Positions 1-64,000 of a stretch of DNA of 64,000 bases are shown here, in pieces (positions within the stretch are counted from its first letter, which is position 1; each line of letters opens with the position of its first letter). A program made the position numbers and the translations under genes. The notes beneath the pieces were generated by a model. The model did no database searches. It saw only the letters and a list, made by a program, of their open reading frames with translations, and was not told the DNA's origin. Source of the DNA: Blastocatellia bacterium (lineage in GTDB: Bacteria > Acidobacteriota > Blastocatellia > UBA7656); NCBI GenBank assembly GCA_963765495.1, contig CAVXWP010000007.1, forward strand, positions 192,001 to 256,000, in the 5' to 3' direction.

Positions 1-1
1 A

Positions 2-1585
2 GACCGCCCGCACTCGTTGATCTCGGCCGTCGATTATGTCAAGCAGTTCGGCATCACGCTGCCTCAGGGGTTCGCAAGCTCGCGGCCTGCCCGCCGGGCC
101 GAAGTGCTGGTCGCGCATCTTGTAAAGCTGTCGGCCGCGCTGCAAGGCTATCTGGCAGGCCCGGTCATCTGGGACTCGCTCAATTTCGCGCTTGCGCCTT
201 ATCTGGTCGATCTGGAAGACCGCGATATAAAGCAACTGGCGCAAACGCTTGTCTTCGAGTTTTCCGCCCCGGCCGTGGCGCGAGGCGGGCAGACCGTTTT
301 TGCGGACCTGCACCTTGATTGGGATGCGCCGTCTTATATGAAATCGCGCCCGCTGATAGGCGCGGGCGGCCTGCCTATGAACGAGACCTACGGCGATTTT
401 ACAAGCGAAGCCCATCGCTTTCTGCAAGCCCTGCTTGAAGTCTACATCGAGGGCGACGGACAGGGCCGCTCGTTTTTGACCCCCCGCCTGGTGCTTCACA
501 TAAATCCTCACTTCAACGAAATTGCAGGCTATCGCGCGGTCCTCGAACTGGCCAGCCGTCTTGCGGTTGAGCGCGGCGGGCTCTCGATAGTCTTTGACCG
601 TGACGAGGACGCCTTCTTTCGCCGTTACGGCATCAAGGACGACAAGGCGCTTTCGCGTGCCGAAAGCCACGCGTTGCGCTCATCTCAGTTTCAGATCGTA
701 TCGCTGAATCTGCCGCGCGTCGGATACCTGGCCGGGGGCAATCAGGTAAAGGTCTTTGAGGAGTTGACCCGGCTGATGGAAACGGCCGCGCAGGCCCATC
801 TGGAAAAGCGAGTCTTTCTTGAGAAACTGCTTGCGCTTGGCGAGCGCGGGCCGTTGTCTGCGCTTACGACCAGAGCGAGCGGCACCCCTTTCCTCAAACT
901 CAACTGGGCGACCCACGCCATCAGTCTCGTGGGTCTGAACGAGCTTTGCCGCGCCGTGCTTCAATCGGATCTGCACGATTCGCAGGCGACTATGGAGTTT
1001 GCCTTAAAAGTGCTGACGCATTTGAAGCGCGAGGCCGAGCGATTGTCGAACAAACACAAGGTGCGTTTTTTGTTGAGCGGGCAGTCAACCGAAGTGACCT
1101 CGCACAGACTTGCGCGGCTCGATTTGAGATTTTTCGGCGACACGGCAGCAAGCGTGGTCTGCGGCGATGCGGATACGGACGCAGGTTACTACACCGAGGG
1201 AGTGCAGTTGTCGGCTACAAGCGATGTGCCTGTGCTCGACCGCGTTCGCACCGAAGGCGTATTTCACGAGTTTGGATTCATAGACGCAATGACATCCATC
1301 TGGCTCGGAGAGTCGATCCCCTCGGCCGACGATCTGGGTCGATTGATCTCTCAGGCATTTTATCAATCATCCTGTGCGGGTCTGATCTTCTGCCCCGAAT
1401 TCACGATATGCGCGAGTTGCGGCGGGACTACCAGAGGGCTGCATCTTTCCTGCTCTATTTGCGGATCGAATCGGGTTGACGGATTGGCCTATGCCGGAGA
1501 CCGCTACGGACACACTTCATCCTGGGACACGGGGCGGCTGGCCGAATTAAGCGACCGCCGCCGCGTGCGCGGAACAGACATGTGA
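2..1585 (+). CDS. Anaerobic (class III) ribonucleotide reductase NrdD-like protein, 5'-truncated by the window; catalytic motifs degenerate
   Basis: The frame is open from the window edge (DRPHSLISAVDYVKQFG). It has NrdD hallmarks ARGGQTVF, SLNLPR, VGLNE, RLARLD, YYT, EGVFH, a C-terminal CxxC...CxxC Zn site and the WDTGRLAELSDR tail. It lacks the RxxGY glycyl motif. Confidence 0.8.
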   Translation, partial: DRPHSLISAVDYVKQFGITLPQGFASSRPARRAEVLVAHLVKLSAALQGYLAGPVIWDSLNFALAPYLVDLEDRDIKQLAQTLVFEFSAPAVARGGQTVFADLHLDWDAPSYMKSRPLIGAGGLPMNETYGDFTSEAHRFLQALLEVYIEGDGQGRSFLTPRLVLHINPHFNEIAGYRAVLELASRLAVERGGLSIVFDRDEDAFFRRYGIKDDKALSRAESHALRSSQFQIVSLNLPRVGYLAGGNQVKVFEELTRLMETAAQAHLEKRVFLEKLLALGERGPLSALTTRASGTPFLKLNWATHAISLVGLNELCRAVLQSDLHDSQATMEFALKVLTHLKREAERLSNKHKVRFLLSGQSTEVTSHRLARLDLRFFGDTAASVVCGDADTDAGYYTEGVQLSATSDVPVLDRVRTEGVFHEFGFIDAMTSIWLGESIPSADDLGRLISQAFYQSSCAGLIFCPEFTICASCGGTTRGLHLSCSICGSNRVDGLAYAGDRYGHTSSWDTGRLAELSDRRRVRGTDM

Positions 1586-2034
1586 AGGGATGAGGGATGA
1601 AAAGGAAAAACTGGAAAACGCGCCGGTAAAGAAACAAGACTTACGCGAAAGAACAAAGCAGTATGCACTTCGAATACTCCGGCTTTATGCGGCCTTGCCC
1701 AAAAGCACCGAAGCGCAGGTTCTTGGAAAACAAATACTGAGGTCTGGGACATCCGTAGGCGCGCAATATCGCGAAGCCTGTCGCGCAAAATCCAATCTGG
1801 ACTTCATCAGCAAGATGGAAGGCGCTCTACAGGAATTGGAGGAAACCTGTTATTGGCTTGAACTATTAAGTGAAGCCGAGATAGTTTCAAAGGAACGGTT
1901 GAATTCGCTATACGGCGAAACTGAGGAGTTAATTTCGATGTTTGTGACAATGGTAAGAAACGTCAAAGACAAACAAAAATAGGAGGTTTGACGGATAATT
2001 CTTTTTCATCCCTCATCCCTCATCCCTCATCCCT
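1586..2034. repeat. Inverted heptamer arrays (AGGGATG)2 ... (CATCCCT)4 enclosing the four-helix-bundle gene
   Basis: Left arm 1586-1599 and right arm 2007-2034 are reverse complements. Confidence 0.9.
1590..1982 (+). CDS. Four-helix-bundle protein (23S rRNA IVS protein / Avd-like family)
   Basis: Typical motifs DLRERTK, QILRSGTSVGAQYREA, DFISK, ELEETCYWLELL; 130 aa. Confidence 0.9.
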   Translation: MRDEKEKLENAPVKKQDLRERTKQYALRILRLYAALPKSTEAQVLGKQILRSGTSVGAQYREACRAKSNLDFISKMEGALQELEETCYWLELLSEAEIVSKERLNSLYGETEELISMFVTMVRNVKDKQK

Positions 2035-2040
2035 TAGATT

Positions 2041-2565
2041 ATGCCTGATGGACGCACACACGATCTGATCACGATTCTTCTTGCCGCGCCGACGGCGGCT
2101 GTCACCTATCAGATTACAAATGACTGGACGATGACTGCGATCACGACCGGAGGGATGGTATTCGGCGGGTTGATGTTTGGGCCCGATCTCGATATTCAAA
2201 GCCGCCAGTACACGCGCTGGGGACCGCTCAGGTTTTTGTGGTGGCCTTATAAGGTAGTACTGCCGCATCGCTCGCGCTTCTCTCACGGCATAGTCTTTGG
2301 CACGCTCGTTCGAGTCATATACTTCGTCATCATCTGCGCCCTGACGCTCGCCGTGGCGCTCTATGCACGCGATATGTATCTCTACCGGGCGAAGTGGGGG
2401 TTCGGCGAATTTACCGACGCGTTTGCGCGCGTATGGGAAATCCTGACGCCGATCAGACGCAGTTATCTGCTGGCGGCCTTTATCGGATTGTGGATAGGCG
2501 CAACCAGCCACACGGTAACGGATGTCCTTGGGTCTTTCTTTAAGAGCGTGCGAAAATCTATCTGA
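2041..2565 (+). CDS. Membrane metal-binding protein, DUF2227-like
   Basis: MPDGRTHD start, FGPDLD, RWGPLRFLWWPY, HRSRFSHG, SHTVTD; hydrophobic helices. Confidence 0.8.
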   Translation: MPDGRTHDLITILLAAPTAAVTYQITNDWTMTAITTGGMVFGGLMFGPDLDIQSRQYTRWGPLRFLWWPYKVVLPHRSRFSHGIVFGTLVRVIYFVIICALTLAVALYARDMYLYRAKWGFGEFTDAFARVWEILTPIRRSYLLAAFIGLWIGATSHTVTDVLGSFFKSVRKSI

Positions 2566-2573
2566 AGGGGAAG

Positions 2574-3269
2574 ATGGAGTTGAGCGAAAGCGGCGGTTTC
2601 AAGCGACTTGAATTCGAGCGCCTCGAACCACACGACCAGATGGATCGAGCCAGAAGGTTTCTGGACTTGATGCGCAGACGACGGAGCGTGCGCGCTTTTG
2701 CCCCGGACCCGGTTCCATTCGAACTGATACGGCTGGCGATAGAGACAGCCGGAAGCGCCCCTTCGGGTGCGAACCAGCAGCCGTGGCAGTTTGTCGTGGT
2801 GAGCGATGCGAAACTCAAACACAAGATCAGACTCGCCGCCGAAGAGGAAGAGCGCATAAATTACGAGCGTCGCTTTCCCGATGAATGGAAATCGGCGCTT
2901 GCGCCGCTGGGCACCGACTGGCACAAAGAGTTCCTCGACATAGCCCCGTATCTTATCGTCGTCTTTAAGATCGATTACGGAGTCGTGCCCTCGCCTGTGG
3001 ATGACGGCACGCTCGTGCATGCGAAACACTATTATGTAAATGAATCGGTGGGAATCGCCTCCGGGCTGTTGCTTGCGGCGCTTCACAACGCGGGGCTTGC
3101 TACGCTCACGCACACGCCAAGCCCTATGGGATTTCTCGCAGAGATACTCGGACGACCTAAGAACGAAAAGCCTTATTTGCTTATCCCTGTGGGATACCCC
3201 GAAGTAGACGCGCTTGTGCCTGACATTACAAAAAAGGGGCTCGATGAAATCATGACCCTGTTCGATTGA
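2574..3269 (+). CDS. Nitroreductase family protein, iodotyrosine deiodinase (IYD)-like
   Basis: RRSVR, APSGANQQPW, EEERINY, LGTDWHKEFL, HYYVNESVGIA, LTHTPSPM. Confidence 0.85.
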   Translation: MELSESGGFKRLEFERLEPHDQMDRARRFLDLMRRRRSVRAFAPDPVPFELIRLAIETAGSAPSGANQQPWQFVVVSDAKLKHKIRLAAEEEERINYERRFPDEWKSALAPLGTDWHKEFLDIAPYLIVVFKIDYGVVPSPVDDGTLVHAKHYYVNESVGIASGLLLAALHNAGLATLTHTPSPMGFLAEILGRPKNEKPYLLIPVGYPEVDALVPDITKKGLDEIMTLFD

Positions 3270-3292
3270 TGATGGAAGCGAGGTGATCACAG

Positions 3293-3844
3293 ATGGCCTG
3301 GATAAAAATCATCGAAGAAGACGAAGCCGACCCTGAGCTTAAACAGATGTACGACCGTATGCGAAATCCTCGCAGCCCCGTAGACAACATACTCAAGATA
3401 CACAGCCTGAACCCGCGCGGATTACGCGCCCATTTCGATTTTTATAAGACCGTCATGTACGCGCCGTCCGCGCTTTCCCGCATCGAACGCGAAGCGATAG
3501 CCGTGGTCGTCTCAAGCATCAACCGCTGTCATTACTGAGTGATCCATCACGCGGAGGGGCTCCGCCGACTCACGAGAGACGAGAAACTGGTCGAACAACT
3601 CAAAACCGATTATCGGAGCGCCTCGCTTGAGCCCCGATTGCGTGCGATGCTCGATTATGCAAGGAAGCTGACGCTCACGCCTCACGAAATGGAGCAATCC
3701 GATATAGACCCTTTGCGCGGTGCCGGGTTGTCGGACGCAGCCGTACTCGACCTCAATATGGTGGTCGGATATTTCGCCTTCGTAAATCGCCTGGCCGACG
3801 GCCTCGGCGTAGAGCTTGAGGCCAGATGGGGAGAGGAAGGGTGA
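3293..3844 (+). CDS. AhpD-like peroxidase-related enzyme, probable selenoprotein (CxxU), 183 aa
   Basis: ORFs 3293-3538 and 3539-3844 are contiguous and in frame. TGA 3536-3538 falls at the second Cys of NRCHY-[C/U]-VIHH. The C-terminal part has KLT..P and GYFAFVNRLADGLGV. A hairpin follows the TGA. Confidence 0.85.
3536..3573 (+). promoter_or_regulatory. Candidate bacterial SECIS element
   Basis: TGA-gtgatccatcac-GCGGAG-ggg-CTCCGC-cgactcac: a stem with a G-rich apical loop ~17-18 nt after the UGA; tgagt/actca can form a lower stem. Confidence 0.6.
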
Positions 3845-3874
3845 TTTAAGATTTAAGATTTCCTGTATTAGAGT

Positions 3875-5656
3875 TCAGGGCCGGGCAGTCTCCAAAAACG
3901 CTTTGAGCTTGCGGGAGCGCGACGGGTGGCGCAGTTTTCTGAGCGCCTTCGCCTCGATCTGGCGAATGCGCTCGCGCGTGACGGCAAAGTGCTGACCCAC
4001 TTCTTCGAGCGTGTGCTCGCTGCCGTTCGGGCCGAGGCCGAAGCGCATCTTTATGACTTTCTCTTCGCGTGGCGTGAGCGACTTCAGCACTTCGTCGGTG
4101 ATTTCGCGCAGGTTGGAATTTATCACCGCTTCCGAGGGATTTGTAATGGTCTTGTCTTCGATGAAATCGCCGAGATGCGAATCCTCTTCTTCTCCGATGG
4201 GCGTCTCAAGCGAGATCGGTTCCTGCGCGATCTTAAGCACCTTTCGCACCTTCGAGACGGGGATGTCCATCTTCTTTGCGATCTCTTCCGAGCTTGGCTC
4301 CCGGCCAAGCTCCTGGACAAGTGCGCGCGAGGTGCGGATCAACTTGTTGATGGTTTCGATCATGTGGACGGGTATGCGGATGGTGCGCGCCTGATCGGCT
4401 ATGGCCCGAGTTATTGCCTGGCGTATCCACCACGTCGCGTAGGTGGAAAATTTATAGCCTCGCCGCCACTCGAATTTATCGACCGCCTTCATCAATCCGA
4501 TATTCCCTTCCTGGATAAGATCCAGAAATTGCAATCCGCGATTCGTGTACTTCTTGGCTATCGAGACGACAAGCCTCAGGTTTGCTTCTATCAATTCCCG
4601 CTTGGCGATGTCGGCTTCTTCTTCGCCGCTGTTGATCGAGGCAAGCGAGCGTTCGAGTTCGACCGATGTGATGTGCCAGCAATCTTCAAGCTCACCGAGG
4701 CGGCGTTCGGCGTCTCGGAGGTTTCGCTTGAGTTCGCGTTCGTCCTCGTTCCATTTCTTCTTTTCAATCGCGCGCCGGGCCTTCTCGATTGCGGCGCGCG
4801 CCTCGCGCGACTCCCTCACGCATTCGAGTATAAGCTCGGTGAGTCGCTCGTGCTGATGCACGGCGAGGTCGAGCGCCCGCGCCTGCCGACTGACCTCGAC
4901 GCGCGCCCGCGCGAGCTTTCGGCGCAGGCGCGGCAGCTTCGATGATTTGCGTGGTTCGGCCCGCAATTGATCGTGAATTTTGAGCGTTCGCGTATAGCTC
5001 TTTTTTAGTTCTGTGATCGAATCGAGAATAGCAGTCAGGTACTCTTCGAGGCGTTCTTCGACGACGCCTTCCTGCTCGCTGAAGACGACTACTTCGCGTA
5101 TGTGCAATTCGCCCCGGCGCAACCGCTCGCCTATCTTTATCAATTCGTCTATACAGATCGGCGAGCGCGAAATCGCCCTGAGCGCTCGCTTCCGTCCTCG
5201 CTCGATGCGGCGGGCTATCGAGACCTCTCCGTCGCGTGTCAGCAGAGGCACTATCGCCATCTCTCGCAGGTAGAGGCGTACGGGGTCATTAGTCTTATCG
5301 AGCGTGCCGGGTGTGAGATCGAGGTCGAGCCCTTCGGCGAATTCGTCGTCGTCTTTTACGTCTCCGTTTTCGGCCGCCGCCGCCGCCGCCGCAATAAATT
5401 TTTCATCCGTGTCTGAAATCGAGATGCCTTCCGCGCCGATGGCATCGAATATTGCTTCGATGTCGTCGGCCGAATTCATGTCGGGTGGCAACAGCCGATT
5501 GATATCGTCGTAGGTCAGGTACTCCTTCTCTTTGCCGATCTCGAGAAGTTTCTCTACTTCGTTTTGATATTTCTCGTTAAGCTCTGACACGTTCGGCACT
5601 CCCGGGCAACTCATTTCGAAGTGGGTCTTGTGGCCACTCAGAATTGGTACCCTCAT
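3875..5656 (-). CDS. rpoD: RNA polymerase primary sigma factor
   Basis: Region 1.1, [46 protein letters not shown]...RERIRQIE. The exact start is uncertain. Confidence 0.97.
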
Positions 5657-5689
5657 TCATAGAATCTGTCAAGACGCGAGTTTGAAATT

Positions 5690-5793
5690 AGTCACTTGTC
5701 CGTGGTCAATTGCCCGTTCTCATTACATCAATTTTACATATATTCGTAAATTTAGTTGATTGATAACAATGCTACGGACAACGGACAAATGAC
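5690..5793. repeat. Degenerate inverted heptamer element (TTGTCCG / CGGACAA type)
   Basis: gtcacttgtccgtggtcaattgcccgtt ... ctacggacaacggacaaatgac, between dnaG and rpoD. Confidence 0.55.
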
Positions 5794-5803
5794 AGCGAAT
5801 AAG

Positions 5804-7600
5804 TCATGAAGCCGACAGCGATAACTTTCTTTTTTTGATGTCGGTCTTTTCCTGATACAGACGCATCACCCGTTCCAGGTCCTGATCCTGTTCGGCCTGG
5901 CCGAGTTCGATCTGTATCTGATCGAGTCGGCGTTCCAACTGTCGCTGCCTGAGCGAAGTGAGCGCCTCGGTCGCCTTCTTAAAAAGCGTATCGAAATCGT
6001 AGCCGCCGGCCCACGCCAGATCGCTTATCAAAAGCTCAGGCAGAAGCGCGCGTTCCGCTTCGCCCTCGATGCGCTCGCTCAGGTGGGCCAGATCGGGCTC
6101 AATCTCTTCACCTTCGAGATCGATTATCGCGGCAAACAGAGTGCCGGTCGCAAGACCCGAATAAACATCCTCGCTCAGATTCGGGACGATGGCCCGCCGC
6201 ACATCCGAGTTTGCGAGGATGAGTTCGAGCAGTTGGCGCTCTCCCGGCGTCATATTTTCGGCAGCGCGTATACGCTTCGGGTCGAGCGACTGCTGCCGAT
6301 TTGTGGCTACGCGTTTCAGTTCGTCGCGGATTACGCGGCTGTCAACCCTGAGGCGATTCGATATCTGCTCGGCATACTCCATCCGCTCGACTTTGTCTCG
6401 CATCCGCGCCAGATGCGGCAGCATCGCGTTTATGGCTTCGACCTTGCCCGAAGGGCGCGAGGTGTCGTATCGGCCCATTGTCATGTCAATGATGTATTCG
6501 ATATAAGGCTGCGTAGTCTTAAAGAGAGCCTTAAATGCCTCGGCGCCGTGTGCGCGGACGTATTCGTCCGGGTCTTCGTCGGTGGGCATTCGCAGTATAT
6601 TCGCCTTGAAGCCCTCGGCAAGCAGCAACTCGATTGATCTCATGGTTGCCGCCTGACCCGCCGAATCGGGATCGAAATTAACGATGATTTGCGGGCGGTC
6701 CATATAACGCCGCAGCAGTCGGACCTGGCTGTCGGTCAGAGCCGTGCCAAGACTTGCGACTACGTTATGGATGCCCTCTTGAAATGGAATTATGCAGTCA
6801 AGGTAGCCCTCTACCAGTATGGAGTAGCCCGTGCGGCGAATCTCGTCTTTCGATTGTGAAAGCCCGAAAAGGTTTCGCCCCTTTGTGTAGAGGGCGGTTT
6901 CAGGCGAGTTGAGATATTTGGGTTCGCCCTCACCCATCACCCTTCCGCCGAAGGCTATGATGCGGCCCTGCGAATCGGTGATGGGAAACATAACGCGCCC
7001 GCGAAATCTGTCGTAAAGACCGCCCTGCTCTTTGAGCACGCCAAGCCCGCTGCTTTCGATCTCGTCAAGGGTTGCGCCGCGCTCTTTCAGAAATGTGAGA
7101 AGCGCATCCCAGCGGTCCGGCGCATAGCCTATGCGAAACAGCCGCCGGGTCTCTTCCGTGATGCCGCGCGACTTGATGTAGAGGCGGGCCTGTTCGCCAA
7201 CGGCTTCATCTTCAAGTTGAAGCTCGAAAAATTCCGCCGCCAAATCATTTAATCGCTGAGTAGTTTCGCGGTCGCGAGCCAGCTTCTTATGATCTTCCGT
7301 CTCTTCGACTACCGGGATGGGGATGCCGTTTTTATCGGCAACGATTCTGACCGCTTCGGGAAACGAGCAGCCTTCGATCTGCATTACGAAATCGAATACG
7401 CCGCCGCCCGCGCCACATCCAAAACACTTATAGATCCCCTTGCCCGAGTGGACGTTGAATGAAGGAGTCTTTTCGGAATGGAAAGGGCAGCAGGCAATAT
7501 GGTTCGCTCCACGCTTTTTCAGCGTGACATAGTCCGACACGACGCGAACTATATCGGTCTGATTCTTTACGTCGTCAGCAAACCCTCGGGGGAATCGCAT
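5804..7600 (-). CDS. dnaG: DNA primase
   Basis: CPFHSEKTPSF...CFGC zinc finger, FGGR, KYLNSPET, VEGYLD, FDPDSAG (Toprim). Probable start is ATG 7600 (MRFPRGF). Confidence 0.97.
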   Translation of the reverse strand: MRFPRGFADDVKNQTDIVRVVSDYVTLKKRGANHIACCPFHSEKTPSFNVHSGKGIYKCFGCGAGGGVFDFVMQIEGCSFPEAVRIVADKNGIPIPVVEETEDHKKLARDRETTQRLNDLAAEFFELQLEDEAVGEQARLYIKSRGITEETRRLFRIGYAPDRWDALLTFLKERGATLDEIESSGLGVLKEQGGLYDRFRGRVMFPITDSQGRIIAFGGRVMGEGEPKYLNSPETALYTKGRNLFGLSQSKDEIRRTGYSILVEGYLDCIIPFQEGIHNVVASLGTALTDSQVRLLRRYMDRPQIIVNFDPDSAGQAATMRSIELLLAEGFKANILRMPTDEDPDEYVRAHGAEAFKALFKTTQPYIEYIIDMTMGRYDTSRPSGKVEAINAMLPHLARMRDKVERMEYAEQISNRLRVDSRVIRDELKRVATNRQQSLDPKRIRAAENMTPGERQLLELILANSDVRRAIVPNLSEDVYSGLATGTLFAAIIDLEGEEIEPDLAHLSERIEGEAERALLPELLISDLAWAGGYDFDTLFKKATEALTSLRQRQLERRLDQIQIELGQAEQDQDLERVMRLYQEKTDIKKRKLSLSAS

Positions 7601-7715
7601 CACTTTATCCCATGCTTGATCGTCACCATAGAAGGGGCGTCCGTCACCAGGACGAATTATTAACAACAAAGCTCAAATCGCGCAAGTACCTTTTCCAGAT
7701 CGGAGCCATCAAGAA

Positions 7716-7812
7716 GTGATGCGTGATGCGTGATTTTTAGACAGCCGCCTGTTTAAGTCACCTTGCAATCCTGGCAGGTCACGGATCACTCATCACGCAT
7801 TAAGCATCACGC
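7716..7812. repeat. Inverted (CGTGATG)n element with conserved core
   Basis: Arms are gtgatgcgtgatgcgtgat and tcacg..catcacgcat..catcacgc. Core 7729-7783 is the reverse complement of 28119-28174 with a few differences. Confidence 0.85.
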
Positions 7813-7814
7813 TG

Positions 7815-10283
7815 CTACTTCTTAAGCACGACTATAGTCGCGCCCGTGCCGCCTTCGTTTGGCGGCGCTTGATTGAAACTTTCGACGTGCGGATGTCCCG
7901 TCAGAAGCTCGGAGATGGCCCGCCGCAATGCCCCTTTGCCGTGGCCGTGCACTATGCGCGCGCGTTCGACCCCGGCGAGAAATGCCTCGTCGAGAAACTT
8001 GTCTACGCGGTCGGTGGCTTCATCCGTATTCGTGCCGATAACGTTTATCTCGGAAGCGAAATCTTCATCCACGTTTACCTGGGCGCTTACGCCACGGGGC
8101 AGGTTTGCGGCGTGTTTTGACGAGAGCGGAGCCGCCCGGCTGATGAGTTGCAATTCATCGCGGCGGGCGCGAAATCTGAGCGAGCCTACAAGTACCGTGT
8201 AGGTTCCGTCACTGACAGATTCGACGGTGCCTTCTCGATTGAGAGATTTGATCTGCACCCGGTCGCGTTCGCGAATCTCGTCCGTTTCGTCTGTAAACAG
8301 AGCAGCACTCTGAACCGATGCGGTGCTCTCGCTCGCCTGTGAAGCGGTGGCCGCAAGACTGGCCTGTGCGCCTACGGCTGTGCTTGTCGTAGGCGCGTTT
8401 TGGGTCTGCTTGCGCAGTCGCACGCTTGCCGAGCGGCGCAATTCGGCGGCCTGCGCCTCGGCCTCTTTCTTGAGCCTGACAGCCGCGGCTCTGTCTTTTA
8501 GCGAAGCGATCAGGTCGTTGCTTTCGCTTGTGAATTCTCGAATTACCTCGGCGAGTTCGGCTTCGAATTCCGCCCTGCGCTTTACCTCGCGCTGCGCGAA
8601 TTCGATGTCGAGCCGCGCATACTTTTCAGCCGTCACCTGTCGCTCTTCTTCAAGCGCCGCGCGCAGCGCCTCCTGTTCTTCGACCGTGTTTTTCAACTTC
8701 TTCAGATAATCGCTCGCCTGCGTGTGCGCCGGATCAAGAAGCTCTTTTGCCTCCTCAAGGACATCTGCCGGTATATTCATGCGGCGGGCGATTTCGAGAC
8801 CGGATGATGCGCCCGCCACACCTACTATCAGACGATAAGTAGGCCGGAGCGTCTTCTCATCAAATTCGACCGACGCGTTCAACACCCCCGAGGTCTCAGA
8901 CGCCCACATCTTCAGCGGATTGTAGTGAGTCGAGGCTATCGTGGTCGCGCCTTTGCGGAGGAAGTGATCGACTATGGCCACGCCGAGGGCCGCGCCTTCG
9001 TCCGGGTCAGTGCCCGTGCCTACTTCGTCTATCAGAATGAGGGCGGGAGGGCGAACGGTAGCGGCCATCTCGGATATGTTTCGCATGTGAGCGGTGAAGG
9101 TAGACAGGTTTGCCGCGATTGACTGCTGATCGCCTATGTCTGCCAGCACCTGATCGAAGACGGGGAGCGCGGCCTGGCGTGCGGGCACGTGAAGACCCAT
9201 CTGAGCCATCAGCGTCACGAGCCCCACGGTCTTTATCGCCACGGTTTTTCCGCCCGCATTTGGCCCACTGATTACCATCGTCTGATACTCGTCATCCATC
9301 TCAAGCGAGATGGGGACGACCTTTCCGCCCGTCTGTTTGAGCATGTGTTCGAGCAGAGGGTGGCGAGCCTCTACAAGCAATATCCGTCTGGACTCGGTCA
9401 TCTCGGGACGCGCGCATTTGAATTCGATTGAGAGCCTCGCTTTTGCCTGCGCGAAGTCGATCTCTGCGATGGCCTGGACTATGCCGAGTATGCCCGCGAG
9501 ATTGGCTCTGAGGGTTTCGGTCAGCGAAAAAAGTATCTGGGCTATCTCGATCTCTTCCTGCTCGCGCAGGCGGACAAGTTCGTTGTTTTGATCTATGGTT
9601 GCAAGCGGCTCGACATAAGTGGTTTGACCGCTTGAGGACATGCCGTGCATCACGCCGGGAACATGGCTTCGCGCATCCGTGCGAACCGGGATGACGAAGC
9701 GCCCGTTGCGGATCGTGACTATCTCTTCCTGAATCGTCGTCGCCCCGCGATCTTGCATGAGCGATTCAAGGCTGCGATATATGCGCGAGCGCCGTTCATT
9801 TATTTCGCGGCGTATGCGGCGGAGCCCGGGGCTTGCGTTGTCGTCAATCTCACCCGTAGGCAGAATCTTGCCCTGCAATGATGCGAGCATTCTTCGCAGA
9901 TCCGCGACTCTATTTGTAATGGCCGCGAGATTCGGGTAACGATTGCGGATTTCATCCGCGCTGAATTGTGCCCGCAAATCGAGACCCGAAGCGATCAGGC
10001 TCTGCATCGCCAGTATCTCTCGCGGGTCAAGGCTCGTGCCCGCGACCTGAAGCTGCGCGAGCGAGTTTGCCGGATCATTAATCTCTCCGAGGCCAAAAGC
10101 GCCGCCCGAAGTCAGGTAGTCGCTTGCCTCGGTCGTGAGGTCAAGCTCGCGATTTATGTGCTCTCGATCCACCGACGGGGTGAGGGCGCGCGCGCGTCTG
10201 CGCCCCAGCGGAGACTGAACGTGACGCGCAAGCAGATTTACCAGCCCGTCCAGTTCGAGCGTTTGAAAAGTACGTTCATCCAT
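7815..10283 (-). CDS. mutS2: Endonuclease MutS2
   Basis: SSSGQTTYVEP, GPNAGGKT Walker A, DIGDQQSI..LSTF, DEVGTGTDP, C-terminal Smr domain (IVHGHGKGALR). Confidence 0.95.
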   Translation of the reverse strand: MDERTFQTLELDGLVNLLARHVQSPLGRRRARALTPSVDREHINRELDLTTEASDYLTSGGAFGLGEINDPANSLAQLQVAGTSLDPREILAMQSLIASGLDLRAQFSADEIRNRYPNLAAITNRVADLRRMLASLQGKILPTGEIDDNASPGLRRIRREINERRSRIYRSLESLMQDRGATTIQEEIVTIRNGRFVIPVRTDARSHVPGVMHGMSSSGQTTYVEPLATIDQNNELVRLREQEEIEIAQILFSLTETLRANLAGILGIVQAIAEIDFAQAKARLSIEFKCARPEMTESRRILLVEARHPLLEHMLKQTGGKVVPISLEMDDEYQTMVISGPNAGGKTVAIKTVGLVTLMAQMGLHVPARQAALPVFDQVLADIGDQQSIAANLSTFTAHMRNISEMAATVRPPALILIDEVGTGTDPDEGAALGVAIVDHFLRKGATTIASTHYNPLKMWASETSGVLNASVEFDEKTLRPTYRLIVGVAGASSGLEIARRMNIPADVLEEAKELLDPAHTQASDYLKKLKNTVEEQEALRAALEEERQVTAEKYARLDIEFAQREVKRRAEFEAELAEVIREFTSESNDLIASLKDRAAAVRLKKEAEAQAAELRRSASVRLRKQTQNAPTTSTAVGAQASLAATASQASESTASVQSAALFTDETDEIRERDRVQIKSLNREGTVESVSDGTYTVLVGSLRFRARRDELQLISRAAPLSSKHAANLPRGVSAQVNVDEDFASEINVIGTNTDEATDRVDKFLDEAFLAGVERARIVHGHGKGALRRAISELLTGHPHVESFNQAPPNEGGTGATIVVLKK

Positions 10284-10353
10284 ACAAGCCCACCGCCCTT
10301 TACGACAAAGAAAAATGTTACGCTCTGATGAGCGGCGAGGTCAACGAGAGGGA

Positions 10354-10455
10354 CGTGGTTCGTGATGCGTGATGTGTGATGTGTGACCCGGAGATTGGCA
10401 ATTGACTGTTAATAGCCTTATGCCTGAAAATCACGCATCACGCATCACGCATCAA
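10354..10455. repeat. Inverted (CGTGATG)n element
   Basis: cgtgatgcgtgatgtgtgatgtgtga ... tcacgcatcacgcatcacgcatca. Confidence 0.85.
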
Positions 10456-10456
10456 T

Positions 10457-10485
10457 TTGTATAGGACGCACAATTTCCATATAAT
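10457..10485 (+). promoter_or_regulatory. Candidate sigma70 promoter
   Basis: TTGTAT-17 nt-TATAAT, 27 nt before ATG 10513. Confidence 0.45.
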
Positions 10486-10512
10486 CCGCTTCACGCACTG
10501 AGCGGAACCGGG

Positions 10513-11667
10513 ATGGGTAAAGCGAGCGCCGAAAATATAAAAGTTCACAGAGTTCGCGCACTACGCGACCGCAAGCGGTTTCTGGATTTTCCTTATAAAC
10601 ACTACCGCGATGACCCGCACTGGGTCGCGCCGCTTCGGATGGCGCAAAAAGACATACTCGACACCGGCCGACATCCGTTTTACAAGACTTCGGATGTCGA
10701 GATGTTTCTGGCTACGCGCGGGGAACGCGTAGTGGGCCGGATAATGGCTATACTCAATCGCGCGCACAACGAATATCACGCCGAGCACGCCGGTTTCTTC
10801 GGATTCTTTGAGGTGGAAGATGATTTCGAAGCCGCTTCCGTGCTGCTCGAAAGGGCGGCCGATTGGCTGCGCTCGCGCGGGGCGGATGTCATGCGCGGCC
10901 CCATGAATCCTTCGACCAATTATGAATGCGGGTTGCTTGTTGATAACTTCGATGAAGCCCCGGCCGTGATGATGACCTATAACCCGCCTTATTACGCTCG
11001 ATTGCTTGAACGTTACGGCATGCGGAAGGCGATGGACATGTACGCCTACTCGATTCATTATGAGACGTTCACGCATTCGGAGAAGCTTGAGCGCGTGGCC
11101 AGGCGAACCAGAGAGAGAACCGGCATCCACGTGCGGACTGTGAACCTTAAGGATTTCAATAACGAGGTCGAGGCCGTGCGGCGCATCTATAACGATGCGT
11201 GGAGCGACAACTGGGGTTTTGTTCCCGTATCTGCCGAAGAGTTCGAACATCTGGCCAAGGACCTCAAACAGATAATCGACCCGCAGGTTGTCTATATCGG
11301 TGAGAAGCGCCAGGAGGGTCACGCAAGCTTACCCGTAGCGTTCTTTCTGGCTGTGCCCGACATCAATCGCGCGCTCAAGAAAATTAATGGCCGGTTGTTT
11401 CCTTTCGGTTTACTGAAACTGCTCTGGCATTCGCGCAAGATAAAAGCGGTTCGGGTAATCACTATGGGTGTCGTAAAGGAGTATCAAAACCTCGGGATCG
11501 CAGCCATCTTTTACGACCAGATATATCGAACCGTCCCCGAGCACGGATACCCCGAAGCCGAAATGAGCTGGGTTCTGGAAAGCAATCTGTTGATGAACCG
11601 GGCGGCTGATCTGATAGGCGGACGCCGCTCAAAGACTTACCGCATCTATGAAATGCCGCTCAATTGA
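10513..11667 (+). CDS. GNAT-fold N-acetyltransferase (YghO-like)
   Basis: DPHWVAPL, GFFGFFE, GPMNPSTN.ECG.L, YNPPYY, WGFVP, EMSWVLESN. Confidence 0.85.
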   Translation: MGKASAENIKVHRVRALRDRKRFLDFPYKHYRDDPHWVAPLRMAQKDILDTGRHPFYKTSDVEMFLATRGERVVGRIMAILNRAHNEYHAEHAGFFGFFEVEDDFEAASVLLERAADWLRSRGADVMRGPMNPSTNYECGLLVDNFDEAPAVMMTYNPPYYARLLERYGMRKAMDMYAYSIHYETFTHSEKLERVARRTRERTGIHVRTVNLKDFNNEVEAVRRIYNDAWSDNWGFVPVSAEEFEHLAKDLKQIIDPQVVYIGEKRQEGHASLPVAFFLAVPDINRALKKINGRLFPFGLLKLLWHSRKIKAVRVITMGVVKEYQNLGIAAIFYDQIYRTVPEHGYPEAEMSWVLESNLLMNRAADLIGGRRSKTYRIYEMPLN

Positions 11668-11729
11668 TTCGAATCGAAGATTGATCAACGACGATCAAGG
11701 GCGTATCTGTTCAGAGAGTAAGAAAAGTT

Positions 11730-11927
11730 TGCCACAGAGACATAAAGACAGAGAGATTATTTACGATATTTTCTCTGTGCCTTTGCAGGGCCATTCAGTT
11801 TTCAAAGTGTAGATAAGGAAGCTGGGAATAGGCCGGGACGGACGCGGATGCGGCGGATTTACGCGGATTAAACCTAATTGGGTCAGATCCGCGTATATCC
11901 GTCCATCCGCGTCCGTCCCGGCCTATT
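11730..11927. repeat. Composite repeat: octamer-type hairpin, CAGGGCCATT-starting segment and long inverted repeat
   Basis: gccacagagacataaagacagagag/ttctctgtgcctttg resembles 26358-26424. cagggccattcagttttcaaagtgtag at 11786 resembles 57601. A perfect 24-bp IR aataggccgggacggacgcggatg spans 11827-11927. Confidence 0.75.
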
Positions 11928-11991
11928 TCAAGCAATCTAACCAGCATGTTGAAAATCATTATGATTTTACGAATTCAAGTGTCAAACCTCA

Positions 11992-14900
11992 TCATCTGAC
12001 AGGTGCGCGCCTTTCGCCATAACCCCACGCGACTCTTACTACCGATGTGCGCGTCACTAAGCCGCGCCATGGCTCTCCTAACCTGAGCGACAGCGGAGCT
12101 ATATCTCCCACTCCATCGAGCACGCCGTTTCCATTTATCGTCAACCGGTCGCAGAACACCGTCCCTTTCAGCAGACTGTTTCCGTTGATTATTACCGTCC
12201 CTGCTGGCGCGATCACTACACCGTTTATCGTGCTTCCTCCGTTTAGTGTAAAGCCACCTGTAGCCACCTTCACTGTCAGCCACAGTGGATTTCCTGTACT
12301 TCCCATCGAGCCATTGAGCGTCACCGCTGTTCCAACTGTGAGTGTGACCGGTCCTACGATTTCCAAATGGCTCTGGCCATTCAAAATCAGGCTCCTCAGA
12401 TTATAGACTGCCGGTTGCGTAGAGCCTGCGATTCCAAACACAAAACCATTATTGCCGTTGGCGATAAAGTTTCGATACGTGCCGGGAGGAACGCTGAACG
12501 TCCCCGCATTCCCGTTGAGGGTCAGGTCGCGAAGCGTGGCGAAGTCACCCACGTTCCCGCCCGGCCCGTTCAATGCAACATCGCGAGTGCCCGTTGCTGC
12601 GGGAGGCGCGGTGACAACGGGCATAGCGATGGGGTCTGTTCGGGTCACAAGTCTGCCGAGTTGAGCATTGCCATTTAGTCTTATCTGGTAGCCGGAGGGC
12701 TGCGCGCTGCCTGTACCCTCGACAGTGGATCCCAGTGTCGGATGGCCGTTTAATCTCACGGTCGGGGTTCCGGGAACGAGCAGGTCTGTGGTGATGACTG
12801 CGCCACCGTTCAATGTGACATTTTCTCCGGTCAAAAGGCGAACCGACCCCTGAACGCGCGAGTTGCCATTGATCTGCGGGGCGTGGCGGACGACCGCACC
12901 TCCAACTGTGGGACTTGCAGAGGGGGTGATCTTCAAGAATGTGGAGTCTACGGTCTGGCTTGCGCCGCTGCTCTCGCCCTGCAAGATGACAAGATAGTCG
13001 CCTGCCTCGACACCTGAACTGCTGAAGGTCATGGAGTTAGTGAAGGATTGACCTCTGTTTAATGAAATTTGATCAGTCAAGGTTTGAGAAACAATGCTGG
13101 TTGACGCATCGACGACAAGGGCTCTCAGGGTAAGAGCGGAAAGGTCGAGATTGCCGACATTTGTGACCTGGTAGCTGAAAGTGGAGTTGTTGCCGCGTTC
13201 GATCTCAGCAGGAATTGCGTCAATGTTGCCTGTGAGGGACTTACCCTGAGAGTCGCTTGAAAGGATGGCAAACGATACCTGCGAGCCGCAGACCACCGAA
13301 GAGCCGAATCTGAGTTCCAGCGTCGTCTGATAGCTGCCCGGCTGGTGAGTTTGGGTGCTGAAGGCAACAGTGGCTTTGAAGCGGCCATTGGGCGACAGAG
13401 CATCGACGGGCAGCGCGGTAGTAAATACATTCTGTTCACTCGGGTCTGTCACAGTCAAAAGCGCATCAAGCCCCGCCAGTGTGAGATCGGGACTGAGATT
13501 GCTCACTCTTACGGTAAGCTGCGCGAGCGAGTTGGAGTTGTAGTTGCGTTTGTCGCTAACGATGGAGCAGGAGGCGGAATTTTGGGAAAGGACATCCGGT
13601 GTAGTGGGATTGCAGTCATCATCGAGACCGTTGCCGGGAATTTCTGCTCGGCCCGGATTGACATCGGGATTAGTGTCGTCGCAGTCAACCGTCTCATCAA
13701 AACCGTCGAGGTCGGCGTCCTGAGGAGAAGGGGGAAGAGGAGTAGTGCTGGGCAAGACATCAACAGTAAAGGATTGAAGCGCGCGTCCTCCGCGTCCGTC
13801 CTGAGCCTCAAGGGTGAAGAACTGTGCGCCGGTCTGAGATGGGTCGGGTGTCCACGATACAAGGCCGCTGAACTGATCAACCGCAGCCCCTGCCGGGGAT
13901 TGCAGCATTGAGAAGATCAACACATCATCGTCAGGGTCTGTTGCCTCGACATCATACTGATAGGACTGCCCGAGCACGATGGATGTCACAGGAGTCGAAA
14001 TGATTAGCGGGGCACTGTTTGTGCCCGCAGGGGCGGTGACCGAAATGATGAATGATTGTTCGGCTGTGCCTCCCCGGCCATCCGACACCTGCACTGTGAC
14101 GGCAAAGTCGCCGAATTGATTATCGGCGGGAGTCCAGTTTATCAGCCCGGTCGCGTTGATCGTCATACCCGAAGGAGCGGCAAGAAGCGAGGGCGAAAGC
14201 GGGTCGTTGTTGGAATCGGTTGACTCCACCTGGTAGCTATAAGCGACTCCTGTGGAGGCTGAGATCACAGGGGCTGATGTGATGATCGGAGGTTGATTTG
14301 CCGCTGCATCGCAAGGCGAAGTGACAAGAGGAGAGGCGGCTTTGTTATTGCCCAATCGTCCCGCGCCTTCGTTGATGCGGAACTGCGGCTCCGCGTATGA
14401 GCCCGCAACTATGAACTCAGAAAGCCCCGCGCCCTGGCTTTTTGTCGAAGTGCTGGTCAGTCTGATCCATGAGATGTCTTGCTGCTCTGAGAACGACACC
14501 GAGCCTTCGCCACTTGCGTCGAGGGTGAAGTTTACGCTAAAGCCATTCGAGAATGTCAGCGTAGCCTCGCCCTGGAACGCTTCGTTGAGTGACGGGGCAA
14601 GGTTGTTTTCGATCTGCACAGACGCGGCATTGACCGGGAATGGGAATCGCACTTCGAAAAACGTTGGACCGGTGGGCACATAGTTCGTTCCTGCGGGCCG
14701 CTCCTGCCAGTGAGTGTTCAGATTGCCGTCGATGCCTAGCCACGCGTTGCGATTAAACCCTGTAACTACATTTGTGAGATACCCGCTCCCCTGTGCCCAG
14801 GTGTTAGGGATATGTTCGAGGTTGTTCGACTGCACTAAGGTCGTATCGGGCGGGTCGTTGACCGTGACAAATATCTGCCCCGCTACCGGCGCATTCCAAT

Positions 14901-17900
14901 CCAGCGTCACGTCCTCGAAATCACCCGGATAGAGCGCTCGGCTCGTTTGCCGGGTTCCGATCAAAGCCCCTCCCGCCGATGGATCGCCTAAAAAATAATT
15001 CACGCGAACGCCCGGGCCCGCGTGGAGACTGCCGCCGTTGCCTATGCGCGCAGTGATGCCTGCGGTGGCCGGGCAACCCTGCGAGTTGATCCTCACGCGC
15101 GAAACCGTCAGATCGCGCGCGGCCAGCGGTTTGACTCCGTCGATAGGCGATTGCGCGAGGTGAGTGTTGAATATCTGCCAGTTTGGCTTCTGCTCGCGCG
15201 GGATGCTCGCGTCTTCGTTGACGTTTGTGATGTAGTAGCGGTTCTGGTTCCATATCCTCCGCGCGTTGAGCCAGTTGTCCTTCGTATCCTTGAGCGCAAT
15301 GAATCCCTTGCGTGGTGGAGACCCCGCCTCCGGACCCTGAAACGTTGGCACTATGATTTCAGCGCTGCCGTCGTTGTCGACATCCGCGATAGCAGGGTAA
15401 CGGCTGGTGACCGCAGGCTCGTTGGCGCGATCAACTCCTATCTCAAAGAGCGTTGACCCGTCACCCCCGTTCAAAACATAGAGCCTGTGCTGATCTAAGA
15501 CGACGGGCTCCGCCGCTCCGTCGCCGTCGAAATCGAAGGCTGATACCTGAAATGCTCGCGAGGCGTTAGAGTCCCCGAGAAGTTCTTTCTGCCATTTCAA
15601 CTGGAGTGTGTTGTCGCTTTGGTATTCATACACATTCAGAAACGGCCTGCGTATCTGGATGCCTGACGGCACCACCTGTACGACTATAGCGATCTCCGGC
15701 CGGCCATCACCATCAAAATCGGCTACGGTTGGCGGGCCGAGCGTGTAGCTGTTTCCCCCGTTCTCGTTGATAAACAGCGGGGATACCGACTTCAAGCGAC
15801 CATCGTGTTCAAAGACGACAATCGAGTGGCCATAGACACCGGACGCGACAAATGCCCCGGGGTTGGTGATCACGCAGATTATCTCCGGGTTCGGGTCATC
15901 GTCCAGGTTGGCGACGGCAGTGTAGCAATCGTCTAGCAGAACGTTCGACTGCACGTTGACCGTGGTCGCGCCGCGATCGAGAGTGCCGACAAGGGTTGTT
16001 TGACCGATGGTGACCCCGGTCGAATACCACACCCATATCAAGTTGCCGTCGCTGTCCCAGGCACTTGGACCGACGACGATCTCCTGCTTGCCGTCACCAT
16101 CGAGGTCAGCCGCGATCTGCGCCGCGTTGCCGATGCTGGGGCCACCTAAATAGTCCCGGCCAGCCGGATCGGTTCTTCTGTTGAACCGTAATGAGCCGTC
16201 TGAGTTGTAGACTGCGGAGCCGAACATTATTTCAGCGTGCCCGTCGCCATCGAGATCGGCAATCGAGATACCGCTCAGGCGCAAGACCGGAGGCGTGGCC
16301 GACCATTTGAGACTACCGTCGTTGTTGAAACAGTAAAGCGTGGTGTTATTTGACGCCACTATCTCAGGCCGTCCGTCACCGTCGATATCGCCAACCGCCG
16401 GGGGATGTGTTGCAGCAATAAGCGAGCGGTTGCCGGAGGTCTGAGCAATAATGGGCGCGCCCGTATCGCCCCGCACGGCGAGCGGCGAATTGGCTCCTTC
16501 GGGCACCGCGACTACCGCAGGCACGTCGCGTTCGTTTATCAAGCCATCATTGTTTGTGTCGATGAGCGGCACTACCATCGGAGTATGCAGAATGCCTTGC
16601 TGAATGGGCGTAGTCCATTCCCACTCTATCTTCGGCTCGAAATCGCCGGGCGCTGGCTGGTACAGGCTTTCAGCGCCACTCGATCCGATGTTGTTGGTCT
16701 CGTCAAGCTCCGGAATCTGAGAAGCGCTATCGACGAAAGCGTAGATCAGGTTGTCGCGGAACGTCACGATGCCCGATACAGGCACGTCGAGTGACGCCGC
16801 GCCGCTCGAAGCGATGTTCCCGTTGAATGCGCGAGCGCCAAGCGCCTTATCCACACCGCTTTGATAAGCTCCGTCGTTATTTTGGTCTTCGAATAAAAGC
16901 ACCTGGAAGCCGCCGTCAAAGAAACTGCCTCCGCGATTTTCGATATTAACGCGGACATTTCCGGTAATGACCAAAGTATCGGTATCGGTGGCGGTCTGTG
17001 ATACGTCTACACCCGCGACTGTAAAATCAATGCCGAGCGCAAGCGCGTTTAACTTGTACTGCTGAAGCGCAGAGCCTCCTCGCCCGTCGCTGATTTTGAC
17101 TATCACGTTGAAGTTGCCGAGTTGATTCGACGCGGGCGTCCATTGAACGAGGCCGGTTGGCGAGATCGTCATGCCGTCTGGCGCTTGAAGCAACTCGAAC
17201 GAAATCGGATCGCCGTCAGGGTCTGTAGCAAGCGCCTGATAGCTGTAGGTCTGCTGCTCGCTCGCCGAGACGACGGGTTGCGATGTGATGACCGGGGCGC
17301 GGTTATGGCTTGCAGGGTCGCGCGGGTCGCTGCCGTTGGCGAGTTCGTCCATGTCTTCGACGCCGTCGCCATCGGTGTCACGGTTATTGGGATCGGTGCC
17401 GCTTCGAAATTCCGCGAGGTTGGCCAGACCGTCGCCGTCATTGTCGAGAGTTGCATCCGAAGGATCGTTCGGGTTCAGACCGTTAGCTATCTCGAAATCA
17501 TCCGGCATACCGTCGGCATCTGTGTCGCGAGGGAAGGCGATGGCACGAAGCGCGAGCGCTGTTGAATAAGCGTCATCTACCCAACTCCCGTTTGCGAGTT
17601 GTGAATTGAGAAGGAAGTTGGTTGCGGCGGCATCGGCGGGCGTAAGCGGCTGACCCGATCCGAGAATGGCTAACAAGGTTGAGGCGGTTTCGAAGGCGGT
17701 GCTCGAAGGAGCGCCATATCCGCCATCTGCGTTTTGGCGTCCGCGCAAGTAACCGATGGTGCGGGCCTGATTGTTGGAGACAAAGAACTGGAGCCGCCAG
17801 CCGTTGAGCGCCTCAAGAGCGATTGCGGAATAGAAGACCTGGCTATCCTCACCTTTTATAAGCGCCCATCCGCCGTCTGCGTTTTGAGAGCGAGTGAGAA

Positions 17901-18405
17901 AGTTGAGCGCCTTGATGATTATCGTGTTGTCGGAGACGTTTGCGGCCTTGAGCGCCATCAGCACATAAGCCGTATCGAGCGCATCGCTTTCGTAATCCTC
18001 AGCGGTGCCCCATCCGCCGTCTGCGTTTTGAGAGGCAATCAGGACCGTGAGATCGGCTGACGTATCGCTCGTAGTACCCGTGAGCGCCGTGATTCGTTGA
18101 GCGTGAAACGGAGTGACTTCGACTGCTTGTGAAGCGAGAAATTGAATCGCGCTGGTCTGATTAGCCGAGGTCGTTGCCTCAAGCGCGCGCAGCGTCTCGA
18201 GCGCGGCAGCGGTAGTCGGCAGGCCATCGTTTAACGAGATAGCCGTGCCGCCCCAACTGCCGTCGGAGTTTTGGGTAACCCTGAGATAACTCAAGCCGCT
18301 GGATGTTGGTAATGACCGGCTGAAAATCTCATGCCCAGCGAGCAGAATCGAGATACTCACGAGTACGGCGATAGAAACAAGTGTAATTCTGCCATTTGAG
18401 TACAT
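11992..18405 (-). CDS. Large secreted multidomain protein: prenyltransferase/squalene-oxidase repeats, Ca-binding (TSP3-like) repeats, Ig/cadherin-like, CARDB, FG-GAP propeller, discoidin-like, C-terminal beta-helix
   Basis: N-terminal hydrophobic segment; repeated QNxDGGW motifs; DxDGDGxxD repeats; three P.I.S.P...Y.Y...D.D.D Ig modules; DLDGDGxxEI blades; DCDD..P..NPG..EIPGNGLDDDC; xLNG coils at the C-terminus. Confidence 0.85.
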   Translation of the reverse strand: MYSNGRITLVSIAVLVSISILLAGHEIFSRSLPTSSGLSYLRVTQNSDGSWGGTAISLNDGLPTTAAALETLRALEATTSANQTSAIQFLASQAVEVTPFHAQRITALTGTTSDTSADLTVLIASQNADGGWGTAEDYESDALDTAYVLMALKAANVSDNTIIIKALNFLTRSQNADGGWALIKGEDSQVFYSAIALEALNGWRLQFFVSNNQARTIGYLRGRQNADGGYGAPSSTAFETASTLLAILGSGQPLTPADAAATNFLLNSQLANGSWVDDAYSTALALRAIAFPRDTDADGMPDDFEIANGLNPNDPSDATLDNDGDGLANLAEFRSGTDPNNRDTDGDGVEDMDELANGSDPRDPASHNRAPVITSQPVVSASEQQTYSYQALATDPDGDPISFELLQAPDGMTISPTGLVQWTPASNQLGNFNVIVKISDGRGGSALQQYKLNALALGIDFTVAGVDVSQTATDTDTLVITGNVRVNIENRGGSFFDGGFQVLLFEDQNNDGAYQSGVDKALGARAFNGNIASSGAASLDVPVSGIVTFRDNLIYAFVDSASQIPELDETNNIGSSGAESLYQPAPGDFEPKIEWEWTTPIQQGILHTPMVVPLIDTNNDGLINERDVPAVVAVPEGANSPLAVRGDTGAPIIAQTSGNRSLIAATHPPAVGDIDGDGRPEIVASNNTTLYCFNNDGSLKWSATPPVLRLSGISIADLDGDGHAEIMFGSAVYNSDGSLRFNRRTDPAGRDYLGGPSIGNAAQIAADLDGDGKQEIVVGPSAWDSDGNLIWVWYSTGVTIGQTTLVGTLDRGATTVNVQSNVLLDDCYTAVANLDDDPNPEIICVITNPGAFVASGVYGHSIVVFEHDGRLKSVSPLFINENGGNSYTLGPPTVADFDGDGRPEIAIVVQVVPSGIQIRRPFLNVYEYQSDNTLQLKWQKELLGDSNASRAFQVSAFDFDGDGAAEPVVLDQHRLYVLNGGDGSTLFEIGVDRANEPAVTSRYPAIADVDNDGSAEIIVPTFQGPEAGSPPRKGFIALKDTKDNWLNARRIWNQNRYYITNVNEDASIPREQKPNWQIFNTHLAQSPIDGVKPLAARDLTVSRVRINSQGCPATAGITARIGNGGSLHAGPGVRVNYFLGDPSAGGALIGTRQTSRALYPGDFEDVTLDWNAPVAGQIFVTVNDPPDTTLVQSNNLEHIPNTWAQGSGYLTNVVTGFNRNAWLGIDGNLNTHWQERPAGTNYVPTGPTFFEVRFPFPVNAASVQIENNLAPSLNEAFQGEATLTFSNGFSVNFTLDASGEGSVSFSEQQDISWIRLTSTSTKSQGAGLSEFIVAGSYAEPQFRINEGAGRLGNNKAASPLVTSPCDAAANQPPIITSAPVISASTGVAYSYQVESTDSNNDPLSPSLLAAPSGMTINATGLINWTPADNQFGDFAVTVQVSDGRGGTAEQSFIISVTAPAGTNSAPLIISTPVTSIVLGQSYQYDVEATDPDDDVLIFSMLQSPAGAAVDQFSGLVSWTPDPSQTGAQFFTLEAQDGRGGRALQSFTVDVLPSTTPLPPSPQDADLDGFDETVDCDDTNPDVNPGRAEIPGNGLDDDCNPTTPDVLSQNSASCSIVSDKRNYNSNSLAQLTVRVSNLSPDLTLAGLDALLTVTDPSEQNVFTTALPVDALSPNGRFKATVAFSTQTHQPGSYQTTLELRFGSSVVCGSQVSFAILSSDSQGKSLTGNIDAIPAEIERGNNSTFSYQVTNVGNLDLSALTLRALVVDASTSIVSQTLTDQISLNRGQSFTNSMTFSSSGVEAGDYLVILQGESSGASQTVDSTFLKITPSASPTVGGAVVRHAPQINGNSRVQGSVRLLTGENVTLNGGAVITTDLLVPGTPTVRLNGHPTLGSTVEGTGSAQPSGYQIRLNGNAQLGRLVTRTDPIAMPVVTAPPAATGTRDVALNGPGGNVGDFATLRDLTLNGNAGTFSVPPGTYRNFIANGNNGFVFGIAGSTQPAVYNLRSLILNGQSHLEIVGPVTLTVGTAVTLNGSMGSTGNPLWLTVKVATGGFTLNGGSTINGVVIAPAGTVIINGNSLLKGTVFCDRLTINGNGVLDGVGDIAPLSLRLGEPWRGLVTRTSVVRVAWGYGERRAPVR

Positions 18406-18426
18406 ATTGCATCGTGCCTCCGGTTG

Positions 18427-21400
18427 CTACCGTAGGAACACCAGCCAAGCCCCCAGACCGGTGAACCTCAAGTCGAAAGCCAGCAGCTCTCGGGCGCAGG
18501 TCGCATGAGGCGGTTTTGGACCTTCGACAAGACAAACGCCCAAATCGAATAGGACGGCAAATAACGCCGCATCGCTGCCGACAACTACTGCCAATTTCAG
18601 TAGCGTGGTTGTTAGCTCAGACACGGCGAGCAGCGCTCCTCCGATGGATGCTGCGATCAGGAATCCTACGGTCGCCACGGCTAGAAGAATAAAGCCCAGA
18701 GTCTCCCAGAACTCGGCATTGGCTAGGGCCTGCTGGCACAGTACCATGTCTGTGGGAGAAAGGTCAGGCAAGCACTCCAACCGACCTCCATGCGCTCGTC
18801 CGACAAGGTAAGCGGCATCTCCGGAAATTGGGTCCATGGTGATGTAGCCGTCTATTAGTTCTCCATCCATCACGGGGGGCCGTTGAGGGACGATTACGAC
18901 CCTGCCCGCATTCACTGCGTCGGAAATCGCTTCACTGGGATAGCTTTGGTCTATATGTGCCAGAGACATGTCGACGTTTTGAGAGTCTATTGCGTATATT
19001 GGTATTCCCTGCTGTGATGCTGAATTAATGGCGTTTGCCGCGCTAATCCCACCCGACGATGGTTCCTGTCCGAACACAATTTGAGGAATGACCTTTCCTT
19101 CCAGAAGCGATGAAATCAGACCTGCTGAAATATTGAAGTTCATCTCTTTGACAATGTCGCCATCGAGAGCGGTGGCTATGTGCAATTGTCGAGCGACGTC
19201 GAGAAAATATCCGCCAACTAGACCGCGTACTGGAACGCCCAATATTGACGAGAAAGTATAATCCGCGTAAGAGAACGCTAAAGAGGGGTACCGGGTGAAG
19301 CGAATTCCGAACCCTCTCGCGATTATGTTCGACCGGTTGTCGGCGGATAGAAACCAAGCAGATCGTATAAGATCATGGTATCTGCTATCTATGGCACCTG
19401 CGCTCAAGCCCTGACCATTTGCTGCCTCATATTGCTGCGCAAGTAAGTGCAGCCTATCTACACGGGTGAGGAAGGGTGTTTTCGAGGTTCCGGCGATATC
19501 CATGGTTATCCCATATTGTCCCCAGGCGACGAGATCAAGGGTGACAGGAGGAGTCTGAATTGTAGGTGCTGTAAACCCAATGGTGATCGTCTGCGCTTCA
19601 CCCATACCGACCCGATCCCCGGCATTGACAGTAATCCCGTCCAGCTTGATGAGAGGCCGGACGCTCACAAGGTAGGCTGGAATCGCATCCAACACATGCT
19701 GTGGGCTGGGTGGCGTAACAGAATTGACAATGTCAGATGGGAGAACACTCCTCACCAGATCGACATCCGCTTGTGTAGAAAATGTATAGTTGACAGAGAT
19801 GCTTTTGGAGCCAATTTCAGGCAGTGTCGTGGCAAATGTCAGGATCGCCCTTCCATCTTTGTCGGCGACAGTCAGTAAAAGCAAATGCCGCATTGCCGAT
19901 GTCAACTCCGAAACCGCGGGCCCCTTCGAGATGACTCTGTAGGGGCCGCTGTTGGGAACAACAGGAAGTTCTTTGGCGATAATAGAGCGCGTTACCAGAA
20001 GCGTGTCTGGATCGTTGCCCGGAAACGCGGCTGAAAACTTGTCGGCAATCGAATTGACCGTTGTTACTATGAATGCCTGGTCGATTCCGGTTACGAAACC
20101 TTCAGCTTCGTTTGTGATTGCAGTTGATTCTAAGTGATTGTTGAAGGCGGTCGGATCAAACCCGCTGGCTGCTAATAGATCGCTTCCGGAAGTGGATACA
20201 TGGAGTTTGAAGCTTGCGTCAATGTCAACCCAGCCATCTCCGTGAGCGTTGACGGCAGCTTCGGAAGGAGCATAATCTAAATACGCTTTAACCCAGACAT
20301 GCTCCATCCGCAGCGACCTCAAAACCCCACCTTGCTCCACAGTTCCAGCAGATGGCACCCCACCACTTGCCGCAAACCGCGCAGCGGCGCGAGAATCTGT
20401 GAAGCCGCCCAGCCAGTTCATCGCCTTATCTATCGGCACGTCAATCGTCCCCATCTGATAGCGAGCAGGAATGCCTGAATAGCGGAGCAAAGCAATCAGC
20501 AAGGATGATGTGTCGAAGGCATTGCCCGTGCGGTTCTCCATGCAAAGCTCGGCACCCTGTATGCTCCCCCATGTAGGCACGAACTCTATGTTGTTGCGAA
20601 CCCAGTTGAATATCTTTACGGGGTTGCGACCGAGGCTATCGGCCAGCTGCTGAATCTCAGGCGTGAACTTCACCTCTATTGTCTCTGCCAGATCGGCGGG
20701 CGTCGGCGGTGCGGTTGCCGCAAGTGTGATTGAGCCTTGTGCCTTGACGGACGATGGTTGAGCGGAGGCTGACGGGGCGGCTTCTTTCGCAAAGGCATTG
20801 AGCCATTCCTCCCGCGTGAGCTTGGGCGGGATAGGCTTGTCTGCTTTGAGCGCGCGGTGCGGCAGATTCTTTGGATCAAAATTGCTCTTGTGCGGGCGAG
20901 GGGTGTTCTCTTCCAGAAAGTTCAGGGTCTTTCCAATGACTCCGTCCCAATCCACTTTCTTGTTTGCGCCTGTGAATTTCGACCAGAAACCTGTAGCAGC
21001 TTCGTGTGCTGATTCGATACCATCGAGGTCGGCCATCAATGCTTCATACCTGGCCCTGTATTCGCTGGCGAACTGTTTATGCCGACTCAGGATTTCATCG
21101 GGGAGCTTTTTCCGCTCCATGAAATCTTCGAGACCGTCGAAATACTCCTGAATCTTTTCGTCTTCCTCGGCCAGGCGCTCCTTTAACCTGATGACCTTTT
21201 CGATGTCCGCGAATCCTTTCTCTGGTGCTGTCTTCGCCTTAGCGCCTCCCTGTCTGACCACCTCTTTGAGTTCCGAGAGCAGATCGTCGAAACGGCTCTC
21301 CAGACTTGAGAGAGGAACTGTGCGATTCGCGTGGGCGGCGTAATTCTCTGCATTAATGCGACCGCCGCCATACAGCCAGATCATCAAAACTAAGAGAACC

Positions 21401-21438
21401 CAGATGGTGGATTTAACTCGGTGCGAAGTGCGTTTCAT
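18427..21438 (-). CDS. Secreted transglutaminase-like domain protein with hydrophobic C-terminal tail
   Basis: AGGAG RBS before ATG 21438; signal peptide; IFNWVRNNIEF, GNAFD..SLLIALLR.SGIPARY, EHVWV, WVDIDAS; C-terminal hydrophobic hairpin. Confidence 0.8.
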   Translation of the reverse strand: MKRTSHRVKSTIWVLLVLMIWLYGGGRINAENYAAHANRTVPLSSLESRFDDLLSELKEVVRQGGAKAKTAPEKGFADIEKVIRLKERLAEEDEKIQEYFDGLEDFMERKKLPDEILSRHKQFASEYRARYEALMADLDGIESAHEAATGFWSKFTGANKKVDWDGVIGKTLNFLEENTPRPHKSNFDPKNLPHRALKADKPIPPKLTREEWLNAFAKEAAPSASAQPSSVKAQGSITLAATAPPTPADLAETIEVKFTPEIQQLADSLGRNPVKIFNWVRNNIEFVPTWGSIQGAELCMENRTGNAFDTSSLLIALLRYSGIPARYQMGTIDVPIDKAMNWLGGFTDSRAAARFAASGGVPSAGTVEQGGVLRSLRMEHVWVKAYLDYAPSEAAVNAHGDGWVDIDASFKLHVSTSGSDLLAASGFDPTAFNNHLESTAITNEAEGFVTGIDQAFIVTTVNSIADKFSAAFPGNDPDTLLVTRSIIAKELPVVPNSGPYRVISKGPAVSELTSAMRHLLLLTVADKDGRAILTFATTLPEIGSKSISVNYTFSTQADVDLVRSVLPSDIVNSVTPPSPQHVLDAIPAYLVSVRPLIKLDGITVNAGDRVGMGEAQTITIGFTAPTIQTPPVTLDLVAWGQYGITMDIAGTSKTPFLTRVDRLHLLAQQYEAANGQGLSAGAIDSRYHDLIRSAWFLSADNRSNIIARGFGIRFTRYPSLAFSYADYTFSSILGVPVRGLVGGYFLDVARQLHIATALDGDIVKEMNFNISAGLISSLLEGKVIPQIVFGQEPSSGGISAANAINSASQQGIPIYAIDSQNVDMSLAHIDQSYPSEAISDAVNAGRVVIVPQRPPVMDGELIDGYITMDPISGDAAYLVGRAHGGRLECLPDLSPTDMVLCQQALANAEFWETLGFILLAVATVGFLIAASIGGALLAVSELTTTLLKLAVVVGSDAALFAVLFDLGVCLVEGPKPPHATCARELLAFDLRFTGLGAWLVFLR

Positions 21439-21662
21439 TTTATCTCTCCTCGAAATCGACGGACCCGTATTGAAACCGCTACGGAACGCGTATAAGAGGG
21501 CATCAGATTTATTTTCCCTCTGTTTATTACCGCGTAAGAGGCCGGGAAAAGGTATCATTCGGCTTTAGATTTTCTTACCGGCGGGTTTATCATTAATTGA
21601 ATCTGGCAAGTAAAAATTTCGCGCCCTGACAACATTGACCTGTAACGAGGAAGTGTGCGGTT

Positions 21663-22235
21663 ATGGGTTCCAAGCAAAATGTGACCGAACTTCTCAACGC
21701 CTGGACCGACGGCGACCAGGATGCGCTCGATCAGTTAATGCCGATGGTCTACGAGGAGTTGCATCGCCTGGCTGCCAGACGCCTGCAAACCGAACGCAAA
21801 GACCACACGCTTCAAACGACGGCCCTGGTTCACGAGGCCTATTTGCGGCTCGTGGGCCAGAAGGATGTTCGCTGGAAGAATCGCGGCCATTTTTTCGCTA
21901 TAGCCGCACAATTGATGCGTCGAATACTCGTAGATTACGCTCGGAGTCACAAGGCGGAAAAGCGCGGCGCAGGCCGGACTAAGATCGCGCTCGAAAAGGC
22001 CGAAGCTCTCTCCGGTGGACCCGATGTGGATATGGTCGCGCTCGATGAGGCGATGACAAGACTCGAAGCCATTGACCCGCGCCAGGGCCGCATCGTAGAG
22101 ATGAAATTCTTTGCCGGACTGAGGATCGAAGAGATAGCCGAATTTCTGAACCTTTCAGAGATAACGGTCAAACGCGACCTGCGGATGGCAAAGGCATGGC
22201 TCAAGAGCGAAATGTCATCAACTCCCGGTCCCTAG
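21663..22235 (+). CDS. ECF sigma-70 factor, kinase-associated type (TIGR02999-like)
   Basis: VYEELHRLA, HTLQTTALVHEAYLRL, FFAIAAQLMRRILVDYAR, FFAGL..EEIA. Confidence 0.92.
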   Translation: MGSKQNVTELLNAWTDGDQDALDQLMPMVYEELHRLAARRLQTERKDHTLQTTALVHEAYLRLVGQKDVRWKNRGHFFAIAAQLMRRILVDYARSHKAEKRGAGRTKIALEKAEALSGGPDVDMVALDEAMTRLEAIDPRQGRIVEMKFFAGLRIEEIAEFLNLSEITVKRDLRMAKAWLKSEMSSTPGP

Positions 22236-22272
22236 CTCTCAGAGCTTAGCTGAATGCTCCGACCAATTACCG

Positions 22273-24963
22273 ATGAACAGAGAGCGCTGGCAAAAACTCA
22301 AAGAGATTTTTCACTCGGCCCTTGAGCTTGAAGCCGATGAGCGCGCCCGCTTTATTGAAGAAGTCTGCGCCGACGATGAAGAGTTGAAGGAAGAGGTTGA
22401 ATCCCTCCTCGCCCATGATGAAGATGGCAATGACTCGATTGAAGAGATTGCCCTCGAAATCGCTGCGAGGCTGGTTTCGGACAATGCGGTTGATCGGGAC
22501 ACGGGCAGAATAATCGGCTCTTACAGGGTCATCGGCGAGATCAGCCAGGGCGGGATGGGCACCATCCTGCTCGCCGCTCGCGCCGATGACCAGTTTCAGA
22601 AGCTTGTGGCCATCAAGCTCGTCAAGCGCGGCATGGACACCGATTTCATTGTCAGCCGTTTCCTGAGCGAGCGACAGATACTCGCAGGCTTCGATCACCC
22701 GAACGTTGCGCGGCTCTTCGACGGCGGCGCGACCGATGACGGCCTGCCTTACTTCGTGATGGAGTACATCGAAGGCGTCGCGATTGATGAGTATTGCGAT
22801 GAGCAAAGGTTGAGTATAACAGAGCGATTGAAGCTCTTTCTCACGGTCTGTTCAGCCGTCGAGTACGCGCACAAAAAGCGAGTCATTCATCGAGACCTCA
22901 AACCCACTAATATTCTCGTCACGCCAGAAGGCGTGCCCAAGCTGCTCGATTTCGGCATAGCCAAGCTGCTTGAACCGGATTATGCGGAAGAAGCGGAGAA
23001 TCGCACAAAGACCGCCGCGCGTTTTGTGACGCCAAGCCACGCAAGCCCCGAGCAACTTCGCGGCGAGAGCGTCACTGTTGCAAGCGACGTATACTCGCTC
23101 GGCGTTCTGTTTTACGAATTGCTTACGGGGCATCGTCCATACGAACTGAAGAGTAAAACCGGAGAGGAGATCATCCGGGTCGTCTGCGAAGAGACGCCCG
23201 GAAATCCGAGCTCTGTAGTCACCCGCACAAGAGAGGCTATCCGGGGCGATGAAACCATCACGCTCACGCCCGAGCAGGTGAGCTTCACGCGCGCAAGCAG
23301 CGTAGAGAAACTCCGCCGAAGACTTGCGGGCGATCTGGATATGATTGCGCTGATGGCTTTGAGGAAAGAGCCTGAACGGCGATACCAATCCGTCGAAGAG
23401 TTTTCTGATGACATCCGGCGCCACCTCGAACGCTTGCCTGTTCGGGCGCAAAAAGACAGGCTCCCTTATCGCGGCATGAAGTTCATCCGCCGACACAGTG
23501 CGCTCGTGATTGCGGTCGCCTTGAGCGCGCTCGTCATCGCATCAGTCATCGTGTTTTCGCTCCTGTGGGTTTCGAGCAGGATAAACAAGGCAGCGCCCGG
23601 CAAGGCCAACTCGATAGCCGTGCTGCCATTTACAGTCGAAGGCGATGAAGAACTGGGAGAAGAGATGGCCGATGCCCTCTCTGCGCGACTGAGCCGTATC
23701 GGGCGTATAATTGTCGCTCCGGCGAGCGCCGTCACCCAATACAATAGATCAGACCAGGGCCCGGCTGAAGCGGGCAGAAGACTCGGCGTGGGGATGGCGC
23801 TTTCTGGCCGAGCAGAGTTGAAAGATCAGTGGATCAGCGTGAACTTGCAGTTGTTCGGTGTATCAGACGGGTCGCTGCTGTGGTCCGAACGGTTCGAAGA
23901 AGATTTCTCTGATAGACTGGCAGCCGAAAACGCGATTGCAGAAAGGGTCGCAGGGGCCATCGCGCTCGAACTCACAGGCGAGGAGAAGAGGCTCTTTGTA
24001 AAGAGATATACAGACAATCCAGAGGCATACCAACTTTACATGAAAGGACGCTTTTTCTGGAATAAACGCACGGAAGAGGGCATAAATAAAAGCATTGAGT
24101 ACTTCGAGAAGGCGATTGAATTAGACCCTCAATACGCTCTGGCTTATGCGGGTATGGCAGAATCCTATGCCATCACGAATCTTTACAGCGTCAACCAGAT
24201 AAAGGACGCCGATCCAAAGGCGAGAGAAGCGGCCGTAAAAGCCCTTGCCATAGATGACTCGCTGGCAGAGGCCCATACGGCGCTGGCCTATATCAAAGAG
24301 CAATATGATTGGGACTTCGCTGGCGCTGAGAGAGAATTCAAGCGGGCACTCGAATTGAACCCGAACTACGCGACGGCTCACCACTGGTATAGCGAATACC
24401 TGGCAATGATGGGCCGCACAGAAGAGAGCATCTATCATATCAGGCAGGCGCAGCGGCTCGACCCGACTTCGCTCATCATCAACACGCAGGCCGGTTTTCC
24501 TTACATCTGTGCGCGGAGATACGACGAAGCGATGCGTGAGTATCAAAAGGCGCTCGAAATGGACCCGAACTTTCCTACAGCGAGGATTTATCTGGCGCGG
24601 TGCTATGAGGTAAAAGCGATGTGCGAAGAGGCCATAGCGGAATACAAGAAGGCTTCCGGCACAGGCTCGCTCACGCTGGCGAAGCTGGGATGCGCTTACG
24701 CCGCTTGTGGGAAAAAGAGAGAGGCCAGGGAAGTATTGAACGAACTGATGAAGCTATCGAAGCAGCGTTACATCTCTCCTTACAACATAGCAGTGCTTCA
24801 CGCCGCTCTTGGAGAAAAAGACGCTGCCTTCGCGTCGCTGGCAAAAGCTTATGAAGATAGAGATGCTATGCTGGTTACGCTCAAGGTCGACAGAAGCCTT
24901 GATGGCCTGCGCTCGGACCCGCGTTTCGATGACCTGCTGCGACGTGTCGGTCTTGTGCATTGA
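22273..24963 (+). CDS. Ser/Thr protein kinase with TM segment, TolB-N-like domain and TPR repeats
   Basis: GGMG, VAIK, HRDLKPTN, DFG, SPEQ; hydrophobic TM segment; SIAVLPF; TPR array. Confidence 0.93.
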   Translation: MNRERWQKLKEIFHSALELEADERARFIEEVCADDEELKEEVESLLAHDEDGNDSIEEIALEIAARLVSDNAVDRDTGRIIGSYRVIGEISQGGMGTILLAARADDQFQKLVAIKLVKRGMDTDFIVSRFLSERQILAGFDHPNVARLFDGGATDDGLPYFVMEYIEGVAIDEYCDEQRLSITERLKLFLTVCSAVEYAHKKRVIHRDLKPTNILVTPEGVPKLLDFGIAKLLEPDYAEEAENRTKTAARFVTPSHASPEQLRGESVTVASDVYSLGVLFYELLTGHRPYELKSKTGEEIIRVVCEETPGNPSSVVTRTREAIRGDETITLTPEQVSFTRASSVEKLRRRLAGDLDMIALMALRKEPERRYQSVEEFSDDIRRHLERLPVRAQKDRLPYRGMKFIRRHSALVIAVALSALVIASVIVFSLLWVSSRINKAAPGKANSIAVLPFTVEGDEELGEEMADALSARLSRIGRIIVAPASAVTQYNRSDQGPAEAGRRLGVGMALSGRAELKDQWISVNLQLFGVSDGSLLWSERFEEDFSDRLAAENAIAERVAGAIALELTGEEKRLFVKRYTDNPEAYQLYMKGRFFWNKRTEEGINKSIEYFEKAIELDPQYALAYAGMAESYAITNLYSVNQIKDADPKAREAAVKALAIDDSLAEAHTALAYIKEQYDWDFAGAEREFKRALELNPNYATAHHWYSEYLAMMGRTEESIYHIRQAQRLDPTSLIINTQAGFPYICARRYDEAMREYQKALEMDPNFPTARIYLARCYEVKAMCEEAIAEYKKASGTGSLTLAKLGCAYAACGKKREAREVLNELMKLSKQRYISPYNIAVLHAALGEKDAAFASLAKAYEDRDAMLVTLKVDRSLDGLRSDPRFDDLLRRVGLVH

Positions 24964-25080
24964 TTGGAGGCACTAATACACGATTTCACTATTTCTTTGC
25001 GCGCCATCCGGCCCCTCTGTATAATTGGTTGCGGCTGGTTCACAGCCTATACGTAATAACCAAGGAGTGAGATTTAGATT

Positions 25081-25500
25081 ATGCGCAAAGTAGCTGTTGT
25101 TCTGTTCCTGCTGACGATGTTTGCGAGCGCTGTAGCGGTTAAGGCCTCCGACGGTGATAAGAAAGAGAAGGCCGTCACAAACAAGAAGTGCCCCGTCATG
25201 GGTGCCTCAGTCAGCGAAAAATATCGCACCGAGTACAAAGGCCAGTACGTCTATTTCTGCTGTCAGGGTTGCATCAGCATGTTTGAAAAAGACCCTGAGA
25301 CCTATATCGCAAAGCTCTCTGCGGAGGATCAGGAAGCGATCAAGCCAAATGCGGTCTGCCCGATGACGAAAGAACCTATCGAAGACCACACGCGCTTTGT
25401 CGAATATGAAGGTCGCAAGGTCTATTTTTGCTGCGACGGCTGCGTAGAGATGTTCAAGAAACAGATGGCTGAAAAGTCTGCTGAAACGAAGACAAATTAA
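25081..25500 (+). CDS. Exported protein with two YHS/TRASH metal-binding domains
   Basis: Signal peptide; CPVMG...YKGQYVYFCCQGC and CPMT...YEGRKVYFCCDGC. Confidence 0.85.
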   Translation: MRKVAVVLFLLTMFASAVAVKASDGDKKEKAVTNKKCPVMGASVSEKYRTEYKGQYVYFCCQGCISMFEKDPETYIAKLSAEDQEAIKPNAVCPMTKEPIEDHTRFVEYEGRKVYFCCDGCVEMFKKQMAEKSAETKTN

Positions 25501-25630
25501 GTCATCCGCTCCCGACTTTGAAAACCTACGAAAAGATCGAATTGAAAGACGAGAGGCGGTGGGCGACCGGGGTGATGGATTTCGCAGTTTCGGTCGGCGC
25601 TCGCCGCTTTTTCTTTGGAGGTATGAATCA

Positions 25631-26275
25631 ATGAGTCAAAATCAGGCTGCGGCCCCGCCTCACTCGCGCTTGAAAATCTTATCGCTTGCAGTGGTGCTTT
25701 GCTCCGTCTGGTTTGCCGCGTGCAGCGGGGATACGGCCAATCAGAATACCGGCAATCAATCGTCTGCCCCGGCAGCAAAAGGGGCTTCTTCGGGGCCGAA
25801 TTCGACGGCGGTGATTGAGACCGATCTCGGCAACATCAAAATCGAATTGCTGAAAGATCAGGCCCCCGCAACCGCTGACAACTTCGAAGCGCTTGCAAAA
25901 AGCGGTTTCTATAACGGGCTGATATTTCATCGCACGGTCAGAGGATTTATGATTCAGGGCGGCGACCCGAACGGCAACGGTACCGGCGGACGCACCGCAA
26001 CCGGCACGCCGCTCCCGAATGAAGTGGATAGAACCTCCCCGCTTTATCAGGGCGGCTATGCTCGCGGGATGGTTGCAATGGCCAACAAGGGAAGGCCGGA
26101 AACGGCTACGAGCCAGTTCTTCATAATGCATCAGAATTACCCGCTGCCTCCGAATTACACCATATTCGGGCGCGTGACCGAGGGGATGGATGTAGTGGAC
26201 AAGATCGCCACCGCGCCGGTTAATGGTGAGCGTCCCGCAAATCCGGTCGTGATGAAAAAGGTTTACATACAGTGA
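25631..26275 (+). CDS. Cyclophilin-type peptidyl-prolyl isomerase, lipoprotein
   Basis: GGAGG RBS; FAAC lipobox; FYNGLIFHR, FMIQGGDP, SQFFI, YTIFGRV. Confidence 0.92.
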   Translation: MSQNQAAAPPHSRLKILSLAVVLCSVWFAACSGDTANQNTGNQSSAPAAKGASSGPNSTAVIETDLGNIKIELLKDQAPATADNFEALAKSGFYNGLIFHRTVRGFMIQGGDPNGNGTGGRTATGTPLPNEVDRTSPLYQGGYARGMVAMANKGRPETATSQFFIMHQNYPLPPNYTIFGRVTEGMDVVDKIATAPVNGERPANPVVMKKVYIQ

Positions 26276-26357
26276 ACCTTGAGTGGTAAGCCCTGACCGG
26301 GATCTGCCGCTCAGGATTTGACAGTAGCTGGTATCCATTCAGAAAGGGAGGGAATTT

Positions 26358-26424
26358 GCCACCGCAGGCACAAAGACACAGAGCTTTATTAAAATCTTTC
26401 TCTGTGTCTTTGTGTCTCTGTGGC
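26358..26424. repeat. Octamer-type inverted repeat (CACAGAG/CTCTGTG family)
   Basis: gccaccgcaggcacaaagacacagag ... ctctgtgtctttgtgtctctgtggc. Confidence 0.7.
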
Positions 26425-26638
26425 TATTCTGAAACTCTTACGATGAGTGGACAGGCTCGAAATGTTCTGCTATTTTGCCATTCATTGCCGCGCGTGTGAC
26501 TCGCTTCGTCAGTGAAGGTGAAAGGGGAAAGTAAGAAGCGCCACCCCGTGCGCGGCCCCGCGTCAGATTACCCGGTTTCAGCAGTAAAGACCATCTGCGA
26601 CACCTGCCGTCGAGGGCCGGACGCTTCCATGTAATACC

Positions 26639-28099
26639 ATGTCCCTCACACACAGAGAGCTGGAGGCTGAAAGACAGGCTTCAAAGGTGCAAGCGGGCGA
26701 ACCCGACTGTCTTGCCCCGACGCCTGACGAGTCGCGTGTGCCCTCGCCTGATGCGCCTGATCTCACGGCTGTCTGGACGCCGAGGACGCGCCGCCGCGTG
26801 ACCTCATCGCTTTTCAGTTCGCTCGTGGCCGTATTGATCGGCAGCCTCGTCCTGCGGTTGTCTGCTCAGACCATGGGCCAGATGCTACAGTTTTATTTCG
26901 CCGAAATAGATCGCAACTATTACACTATCTCAAACACCGTCACGGGCCTCATCACGGCTTCTTTCTTTATCAGCGAATTGCTCGGCTCTCCGTTGCTTGG
27001 CGCGATGAGCGACCGGTACGGGCGCAAGCTTTTCATGCTGCTCGGGCCGTTGCTCGGCGTCGTAGCCGTGCAGATAACTTCGATGACGGTGACTATCTGG
27101 TTGCTTGTCATCACCCGCCTGCTCGAAGGCTTATCGACGGCCGCGGCCATTCCGGCCACGCTCGGTTACATATCGGAAGTCACTTCGGGGCGTCCGAAAC
27201 TGCGCGCGCGCATTATGGGTCTGTTCGAGATAACGCTTGTCGGGGGGCTGGCGCTCGGGGCGCTTGCGGGCGGCTATCTATGGACGTTTTTCGGAAACTC
27301 CGTGACTATCGCGGGCGTCCATCTGATCAGCCCGGCCTTTAGCCTCAACGGAGTTTTGTACCTCATCAGCTTTGCGATCTTTTTCTGGGGAGTCAGAGAC
27401 ATACGACGCAGGCGACGTGTGGATCGAAGCCAGCAGGCCCGGTTGAAGCACTTTCGCGAGGTGTTGAGCGCGCCGAGAGTCTGGAGGTTTATTCCCGCGT
27501 GGGTTTCGATCTTTTCTATAGTGGGGATCTGGATCAACCATAGCGTCCGGTTGCTGACGGGCAAGGATCATTACGGCTTTCAACTTCTGACTGGCAACAT
27601 CACGCCCGAAAAATTTGGCAACGGATTCGCTATACTGGCCGTCATCTTTGCCTGCGGCGTAATGGCCTGGAGCTTTCTGCTGAGCCGCTATCGCAAGACG
27701 AACGTGATGCTTGTATCAACCGGCGGATTGTTTCTCGCGCTCCTTACGGTTTACGGGCTGAATCATATGAGCACAATCAACAGCCCGCTTTATTACCCCC
27801 TGATTCTGATACTGCTTGTGGGGCTTGTCGTGCTGAGCGGATTCACCCCGGCGGCGCTTACTTATCTGGCTGATGTGACCGAATCATACAAGGAAGATCG
27901 GGGCTCGATTATGGGGTTGTATTCGGTCTTTCTCGGCGTGGGGCAACTCATAGGCACGGCCACGGGCGGGTACTTTGCCGACTGGGCGGGGCTTGACGGG
28001 CTGTTGCTGCTGAGCGCGATCTTCGGAGTAATCACCACCCTGACTCTTGTTGCGCTTCGCCGTCAGGAAACGCCCGCCCTCAGAACCATAAATATTTGA
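26639..28099 (+). CDS. MFS transporter
   Basis: GAMSDRYGRK motif A; about 12 TM segments. The start is uncertain. Confidence 0.9.
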   Translation: MSLTHRELEAERQASKVQAGEPDCLAPTPDESRVPSPDAPDLTAVWTPRTRRRVTSSLFSSLVAVLIGSLVLRLSAQTMGQMLQFYFAEIDRNYYTISNTVTGLITASFFISELLGSPLLGAMSDRYGRKLFMLLGPLLGVVAVQITSMTVTIWLLVITRLLEGLSTAAAIPATLGYISEVTSGRPKLRARIMGLFEITLVGGLALGALAGGYLWTFFGNSVTIAGVHLISPAFSLNGVLYLISFAIFFWGVRDIRRRRRVDRSQQARLKHFREVLSAPRVWRFIPAWVSIFSIVGIWINHSVRLLTGKDHYGFQLLTGNITPEKFGNGFAILAVIFACGVMAWSFLLSRYRKTNVMLVSTGGLFLALLTVYGLNHMSTINSPLYYPLILILLVGLVVLSGFTPAALTYLADVTESYKEDRGSIMGLYSVFLGVGQLIGTATGGYFADWAGLDGLLLLSAIFGVITTLTLVALRRQETPALRTINI

Positions 28100-28196
28100 T
28101 GATGCGTGATTCGTGATTCGTGACCTGCCAGGTTTGCAAGTTGACTTAAACAGGCAGCCCATCTAAAAATCACGCATCACGCATCACGAATCACGC
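28098..28196. repeat. Inverted (CGTGATG/CGTGATT)n element with conserved core, between convergent genes
   Basis: The core cgtgacctgccaggtttgcaagttgacttaaacaggc...ctaaaaatcacg matches the reverse complement of 7729-7783. Confidence 0.85.
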
Positions 28197-28200
28197 CTTA

Positions 28201-29685
28201 TTACTTCCCGTCTATCGAGAAAGCGTAGAGCTTGTTGTTGGCCTTGCCCACGCGCAGGAATGTATAGCCCGATCCCAGATAGAGCACCCCATCAACCACA
28301 GTAGGCCCGCCGCCGACCGCGCCCCCCGTGTCAAATTCCCAGAGTATCTTGCCGTCCTTTGCATCATAAGCGCGGATAAAATTCTTGTTTGTGCCCGCAA
28401 ATACCAGCCGGTTCGCGCCCGTTCCCGTGACGGTGATGGGGCCGAAATTCGATCCGTTATCGGGACTCGGCGTCTGCCACACAATCTTGCCCGTAGCACC
28501 GTCGAGCGCGGCTATAGAGCCTTGCTTCGGGAAGTTGGATATGGCGGCGTAGACTCGCTCGCCATCTGTGGCAGTGCCGAACTCTATGCCGCCGAGTTTT
28601 CCGCCCGGCCCGACTTCGGTCTTCCAGACGAGCTTGCCGTCCTTTGGGTCAACCGCGTAAAACCATCCGCTCTTTTGCCCCGCGCCTATCAAGGATTTTC
28701 CGCCCGCTCCCTTAAAGGTGATCGGGATCGTGCCGAAATCTACATCCATGTCGCTGCAATCGGGATCGTTGCGGCAGTCGAATGTCCAGATGTCTTTTGG
28801 CGTAGCCTGATTTGACCAGACCATTTTGCCCGTGTTTAAATCCAGCGCGATTATCGCGTTAGGATACTTGGAAGCAGGCCCCGTGTATTGATTGCCCGTC
28901 GAGACGTATAGCCGATTCGCTCCCGGGTTTATCGAGACCGTGGACCATACGGCTCCGCCGGCCGGGCCTATCATCGTTATATCCCGCTTGTTTTTGCCCA
29001 TCGGCGCGGGCGTTTCCGGTATCACGTAATATCGCCAGACCATCTTGCCGGTCTTCGCGTCAAAGGCCGCGACCCCTCCTCGAAACGTGCAGCATTCATA
29101 GTTGCGGTCCTTCATTATCGCGCCTTCCTCGTGCGAAGAGACGCCGATGTAAACCCGACCGTTGTGATAAAGCGGCGAGCTCGTAGCCACCGTTGCCGGG
29201 TGCTCGTCTATCTTGGCCTTCCATTTGAGCGCACCCGTCTGGGCGTCGAGAGCGTGGAGCCATCCGGCTATGTCGCCTACAAACAGCACTCCGTCGCCAT
29301 AGGCCGCGCCGCTTCGCGAAGCGTAAGAGCATTCATACTCCCATAACTTTTTGCCGGTCTTTGCGTCTACGGCATACTCTTTCCCGTCCCACGACCCGAA
29401 ATAGACTACGCCGCCCACGACCGTCGGCTGGCTTGAAACATCCGCGCCGGTTTCGAATACCCATTTGGGCTTCAGCCGGGCAACCGTCGCCGGAGTGATC
29501 TGCTTTTCGGTTGGATTATGGTGCGAGCCTGCGAGATCGCGACCATACATAGGCCAGTCCGATTGACCGATGCGACCGTTACCGGCGATTGATTTCGGTT
29601 TCTTGCTCTGCTGAGCCGATGCCTGCGGCACCATAAAGATTTGAAGCGCAAGCGCGCAAACTATTACATAGATCCTGAGGCGCAT
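28201..29685 (-). CDS. Exported PQQ-binding beta-propeller protein (polyvinyl-alcohol dehydrogenase-like)
   Basis: Signal peptide; DWPMYG; repeated A.DAKTGK..W; vicinal CC (ECCTFRG); GGAVWS; D.DFG. Confidence 0.85.
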   Translation of the reverse strand: MRLRIYVIVCALALQIFMVPQASAQQSKKPKSIAGNGRIGQSDWPMYGRDLAGSHHNPTEKQITPATVARLKPKWVFETGADVSSQPTVVGGVVYFGSWDGKEYAVDAKTGKKLWEYECSYASRSGAAYGDGVLFVGDIAGWLHALDAQTGALKWKAKIDEHPATVATSSPLYHNGRVYIGVSSHEEGAIMKDRNYECCTFRGGVAAFDAKTGKMVWRYYVIPETPAPMGKNKRDITMIGPAGGAVWSTVSINPGANRLYVSTGNQYTGPASKYPNAIIALDLNTGKMVWSNQATPKDIWTFDCRNDPDCSDMDVDFGTIPITFKGAGGKSLIGAGQKSGWFYAVDPKDGKLVWKTEVGPGGKLGGIEFGTATDGERVYAAISNFPKQGSIAALDGATGKIVWQTPSPDNGSNFGPITVTGTGANRLVFAGTNKNFIRAYDAKDGKILWEFDTGGAVGGGPTVVDGVLYLGSGYTFLRVGKANNKLYAFSIDGK

Positions 29686-29822
29686 TCGTCTTTCCTTTCT
29701 ATTCCACTGATGGCTTTAGGGATTAGGTCAATGATTCTAGTAAATCGGTCCCGGTCTTTCAAGGAAGCTGAGAGGCGCTGTTGGGAATGTGAGAAACTTC
29801 TCTGATCGTTTTACCTCGGTGC

Positions 29823-29850
29823 TTGACATCACATATCGGAATGTTATAAT
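29823..29850 (+). promoter_or_regulatory. Consensus sigma70 promoter upstream of the giant gene
   Basis: TTGACA-16 nt-TATAAT with an extended -10 (TGtTATAAT). Confidence 0.7.
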
Positions 29851-30235
29851 CGTTCCCGTATCTAGCAGGGTTTCCAGAAGCTCGATTTGAGAATATCAAT
29901 CGTCAGTTCTACGTTTTGTGAAGTATATGCCACATTTATGATCAATTTAGTCAGTTAAGTAGGGACCGAAGCTTAGCCAGTGCTATTTTCGACTCCTGCC
30001 AGTTTCACTCGGTCATAACATATCCATACTTGCCCGGCGAGTATAGTGTCGAAAAGATGTCTTAAACCAAAAGGGTTTGCCCCGAAGGTTTATCGGAGTT
30101 CCGCCCGTGGGAGAGTCGATAGGTCTTGAATAAGGCAAGCCAAGCTCTTCGTGTGCCCAAACAGATGAGCAAACTTGTTGAGGAATCTGATTGGACGCAG
30201 CTTATATCTCCACATGCTTTCAAAATTACTAGGAG

Positions 30236-33200
30236 ATGGCAATGATCAAGTTCCAGCTTTACAAGAGTGGCCTCTACCTGACCGAAACCGACATCAATGA
30301 TCCGAGCAAGGCGCGCATCGGTTTCATGTTTCAGAGTGCCAGTGGGAATCCAACGACTTTCGAACTTTCTCAGCAGACGTGGATCGATCCGAACCAGCAA
30401 GGATACTTCGCGTTCTTCGTGCCGTCGGCCACGCGTGACTGGGACTCTTTTTCCGCAAGCGTTCGCAACCTGTTTAGCGGAACATTTGGCGCTCAGTTTG
30501 GATGGTTTTCAGAAAGCGGCGGCAACGTCACGGCAGAGACACTGTTTCTTGTCGGCAATCAGGGCACTTCAACGCCCCGCATCCAGTCACCGGCCTCCTT
30601 TATTTTTAACAATGTCACGCTGCAGATTCAGCCCAACCCTTTTGGACAACCTGCCGTCATCTCTTTCAACGACGATACAAATACGTTCGAGATCGTCAAT
30701 CCTTCCGTCAGTGGCCAGCCAGCTGTGAGAATCGTAGCGCAGCCTCCCGTCGGAGCATCCCAGACTTACTTTTCAAATTCGCCAAGCCTCTTGCTGCCGA
30801 TGGTCGATCCGCACGCGGGCAGCGTCAATGCCGGTTTCCAGTTTGACACGCAGGCGCTGGCTCAGTTCGAGGCGGGCTTCATGTATTTCGGGCCACCGCC
30901 TCAGGCGGGACAGCCGCTTACGGCGCTCAACTATCCGCTATTGCGCGCGCCCGGCGGCGCTCCGACTGCGCTCAATTTTCAAGCCTGGCTCGATGTGTTG
31001 CAGCCGCTTGTGGGTACGCGCTCGTATTTCCAGATCACCGATACCCAAACCGGCTCTTATTATGCCAGCACATCCGGGCGCGCTTTCGCATTGCTTACGA
31101 CAGCCGATGGTGACAGCGACCAGACGAGCCGACTGGTCTTTGCCAACCGCCCGTTCCAGACCACGGATGACGCGCAATTCTATTACCTGACCCCGGCGGG
31201 CAGGTTCCAACTGGCGATGGACCAAAACGGCGCGCAGAGCGTCTCTTCGTCCGCCCCGCCTTCCTGGCTGATGTGCGGAGTGACGGGAACCGAATTCCTG
31301 AACGCAAAGGTGTCTGGAGAAGTTGCCATACCTGATGCCCTCTACTTTCTGCCTGGGCAGGCTGCATATCGCGTCATACCCCCGCCCGATCAGCCTGCGG
31401 GCAATGATCCTCAACTCCTCGACGATGTCGGAGGCAACGTAACTACATCGTGGGTCCAGTACCTTACGAGTGAAGGCGGATACATCTCGCAACCCGAAGG
31501 GTCTCCGCTCTACGAGCAGGGCACAAACGGGTCGGGGCAATTGTCGGAGCAAAGTGCTTCAAGCGGGCTTACGGTTTATGTGCTCGACTTTTTGCCGTTG
31601 CCGTCCTGGTCGCCGACAACGACCGGGGTAGCCGCAGTTCAAGCTCAGACGGCAGCCCCGGCTGTGCCGATGACTCCATACGCGGGCATCCCGTTCACGA
31701 CCGATCTGACCCCCTTTCGGGAAATGGAGTCGCGGGCGCTGAACCCGACGCGCAAGAACGCGTTCACAAATGCGCAGCCTCCTGCGCAGCCAAAGACCGC
31801 CGATGCTGCCGCTGGGAACCTGACCTTTGCTATGACGCCGCAAGGGCTGCTGGCGGGGCTGACGAGCGCTCCGGCGGTCTGGACCACCACACAGATTGCC
31901 CTGAGCAAGTCCGGGATTCTTCAGCTCACCGATATGGGCAACGCCGTCCGTCAGGCGCTACAGCAGAACCAGATATTTATCGTCATCAGCACAACCGAAA
32001 ACGGGACCCTGTTTAGCTTCAACGGCAGCGATCAGACATTAGACATTGCCGACTGGCTCTTCAGCCTTTCGCCTGACGGCATAAAGGCGAGTGACGGGAC
32101 GCCGCCCATTCTGATACTCAAGTTTTATCCGGGGCAGTCGATCTCGACGCTTGTGAAAGATATGCAGTTGTGGTCCCAGCCCGACACCTTCAACGTAGCC
32201 CCGTTCGACGCCTCGAAGGCTCAGGCTTATGTGCAACAGCAGATTCAGCAGGCGTGCGAGGCGGTTTACGGCGCGGGCAAATGCACCGACGGCATCCCGT
32301 CTGGCGGAACGCCCGACACAAACTCGCTTTACTACAACTTCTACAGGGTAGTCACCGATCCGCTCTTCAACGGCATTCTGGCGCTCAATTGCAATATGCA
32401 ACTCAACGCCCTCCCGGCGGCCATACGCGCGGTCCTGGGCGGGATGACCGATGCATCCGGCGCGAGCAATCTGGATGCCTTTCGCGTCCACCACGTAGGC
32501 GTCGAGATCAACGACACCGACCCTAAAGTCTCTACGCCAACGCTTGCGCAAAGCTCGCTCTTCGGACTCGTAGACTATGAGAAACCGACCGACGGCGGCG
32601 CTCCGCCATTGGGTCTCGATGTCAAGTACAATTTCGAGGTCGAATTCCTTCGCGCCCTCTTTACAAACTCCGAATTGCGCGAATTTTCCTGCAAGATAAA
32701 CCTGACTATCAATAACCTCTTCGACACAGCAGTCTCGCTTGATGCAGGCTCGAGCAGCGCGCTCGTGGCGGAGGCCGAGTCCAGCAACGTAGTCGTTATT
32801 ACCGGCTCTTATCAGGCTCACTCAACGACCGGCGATGATGCGAACTCCGGGCAGGGCATATACTCTTTTCTGGCCGAAGGCAATTTTGCCTTCAACTTCG
32901 ACGAGGCCAACCCCTATCTGAAGAGCATCACGCTGACCAAGCTTCAGTTCTCGTTCCAGGAAGAGAACCCGACCGGCAACCCGAATACCTCTACCCTCAA
33001 GTCGCGCTTTTCCATCTGGGGAAACATGGTCTTCAAGGAACTCAACGTCCTTGATATTTTCTCTTTCGAGAAACTGGTCTTTGCCGATCTCGGCATTACC
33101 GTGAGCTTCGACCTGACGATTGATCCGCCAAATCAGCCTTCGACGGCAAATCTGAAACTGGGATTCTCGCCGGGCGATTTGCGCTTTGACTTTGCGCAGA

Positions 33201-36200
33201 CGACGGATCGGCAGTCGCCTACAAGTTTGCTGAGCCTGATCCCGTTCAAACTCAAATCCTTCCTGTACTCCCAGAACGCAGATCAAACGCTTCAGAGTCT
33301 GCAATATTACGCCGTAAGCGAAGTGCCCGGTCTGTCGAGCGTAAAGGACACGTTCAATTACGCGCTGATCTTCGATCTGGACCTGGGTTCGGTAGGCAGT
33401 CTGGTCGGCTCGCTTGCAGCCTTTAAGTTCAGCATCCTGATCGGCTGGCTGAGCGGTGACGAGGGAGGCATAGCCTTTGGCGTGCAACTGCCGGAGGCCG
33501 ACGGCAAACTGGAAATCAAGATCGAGGGTGTGCTGACTCTCTCTATTGAAGAGTTCAAGCTACAGTACAAGCCCATCGAAGACGGCTCCGGGAAGACCAT
33601 ATTCGTGCTGGCGCTGCATAATTCATATCTGGAATTGTTCGGCACCAGGCTGCCGCCCGGAAATGCGTTTTTCGATTTCGCACTCTTCGCGCCGAGCGAT
33701 GACGCGGCGCGAATCGGCTGGATAGCCGCCATCAATAATCAGTCAAAAGAGAGCGGCGGAAGCGAAAGCCTCGCGTTGAGAAGTGATGGTCAGGCGCTTG
33801 CCGAAAACGGAAACGGGAGCCCGGTCTTTGAACTGGTATATCTCGGCGGCGGCCAGCGAGTCGGCCCCGACCCGAGCAAACCGCCTACCAACTTTCAGGA
33901 CTTCCTCTCTTTCATGACGGGCGATTTCTGGGACGCGGTCAAAGCCAACAAGTACGACGAAGTCTATCACCCGGACAGCAACTGGCTGGTCGTAAGCGAT
34001 TTCAAACTGCTTGGCATCATCGAGGTCGGCTTCGTCTTTTATGATTTCACACCCTTCTACAGCCTGACGCTCAATGTCACGAAGTTGTTCAATTTCGAGA
34101 TCACCTATACAAAGATCAGCGACTCGATAGGGCTTTTCTATGCCGATCTGGCCTTGCCCGATACGCTGCGAACATTTCAGGTAGGCGCGGCCTCGCTGAC
34201 GCTGCCCTCCATCTCCGTGAGCGTCTACACAAACGGGAACTGGAAACTCGACGTAGGTTTCCCAAAAGGCGACGATTGGAGCCGGTCCTTCCGTGTGCAG
34301 GCGCAGGCCGGTCCTGTGCCCGTAACAGGGTCGGGCGGGTTTTATATCGCCAGCCTCAGTTCCGCCACAAGCTCTATTTTTAAGGGGAACTATCCGAGCA
34401 TCGTCGCCTTCGGGTTTGCCGCCCGTCTAGGCGTAGGCAAAGACTTCACGAGCGGCCCGCTCAAGGCAGGCATAAGCGTAACCTTCTTCGGCATCATTCA
34501 GGGCGCAGGCGGATACCTGGCAAGCGGCTCGGTGGATATATTTCAAACGCCCGACGCGCTCTCTTTGCAGGGGCAGTTCGGCATCATCGGCGAGCTTTAC
34601 GGCTCGATTGATTTCAAGATCATCAAGGCCAGTGTCAATGTGACGCTACAGGCCAGCATAGGCATACAGCTTTTATGGGAGCGGTCGATTCCCGGCAGCG
34701 GAACGATACTTCTCTATGTCGAAGCAAGCGTCAAGTTGAGTATAAAGGTGAGTATAGGCTTTGGCTTCTTCTCGATCTCTATCAGCTTCAGCTTTAAGGC
34801 CTCGTTCCGTTTCGAGTGGGTACTGGCCGGATCGCCTCCGTCGGTTGCGCTTCGCGCCCAGTGGTCCGAGCGTCTGGCGACAGGGTTTGTGCTTACGGCT
34901 GCGCCGCTTGCGCTGTGTCCGGGCTTGAACTCTAAAGTGCCGCTCTGGTTCCTGCCGGAACTCACGGTGATCTTCCCGAATACGACCGGCACGGGCGCGC
35001 CGTGGTTTGTCTGCTCGCTTGGCATCCCGTACGACTCGAACCCGCCCGCCGATCCTACTTACGCGCAGTTTATGCCTTTCGAGGCCGTCACTACGCAACT
35101 CGTGACCTGGGCGCTTTCGAATACCTCGGAGCACACGGGCTGCTCATCGGTAGTCACACAAGAACAGTTGCAGGGACTCGACGAGGCTCCTGAGATACTG
35201 GTTGGCTGGGTAGATTATCCGTCGCTCATAACCGAACTGTCGAATTTCGCGGTCGAGATCGTAGTCCCGACCGGCGAGCCGGGAACCGAAAAGAGCGCGA
35301 CCACATTCCCGATGCTCCCCTTCCTGAAGCTTGAGACGAAGGGCCGCCTCGAAGGCGGTCAGTCTGCCGATCTCTCCTATCAGTTCTTGTCAAAGAATCT
35401 GGTTTCAGACAGCTACATTCAGGAAGTCGAAGAGTATTTCAATCAGCTTTTCGTCAATCAGACTCAGGGCGAGCCGCCCACGCTCAAAGCGGCTACGGAG
35501 GCGACCACGCCCCTGATTCAGGAGATATTCCTCGACTATTTCACCGGCCTGATACGGGGCGGCGTGCATCAGCTTTTGCAATACATGCAGGACGAGAAGA
35601 TCACGGAATCACCGCTTGACGAACTGATCCGCAAGGCGGTCGGAGCCGGTCTGGTCATGTCGCTTGCCGGTCAGATGTCGAGTTCGTTCCGGGGTGGGGT
35701 ACGACTGCCTTACACGCCGGGGCTGACGGTTCCGGGCGGGGCGGCGCTCACGACTACCAATCCGCTTTACGCGCTGCTGTGGCAGGAATTTCCCGCAGGC
35801 CAACTCAGCCCCGTCGAGGGTGATACGACTACATCGCAGTACACTATCGAACTCACAAACCCCGACGCTACGCAGACGTGGGTCAAGTCAAGCGTCAACT
35901 GGCCGCTTACAAATGAGGAACTCGCCCCGTATCAGAACCTCAAGGCGAGCGACGTGATACCGCCGAGCGTGCCCGTGCAGTTGCCGTTTACCAATACCGG
36001 CCCGCAGTCGTTCTCATTTGAAAATCCCGTGGTCTGGACTCAGCCCGACAATAAGACCGTGAGCCTGCGCCCGTTCCCCTCTAATTTGCAGCAACTCCAG
36101 AGCGTGGAAGCAGGCGCAATCAGCGTGCTTGTGGAATCGCGCGAGACGGGCGCTCCATATCTGCCCGGCGGCACCCTGCTCTCGCCGCAGAGTTTCAACT

Positions 36201-39200
36201 GGGTGACGATGATAACCCTGACGGTCAAGCAGATTCCGGCGACTTCGGGCAAAGACTCGCTGCCGGACATTTTCGCCCTGAGCGGAGCCAGTCAGCAGGA
36301 TCAAGCTCTGATCGAGCAGATTCTCCGCGAACTTGAAGGCGGGGAAGACCCGATAGTTTCGCTCCAGGTGCTGTACCAGACCGAAGCCGGGGCCACCGGG
36401 CTCACATCGGTTACGATCAATCCGCAGGATGTATTCGCTCTGCGGACCAACACGACTACAGTTTCGGCCCCGCCCGCGAGCGCAAACCTCCTTTTCAAAG
36501 CCCTGGCCGTGACGCCCGGCGTAGCCGTAGGCGCGACCATAGATGACCATTACGGTTTCCTCCAGATCATTCAGCAGGCGGCCGTAACGAATGCCCCCGG
36601 CTACAACCTCCGCTATGAGGATGCGACGGGTAATGGTCTGCCGACGGACCTGTTCAATGCCGGTCCCGCTCCGCTGACCTTGCTTGTGGCTTATAAACCG
36701 GACGGCTCACAAAACACCGAAGCCTCGCCCGCTCAGGTGCTTCCTTTCTACAACGGTATCGTGCTCACAGCCGCCGTGGATGGTCTGTTGTATTACGCGG
36801 ACACGACCGACCCGGCTCTTGAAACGCAGTACAATGCCGTGGCGGCCGGTTCGGTTGGCGCAGAGTTGACGCGTTCCGATAGCGTGATGAAATTGCGTAC
36901 GCCACAAACGCTTGCCGCAACAGCCGGGCTTAAATCAGAAGGAGGTCACACGCGCGCGGAACTCGTCAGCGCCATCTGCGCGGCGGGCGTAACGGATCAC
37001 GCACAACTGCGCAGTCTTATGGTTGAAGCCGGGGCCGCGCCCGCTCAATTGAATGCCCTCTACAGCCTGATTACCTATCAGGTCGAAGCGTCGGCGGGCT
37101 TTATTCAGAGCAACCTCTCGGCACCCATCCAGCCTCAGCAGCCCGACCCCGATACCGAAAGCGAACTGCGCGATTACCGCGTGTTTGTGCCGCTATATAA
37201 TCTGGCCACCGCAAATCAATCTCTGCCGCCCGATACCCCGCCCAACCGTTACGCGAGCATAGATGCTTCGTTCAGCGTTGATTTCTTCCAGAACGATGCG
37301 TTTGGAAATCAGATGCCGACCTCGCTCGGTTTCGGCGGGACCAATCTCTATTTCGATCCGATCACGCCCGTAGACGAATGGCTCGGCGTAGTGACGGCCT
37401 ACGACTTCCTTGTCGACACCAAGCCGCAGCCAAATACCTTTAGCGTCTATCTGTACCCAAGCGCCTCGGCTTTCTCCGGCGATGAGTTTACCTCCGATCA
37501 GGCCGCCGCCGCGCTGCAACTCTACCAGACCGCGTACGACCAGATCACCGGCCCCGGCGTTTCCTTCTATGTAGAGGCCAACTTTGCGCTTCAATCGGAT
37601 GGAACTATGGTAAAGGTCGAACTGTCCCAGTCGCAGAGTGCGGCCATTGTGGATATGGTAGGCAAGCTGGTCGAGTATCTGGAGAAGTTCGATACCAACC
37701 CGCCGTTTGATGTGCCGCCGGTAACATTGACGGTGAGTGTGACGGGAACCGGAACGCTTCCGCCCGTATTCGAGATGGCCGTGCTGCTCGGCATCGAACG
37801 CGACCCGGATTTGGTTTCGCCTCTGCTTAAGAATGAGTTCGGGCAGATCACATTCCCCTCGGCGCAGAACGTAAGCAGCACGATCTCTTCGACCGTCGGA
37901 GCCTCGCTCGATGGTCAGTCCTCCGTAGACATCAACACCTTCGCGGCAAACTTCGTGCAGGCATTCCCGGCCCTGTCGCTTTCGGTCGGGCTCAACGGGG
38001 CGACATCGCCACAGCAGCAATCGAGCGCGGGGCTTGCGCGCAAACAACTCAAGGCTCTCGGCCTGCCCGGTGACGGGACGGGCGCGAGCCAGAAGGGACC
38101 GCAGTCGCTCTGGGCTGTTCAGCACTCGTTGCTCGACATTACCATAGGCGCGGGCGCGGGCTCGGGGCCGCGCTACATGTCGCCCAAGCCGCTTGATAAC
38201 ACGCTCAACACTGCGGTCGTGCCCTTGCCGCAACTCGATAGCTCGCTTCCGCAGTTGCCCACCGAGCAACTCTTCACCGATGTGGACCTCGATCAGTTCA
38301 ATCGATCTTTCTTCCAGTCGGTCGATAACATACTCGCGCCCGCCTCGGCGGCCAAAGCCTTCGAGGTGGCGACCGATGCCTACAACACCATAACGCTCGG
38401 GCGTAAGACGCTGGCCGAAGAGTACTCGCAATACGAGGTCGAATGGTTGTTCTCGGTCAATTCGCCCTTCACAGGAACCAGCGATCAACTCACAGCCGCG
38501 CGCGAAGATTTCCAGCAGCAAATGCGCGCCGCATTGCTGACGGCCTACTCGGTCGATACGCTCGTGCAGTATTCGGTTAGCTGGAATTCGAGCGTACCGC
38601 CTGCCGCCGATGATCGTATTTCGCTCTTTGGTCAGGTGCAGCCTCCGAGCGGGCCGCTCAAGGGGAACGACGGGCTTTCGACCGCTCACGTAGCGGTAAG
38701 CAGCACCGGCCCCGGGCTGCTGACATTCCTCTATGGAACCTCGGCAGTGCGCGACATCGCGCAGGTATCGCTCGACCTCGTATACAATGTCACGCACGTC
38801 GAGTACTTCCTTGAGCCTGCGAACCAGACCCCGCCCGGCGAGGCGCGTCCGTCGATCTGGCTGCAACTCGTGAACCCCTATCCAGACGGGTTGCCTCACA
38901 TAGGCCCGGCAGATAAGGAGACGATCATCCCGCTGGTCTTCCGCCAGTACCCGACGCCGCCCGTATTCATAAACCAGTCGGGAGCCGAGGGAACGAGTTC
39001 TGAACCGACAAACCAGACATCCGAGAACCCGCTTACGGCTGCCGCCGCCTGGCATTACATCTATTCCTATCAGTCGCAGCTTACGGCGCACGACCTGATC
39101 ATCAGCCTGATAACCTACAACACCAACCTGACGGCGGCCTCAAGCGGCGGGAATCAGTTAAAGACTGCCAATGCGGCGGCGGGGCCGTTTACGCTATTTC

Positions 39201-40315
39201 AGGCGCTTGCGCGCTTCACGGCCGCTTACGCCTTGCTACAGCCGATCCTCAAAAATCTCGATGATCCGGCCTGGGCGAAGGCGGCCGAAGCCTTTGCCTC
39301 GCTCGTAACCGAAGTCACCGAGAATATAGACTGGAACCCGGTGAATCAGTTTGCGCTCAAGGCATCGCTTGCCAACATCACAGACAGTTACACGATCACC
39401 GACGTGCCGCAAAACAACCAGCAACTCATCACGCTTGAATGGACCCCGGAGCAGGGCGAGTCAAGCTGGCCGGGCGCTACGCTTTCAATCCTTGCGCTTG
39501 CCCCCAACGGGCAGCCCTATCCGAATCAGATTCAGGGAAAGGTGCCCAACGGGATTACAGACCTCTACACGCCCATCCCGCCGCTGGTTGATCAGTGGGT
39601 GATTCATCAGGTTGAGGTTGATTCGCTCAACGTGCTGATGGCCGAAAACGCGCTGATGGGTGTTCAGATAGAGCGCAACCTGATTCAGTTGGAAGACGGG
39701 CAGGGGACGACCTGGGAGGCTCTAACCGAGTTTGTTTACAAGACGCCGATGGTGCGTCCGAGCCAGCCGGTCACGCCGTTTGTCACCTACGACGGGGCGA
39801 TTGACGTAGCGCAATTGCCAAATCAGGGGATAAGCACCGGGTGTCCGTCGTCGGAGTCCAGCCTGTGCCAGCGCGTCTACACGATGATGTACGACCTGCT
39901 GGCCGACCCCGATCAGATAACGGGATTGCTTGAGGCAAAGGTTGGAGCGGGTCTTGAGGAGAGCGCGGCGCGGCGTGTGAAGGTCGGATGCGGCTTCCAG
40001 TATCCGGTGTCGGCGGTATCGGGCGGCCAGGTAGGCAACAATCCGATCACTCCTCTGGTTCCCGTAGTGCTGGCGCGTTCCTTTGATCTGGATGCCGCTC
40101 AGGAGGATCAGTTGAATGAGTTCGCCGATCTTTACTCTCAGGCCATAAGTCATTGGAGCGATATAAGTGGAGTGAGTTTCGGACCCTCCTCAGAGCCCGC
40201 CCAGGCGCGGCTGGTTTTTGACATAACGCTATATGCGCAATTAAGCGGCCTCAACACTCCCGTGCTGCGGCTGTCGAATTTGCAATTGAAGCTAACCGAT
40301 ATAGACCCGGTTTGA
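30236..40315 (+). CDS. Giant uncharacterised beta-rich protein, 3359 aa, no signal peptide
   Basis: Uninterrupted 10,080-bp ORF with host-like codon usage and AGGAG upstream. It has a long run of amphipathic beta-strands at about aa 780-1530. No enzymatic motif was recognised. Confidence 0.9.
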   Translation: MAMIKFQLYKSGLYLTETDINDPSKARIGFMFQSASGNPTTFELSQQTWIDPNQQGYFAFFVPSATRDWDSFSASVRNLFSGTFGAQFGWFSESGGNVTAETLFLVGNQGTSTPRIQSPASFIFNNVTLQIQPNPFGQPAVISFNDDTNTFEIVNPSVSGQPAVRIVAQPPVGASQTYFSNSPSLLLPMVDPHAGSVNAGFQFDTQALAQFEAGFMYFGPPPQAGQPLTALNYPLLRAPGGAPTALNFQAWLDVLQPLVGTRSYFQITDTQTGSYYASTSGRAFALLTTADGDSDQTSRLVFANRPFQTTDDAQFYYLTPAGRFQLAMDQNGAQSVSSSAPPSWLMCGVTGTEFLNAKVSGEVAIPDALYFLPGQAAYRVIPPPDQPAGNDPQLLDDVGGNVTTSWVQYLTSEGGYISQPEGSPLYEQGTNGSGQLSEQSASSGLTVYVLDFLPLPSWSPTTTGVAAVQAQTAAPAVPMTPYAGIPFTTDLTPFREMESRALNPTRKNAFTNAQPPAQPKTADAAAGNLTFAMTPQGLLAGLTSAPAVWTTTQIALSKSGILQLTDMGNAVRQALQQNQIFIVISTTENGTLFSFNGSDQTLDIADWLFSLSPDGIKASDGTPPILILKFYPGQSISTLVKDMQLWSQPDTFNVAPFDASKAQAYVQQQIQQACEAVYGAGKCTDGIPSGGTPDTNSLYYNFYRVVTDPLFNGILALNCNMQLNALPAAIRAVLGGMTDASGASNLDAFRVHHVGVEINDTDPKVSTPTLAQSSLFGLVDYEKPTDGGAPPLGLDVKYNFEVEFLRALFTNSELREFSCKINLTINNLFDTAVSLDAGSSSALVAEAESSNVVVITGSYQAHSTTGDDANSGQGIYSFLAEGNFAFNFDEANPYLKSITLTKLQFSFQEENPTGNPNTSTLKSRFSIWGNMVFKELNVLDIFSFEKLVFADLGITVSFDLTIDPPNQPSTANLKLGFSPGDLRFDFAQTTDRQSPTSLLSLIPFKLKSFLYSQNADQTLQSLQYYAVSEVPGLSSVKDTFNYALIFDLDLGSVGSLVGSLAAFKFSILIGWLSGDEGGIAFGVQLPEADGKLEIKIEGVLTLSIEEFKLQYKPIEDGSGKTIFVLALHNSYLELFGTRLPPGNAFFDFALFAPSDDAARIGWIAAINNQSKESGGSESLALRSDGQALAENGNGSPVFELVYLGGGQRVGPDPSKPPTNFQDFLSFMTGDFWDAVKANKYDEVYHPDSNWLVVSDFKLLGIIEVGFVFYDFTPFYSLTLNVTKLFNFEITYTKISDSIGLFYADLALPDTLRTFQVGAASLTLPSISVSVYTNGNWKLDVGFPKGDDWSRSFRVQAQAGPVPVTGSGGFYIASLSSATSSIFKGNYPSIVAFGFAARLGVGKDFTSGPLKAGISVTFFGIIQGAGGYLASGSVDIFQTPDALSLQGQFGIIGELYGSIDFKIIKASVNVTLQASIGIQLLWERSIPGSGTILLYVEASVKLSIKVSIGFGFFSISISFSFKASFRFEWVLAGSPPSVALRAQWSERLATGFVLTAAPLALCPGLNSKVPLWFLPELTVIFPNTTGTGAPWFVCSLGIPYDSNPPADPTYAQFMPFEAVTTQLVTWALSNTSEHTGCSSVVTQEQLQGLDEAPEILVGWVDYPSLITELSNFAVEIVVPTGEPGTEKSATTFPMLPFLKLETKGRLEGGQSADLSYQFLSKNLVSDSYIQEVEEYFNQLFVNQTQGEPPTLKAATEATTPLIQEIFLDYFTGLIRGGVHQLLQYMQDEKITESPLDELIRKAVGAGLVMSLAGQMSSSFRGGVRLPYTPGLTVPGGAALTTTNPLYALLWQEFPAGQLSPVEGDTTTSQYTIELTNPDATQTWVKSSVNWPLTNEELAPYQNLKASDVIPPSVPVQLPFTNTGPQSFSFENPVVWTQPDNKTVSLRPFPSNLQQLQSVEAGAISVLVESRETGAPYLPGGTLLSPQSFNWVTMITLTVKQIPATSGKDSLPDIFALSGASQQDQALIEQILRELEGGEDPIVSLQVLYQTEAGATGLTSVTINPQDVFALRTNTTTVSAPPASANLLFKALAVTPGVAVGATIDDHYGFLQIIQQAAVTNAPGYNLRYEDATGNGLPTDLFNAGPAPLTLLVAYKPDGSQNTEASPAQVLPFYNGIVLTAAVDGLLYYADTTDPALETQYNAVAAGSVGAELTRSDSVMKLRTPQTLAATAGLKSEGGHTRAELVSAICAAGVTDHAQLRSLMVEAGAAPAQLNALYSLITYQVEASAGFIQSNLSAPIQPQQPDPDTESELRDYRVFVPLYNLATANQSLPPDTPPNRYASIDASFSVDFFQNDAFGNQMPTSLGFGGTNLYFDPITPVDEWLGVVTAYDFLVDTKPQPNTFSVYLYPSASAFSGDEFTSDQAAAALQLYQTAYDQITGPGVSFYVEANFALQSDGTMVKVELSQSQSAAIVDMVGKLVEYLEKFDTNPPFDVPPVTLTVSVTGTGTLPPVFEMAVLLGIERDPDLVSPLLKNEFGQITFPSAQNVSSTISSTVGASLDGQSSVDINTFAANFVQAFPALSLSVGLNGATSPQQQSSAGLARKQLKALGLPGDGTGASQKGPQSLWAVQHSLLDITIGAGAGSGPRYMSPKPLDNTLNTAVVPLPQLDSSLPQLPTEQLFTDVDLDQFNRSFFQSVDNILAPASAAKAFEVATDAYNTITLGRKTLAEEYSQYEVEWLFSVNSPFTGTSDQLTAAREDFQQQMRAALLTAYSVDTLVQYSVSWNSSVPPAADDRISLFGQVQPPSGPLKGNDGLSTAHVAVSSTGPGLLTFLYGTSAVRDIAQVSLDLVYNVTHVEYFLEPANQTPPGEARPSIWLQLVNPYPDGLPHIGPADKETIIPLVFRQYPTPPVFINQSGAEGTSSEPTNQTSENPLTAAAAWHYIYSYQSQLTAHDLIISLITYNTNLTAASSGGNQLKTANAAAGPFTLFQALARFTAAYALLQPILKNLDDPAWAKAAEAFASLVTEVTENIDWNPVNQFALKASLANITDSYTITDVPQNNQQLITLEWTPEQGESSWPGATLSILALAPNGQPYPNQIQGKVPNGITDLYTPIPPLVDQWVIHQVEVDSLNVLMAENALMGVQIERNLIQLEDGQGTTWEALTEFVYKTPMVRPSQPVTPFVTYDGAIDVAQLPNQGISTGCPSSESSLCQRVYTMMYDLLADPDQITGLLEAKVGAGLEESAARRVKVGCGFQYPVSAVSGGQVGNNPITPLVPVVLARSFDLDAAQEDQLNEFADLYSQAISHWSDISGVSFGPSSEPAQARLVFDITLYAQLSGLNTPVLRLSNLQLKLTDIDPV

Positions 40316-40395
40316 AATTCGCCTTTTGCACGCGGGCGGTTTCACGCAGAGTCAAACCACTGCCCCCCCCGGGGCGTTATTTTAAGGAGAAAACG

Positions 40396-41115
40396 ATGGC
40401 AAAGTCTAAGAAACATGACTTTCTTGTAATTGACCAGAATTCTGTCAACACAACGTGGACCGGATCGCCGACCACGCTTTTGCCAAATCAGAACGCGAAC
40501 CTGCCGCAGACGACAAACGGCTCGATGGTATTCGCCTATCAAAACCAGACGACAAAGAACAATCAGGGAACGCTGTCGCTCACATCGGGAGGAGGCGCGC
40601 CTGATTTTTTGACCGCGCAGGCACTTGCCAACCAGCCGAGCATACTGGTCAAGAACTGGCAGGCCAACAACCTGAGCGTCACAAATATCAGCCCTCCTTC
40701 TTCTGACACGCCGATCTGGATCATGGCGATTGGGCCGGGTTTGCCCGGGGTCAATCCGGCAACTCTGCCTGTAGACGGCACCCCCGTAGGGTTGAGCACA
40801 AATCAAACGGCTCAAGGCAATGCGTTGCCCCGATACATGCAGATGGTCATCCAATCCAACACGGGCGATCTGACCATAATCGCCGTAATCGGCGGCCCGC
40901 CCGACCAGTCAGGCAATAACGCGTATGTCTTTGCGGTGAACTCGACTCAGAACACTGGCCCCGGAACGGGCTTTCCGCCACCGGCAGGTTATTACGCTAC
41001 CTCGACCAGCAATTTCATCACGTTCCAGTTTAACTGGGGCAGCTCGGCGATCTTTGTTGCCAATATGTCGCCAGCGACTGCGGCTGTGGCCAAGGTCTCC
41101 GTGCGGGCACTCTAA
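40396..41115 (+). CDS. Hypothetical N/Q/S/T-rich two-repeat beta protein, paralogue 1 (239 aa)
   Basis: AAGGAG RBS before ATG 40396; clearly homologous to the next two genes. Confidence 0.88.
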   Translation: MAKSKKHDFLVIDQNSVNTTWTGSPTTLLPNQNANLPQTTNGSMVFAYQNQTTKNNQGTLSLTSGGGAPDFLTAQALANQPSILVKNWQANNLSVTNISPPSSDTPIWIMAIGPGLPGVNPATLPVDGTPVGLSTNQTAQGNALPRYMQMVIQSNTGDLTIIAVIGGPPDQSGNNAYVFAVNSTQNTGPGTGFPPPAGYYATSTSNFITFQFNWGSSAIFVANMSPATAAVAKVSVRAL

Positions 41116-41129
41116 GTCTAAACTAAATC

Positions 41130-41161
41130 AAGCCCCGATGGCTCGACCATCGGGGCTTTTT
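41130..41161 (+). terminator. Rho-independent terminator-like hairpin between paralogues 1 and 2
   Basis: aagccccgatgg-ctcga-ccatcggggctt followed by ttt. Confidence 0.7.
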
Positions 41162-41174
41162 GCGAGAACCGTCT

Positions 41175-41903
41175 ATGACTACTCGAAAGCATCCCCCAAG
41201 CTCAACCTTTCAGCTTATCGACCAGAACTCCGTCAACTCAACGTGGAACGGGTCCCCGATTACGCTTTTGCCAAACCAGAACGCGAATATGCCGCAGACG
41301 ACAAACGGCTCGATGGTCTTTGCCTACTTCAACCAGTCTCAGCAGAACAATCAGGGGACGCTGTCGCTCACGTCGGGAGGAGGCGCGCCTGATTTTTTGA
41401 CCGCGCAGGCACTTGCCAACCAGCCGAGCATACTGGTCAAGAACTGGCAGGCCAGCAACCTGAGCGTCACAAATATCAGCCCTCCTTCTTCGAACACGCC
41501 GATCTGGATTTCGGCATTCGGGCCGGGGCTGCCGGGATGGTTTTGCCTCTCTCTTCCAACGACGGGCAACCCAGTTCAACTCGGTGTGGCGCAGTGCGCG
41601 CAGGGTAACGCCGAGCCGCGATACATGCAACTGGTCATGCAATCAAGCACAGGAGACCTGACCATTTTTGCCGTAATCGGCGGCCCGCCCGATCAGTCAG
41701 GCAACAACGCGTATGTCTTTGCGGTGAATTCGACTCAGAACACAGGCCCCGGAACGGGTTTCACGCCACCGGCAGGCTATTACGCCACGACTACAGGCAA
41801 TTTCATCACGTTTCAGTTCAACTGGGGCAGTTCACTTGTGTACGTGGTAAATCTATCGCCCTCATCGGCATCAGGAGGTAGAGTGCAACTTTCCCGGCTG
41901 TAA
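41175..41903 (+). CDS. Paralogue 2 (242 aa)
   Basis: Same LLPNQNA..PQTTNGSMVFAY / NWQA.NLSVTNISP / GGPPDQSGNNAYVFAVN / FQFNWGSS motifs. Confidence 0.88.
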   Translation: MTTRKHPPSSTFQLIDQNSVNSTWNGSPITLLPNQNANMPQTTNGSMVFAYFNQSQQNNQGTLSLTSGGGAPDFLTAQALANQPSILVKNWQASNLSVTNISPPSSNTPIWISAFGPGLPGWFCLSLPTTGNPVQLGVAQCAQGNAEPRYMQLVMQSSTGDLTIFAVIGGPPDQSGNNAYVFAVNSTQNTGPGTGFTPPAGYYATTTGNFITFQFNWGSSLVYVVNLSPSSASGGRVQLSRL

Positions 41904-41935
41904 TCTCGGCCGATTAAGTAAATTAAGGATTGATC

Positions 41936-42664
41936 ATGGCCGGTACAAATATGCCTTTCCAGTCAGTGCCCTTCGCCATCATCGGAGTATTCAGCGTTGC
42001 CGACACCTGGAACGGGTCGCCGCTAACTCTCCTCCCAAACCAGAACGCGAATATGCCGCAGACGACAAACGGCTCGATGGTATTCGCCTATCAGAACGTC
42101 TCCAAGCAGAACAATCAGGGAACACTCTCGCTCACATCGGGAGGGAGTGCGCCGGATTTTCTGACCGCGCCCGCGCTTTCCAATCAGCCGGAGATTCTGG
42201 TCAAGAACTGGCAGGCCAACAACCTGAGCGTCACAAATGTCAGCCCCCCTTCCTCCGACACGCCGATCTTGATTCAAGCCATCGGTCCGGGCATTCCGGG
42301 AGTAAATCCTCTTGATCTTGCGGTAGGAGACCCCGTAAACCTCGCGCCCGGACAGACCGCGCAGGGAAACTCATTGCCCCGATACATGCAACTGGTCTTA
42401 CAGGCCAGTTCGGGCAATCTGACTACTTTTGCTCTCATCGGCGGCCCGCCCGACCAGTCGGGCAACAACGCGTATGTCTTTGCGGTGAACTCGACTCAGA
42501 ACACAGGCCCCGGAACGGGTTTCACGCCACCGGCAGGCTACTACGCTACGACTACAAGTAATTACACGACATTCCAATTCAACTGGGGCAGCTCAACGAT
42601 CTTCGTCGCCAACATGTCGGGCGAGACAGCGGGACCGGCAACCGTCAGCCTGCGCCAGCTTTGA
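41936..42664 (+). CDS. Paralogue 3 (242 aa)
   Basis: Same motifs; AAGGA RBS. Confidence 0.88.
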   Translation: MAGTNMPFQSVPFAIIGVFSVADTWNGSPLTLLPNQNANMPQTTNGSMVFAYQNVSKQNNQGTLSLTSGGSAPDFLTAPALSNQPEILVKNWQANNLSVTNVSPPSSDTPILIQAIGPGIPGVNPLDLAVGDPVNLAPGQTAQGNSLPRYMQLVLQASSGNLTTFALIGGPPDQSGNNAYVFAVNSTQNTGPGTGFTPPAGYYATTTSNYTTFQFNWGSSTIFVANMSGETAGPATVSLRQL

Positions 42665-42668
42665 ATGC

Positions 42669-42808
42669 TGCGTGATCCGTGATGCGTGATCCGTGATTTA
42701 CCTGATTCGCAAATTATCTTTAACAAATAACCTGCCTGAAAGTCACGCATCACTCTTCACGCATCACTCTCCACGCATCGCGCATCACGCATCACTCTTC
42801 GCATCACT
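42669..42808. repeat. Inverted (CGTGATG/CGTGATC)n element
   Basis: gcgtgatccgtgatgcgtgatccgtgat ... tcacgcatcactcttcacgcatcac...; the core resembles that of 10354-10455. Confidence 0.85.
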
Positions 42809-42864
42809 GTCAGGCGAGCGAAACGATTCAAAGCTATTGCCGCATTTTGCATGAGAAAGTTAAT

Positions 42865-43605
42865 ATGTCAGCTATGCGACAGAAGACGGCGGCAATAGTT
42901 GTTATCGGCAACGAGATTCTGACTGGCAAGTCTCAGGATAAGAACGCCAGCTTTTTGATCGGCCAGTTGTACGAGCTTGGAGTGGCGTTGCGCCGCATAG
43001 TAGTAATACCCGATGACCTTGACGACATAGCCTCGGCCGTCAGCGAATGCTCATCGCGTTTCGATTACGTCTTCACATCGGGAGGGGTCGGACCCACGCA
43101 CGACGATATGACTATCGAAGGCGTGGCCCGCGCATTCGGTCGCTCTGTTGTGCGCGATGCGGGGCTTGCGGCCATGCTGCGCGGATACTTCGGAGACGAT
43201 GCCGATCAGACGCGTATGCGGCTTGCCGATGTGCCGGAAGGCTCTACGCTGATACGTGACGAGGAATTGCGCTGGCCCGTACTGACCACTGAAAACGTTT
43301 ATGTGCTTCCGGGCGTGCCGGAACTCTTTCGCAGCAAGTTCGAGGCTATACGCGAGCGGTTCCGCGCCTCGCCTTTTCACACTTCGGTCGTATACACTCG
43401 CGAAGACGAGTTTGATATTGCGCCTCGCCTCGACAGAATCGCTTCGCTTCATCCCGATGTAGAGATAGGATCATACCCTACCTTTACCAGCGATGAGTAT
43501 CGAGTGAAGATCACCTTAGAATCCAAGGAAGCCGAGGATGTCCGGCTGGCGCTTGCTGCGCTGGTCGAGTTGATGGACCCGGCTGCCGTCGTCCGCATCG
43601 AGTAG
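42865..43605 (+). CDS. CinA N-terminal-like / molybdopterin-binding domain protein
   Basis: IVVIGNEILTG..QDKN, SGGVGPTHDDMT, LPGVP, IGSYP. Confidence 0.88.
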   Translation: MSAMRQKTAAIVVIGNEILTGKSQDKNASFLIGQLYELGVALRRIVVIPDDLDDIASAVSECSSRFDYVFTSGGVGPTHDDMTIEGVARAFGRSVVRDAGLAAMLRGYFGDDADQTRMRLADVPEGSTLIRDEELRWPVLTTENVYVLPGVPELFRSKFEAIRERFRASPFHTSVVYTREDEFDIAPRLDRIASLHPDVEIGSYPTFTSDEYRVKITLESKEAEDVRLALAALVELMDPAAVVRIE

Positions 43606-43683
43606 TCTTTAGCCCGCGAAACACTCGAATTAGCGCGAATTCATAACTGATTTTTTGGATATATTCTTGATAGGGTCTGAAAG

Positions 43684-45216
43684 ATGAAAAAGATTTTCTT
43701 TGTCGCCCTGTTGCTCGTTATCGCTTCGGGCCGCGCGCGCACACAGCAGACAACGCCCTTGCGATTCGAGGTCACTGCTTCCCGCGATCTTATCAGCACC
43801 CCTGAAAGCGGGCGAATGTTTGTCATCATCAGTCCGCATAATAACCCTGAGCCGAGGCTCACCATAGGCACTACGGGGCTGACGGCCCCTCCTGTCATTG
43901 CCCGCGACATAGATGATTTTTCGCCTGGTGTGACGGCAAGCCTCGACCGAAGCGCCGCCATCTTTCCGATTGATGATCTCTCCAGCCTGCCCGCCGGAGA
44001 CTATTTCGTGCAGGCGCTGTTTGATTCAAACGCCGATCTCAAATCAGTAAACGCGCCGGGCAATCTATACAGCGCGGCAAAACGAATCCACCTTGATCCG
44101 AATACGAGCGGGGTTGTGAAGCTGGAATTGACCCAAAAAGCGCCGCCCGAACAGTTGCCCGCCGAAACCGAGATGGTCAAGTATGTAAAGATTCAATCGA
44201 AGTTGCTCAGTGAGTTTCACCATCGGCCTATATATCTGCGCGCGGGCGTAATCCTGCCGCGCGACTTCGACCGCGACCCCGCGCGCCGTTATCCTCTCTG
44301 GGTCCACATAGGCGGTTACGGTTCGAGCTATACCGGTGTCAAAAATATGATGTCTGAGCGAGCGGGCTTTCGCGAGGCGTGGATGGCCGACGATGCGCCT
44401 CGAATGATCCTGCTCCATCTGGATGGAGACGGCCCCTTCGGAGACTGCTATCAGGTCAACTCGGCAAACAACGGTCCTTACGGCGATGCGATCACTCAGG
44501 AACTGATCCCCTACGTAGAGAAGAAATTTCGAGCCATAGGCCGGGGCGATGCTCGCGTGCTTGACGGAGGCTCTACCGGGGGATGGGTCTCTCTGGCTCT
44601 TCAGGTATTTTATCCCGATTTCTTCAACGGCACGTGGACCTATTGCCCGGACGGAGTCGATTTCCGCGCCTTTCAACTCATCAACATTTATCGAGACAAG
44701 AACGCCTACGTAAATGAGCACGGCTTTGAGCGCCCGAGCGCGCGCGACCTTGACGGCGACACCCGTTTCACGATTCGCCACGAATGCCGGATGGAAAACG
44801 TAATGGGCAGGGGCGATAGCTGGACGATGTCGGGCGAGCAGTGGGGAGCGTGGAACGCCACTTACGGGCCACGCGGAGCAGACGGTCGCCCGGTGCCTTT
44901 GTGGGACCCAAAAACCGGAGAGATCGACCGCAGCGTGATTGAGCATTGGAAGAAATATGATCTTCGCCTGATAATGGAGCAGAACTGGAAGACGCTCGGC
45001 CCAAAACTACGCGGAAAGATTCACATCTGGGTGGGCGAGGCCGATACCTACTTTTTAAACAACGCCGTCCACATGCTCGACGAGTTTCTGAAAAAGGCCG
45101 ATCCGCCTTACGAAGGCCAAATCATTTACGGACCGGGACAGGGTCATTGCTGGCGAGGCATAACCGACCGCCAGGTCATGAATGAGATGGCACAGGCAGT
45201 AGGCAGTAAGCAGTAG
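43684..45216 (+). CDS. Exported alpha/beta-hydrolase (esterase family)
   Basis: Signal peptide; GGSTGG nucleophile elbow; NSANNGPYG; D and GH catalytic positions. Confidence 0.85.
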   Translation: MKKIFFVALLLVIASGRARTQQTTPLRFEVTASRDLISTPESGRMFVIISPHNNPEPRLTIGTTGLTAPPVIARDIDDFSPGVTASLDRSAAIFPIDDLSSLPAGDYFVQALFDSNADLKSVNAPGNLYSAAKRIHLDPNTSGVVKLELTQKAPPEQLPAETEMVKYVKIQSKLLSEFHHRPIYLRAGVILPRDFDRDPARRYPLWVHIGGYGSSYTGVKNMMSERAGFREAWMADDAPRMILLHLDGDGPFGDCYQVNSANNGPYGDAITQELIPYVEKKFRAIGRGDARVLDGGSTGGWVSLALQVFYPDFFNGTWTYCPDGVDFRAFQLINIYRDKNAYVNEHGFERPSARDLDGDTRFTIRHECRMENVMGRGDSWTMSGEQWGAWNATYGPRGADGRPVPLWDPKTGEIDRSVIEHWKKYDLRLIMEQNWKTLGPKLRGKIHIWVGEADTYFLNNAVHMLDEFLKKADPPYEGQIIYGPGQGHCWRGITDRQVMNEMAQAVGSKQ

Positions 45217-45353
45217 GCAGTAAGCAGTAGGCAGTAGGCAGTTGATATTACCGGAGGCGGGTACCAACTATTCATATGCATGCCCCGTGCATTCTTTAGC
45301 AGTAGTCGTTAGTTCAACACGCACTGCCTACTGCCTACTGCTTACTGCCTACT
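45194..45353. repeat. Inverted (AGGCAGT/AAGCAGT)n element
   Basis: Seven units at 45194-45242 overlap the esterase stop codon; reverse-complement units lie at 45323-45353. Confidence 0.9.
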
Positions 45354-45376
45354 AATAAAAGGAGCGATTCGACTCT

Positions 45377-46453
45377 ATGAAAAAAATCCTGATGGAGCAC
45401 GGGCTTGATCTGTTGCTGATATTCATTCCCATCGCGGCTGTACTTCACTACACGCACGCCTCGCCGATCTGGACCTTCGCGGCCTCGGGGCTGGCAATCG
45501 TGCCGCTTGCCGGATGGATGGGCAAGGCTACCGAGGGGCTGGCTTCGCGTCTTGGCGCAGGAATAGGCGGGCTGCTCAACGCCACATTCGGCAACGCCGC
45601 CGAGATGATAATTGCCGTTCAAGGATTGCGCGCAGGCTTGACCGAAGTGATAAAGGCATCGATAACCGGCTCGATACTCGGCAATATACTGCTCGTACTC
45701 GGAGTGAGCGTCGTGGCAGGCGGGCTGAAATTCAAAGAGCAGAAATTCAACCGCACGGCGGCAAGCATGAGCGCGACCCTGCTTGCCTTGAGCGCAATCG
45801 GCCTGCTCGTTCCGGCTATGTTTCATCGCGTCACAGGCGGGTCGAGTTCGGAAGCCGAACTGAGCGTCGAAATTTCAATAGTATTATTTGTCACCTATAT
45901 CCTGAGCCTCGTCTTTGCGCTGCACACTCACAAAGACCTCTACATTGGCGAAGGGGGCCACGGTGAAGAACCCGCGATGGGATGGAAGACGGCGCTTGTG
46001 ACCCTTGTGGTCGCCACGGGGCTTGTCGCGTGGATGAGCGAGTTGCTTGTCGAGGCGGTCGAGCCCGCGTCTAAGGCTCTCGGGATGACCGAGGTGTTTG
46101 TAGGCGTCATAGTCGTAGCCGTCATAGGCAATGCCGCCGAGCACTCAACAGCCGTGTTGATGGCGCTCAAAAACAAAATGGACCTGGCCTTTAATATCGC
46201 CGCCGGTTCGAGTATGCAGGTGGCGCTCTTTGTCGCGCCCGCGCTCGTCTTCTTGAGCTATGCGATAGGCCAGCCTATGGATTTACTCTTTACCACGTTT
46301 GAGGTTCTGGCCGTAGGGCTTGCGGTCGTCGTTGTCAGCCTCATAGCGGTTGACGGCGAATCCAACTGGATGGAAGGCGTGCTGTTGCTGGCCGTTTATC
46401 TGATATTTGCCCTGGCCTTCTTCTTTTTGCCGCCAAGTTTGCCGAGGACATAA
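45377..46453 (+). CDS. cax: Calcium/proton antiporter (CAX)
   Basis: [34 protein letters not shown]. Confidence 0.93.
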
Positions 46454-46455
46454 TT

Positions 46456-48243
46456 ATGCAAATCGCCATCGTGCTCGGATTGCTGGGGCTCGCCATCGTG
46501 TTGTTTGCGATGGAAAAGATCACAGTCGACATAATCACTCTGTTGTTGCTTATGGGGCTTGTGGTGTCGGGGATACTCACGCCTGCGGAAGCCTTCGCCG
46601 GGTTCAGTCAGGACATAATCATCATTCTCGCATCCATCTTCGTCATCAGCGGCGCGTTGCAGCGCAGCGGCATCATGGACGTGCTTGGCGCGCGGCTGCA
46701 CAGGGTCGCCGGAGGCAGCCGGAATCGGTTGCTGCTGGCTGTGATGGGGCTTGTGGGCGGCGTCTCTTCATTCATGAACAACACGACCGCCACCGCCATA
46801 TTCGTGCCGCCCGTGATGGGTGTGGCGAAGCAATCCGGGGTCAGCGCATCGAAACTGCTTATGCCGCTTGCCTTCGCCTCGATGCTTGGCGGCACGTGTA
46901 CGCTCATAGGGACTTCAACAAACGTCGCCGTCAGCGGCTTTATAGCAAAATCGGGGATGCAGCCTCTCTCTCTTTTTGAAATCACGCCGGTCGGCATCAT
47001 CATAGTCATAGTGGGAACGCTTTACATGTTGCTTATCGGGCAGCACCTGTTGCCCGACCACAAGGACGAGGACCTGGCGGGCGAATACGCCATACGCGAG
47101 TACATGAGCGAAATAGTTGTGTTGCCCGATTCGCATCTGGTGGGGCAGCGGATTTTCGAGTCGGACCTGTCAAAGATGGACTTCAGAATCCTGAGGGTCA
47201 TCAGAAGCGACAATCGCTTCCTGCCAAGCGGACGCACACGCATAGAGCCGGGTGATGTCCTGCTTGTAGAAGGCAAAGTGGAGGACCTGATGAAGGTCAA
47301 AGAGACGGCCGGGATAATGATAAAGGCCGATCTCAAGTTTGGAGATAAGGAATTACAGGGCGATGATGTCAAGATCGTGGAAGTGCTGATCACGCCGCAG
47401 AGCGATCTGGTCGGGCGCACGCTCAAGGAAGGTGAGTTCCGCACCCGATACGGGATGATGGCGATGGCTATCTATAGGCACGGCCACTCGTTGCGCGACA
47501 AGATCGGCCACATTCGACTGCGGATGGGAGATTTGCTGCTTGTACAGGGGCCTGCCGACCGGCTCGACTTTTTGAGACGCACGCCCGATCTGTGGATTCT
47601 CGACGAGATGAACCCGTCGCTCTTTAGAAAGAAAAAGGGGCTCTACACGGTGGCCTTCTTTACGGTGGCCATAGCTGTGGGCGCAATAGGATTGCTGCCG
47701 CTTTCGATTTCGTTTCTTGCGGCGGCGGTGCTGACGCTGCTTTTTCGCTGCATCACTACGGATGAGGCATACGAATTTATAGACTGGCGATTGATAATAC
47801 TGATCGGGGGGATGACGGCCTTTGGGACGGCGATGGACAAGACGGGCGCGGCGGCGTTTCTGGCCAACTGGATCGTCTATTTGCTGAAGCCCTACGGCGA
47901 GTTGATGATTCTGGCGGGCTTTTTCGTCATCACTATGATTCTTACTCAGCCGATGTCGAACGCGGCGGCGGCGCTCGTCGTGCTCCCCGTGGCGATGCAG
48001 ACGGCGCAGGGGATAGGCGCAAACGAGCGCACTTTTGCCATCGCCATAATGCTTGCGGCGTCGGTCTCTTTCATAACCCCTTTCGAGCCTTCCTGCATAC
48101 TGGTATACGGGCCGGGCAAATACAGATTCAGAGACTTTGCCGTCGTAGGGTTGTTTCTTACGATAATCCTGATGGCGGTCGTGCTGTTTCTGGTCCCGGT
48201 ATTCTGGCCGCTTCACCCTATGCCGGGACACGGCACGGGCTGA
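46456..48243 (+). CDS. SLC13/DASS family permease with two TrkA-C domains
   Basis: SSFMNNT, GGTCTLIGTSTN, QPMSNAA, GPGKYRF.DF. Confidence 0.9.
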   Translation: MQIAIVLGLLGLAIVLFAMEKITVDIITLLLLMGLVVSGILTPAEAFAGFSQDIIIILASIFVISGALQRSGIMDVLGARLHRVAGGSRNRLLLAVMGLVGGVSSFMNNTTATAIFVPPVMGVAKQSGVSASKLLMPLAFASMLGGTCTLIGTSTNVAVSGFIAKSGMQPLSLFEITPVGIIIVIVGTLYMLLIGQHLLPDHKDEDLAGEYAIREYMSEIVVLPDSHLVGQRIFESDLSKMDFRILRVIRSDNRFLPSGRTRIEPGDVLLVEGKVEDLMKVKETAGIMIKADLKFGDKELQGDDVKIVEVLITPQSDLVGRTLKEGEFRTRYGMMAMAIYRHGHSLRDKIGHIRLRMGDLLLVQGPADRLDFLRRTPDLWILDEMNPSLFRKKKGLYTVAFFTVAIAVGAIGLLPLSISFLAAAVLTLLFRCITTDEAYEFIDWRLIILIGGMTAFGTAMDKTGAAAFLANWIVYLLKPYGELMILAGFFVITMILTQPMSNAAAALVVLPVAMQTAQGIGANERTFAIAIMLAASVSFITPFEPSCILVYGPGKYRFRDFAVVGLFLTIILMAVVLFLVPVFWPLHPMPGHGTG

Positions 48244-48273
48244 TTCTGAGATTTGAGATTCGAGATGAGCGCG

Positions 48274-48921
48274 CTAATTGGATTTGGCGGCTGCTTTGTT
48301 CAGTTCTTCGGCGCTTTTGCTTATTTTGGCGCTGAGTTCGATGATCTCTTCGAGGTCGCTTTTGGCTTTCCGGCCAAGCTCCGCATCAATCGTGTTGGCC
48401 TTTTTGAAAAGCGGATTTGTGACAAAGCTCGTGATCGAATCATTCAGGTCCAGAAGCGGCGATCTGGCTTCGCGCTTCTCTGCTTTCGCCTCGCGCTTTT
48501 GATCTCTTTCCGATGGAGGGAGCATGAGGTTTGAGTTGAGCCGCGAGGCCCGCGTTCTGATCTCTTCCGTCGCTTCGGAGAGACGTTTATAATCGGGCGG
48601 TTCCTTTGATATGTAAGCCTTCATGATTTCGGAATTGATCTCTTGTATGCGCCCGAAGTCTTCCGTGACCTGTTTGATAGTCTCCTCGGAGGCAACGGCG
48701 CGAGGTTTCGCGTTGCGTTTTCTTTCAAGCTCGAGCCTTCTGATATTCATCTCACGAAAGTACAGATCGCGGTCGGTATCCGACATGCCCCTCGGCGGGT
48801 TTCTGCTTGGTGCTGTCGGTTTCTGTTGTGCCACGAGAGCGGCTGGCAAGATCAGCCCTAAAACCAGCGCCGCAACTACACACTTCATTAAATCGGCGGG
48901 ATTCGCATAACGGGTTTTCAT
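48274..48921 (-). CDS. Exported helical hypothetical protein (paralogue of 52884-53477)
   Basis: GGAGGAG RBS; signal peptide; RASRLNSNLMLP and FVTNPLF motifs. Confidence 0.75.
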   Translation of the reverse strand: MKTRYANPADLMKCVVAALVLGLILPAALVAQQKPTAPSRNPPRGMSDTDRDLYFREMNIRRLELERKRNAKPRAVASEETIKQVTEDFGRIQEINSEIMKAYISKEPPDYKRLSEATEEIRTRASRLNSNLMLPPSERDQKREAKAEKREARSPLLDLNDSITSFVTNPLFKKANTIDAELGRKAKSDLEEIIELSAKISKSAEELNKAAAKSN

Positions 48922-49020
48922 AACTCCTCCGATCCTTGAGTTAATCTTTTCGTTATAAGTTTTTTTGCCGGAGCGCCCAACATTTGGCCCCAGTATACCC
49001 GCCCACCCGTCTTCATTCAA

Positions 49021-49052
49021 ATGGGTGGTAACCACGGTCAGTTACCACCCAT
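49021..49052. terminator. Hairpin downstream of TonB receptor 1
   Basis: atgggtggtaac-cacggtca-gttaccacccat. Confidence 0.5.
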
Positions 49053-49084
49053 CCGTTAAAGCATGCCGCTATCTTTGCAAGCGA

Positions 49085-52000
49085 TCAGAAATTAAATCTG
49101 AGCGCGAGTTGAATGACACGCGGGTGAGAGGAAAGGACTCTGTCGGGTCTGTTGAAGAAGCCGTCAGGCGCGATAGTAGTCGGCGAAATCTGAAGCAGGT
49201 TCGTTACGGCGGCGCTCGTCTGGCTGGTTGCTTCTACGCCGTTGATGGAACCGGGAACAAACTGCGGGTGGTTGAAAGCATTAAAGAAATCGGCACGGAG
49301 TTGAAACCTCATGCTTTCACGAAACGCGAAGTTCTTAAAGACCGAGAAATCCAGATTGTTGATTCCCGGCAGTTGCAGAGTGTTGCGACCTGCGTCGGTC
49401 CTTGCAAATATCTGCGCCTGAATGTATTGAGCATTCGGGTTGTCTGCGACATAGGCGACGGTCGCGGCGTTGCCGATTGGCACGGTCGCCCCCGACCTGT
49501 TGATTGCGTGGACGGTTGTGGCCGTGCCTTCCAATCCGTTGGGGTTGATGATGGAGCGGTCGCCCGCATTGTCGCCGTTTTGATTGGCGTCAACGCCGCT
49601 TCGAACCGTGGCCTTCTCGCCCGACTCAAAAGTCAGGGTTCCGGCAAAACTCAACCCGCCCAGGAATGTGCGGGCAATCCAGTGCTCGCTGTTGTTGAAG
49701 TACGGCAGATCGTAAATCCCCGAAGCCACAAAGCGTTGGCGGTGATCGAGCGCCGAGTCGGCCTTTTCACGCTTCAGGTTCTGGAAATCTTCTACACGGC
49801 GGGGTGAAAGCACAGTGGAGAAGACCTCGGCGGTCGTGTCATCAATCAGATGGCTCCAGGTGTAAGCGCCGTTGATCTGAAAACCTTTTGCGAGGCGGCG
49901 CGTGACCTGAGCCGAGAAGCTGTTATAAGAGGAATTGCCGTTTGACAGGAAAGAAACAAGCGCGCTTGAGCCGAAACCGGCAGCCGCAAACTCCGGCTTG
50001 AATCGCGGAGGCGCTGCTGCTGCAACCTGAGCCAGTGTGGGCAGCCCGGCAAGATCGCTTCCCGACGGCTGCGAGGCAAAGGTCGGGATAAAGTTTGTAT
50101 CGGTGACACGCGACTGGATGTTGATCCGATTCTGTGTCAGCAGGTGAACGCCCCGCGTGCCCAGATAGCGCAACTCAAGACCCCAGTCCTTGAGGAACTG
50201 GCGTTGATAGCTGAGCGTGTAGGTGATCGAGTAGGGCACCTGTTGATCGGGAACATAGGAGGCGGTGGCTGCCCGCGCGTCGTCCGGGTTTGTAACGGGC
50301 GTCAGAACCGGAAGTATGCCGCCGTTCCCGAGGAAATTATGTACGCCCGGATCGACATCTATGGTCTGTGTGAATTGCGGCGGAAGCGACAGGATGTAGA
50401 GGTTATCGAATATCACATCATAGGCCATAGAGAAGCCCGCGCGGATCGAACTCGCCCCGTTTGTGCCAAACAATGTGTGCTTCCAGCCGGAGTCATAATC
50501 GGGCGCGTAGGCGATGCCAAGCCTCGGAGCGAAGTTCTTCTTTTGAGGCTTTGGCGCGCGGAAGTCGATCAGGTCGGGAACCGACGAGATTGCATTCAGC
50601 TTTTGTTGCCGCGCGCTGAAGGGCAATTGCTGATAGGCGTAGTTCAGACCGAGGTTGAGCGTCAGGTTTGGTCGCACGCGCCAGTCGTCCTGGCCGTAGA
50701 AGAACAGGAGCTTTTGATTGCCTTCGTACGGCGATATGCCTATGGAACGTTCTGAGAATTCCGGGCTGATGTCGCGCAGGAAATCTTCGGTCGAGTTGTA
50801 GTCGTAATCGCCTCGCTGGCGCTGTACAAACGACTGCGGCGAAATTATTTTGCGACCGTCGCCTCCGACCTTTATCGAATGATTGCCCCAGAGATACGAG
50901 ACATTGTCAACGAGTTGATAATTGTTCTCGATGCCGAACTGCGGGGCATTGGGATCGGGTCCGATGTTGAGGCCAAGCTCGTTTAACTGGATGTTGGGGA
51001 ACTGGTCGAGGCCCGGAAACTGGAAGTCTCCGGCGGGGTCAGAGAGACGGAACGCCGGTAGCCGAAGCGCAATTCGTTTATGAATTTCGGCGTGAAGTTG
51101 TGCACCATCGTGTAAGAGAAGAGGCGCGTATCGGTTGGCAGCAGAAGGAAGAAATCGGGCAGGCTGGCCGCGTTGTCAATCTGGCGCAATTCATTGTAAA
51201 TGTAGCGGCCACGGTGCTGCGTCTTGTCGCTCTGGGTGTAATCAATGTTGATTACGAAATGGTTGTTGTAATAGAAGTTTGGCGATGGGATATTGACGAT
51301 GCCAATCGGGATATTGACTCCGCCGACTACGATATGCTGGCTCCCGTCCTGAGCAGGCGCTACGGGAACAAACTGCTTGAGTATACCAAGGTTTGTTGAA
51401 GAGAGGCCGGGGATTCTATCGAGCGCGGCAAAACCGGCGGAGGTCGGAGTCTCAACGGCTCCGGCTCCTGCGGCCTGCCCCGACTGAAATCTTTCGAACG
51501 CCCCGAAGAAGAATAGTTTGTTCTTTATGATCGGCCCGCCGAAATCGCCTCCAAAGCGGCCATAATCAAAACGCGGGTTGGGGTTGGGGTTGTCGGGACT
51601 CGTATCGCGAGTGATGCCCGCAGCCAGATCGAGCGTATCGAGCGCATTGAGGTGCCGATTGCGGAAGAAGCCATAGGCTGTGCCGTGGAACTGGTTGGTT
51701 CCGCTTTTTGTGGCGGTGATAAATTGTCCGCCTGTCGAGCGGGCGAATTCGGCGGAATACTGATTTTGAAGGAGCGAAAATTCCGCCACATCCTCGGGCG
51801 AGACATAGACCTGCGGGCCGGTGACGGACTTGTCGTTGTTATCCACGCCGTCTACGACAAAGTTATTATTGCGCGGGCGTTGTCCGCCGATTGAGCCGCC
51901 CGTGCCTACGCCCACGCCGCCGCTGCTTGTGACGTTGGGGGCGACAAGCGCGAGATTGTAGATGCCGGTTTGTCCGGTCGTAGCCGTTTGAGCCAGGTCT

Positions 52001-52440
52001 ACGACCTGACGGGATTCGAATCCTTTGGCCAGGTTGGTTGTGGTTGCATCCACGAGTTCGGCCCCGCCTGCCGATACGGTGACCGATTCTGTTACGAGCC
52101 CCGCCGTCAGCGTGCCCGATACGTTTGTTGTCTGATTCAACTGTACGCGCACATCGTCGAGGGTCAGTGACTTGAAGTTTTCGGCTTCAATGGTGATCCT
52201 GTATTCGCCGACCGGCAAATTCTTGAATTCGAAGTCGCCGCTGTCCGAGCTTTGTGTGTTTTGTGTGTTATTGGTGCTCTTTTCAAGAATAGATATCCTG
52301 GCGCCCGGCACTACTGCGCCGGTCGAATCCTTAACAATACCGCGCACGTTGCCGAGCGTTTGTTGAGCAAGCCCCGGCGCTACAAGCGATAGCAGCAGTG
52401 CGAAGCCTGTAATCAAGCTGGCGAGATTCTTGGTTCTCAT
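49085..52440 (-). pseudogene. Oar-like TonB-dependent receptor with one frameshift (real lesion or sequencing error)
   Basis: N-terminal ORF 50983-52440 (signal peptide, carboxypeptidase-regulatory-like domain, plug) and C-terminal ORF ending IQLALRFNF join if one base is added at the G4 run 51035-51038. Confidence 0.85.
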
Positions 52441-52883
52441 ACTTAGACCTCCTAAATTTAGGTTCTCTTATATTTCTTTGTGGGAAAGCCGGTCGCTCTC
52501 ATCTCAAGGCGGGTTGCTCGTGGATTCCAGGATTGAGCATTACAATTCGCCTTTGATCAGCACGGGTCGAGATGAGGCCACAAATTTACTATCTGGAATC
52601 TGATTCCTGTCTGTCGAGCTTTGCCTGATGTGGATTTGAACAACCGATTTCGAAGCAATCTACGGACCCGAATAGCATCTATTTTTTTTGAATATATTAA
52701 GTGCTACACCTGCTGAGTTTAATGAATATTACCAGGGCAGGCAGTCTAAATTATTGAATTTATATATACAAATTTTTGGATAATATCCAAGATTTAGGAG
52801 AAAGGCGGAAGATTTACTCACAACCGGGTATGTTATATAATACGGCTCACGCTCACTTTAGAACTTAAAGAAAGGAGAGGATT

Positions 52884-53477
52884 ATGAAAGCGAGTTTCTT
52901 TTCCTTTGTCTGCGTTGTCGCCCTGTTGATGGTTGCAACGACTGCGAGGGGGCAATCACGCGTGTCTTCCACGCCTGCTGATGACACGGGCCGCGATGCC
53001 GTAGGATTCAGGATGGACCATGTTACAAAGGAGACCGTCGGTGAAACCAACGCGCCTAGAAGTCCTTCGACAAAGCAGGCCATTGAGGATTTTCTGGAGT
53101 TACAAAAAAGCAATCGCCATATACTCGATGTGTCGAAAGCCTCGCCGCTTGCTTTTGACCAGATAATCGAAAACGCAAAAGAGGTGAATAAGCGAGCCAA
53201 TCGCCTCAAAACGAGTCTTAATCTGCCAAAACCGCCGAAGTCTACGGATCAATTTAAGGAGAGCGACAATCCTTCGATAGAGGAAATGAAGGGACAAATA
53301 GAGCAGCTTAATCAGTATGTCAAAGCCTTCGTCACCAATCCCATGTTCCGCAACCTTCAGGCAGCCGATAAGGACCTGCCGTCGGAGGCGAGCGAGAATC
53401 TGCGAAATGTAATTGAGTTGAGCCGCGCCCTTCAGAAGAATGCTGATAAATTGCGACACAATGGCTCGCAGCAATAG
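52884..53477 (+). CDS. Exported helical hypothetical protein (paralogue of 48274-48921)
   Basis: Signal peptide; RANRLKTSLNLP and FVTNPMF motifs. Confidence 0.75.
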   Translation: MKASFFSFVCVVALLMVATTARGQSRVSSTPADDTGRDAVGFRMDHVTKETVGETNAPRSPSTKQAIEDFLELQKSNRHILDVSKASPLAFDQIIENAKEVNKRANRLKTSLNLPKPPKSTDQFKESDNPSIEEMKGQIEQLNQYVKAFVTNPMFRNLQAADKDLPSEASENLRNVIELSRALQKNADKLRHNGSQQ

Positions 53478-53502
53478 GCCAGGCTTTCTGTCGGGTTGAT
53501 AC

Positions 53503-53532
53503 GAAAAAGGGCGGCCGACAGCCGCCCTTTTC
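53503..53532. terminator. Bidirectional terminator between convergent genes
   Basis: gaaaaagggcggc-cgaca-gccgcccttttc. Confidence 0.8.
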
Positions 53533-53552
53533 ATTTAGCCTGCCGTTGATTC

Positions 53553-56500
53553 TTAGAAATCGAGTCGCAGTGCAAGCTGTATGACTCTGGCTCCGGATGA
53601 GCCGGGACCGCCTCCGGGTGCGATAGTCGTGGTCGAGCGCCCAACCCTCGGATCATTCAAATTGCCTATAGGCAATCCGAAATTCGGATGGTTGAACAGA
53701 TTGAAGGCATTACCCTGAAATTGCAACGAGGTGTTTTCTGTCAGTTTGAACTTTTTGTGTAAACCGAAATCTACATTGCTGAATCCGGGTCCGCTCAAAA
53801 TGTTTCGGCCTGTCGTTCCGTCGCACCACCATTGAGTGTTGCTGATGATTACGCCGTTGCCCGGTCCGCAGGCGGCGGCGGGCCCTATCTGATTGGCGCG
53901 GGTTACCATCCCGACAAATTGCGTGCTGTCGAAATAGCTATCGGCGGGGCTTTGGTTGTGGTCGATCACGCTCGTCACGTCGCCGCTGCCGATGTAGGCG
54001 GCGCGGTCGGTGAAGTAGCCGTCTCCGTTTGAGTCTTGCGAGGAACTTCCGCTGAAGACGCTGAAGGGCACTCCCGATTGCACCGATACGATGCCGGTCG
54101 CTACCCATCCACCGAGGAAGCGGTTGTCCTTAAAGAAAGGAAACTCGTAATCGAAACTGGCTACAAACCGATGGCGGAGATCGAAATCGGCCCGACCCCG
54201 GTCAAGATCGATGTTAAAGTTATCCATCGGGCGCAGACCCAGACGACTGTTAAAGGCATCGCTGATCGAATCAATCGCCTTCGAGTAGGTGTAACTGCCG
54301 TTCAACTGCAATCCGAAAGCTGCGCGATGGCGGACGCCGACCTGCAATCCGTGATAGCTTGACGTAAAGGCATTTGTACGGAAATTGTCTCCGGCTATGT
54401 TGATATTTGGTCGCCGGGTGCTTCCGTTGGCTCTGCCTGTGGATCCCGTGCCTATGCGTCCGTTGTAAGTGTTGATATCAACGACTCCGGTCAACTCACG
54501 CCCGAACGTACCGATGTAGTTTGTCTCAAGGACGGTGTCCTTTGCAAACTGCCACTGTATGCCAAAGAAGGTCTGATGGTTGAACGGAGTTTTGAGGTTC
54601 TCGTCAATGTGACGCGGCGACGGAGCTGGCGGTCCACCGGGGAAGAAGGCCGGGTTGTTAAACAGGCTCGTGCTTGTGAATGGCACGGTAAACAGCCCCG
54701 GCGTAATAAGCGGGCCTACGGGGAAGCCGTTGCCGAAAGTGCCTACTGTGTTGAAGGCGAAAAACGGCGCGTTGAAGCGGATGTTTTCGAACAGGTTGTT
54801 CCAGATACGATCATAAAATACGCCGTATCCGCCACGAACCACAAGTTTCTGGTCCTCAAAAACATCCCACGCAAACCCGACTCTGGGAGCAAAGTTGTTT
54901 TTGTCCTTGTTCCATATCTCGTGATCGCGCTGCTGGAAAGCACCATTTACGACTTCGGCGATCAGCGGGCTGTCACTGGGGAAAAAGACGTTCGCCGCGG
55001 GGTTCGGAACCGGAGTGGCGCTCGACCCGAAGAAGAAGTTGGAATCTAATCCCTTGCGGAAGTTGTGAGGCGGCCCGAAATACTCCCATCGCAAGCCGAG
55101 GTTAAGGGTCAGATTACGCCTGACCTTCCAATCGTCCTGGAAAAAGACTCCAAATTCGTTTGCGCGATAGCCCCTGTAGAACTCGGGCAGGTCGCTTGTA
55201 AGCGGATTGACCGCCGCCTGCGCAAGGGTGAATCCGCCGAAGACCGGTCCTCCGAAAATCGCCTGATCGGCTTCATCCCCAAAGAATGCATCGGTGAGAA
55301 GCTCTTCGACGCCGTGAGGCAGGAAGAGACCATTCTTGGTTGCTTCGAAGGCTGAGCCGTTGCGGGTCCGACGGTATTCGCCGCCCGCTTTGAAACTGTG
55401 CGCCCCCATCAGGAAAGAAAGCTGATCCTGATACTGGAACTGGTTGTCGGTGAAAAATTGGGGCAGGGCGCTGCTTTGCCCAAAGCCTACACCGAGCGGA
55501 TCAATGCCGGTAACGATGGACGGGACATTATCAAGTCCGGGAAGCTGCGGGAAGTCCGATCTGTGGCGAAGATAGCTTACCTTCGCTTCGTTGATAACGG
55601 TCGGGCTAAAGGTGTGTGTATAGCTGATGCCTATATTGACCCCGCGAGACGGGTTCTCGATGGGAGGTCCTATGGTTGCATCTCCACCGAAAACCGAGTT
55701 TGTGTCTTTCAAATTCTCAAGCAGGAAGGTGCCGCTCAGCCGGTCGTAATCGGAGATCGTATGATCGATCTTTGTGCTGATGCGGTACTGGTTAAATATC
55801 CTTGCGTTGAGGACCGTTACATCGCCGTAAACAGGCACCGGATAGACTATGCCGTCTGTGAACAGGCCCGCCCCGACATTTGTAAAGTTGTTTGTGGCCA
55901 GAGGGAAGCTTGTCGGATTGCTGGCCAGCAGGGATTGGAAAATCGGCCCGAGCGAGCGCGATCTTGAGAAGGCTCCCGGGCATGGCGCTCCGTTGTTGAC
56001 CACGCACAGGCCGTTCGGGTTCGATTCCTGGAAGGCCGCAAAGCGACCGCTATTGACGAAATCGAGGAACTGCTGCGTTGTGCTTGTGGTCGTGACTGGG
56101 GATGATTGGCGGAGGCGATGGAATTCGAGGCTTCCAAAGAAGAAGGTCTTCTCCTTGAGTATCGGCCCCCCGAAAGAACCGCCAAACTGGTTGCGAACCA
56201 GGGCGTCTTTGACGCCGTCGCGATTGGAAAAGAAATCGTTGGCGGCAAGCGCCTGCACGCGGTTGTACTCAAACAGCGAGCCGTGGAAGTCATTTGTGCC
56301 GCTCTTAAGCACCGTATCGGCGACGAATCCGCCTGCTTTGCCGTACTGCGCGGAATAGTTGTTTGTGATTATGCGAAATTCCTGGATGGCTTCGGGCGAA
56401 ATTGACGTGATGCCGCCTGACACGGTGGCTCCGCGCCCGCCCTGGCCCTGATCGTTGTTGTCATAACCATCAACCAGGAAATTTCCTTCGCCTCCGCGCG

Positions 56501-57044
56501 CTCCGTTGACGGCCGCGCCACGCGTGCTGCCTGCAACATTGTTTGGAACCACGCCGGGAAGAAGGTTGATGAACTCGTTCGAGTCACGGTTTTCGAGCGG
56601 GTAACTCTCCCAGACCTTGCGGTTCAACAGCGTAGAGACGCTCGCCTGTGTCGGCTGAACGAGTTGTTCGCCCCCGGCCTGAACGGTCACCGTTTCTGTG
56701 GGCTGTCCTATTTGAAGCGTGATGTCTTGCCTGACGACCTGGCCAACCGTGAGAACGACATTTTCGATCAGGGCCTGGCTAAAGCCGGAGGCTTCCACTG
56801 ATACCGTGTAATTTCCCACGGGCAACGTGGGAAATGTGTAGATTCCGGTATCATTGGCCGTTGTCGTGTGAGGGATATTCGTTCCCGTGTTGGTGGCGGT
56901 GACCTTGGCGCCTGGTACAACCGCGCCTGACGGGTCGAGCACCGTGCCGGTCAAACTCGCATTGCCTGCGCTCTGAGCGAAAACGGGTATATTGAGAGAG
57001 GCTATGAGCAAGGCAACAAGCGCTGCGGAAAAGTATTTCCTCAT
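53553..57044 (-). CDS. Oar-like TonB-dependent receptor
   Basis: Signal peptide; KSGTNDFHGS; QDDWKV..NLTLNLGLRWE; NNFAPRVGFAW; terminal IQLALRLDF. Confidence 0.95.
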   Translation of the reverse strand: MRKYFSAALVALLIASLNIPVFAQSAGNASLTGTVLDPSGAVVPGAKVTATNTGTNIPHTTTANDTGIYTFPTLPVGNYTVSVEASGFSQALIENVVLTVGQVVRQDITLQIGQPTETVTVQAGGEQLVQPTQASVSTLLNRKVWESYPLENRDSNEFINLLPGVVPNNVAGSTRGAAVNGARGGEGNFLVDGYDNNDQGQGGRGATVSGGITSISPEAIQEFRIITNNYSAQYGKAGGFVADTVLKSGTNDFHGSLFEYNRVQALAANDFFSNRDGVKDALVRNQFGGSFGGPILKEKTFFFGSLEFHRLRQSSPVTTTSTTQQFLDFVNSGRFAAFQESNPNGLCVVNNGAPCPGAFSRSRSLGPIFQSLLASNPTSFPLATNNFTNVGAGLFTDGIVYPVPVYGDVTVLNARIFNQYRISTKIDHTISDYDRLSGTFLLENLKDTNSVFGGDATIGPPIENPSRGVNIGISYTHTFSPTVINEAKVSYLRHRSDFPQLPGLDNVPSIVTGIDPLGVGFGQSSALPQFFTDNQFQYQDQLSFLMGAHSFKAGGEYRRTRNGSAFEATKNGLFLPHGVEELLTDAFFGDEADQAIFGGPVFGGFTLAQAAVNPLTSDLPEFYRGYRANEFGVFFQDDWKVRRNLTLNLGLRWEYFGPPHNFRKGLDSNFFFGSSATPVPNPAANVFFPSDSPLIAEVVNGAFQQRDHEIWNKDKNNFAPRVGFAWDVFEDQKLVVRGGYGVFYDRIWNNLFENIRFNAPFFAFNTVGTFGNGFPVGPLITPGLFTVPFTSTSLFNNPAFFPGGPPAPSPRHIDENLKTPFNHQTFFGIQWQFAKDTVLETNYIGTFGRELTGVVDINTYNGRIGTGSTGRANGSTRRPNINIAGDNFRTNAFTSSYHGLQVGVRHRAAFGLQLNGSYTYSKAIDSISDAFNSRLGLRPMDNFNIDLDRGRADFDLRHRFVASFDYEFPFFKDNRFLGGWVATGIVSVQSGVPFSVFSGSSSQDSNGDGYFTDRAAYIGSGDVTSVIDHNQSPADSYFDSTQFVGMVTRANQIGPAAACGPGNGVIISNTQWWCDGTTGRNILSGPGFSNVDFGLHKKFKLTENTSLQFQGNAFNLFNHPNFGLPIGNLNDPRVGRSTTTIAPGGGPGSSGARVIQLALRLDF

Positions 57045-57656
57045 CGTTTAGACCTCCTTAGTTTCATAACGGAGCTTAATCAAATGCCATCTAACTACAT
57101 ACCAGGGCATCTCTGATTGTGAGATCATTGAGGAATTTTGTAGTTCTTCGCCGTGGAACTGCTGAAAGATATGCAATCAATTAAACCCGTCATAGGTTTA
57201 TTCCACATTTACAAGGAAGCGGCTAATCTCATTTCCCAAGACTGCCGCAATGATCCTGTAGCAATTTCCCTGGCATACTCGATAGCCGGAAGGAAATCGG
57301 GCTGAATCGATCAGTGCGTCGGAGCAAGCGTTAGCAATTAAAAAAATCAGCACCTGAAAAATTCATAACGTTATGTTGGATTGCAACTATTATGCCTGAA
57401 AAAAATACGCGTCAGGATATTATAAGTGCCTTATTTGATAATGATTTAAGGAGGTTTTGTGTTCATCCTGCCATAGAGGTATATTCGAAAATATGGAAAT
57501 CATCCATAAAAATGGAGATTCGTAGGTTTTATCATAAAACACGAGAAAGGGGCTTTGAGAAACGATGTGAGAATAGAAGCAGCCGTCGAAAAACGCGTTT
57601 CCGGGCCATTCAGCTTTCCAAAATGTAGAACTGGAAAATAGAAATAGGTCGGGCCG

Positions 57657-57800
57657 CAGGGCCATTTAATTTCTCAGGAAAATCTTAGCGAGCTTTGCGT
57701 TTTTGCGACTTGCGAAGCCACAGATAGTTTCAAAGTCGCAAAGCTTGCTAAGAGGTTTCATTAAGAAAGTTGCAGTCTTCTTGAGAATTAAATGGCCCTG
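57657..57800. mobile_element. 144-bp MITE with CAGGG ends (ISAs1-like termini)
   Basis: 15-bp perfect TIR CAGGGCCATTTAATT; flanking direct repeats GGTCGGGCCG (57647-57656) and GGTCGGGACG (57801-57810). Confidence 0.75.
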
Positions 57801-57842
57801 GGTCGGGACGGATGCGGGCAGTTGGGATCGGCTATATCTGGC

Positions 57843-57872
57843 TTGACAAGAAAAACCGCTTTTTCGTATTCT
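57843..57872 (+). promoter_or_regulatory. Candidate sigma70 promoter of the rplM operon
   Basis: TTGACA-18 nt-TATTCT. Confidence 0.55.
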
Positions 57873-57913
57873 ACTAGTTCGTCTTTTTTACGCTAGATTT
57901 GGAGATTCGTATC

Positions 57914-58348
57914 ATGCAAACATTCGTGCCAAGCGGCAAGAACCTTGAGCAGAACCGGAAATGGTTTATCATCGATGCCAGTGGCAAGACCGTTGGCCGG
58001 CTGGCGACGCAGGCTGCCATGATCTTGATGGGTAAGACCAAGCCTACCTATACGCCTTTTCTGGATGTAGGCGACCACATTGTTATCATAAACGCCGAAA
58101 AGGTGGTCTTTACCGGCAACAAATTGCAGGATAAAGTATATCGCCATCACACGGGGTATCCGGGCGGGCTTAAAGAGATCACGGCTCAAAAGCAGATGCA
58201 GCGCCACCCGGAGCGGGTGCTGGAATCGGCAATCCGGGGCATGCTTCCAAAGACCAAGCTTGGCCGCAAGATGGGCAAAAAGCTCAAAGTCTATGCCGGT
58301 TCGGATCATCCGCATCAGGCTCAACAGCCCGAATCGCTTGACGTATGA
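57914..58348 (+). CDS. rplM: 50S ribosomal protein L13
   Basis: [41 protein letters not shown]. Confidence 0.98.
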
Positions 58349-58440
58349 TCCTCTGGTTTAGGCAAGTTCTCAGCCCGGCCCGCAAAGCCCTCTCTGAGAT
58401 GGCTCAAGGCCGGGCCCTATGATTTGAAGGAGAGTTTATA

Positions 58441-58836
58441 GTGGCAGAGACTATTCAAAACTACGGCACGGGCCGGCGCAAGAGCGCGACCGCGCGGGTT
58501 TATATAAAACCCGGATCGGGAGAGATCACGGTAAACAAGCGCAAGCTTGAAGAATACTTCCCGAACGAGACGCATCGAATGGTGATACGCCAGCCGCTTC
58601 ACCTGATCGATTCGGTAGGCAAATTCGACATACTCGTAAACGTCGCCGGAGGCGGGAGCGCAGGGCAGGCGGGCGCGGTGCGTCACGGGCTGACGCGCGC
58701 TCTTATCGAACTCAATCCCGACTTCCGCACAAGGCTCAAGAAGGCCGGTTTTGTCAGCCGCGACCCGCGCGCCAAAGAGCGAAAGAAGTATGGTCAGAAG
58801 GGCGCTCGCAAGCGGTTCCAGTTCTCGAAACGATAA
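58441..58836 (+). CDS. rpsI: 30S ribosomal protein S9
   Basis: [27 protein letters not shown]...QFSKR. Confidence 0.98.
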
Positions 58837-58842
58837 TTGCTT

Positions 58843-58911
58843 TGTGATGAGTAATGCGTTATGCGTGATCGGAGTTTTTCCTTTTCACGCATCACACATT
58901 ACCCATCACTC
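58843..58911. repeat. Degenerate inverted (CGTGATG)n hairpin after rpsI
   Basis: gtgatgagtaatgcgttatgcgtga ... tcacgcatcacacattacccatcac. Confidence 0.7.
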
Positions 58912-59006
58912 AATCCATTGCCGGTCCTCGCGATTGGTTGTTCCAGCAGGGCAATTGGGACGCGGGCCGGTGAGTACATAAACCAATTCAACTTTAGGAG
59001 GAACGA

Positions 59007-60221
59007 TTGGCTACCGTAACTATGAAAGAACTGCTTGAAGCCGGTGTCCACTTCGGGCATCAGGTCAGGCGGTGGAATCCGAAGATGAAAGAGTTCATCT
59101 TTGGCGAGCGAAACGGAATCTACATCATTGACCTTCAGAAGACGCAGCGCCTCTTTAAGGAAGCGGTCAAATTTGTGACCCAGCAGGCTCTTGATAACAG
59201 GAGCTTCCTTTTCGTAGGCACAAAGCGCCAGGCTCAGGACGCCGTTGAGGAAGAGGCCAAACGATGTAATCAATATTATGTAAATCAGCGATGGCTCGGC
59301 GGATTGCTGACTAACTTTCAGACGGTTCAAAAATCCATCCAGCGCATGAAAGATATAGAAGCCATGCGAAATGATGGACGGTTCGAGGCCCTGACTAAAA
59401 AAGAGCGACTGGGACTTGACCGCGAACACGCGGCGCTTGAAAAAAACCTCGCGGGCATCCGCGATATGCGACGGTTGCCGGATGTGATCTTTATCATTGA
59501 TTCCAATAAAGAAGAGATCGCAGTCCACGAGGCCAATAAACTCGGCATTCCGACCGTCGCCATAGTCGATACCAACTGTAATCCCGACGGGATAGACTAT
59601 ATCGTACCGGGCAATGACGATGCCTTGCGAGCCGTTCGCCTGTTTGCGTCAAAGATGGCCGACGCCATCATCGAGGGGCAGCAGATGCTCAAGGAAGGCG
59701 CAGCCGACGGGGCCGAAGAGACCGAAACGGTAGATATGGCCTCTGTTTCGGGGGCTTCTGATGCGCCTCGCGGCGAGCGAGGTGACAGGGGTGATCGAGG
59801 TGATCGGCGTGATAGAGGACGCTCGCGCGGGGACAGGCGAGGAGGACGCCCCGCTCGCACTACGTATGTGCCGCCAGGCGCGCCTCCCATGCCGGAGACG
59901 GCTCCTGAGAGCGCATCCGATCAGGGAGGCAGGGCTGCTCCTTCGGGTGCGGTGGCTGCTTCGATCAGCCCCGAAGCTATCTCCGAGCAACCCGGTATGC
60001 AGATGTCATCTCCGGGGCATCGCGGACACCACGAAACCGTTGATGCAGAGCAGGAGACTGTGCCGCCCGTGACCGCTCCGGCAGCCGAGCACGTTGCAGG
60101 CGCTTTCGGTGAAGAGCCTAATCAGGAGACCACCGAGCCTCAACTGCTACCGGCAGAGCATCCGGCCGATAAAGCCAGCCCCGACAATGCAAGCGCAGAG
60201 GCGGCTGAAGCGACAGAATAA
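59007..60221 (+). CDS. rpsB: 30S ribosomal protein S2 with long C-terminal extension
   Basis: [30 protein letters not shown]; TTG start after AGGAGG. Confidence 0.98.
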
Positions 60222-60348
60222 GGGATGAGGGATGAGGGATGAGGGATGAAAAGGATTGTAGGGGAAGACTCCGGTAATTGGTCAAACCCAATTAATCGGA
60301 ATTTTCCCTTAGACTCTTTTCATCCCTCATCCCTCCCGAAATCCCTCA
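60221..60348. repeat. Inverted (AGGGATG)4 ... (CATCCCT)2-3 element without a gene
   Basis: Same heptamer and inner borders (GGGATGAAAAGGA / CTTTTCATCCC) as the element at 1586-2034. Confidence 0.9.
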
Positions 60349-60370
60349 GATAAGGGAGAATTAAGTACCG

Positions 60371-61042
60371 ATGGCAAACCCAGTTACACCAGCGACGATA
60401 AAGGCGCTCAGAGAGAAGACCGGCGCGGGAATGATGGAGTGCAAGTCTGCGCTCACGGAAGCCGGCGGCGAAGAAGAGAAGGCTATTGAGATTTTGCGCA
60501 AGCGCGGGCTTGCGACGGCAACCAAGAAGGCGGGCCGCGTGGCCGCCGAAGGTCTGGTCGATTCATATATTCACGCGGGCGGAAAGATAGGCGTGCTCGT
60601 AGAGGTCAACTGCGAAACCGATTTCGTAGCCCGCAGCGAAGAGTTCCGCTCTTTCGTCCACGACCTGGCGATGCACATAACGGCGGCTGAACCGCGCTTT
60701 GCCGCCAAGGAAGAGGTGCCTGCCGAACTGCTTGAAAAGGAGCGCGAGATCGCTTTGGAACAGGCTCGCTCCGATCCGAAGAACGCCAACAAGCCCGAAC
60801 AGGTGCTTGAAAAGATTGTCGAAGGCAGGGTCTCGAAATTCTATCAGGAATCCTGTCTGATGGAGCAGGCTTATGTTAAGGACCAGAACATCACGGTTGG
60901 AGACCTCGTGCGCCAGATGGTATCGAAGACCGGCGAAAACATAAGAGTCCGCCGCTTCACCCGTTTTAAGATGGGCGAGGGGATCGAGAAACGATCATCG
61001 GACCTCGGGGCCGAGGTTCAAGAACTGCTCGGCGGAAATTAA
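60371..61042 (+). CDS. tsf: Elongation factor Ts (short form)
   Basis: [23 protein letters not shown]. Confidence 0.98.
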
Positions 61043-61047
61043 ATGTC

Positions 61048-61076
61048 AAAAAGCCTCTCGCAAGAGAGGCTTTTTA
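61048..61076 (+). terminator. Terminator-like hairpin after tsf
   Basis: aaaagcctctc-gcaa-gagaggcttttt. Confidence 0.75.
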
Positions 61077-61093
61077 GTGTGCGAAATAACAAG

Positions 61094-61870
61094 ATGTCTG
61101 CAAATTCTAAACCTGTCTATAAGCGAATACTCCTGAAGTTATCGGGCGAGGCGTTGATGGGCGACCAGTCCTTCGGGATAGACCCTGACACGCTCAATCG
61201 AATAGCTCACGAGATCAAGGAAGTTCATGATCTGGGCGTAGAAGTGGCCATAGTCGTCGGCGGAGGAAACATCTTTCGAGGCATGGCGCTTTCTGCGAAA
61301 GGCATGGACCGCGCCTCGGCCGATTTTATGGGCATGCTTGCCACGGCGATGAACGGAGTGGCGTTGCAAGACGCGCTCGAAAAAGAGAACGTCTTTACCC
61401 GCGTGATGTCGGCCATAGACATGCGCGAAGTGGCCGAGCCCTTTATTCGCCGCCGCGCCATACGCCATCTGGAAAAGGGGCGCGTGGTAATCTTTGCCGC
61501 CGGAACAGGCAACCCTTTCTTTACCACGGATTCGGCAGCGGCGCTTCGAGCCCTTGAGATAAAGGCCGATGCGATACTGAAAGCTACGAAGGTAGAAGGC
61601 ATATACACGGCCGATCCCAAGATGGATACAACTGCCGTTATGTTTGACAGCCTGACCTATCTGGATGTGATTCAGCGCGATCTGAAGGTGATGGACACAT
61701 CGGCCATCAGCCTTTGTCGCGAGCGCGGCGTGCCTATACACGTCTTCAATCTGCACAAGCACGGCAACATATCCCGCGTAGTCCGAGGCGAAAAGGTCGG
61801 GACCGTGGTTTGGGATAAGCCGTCGCCCACGCCCGAAGAGGCAATAGGCCGACCGTCGCAATCCTCCTGA
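61094..61870 (+). CDS. pyrH: UMP kinase
   Basis: [29 protein letters not shown]. Confidence 0.98.
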
Positions 61871-61996
61871 TTTTAACCTTTGGATTTTGGATTGACGGAG
61901 GGTTCGTCAAGTATTTAATCTAAAATCCAAACTCGCGCCGCGCGCAGCGCATAATGCGCCATGAAAATCTAAAATCAGGAGGGCGGAGGAACCTGA

Positions 61997-62557
61997 ATGG
62001 AAATCAAAGATATACTTAAAGAAACCGACACTCGTATGGACAGCGTGGTTGAAGACAGCCGCCGGAAATTTGCTACCGTGCGGACGGGCCGCGCCAGCGT
62101 GGGTCTGCTTGATGGCGTGACGGTCGAATATTACGGCACGCAGATGCCGCTCAATCAGATCGCAACTATTCACGCGCCTGAGCCGACAATGCTTACGGTG
62201 CAGCCGTTCGATCCTACACAGATCAACACCATCGAGAAGGGAATACGCGCATCCGACCTGGGGTTCAATCCCTCAAATGACGGTAAACTAATTCGCGTCC
62301 CGGTCCCGCCGCTCACCGAAGACCGCCGCAGGCAAATGGTAAAGGTAGTGCACGAAATAGCGGAAGAGCATCGCACGGCGGTGCGCAATATCCGGCGCGA
62401 TTCAAACGAACACCTGAAGAAACTGCTCAAGGAAAAATCTATCTCGGAAGACAACGAACGAGACGGTCTTGACGAGGTCCAAAAACTGACCGATCAGCAT
62501 ATCTCCAGAATTAACGAACTGTCGGAACACAAAGAAAAAGAAGTGATGACGGTCTAG
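61997..62557 (+). CDS. frr: Ribosome recycling factor
   Basis: [27 protein letters not shown]. Confidence 0.98.
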
Positions 62558-62558
62558 C

Positions 62559-62696
62559 GATTTTGGATTTTAGATTTTGGATTTTGGATTTTGGATTTTA
62601 TGTTCGGAGATTGGATTGTACGGTCAAACGATATTTCCGCTAAATCTGCAATCCAAAATCTAAAATCCAAAATCTAAAATCCAAAATCTAAAATCC
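62559..62696. repeat. Inverted (GATTTTG/GATTTTA)n element between convergent genes
   Basis: About six units per arm; a degenerate copy of the same type lies at 61869-61977. Confidence 0.9.
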
Positions 62697-63093
62697 CGTT
62701 GATTGTGTCGAGAAGATTGCTGATAGAGAAAGGTTTTACAAGCACGGCCGCCGCGCCGATGGAGCGAGCCGCTTTCTCGGCCAGATGATTCGAGATGGCC
62801 GATGTCACGATGACGGGCGGCACACTGGTTCCCGATTTCAGCAGATTTTTTATCATCTCAACGCCGTCCATGTCGGGCAGCGTTAAATCGAGCAGCACTA
62901 TATCAAGTCGCTTATCGCTTCCATTTGAGGTGGACGCGGATAAGGCTTCAAACGCCGCGCCGCCGGTCGCGCTCCAAATCACTTCGTGGCCCGCCGATTC
63001 CAGAACGAGCTTTAGCATCTCAGCCGAATCGGTGTCGTCTTCGACAATTAATATCCTGCCTGTTGCGGCTTGTCTTTCTGCTCCCGTAATCAT
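62674..63093 (-). CDS. Single-domain response regulator
   Basis: ILIVEDD, LLDLTLPDMDG, TSA, KPF. Confidence 0.93.
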   Translation of the reverse strand: MITGAERQAATGRILIVEDDTDSAEMLKLVLESAGHEVIWSATGGAAFEALSASTSNGSDKRLDIVLLDLTLPDMDGVEMIKNLLKSGTSVPPVIVTSAISNHLAEKAARSIGAAAVLVKPFSISNLLDTINGILDFGF

Positions 63094-63118
63094 ATTAAAT
63101 CCATAAGAAGCTCTCGCT

Positions 63119-64000
63119 CTATGCCTCGCCTTTGGCCAGAGGCAACAGGATGGTGAATGTGCTTCCTTTACCCAGGGCCGAACGCGCCGTGAGCCTGCCC
63201 CCGTGCTGTTCGACTATTGCTCTGGAAATGTACAGACCCATCCCGATTCCTCCCCTCGATGTTCGATGGCGTCCGGGCGCTTGATAAAATCTGTTGAAGA
63301 TCGAATCTAATTCCTTTTCGGCTATTCCCCTTCCGTAATCCTGCACTTCGATCCGAACCCGTTCGACAGGCGTTTCGCTTTCTCCGGTTTCGCGCACGCG
63401 CTTCGCCCTTATTTCCACCGGCTTATCGTCATAGGCATATTTGAATGCGTTTTCACAGAGATTCATCACAACTTGAAGTATGCGTTGTTCGTCGCCTAAG
63501 ACGATCAACGGTTTGTCTTTTTCCTTTATCTCAAAGTCTATTTTTCTGCCGGGGCTTAAAATCTCACATTCCTCCAGGGCTTGTTCCAATAGCTTTACCA
63601 CATCCACGCGCTTTCGTTCGAGCGAGAGCTTGCCGGTCTCAAGCCTCGAAACATCGAAGAGGTCTTCCACCATGCGATTGATATGATTGATTTGCTTTCT
63701 GAGCTTTCCGACATAACCGCCTATGCGCTTATCCCATACCGGGTCTTCCTGCTTTTCCTTCTCTTCGGCTATGGCGGCAAGTATGTCGGTGTAGCCCGAT
63801 AGCGGCACAAGCGGTGTGCGCAATTCGTGGCTCGCCATAGAGATAAAATCGTCTTTGAGGCGGTCCAGGCGTTCAAGCTCCTGGCGCGCTCTTATGTGCT
63901 CGGTCACTTCGACCGCCGTTACCACTATAAAGCGCACCTCGCCCTCTTCCTTCCCATCGGTGAAAGGGATAGGGGCAAGGCTGGAATCGAGTATGATCTC
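63119..64000 (-). CDS. PAS/PAC sensor histidine kinase, 5'-truncated by the window
   Basis: SHELRTPL H-box, NLCENAFKY, DYGRGI, G.GMGL, GKGSTF; the frame is open to the window edge. Confidence 0.93.
   Translation of the reverse strand, partial: EIILDSSLAPIPFTDGKEEGEVRFIVVTAVEVTEHIRARQELERLDRLKDDFISMASHELRTPLVPLSGYTDILAAIAEEKEKQEDPVWDKRIGGYVGKLRKQINHINRMVEDLFDVSRLETGKLSLERKRVDVVKLLEQALEECEILSPGRKIDFEIKEKDKPLIVLGDEQRILQVVMNLCENAFKYAYDDKPVEIRAKRVRETGESETPVERVRIEVQDYGRGIAEKELDSIFNRFYQAPGRHRTSRGGIGMGLYISRAIVEQHGGRLTARSALGKGSTFTILLPLAKGEA

Follow-up and report, generated by a model that had tools for sequence, protein, structure and literature searches.

A giant protein gene and a trio of small paralogous genes in a Blastocatellia bacterium form a fixed gene set that recurs, unnamed, across many phyla. 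In the window (the whole 64,000-nucleotide stretch of DNA that was analysed), all four genes lie on the forward strand: the giant ORF, encoding 3359 aa (30236..40315), is followed by small subunit 1 (239 aa, 40396..41115), small subunit 2 (242 aa, 41175..41903) and small subunit 3 (242 aa, 41936..42664). The ORF calls and a predicted consensus sigma-70 promoter on the same strand (29823..29850; 12/12 matches, with the TG of an extended -10) bore out the initial annotation in its description of the locus, i.e., a giant ORF and three co-oriented small paralogues downstream of such a promoter. The description of the giant as an orphan was overturned by the recovery of more than 100 homologues at 36-66% identity from several phyla, many of them full length, and 107 of the 120 proteins listed (its own copy included) matched it at E 0. 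The reading had been staked on the linkage of the small genes to the giant in other genomes, and linked they were: of the 37 genome loci with a small gene, 35 have the giant next to it, the remaining two being contigs of 2.3 and 2.5 kb, and the two families also adjoin in 16 of 22 close metagenome loci, or 16 of the 19 in which the fragment includes the 3' end of the giant. Exactly three small genes are present in 33 of the 43 loci with room for them. The full giant also occurs without small genes in two loci, L082 and L084, where a lipoprotein-like partner takes their place, and none of 58 distant loci has a small gene. Within the phylum, the scaffold was found in 3 of 251 genomes and the small gene in one. 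Relatives of the giant are encoded on nine plasmids and occur in monoderms (Streptomyces, Lysinibacillus, Paenibacillus) and in diderms, and cultured carriers include Minicystis rosea DSM 24000, Sulfidibacter corallicola M133, Labrys miyagiensis and several Mesorhizobium species.

The promoter is one of only 14 perfect 12/12 sigma-70 sites in the 7.3-Mb genome, and it is followed by a leader of ~385 nt (29851..30235, forward strand) that ends in AGGAG. This AGGAG abuts the first ATG of the giant (30236) and lies 6 nt upstream of a second ATG at 30242; since the N-termini of the homologues match the protein read from 30242, the real giant likely starts there and has 3357 aa. The leader was dropped as a candidate structured RNA, as it had no Rfam match and its folding was no stronger than usual (z -0.03). 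Between small genes 1 and 2 is a 13-bp hairpin flanked on either side by T-runs (41130..41158), possibly a terminator or a stability element. The inverted heptamer arrays at 42669..42808, which had been thought to bound the locus, were ruled out as borders because they belong to an intergenic repeat type found throughout the genome, their 11-mer having 277 copies and its complement 274.

Neither the giant nor the small proteins had a match in Pfam, NCBIfam, PADLOC or PHROGs, and a search with the giant in six pieces produced no significant family match (best E 0.017). The profile searches, with the giant whole and in six pieces, upheld the earlier statement that it has no LysM repeats (PF01476), and profile searches likewise found no RHS/YD, SpvB or TcA domain. 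BLAST and HHalign identified no internal repeats in the giant, searches of PDB sequences returned nothing significant, and tblastn gave no match in phage genomes. As judged by eye, the N-termini of 16 giants show no signal peptide; no hydrophobic helix lies near the N-terminus of the giant, and its best 19-residue hydropathy window (1.69) falls within predicted strands, with no obvious TM helix; in agreement with the initial annotation, neither a Sec/Tat signal nor a TM helix was evident.

The giant is composed of two modules that are separate genes in split relatives. Module A (aa 1 to ~1170; 30236..33745, forward strand) corresponds to a separate gene of ~1100-1370 aa in those relatives, in which profile positions 1 to ~1170 sit on ORFs of their own; a Lysinibacillus plasmid gene, for example, spans positions 2-1166 of the giant profile. 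The joint is a Gly/Ser-rich linker (aa 1172-1192; 33749..33811, forward strand) modelled at low confidence (pLDDT <50, model residues 522-542), and insertions in the homologues occur after aa 1187, at this same joint. Module B (aa ~1193-3359; 33812..40315, forward strand) is colinear with LysM giants such as WP_273995198.1 and WP_013436642.1 from aa ~1190 to the end at 22-38% identity, and the ~1200-aa hypothetical gene upstream of those giants is module A. On these sequence comparisons, the giant is homologous to the unnamed A+B scaffold superfamily of the LysM giants. This locus differs from them in having A and B in one ORF, in lacking the LysM inserts, the ~780-aa beta extension and the enzyme gene, and in having three jelly-roll genes in addition. 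The LysM giants themselves have automatic names only (“LysM peptidoglycan-binding domain-containing protein”), with no described function in our searches.

The resemblance to DUF6603/LysM-type giants proposed in the initial annotation was real homology in its LysM-giant half, whereas the DUF6603 half failed in sequence tests. Membership of DUF6603 (PF20248) was rejected, as there was no Pfam match above the cut-off with the giant whole or in pieces; the model matches only another gene in this genome, on contig C5. BLAST and HMM comparison with the proteins encoded at eight DUF6603 loci in this phylum gave no match, and HHalign against DUF6603 proteins and their companion genes gave probabilities of at most 2.1%, with template alignments of just 3-5 rows. 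Two likenesses are a language-model feature similarity of 0.86 to aa 1001-1800 of the giant, which is a lead, and a NAL1-type protease located beside both DUF6603 cassettes and A+B relatives. DUF6603 is itself uncharacterised, the term being absent from the literature searched.

Across the A/B joint, a long, curved, antiparallel beta-sheet is predicted (aa ~750-1531; 32483..34828, forward strand), within which lies the most conserved part of the giant (aa ~1250-1500). The model of aa 651-1800 has a pTM of 0.54. The alternating hydrophobic/polar strands quoted in the initial annotation were located at aa 902, 1465 and 1511, and amphipathic patterning was found in 29 of 35 scored strands of the predicted sheet, of which the last six are 19-20 residues long. 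The fold matches ranked highest for the curved meander were outer-membrane beta-barrels (CymA, maltoporin, the OprD family), with CymA aligned over 209 residues at Z 13.7 and rmsd 6.8. However, these matches are partial, with an rmsd of 7-10 A in most rows, and the sheet, in contrast to a barrel, is internal to a 3357-aa chain that has no evident signal peptide and has homologues in monoderms. Bridge-like lipid transfer proteins and pore-forming toxins were not among the top 50 structural rows, lists filled by barrels, and this absence is not decisive; a viral structure library gave just short matches or TM about 0.1. Bridge-like lipid transfer proteins of the TamB/YhdP/VPS13 type are built on a repeating beta-groove whose concave face is hydrophobic, and their bacterial members have an N-terminal membrane anchor; the giant, unlike those bacterial members, has no N-terminal hydrophobic helix.

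The neighbours of A and B in more distant relatives suggest a modular system. A hydrolase-type gene lies between A and B in 25 of 43 split loci, and these 25 slot genes comprise 14 EEP-type, 9 metallo-beta-lactamase-type, 1 phospholipase D and 1 HNH, a classification that for several of them has a weak Pfam match or none behind it and relies on BLAST clustering, and in which some loci are near duplicates. Several of the slot enzymes have folds that include phospholipases, and the seven N-termini inspected by eye had no evident signal peptide. A NAL1-type protease is upstream in one plasmid locus. The rod or binding partners of the relatives include collagen, fn3/LamG and a tandem-beta pair; LysM or BR0599 inserts occur in module B; and a beta segment of variable length (~780 aa in the LysM giants) extends the sheet. 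A number of partner proteins from other clades appear to be secreted, which fits poorly with a purely cytoplasmic assembly. The close loci share no enzyme neighbour, save a multicopper oxidase/tyrosinase/LodA block in four Mesorhizobium/Labrys loci, and no immunity-like gene was found in them.

Small proteins 2 and 3 are 76-77% identical to small protein 1, which is predicted to be a tandem double jelly-roll. In complex prediction, three copies scored 0.46 vs 0.00 for the best of three controls. For comparison, the score mark was attained by 20 of 30 proteins with solved structures as one-chain pairs and by 1 of 23 with single-chain structures, counts that are a rough guide here. The runs agreed in at least 90% of contacts, with partner pLDDT of at least 88, and in the predicted interface domain 2 of one copy, including its final Leu, meets domain 1 of the next. 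The small proteins are thus predicted to bind head-to-tail; of the oligomer proposed earlier, the self-association stood, but the model is an open chain and not a closed trimer. The C-terminal residue is Leu in 87 of 99 copies, and the interface columns are no better conserved (0.56 and 0.60) than the rest (0.59). A third subunit that terminates the chain by lacking this Leu was considered and rejected, since last copies keep it in 28 of 32 cases (first copies 31/32, middle copies 28/35), and no terminal subunit tied to one position was seen among the copies. In a quick tree, copies 1, 2 and 3 form separate clades in several lineages and group together in this locus.

The best structural match to a small-protein domain was the collagen-binding/PPC domain of a collagenase (1nqd; Z 9.3, rmsd 2.5, 96 aligned), and the jelly-roll fold is shared with CBMs, Ena pilin, PirA and the SID-1 ectodomain, although at 5-16% identity, as a generic fold and with no PDB sequence match; fold matches at Z <8 are common background. 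Ena pilins have a single jelly-roll and a cysteine-linked N-terminal connector, a pattern from which the small protein departs in having two domains and, in small protein 1, no cysteine. An atlas search gave a best value of 0.89 to unnamed clusters, which is a lead. One homologue of the small domain (P0243) makes up the C-terminal portion of a 517-aa protein, where a weak Ig-like match precedes it; this was the one fused form among 7988 candidates in a weak search. No homology was detected between the small family and the other partner families, the beta extension or the giant.

Our preferred reading, to which we give somewhat less than an even chance, is that the four genes encode a single particle, put together in the cytoplasm before lysis frees it, in which the giant serves as scaffold and the small proteins form a target-binding arm. 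The multi-subunit particle of the initial annotation fits the linkage and the self-association, but not with an orphan giant, DUF6603 or a closed trimer as its parts. The giant would form a scaffold around its long curved sheet, with assembly likely in the cytoplasm and release likely by lysis, and the three jelly-roll proteins are predicted to stack head-to-tail, likely forming a short arm for attachment to a target surface. They would dock on the giant and may replace the targeting role of the LysM inserts, collagen, fn3/LamG and other small beta proteins of the relatives, and the particle would act on the envelope of another cell. The scaffolds of distant relatives likely carry enzymes encoded by adjoining, interchangeable genes; as this clade has neither an enzyme gene nor the beta extension, its particle would act via its own sheet, whose hydrophobic face would contact membranes or remove lipid, or its cargo would be encoded elsewhere. 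An analogy can be drawn with Tc toxin B/C and Rhs cocoons, which also have a large beta-sheet scaffold, no signal peptide and (as in the relatives) an exchangeable enzyme partner; the giant differs from them in having no RHS/YD, SpvB or TcA match, and a Foldseek row to YenB/RHS2 had E 1.1e-3 and TM 0.08.

It is unlikely that the small proteins instead polymerise into an appendage or shell, whether as long filaments, as rings or as a lattice, with the giant as nucleator or anchor. The open interface and the perfect promoter would suit such a structure, as would the likeness of a single domain to Ena1B pilin (Z 7.5, rmsd 2.7, 87 aligned) and the weak resemblance to PyShell in Foldseek (TM 0.29), but the pilin match is at background level, three copies in position-specific clades better suit a short defined chain, and the small gene is missing from most of the superfamily. 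Also at background level is the resemblance of domain 1 to PirA (Z 6.9, rmsd 2.7, 85 aligned), on which one might build a binary toxin, the small proteins being cargo or a toxic partner (a PirA-like binding subunit) and the giant a carrier or pore. Although the absence of an enzyme gene in the clade and the long amphipathic strands are consistent with that arrangement, we consider it improbable, as the top fold matches include no pore-forming toxin and the close loci lack an immunity-like gene.

The hydrophobic face predicted for the sheet, its variable extension in relatives and slot enzymes of folds that include phospholipases could also point to a role in the producer's own envelope, with the giant as a lipid conduit or lipoprotein-like carrier that works like TamB/YhdP or an apolipoprotein sheet. 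The giant, however, lacks a membrane anchor and any evident signal peptide, occurs in monoderms as well as diderms, and is rare, patchy and plasmid-borne, unlike a housekeeping function, and this explanation, too, appears improbable. That same mobile, patchy distribution, with nuclease- and lipase-fold enzymes that have no evident signal peptides in the split loci, would be expected of an intracellular conflict or defence assembly whose scaffold keeps the enzyme inactive until triggered; there was no PADLOC match, the enzyme is missing here, and LysM, collagen and LamG partners suggest extracellular ligands, making this very improbable.

Returning to the lysis-released particle, a broader and more doubtful possibility is that it represents an undescribed class of delivery particle found in many phyla, with an A+B scaffold of adjustable length, an enzyme slot and an arm slot. 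This locus would be its enzyme-free minimal form, in which the arm is three different jelly-roll subunits and the amphipathic sheet itself attacks or extracts membrane lipid. No account of the system was found in the literature searched, which included passages of PMC12419801, PMC11297309 and PMC3482391. A large set of giants annotated anonymously as “hypothetical” or “LysM domain-containing” is drawn together as a single modular system in which the scaffold is constant and the enzyme slot and binding partners vary, and as the four-gene form is among the smallest seen, expression and imaging of the whole set are feasible. If it is a particle that delivers enzymes or acts on membranes, the system would amount to a weapon or an export route of bacteria, one not matched in our searches to Tc, Rhs or phage-tail-type families.

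The local layout described in the initial annotation was found in the window: a 10-kb ORF for the 3359-aa giant (30236-40315, + strand), three co-oriented paralogous small genes 3' of it (40396-41115, 41175-41903 and 41936-42664, all +), a perfect consensus sigma-70 promoter (29823-29850, +; one of 14 perfect sites in a genome scan), and unrelated flanking genes for a PQQ beta-propeller (opposite strand) and a molybdopterin-binding-domain protein. ATG 30242 is favoured as the giant's start because of its ribosome-binding site and where homologues start. The four genes have GC3 values of 0.67-0.70, inside the range of eight neighbour genes (0.63-0.73). Neither the giant nor the small protein matched Pfam, NCBIfam, PADLOC, PHROGs or PDB sequences. 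The heptamer elements taken to bound the locus are not specific to it: 407 tandem arrays, of several unit types, occur in the whole genome, a REP-like repeat family. In the window they are intergenic, some in inverted pairs (28100-28196, 42669-42808, 45194-45353). Elsewhere in the window, a TonB-type outer-membrane receptor gene (49085-52440, - strand), possibly broken or mis-assembled, is present as two ORFs matching positions 1-244 and 379-816 of the OMP_b-brl_4 profile, and a 2137-aa protein with a prenyltransferase-like alpha toroid, FG-GAP and Ig repeats (11992-21558, - strand) is encoded downstream of a 1043-aa transglutaminase-like gene.

The giant had been called an orphan, a label that no longer applies, as 107 of the 120 matches listed are at E 0, its own protein included; among these listed matches, its homologues (own copy aside) share 36-66% identity, and named carriers come from Myxococcota, Acidobacteriota, Alphaproteobacteria and Gemmatimonadota. 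A search with the small protein gave 285 matches; the family forms 137 clusters at 50% identity, made up almost entirely of standalone proteins of ~210-300 aa or fragments. The supposed linkage of the two families was borne out by a small-gene profile scan of species genomes, in which the giant adjoined the small gene at 35 of 37 loci (34 directly upstream, 1 downstream), the remaining two being contigs of only 2.3 and 2.5 kb. Conversely, 16 of 22 close metagenome loci of the giant have small genes; three others stop within the giant, and L082, L084 and L092 have none on the fragment. Where there was flanking room (43 loci), small genes number three in 33 loci, four in 5, two in 4 and one in 1. 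The close loci share no other neighbour, the exceptions being groups among near kin and a block in four Mesorhizobium/Labrys loci (L023, L024, L033, L039). In that block the small genes are followed, in the same orientation, by genes for a multicopper oxidase, a tyrosinase and a LodA-type lysine oxidase, which may be cargo or may lie there by chance. In four MAG loci (L026, L032, L034, L038) the giant lies in two or three ORFs with differing break points, apparently frameshifts or assembly errors. The set is rare: of 251 genomes from the phylum, 3 have the scaffold and 1 has the small gene; relatives occur on nine plasmid records, and none was found in phage records.

In 43 of 56 loci (L095-L150) the giant profile is divided between two ORFs: A, which covers positions 1 to ~1170, and B, which starts from ~1192. 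This break coincides with a low-confidence Gly/Ser linker (aa 1172-1192) in the AlphaFold2 model. By sequence comparison, then, the giant is two modules that are separate genes in relatives. Most B genes have an extra beta-rich N-terminal segment of about 780-850 aa (in some only about 160 aa), which is sometimes its own gene; LysM inserts are present in many, and BR0599 inserts in a single fused homologue. All of these are absent from the window's clade. The LysM-type likeness once suggested holds as homology to the B of LysM-bearing relatives; in the window's giant, A and B are one ORF and LysM is absent.

What lies between A and B varies. In the 43 split loci, which include near duplicates, the slot holds an EEP-type hydrolase (14 loci), a metallo-beta-lactamase-type protein (9), a pair of ~150-aa proteins (6), a ~600-aa family without a name (2, with three additional loci where it is fused to B), beta-extension pieces (2), a phospholipase D, an HNH pair or a doubtful ORF (1 each), or nothing (7); the family calls use BLAST clusters in part, owing to weak Pfam E-values in several cases. 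The A/B split also occurs on a Lysinibacillus plasmid, where no gene lies in between, and on a Paenibacillus plasmid a NAL1-type protease gene (L165:7874-8854) is directly upstream of A. Scaffold neighbours in relatives include genes for collagen-repeat proteins (8 loci), for glycosyltransferases (7) and for fn3 or LamG proteins, whose C-terminal domain recurs (HHalign 95.8%) in signal-peptide-bearing partners of other fused giants. The collagen-repeat genes, some with Kelch tips, adjoin split scaffolds at L102, L105, L106, L110, L111, L112, L114 and L117, most of which also have a TPR-glycosyltransferase gene; the layout resembles spore-surface glycoprotein loci. Split scaffolds at L096, L097, L101, L104, L109, L123, L159, L162 and L164 are flanked by a further unnamed family, tandem-beta proteins of ~220-300 aa that are often paired, one copy having a signal-peptide-like start. 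The small gene was found in 0 of 58 distant loci.

AlphaFold2 modelling of giant aa 651-1800 (77 alignment rows; about one third of the protein) gave pLDDT 78.8 and pTM 0.54, with an antiparallel strand run from aa ~750 to 1531 and alpha/beta beyond. Of the 35 strands scored, 29 show one face that is clearly more hydrophobic, and the last six are 19-20 residues each. We read the run as a curved, open, amphipathic sheet, predicted to be unbroken across the A/B joint. Fold searches gave only partial matches, to outer-membrane barrels (CymA: Z 13.7, rmsd 6.8, 209 aligned), many crossing the joint at rmsd 9-10. A porin is disfavoured, since the giant shows no evident signal peptide and the system also occurs in monoderms. 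The proposed resemblance to DUF6603 drew a language-model likeness of 0.86, a pointer only, yet membership was unconfirmed by any sequence or profile test run. The same genome has a 426-aa DUF6603 gene, possibly a truncated cassette, with an overlapping 177-aa ORF and no giant genes as companions (contig C5, L043:14242-15931), and two genomes of the phylum have DUF6603 within single ORFs of 3278-3283 aa (L055:3916-13749, L058:3244-13092) with no sequence kinship to the giant.

The small protein is predicted, at pLDDT 90.5, to be a double jelly-roll (residues 13-117 and 112-239), its best fold match being a collagenase collagen-binding domain (Z 9.3, rmsd 2.5, 96 aligned); the CBM, GOLD, Ena and PirA rows are at background level. 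In a quick tree (107 rows, the window plus 34 loci) positions 1, 2 and 3 are separate clades in several lineages, and the window's three copies cluster together, their DNA diverging most at the N-terminus, codons ~120-160 and the C-terminus.

Our tentative reading is of a particle that would be assembled in the cytoplasm, freed by lysis and directed at the envelope of another cell, the small proteins replacing the LysM, collagen or fn3 parts of relatives as a short binding arm; in those relatives the particle would carry an enzyme. One homologue, P0243, is a 517-aa protein that ends in a small-type domain, preceded by a weakly Ig-like region; as a single case it fits a binding tip. The trimer raised in the initial annotation survives as predicted self-association: three-copy runs scored 0.46 against 0.00 for the best control (20 of 30 solved self-pairs and 1 of 23 single chains came up to the mark, figures that apply only roughly here), with contact agreement of at least 90% and partner pLDDT of at least 88, but the contacts form an open head-to-tail chain instead of a closed trimer, each copy setting its domain 2 and terminal Leu against domain 1 of its neighbour. 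Of 99 copies, 87 terminate in this Leu, but no extra conservation was found at the interface columns relative to the remaining columns. That the small proteins build a filament or shell seems unlikely. Their acting as toxic cargo is a little less likely still, and we give an equally low place to the giant as a lipid conduit. Intracellular defence is the most doubtful of these readings.

No family model or solved structure describing the system was found in the searches run, nor any description in the literature searched, passages of PMC12419801, PMC11297309 and PMC3482391 among it. The true relatives of the system are anonymous too.
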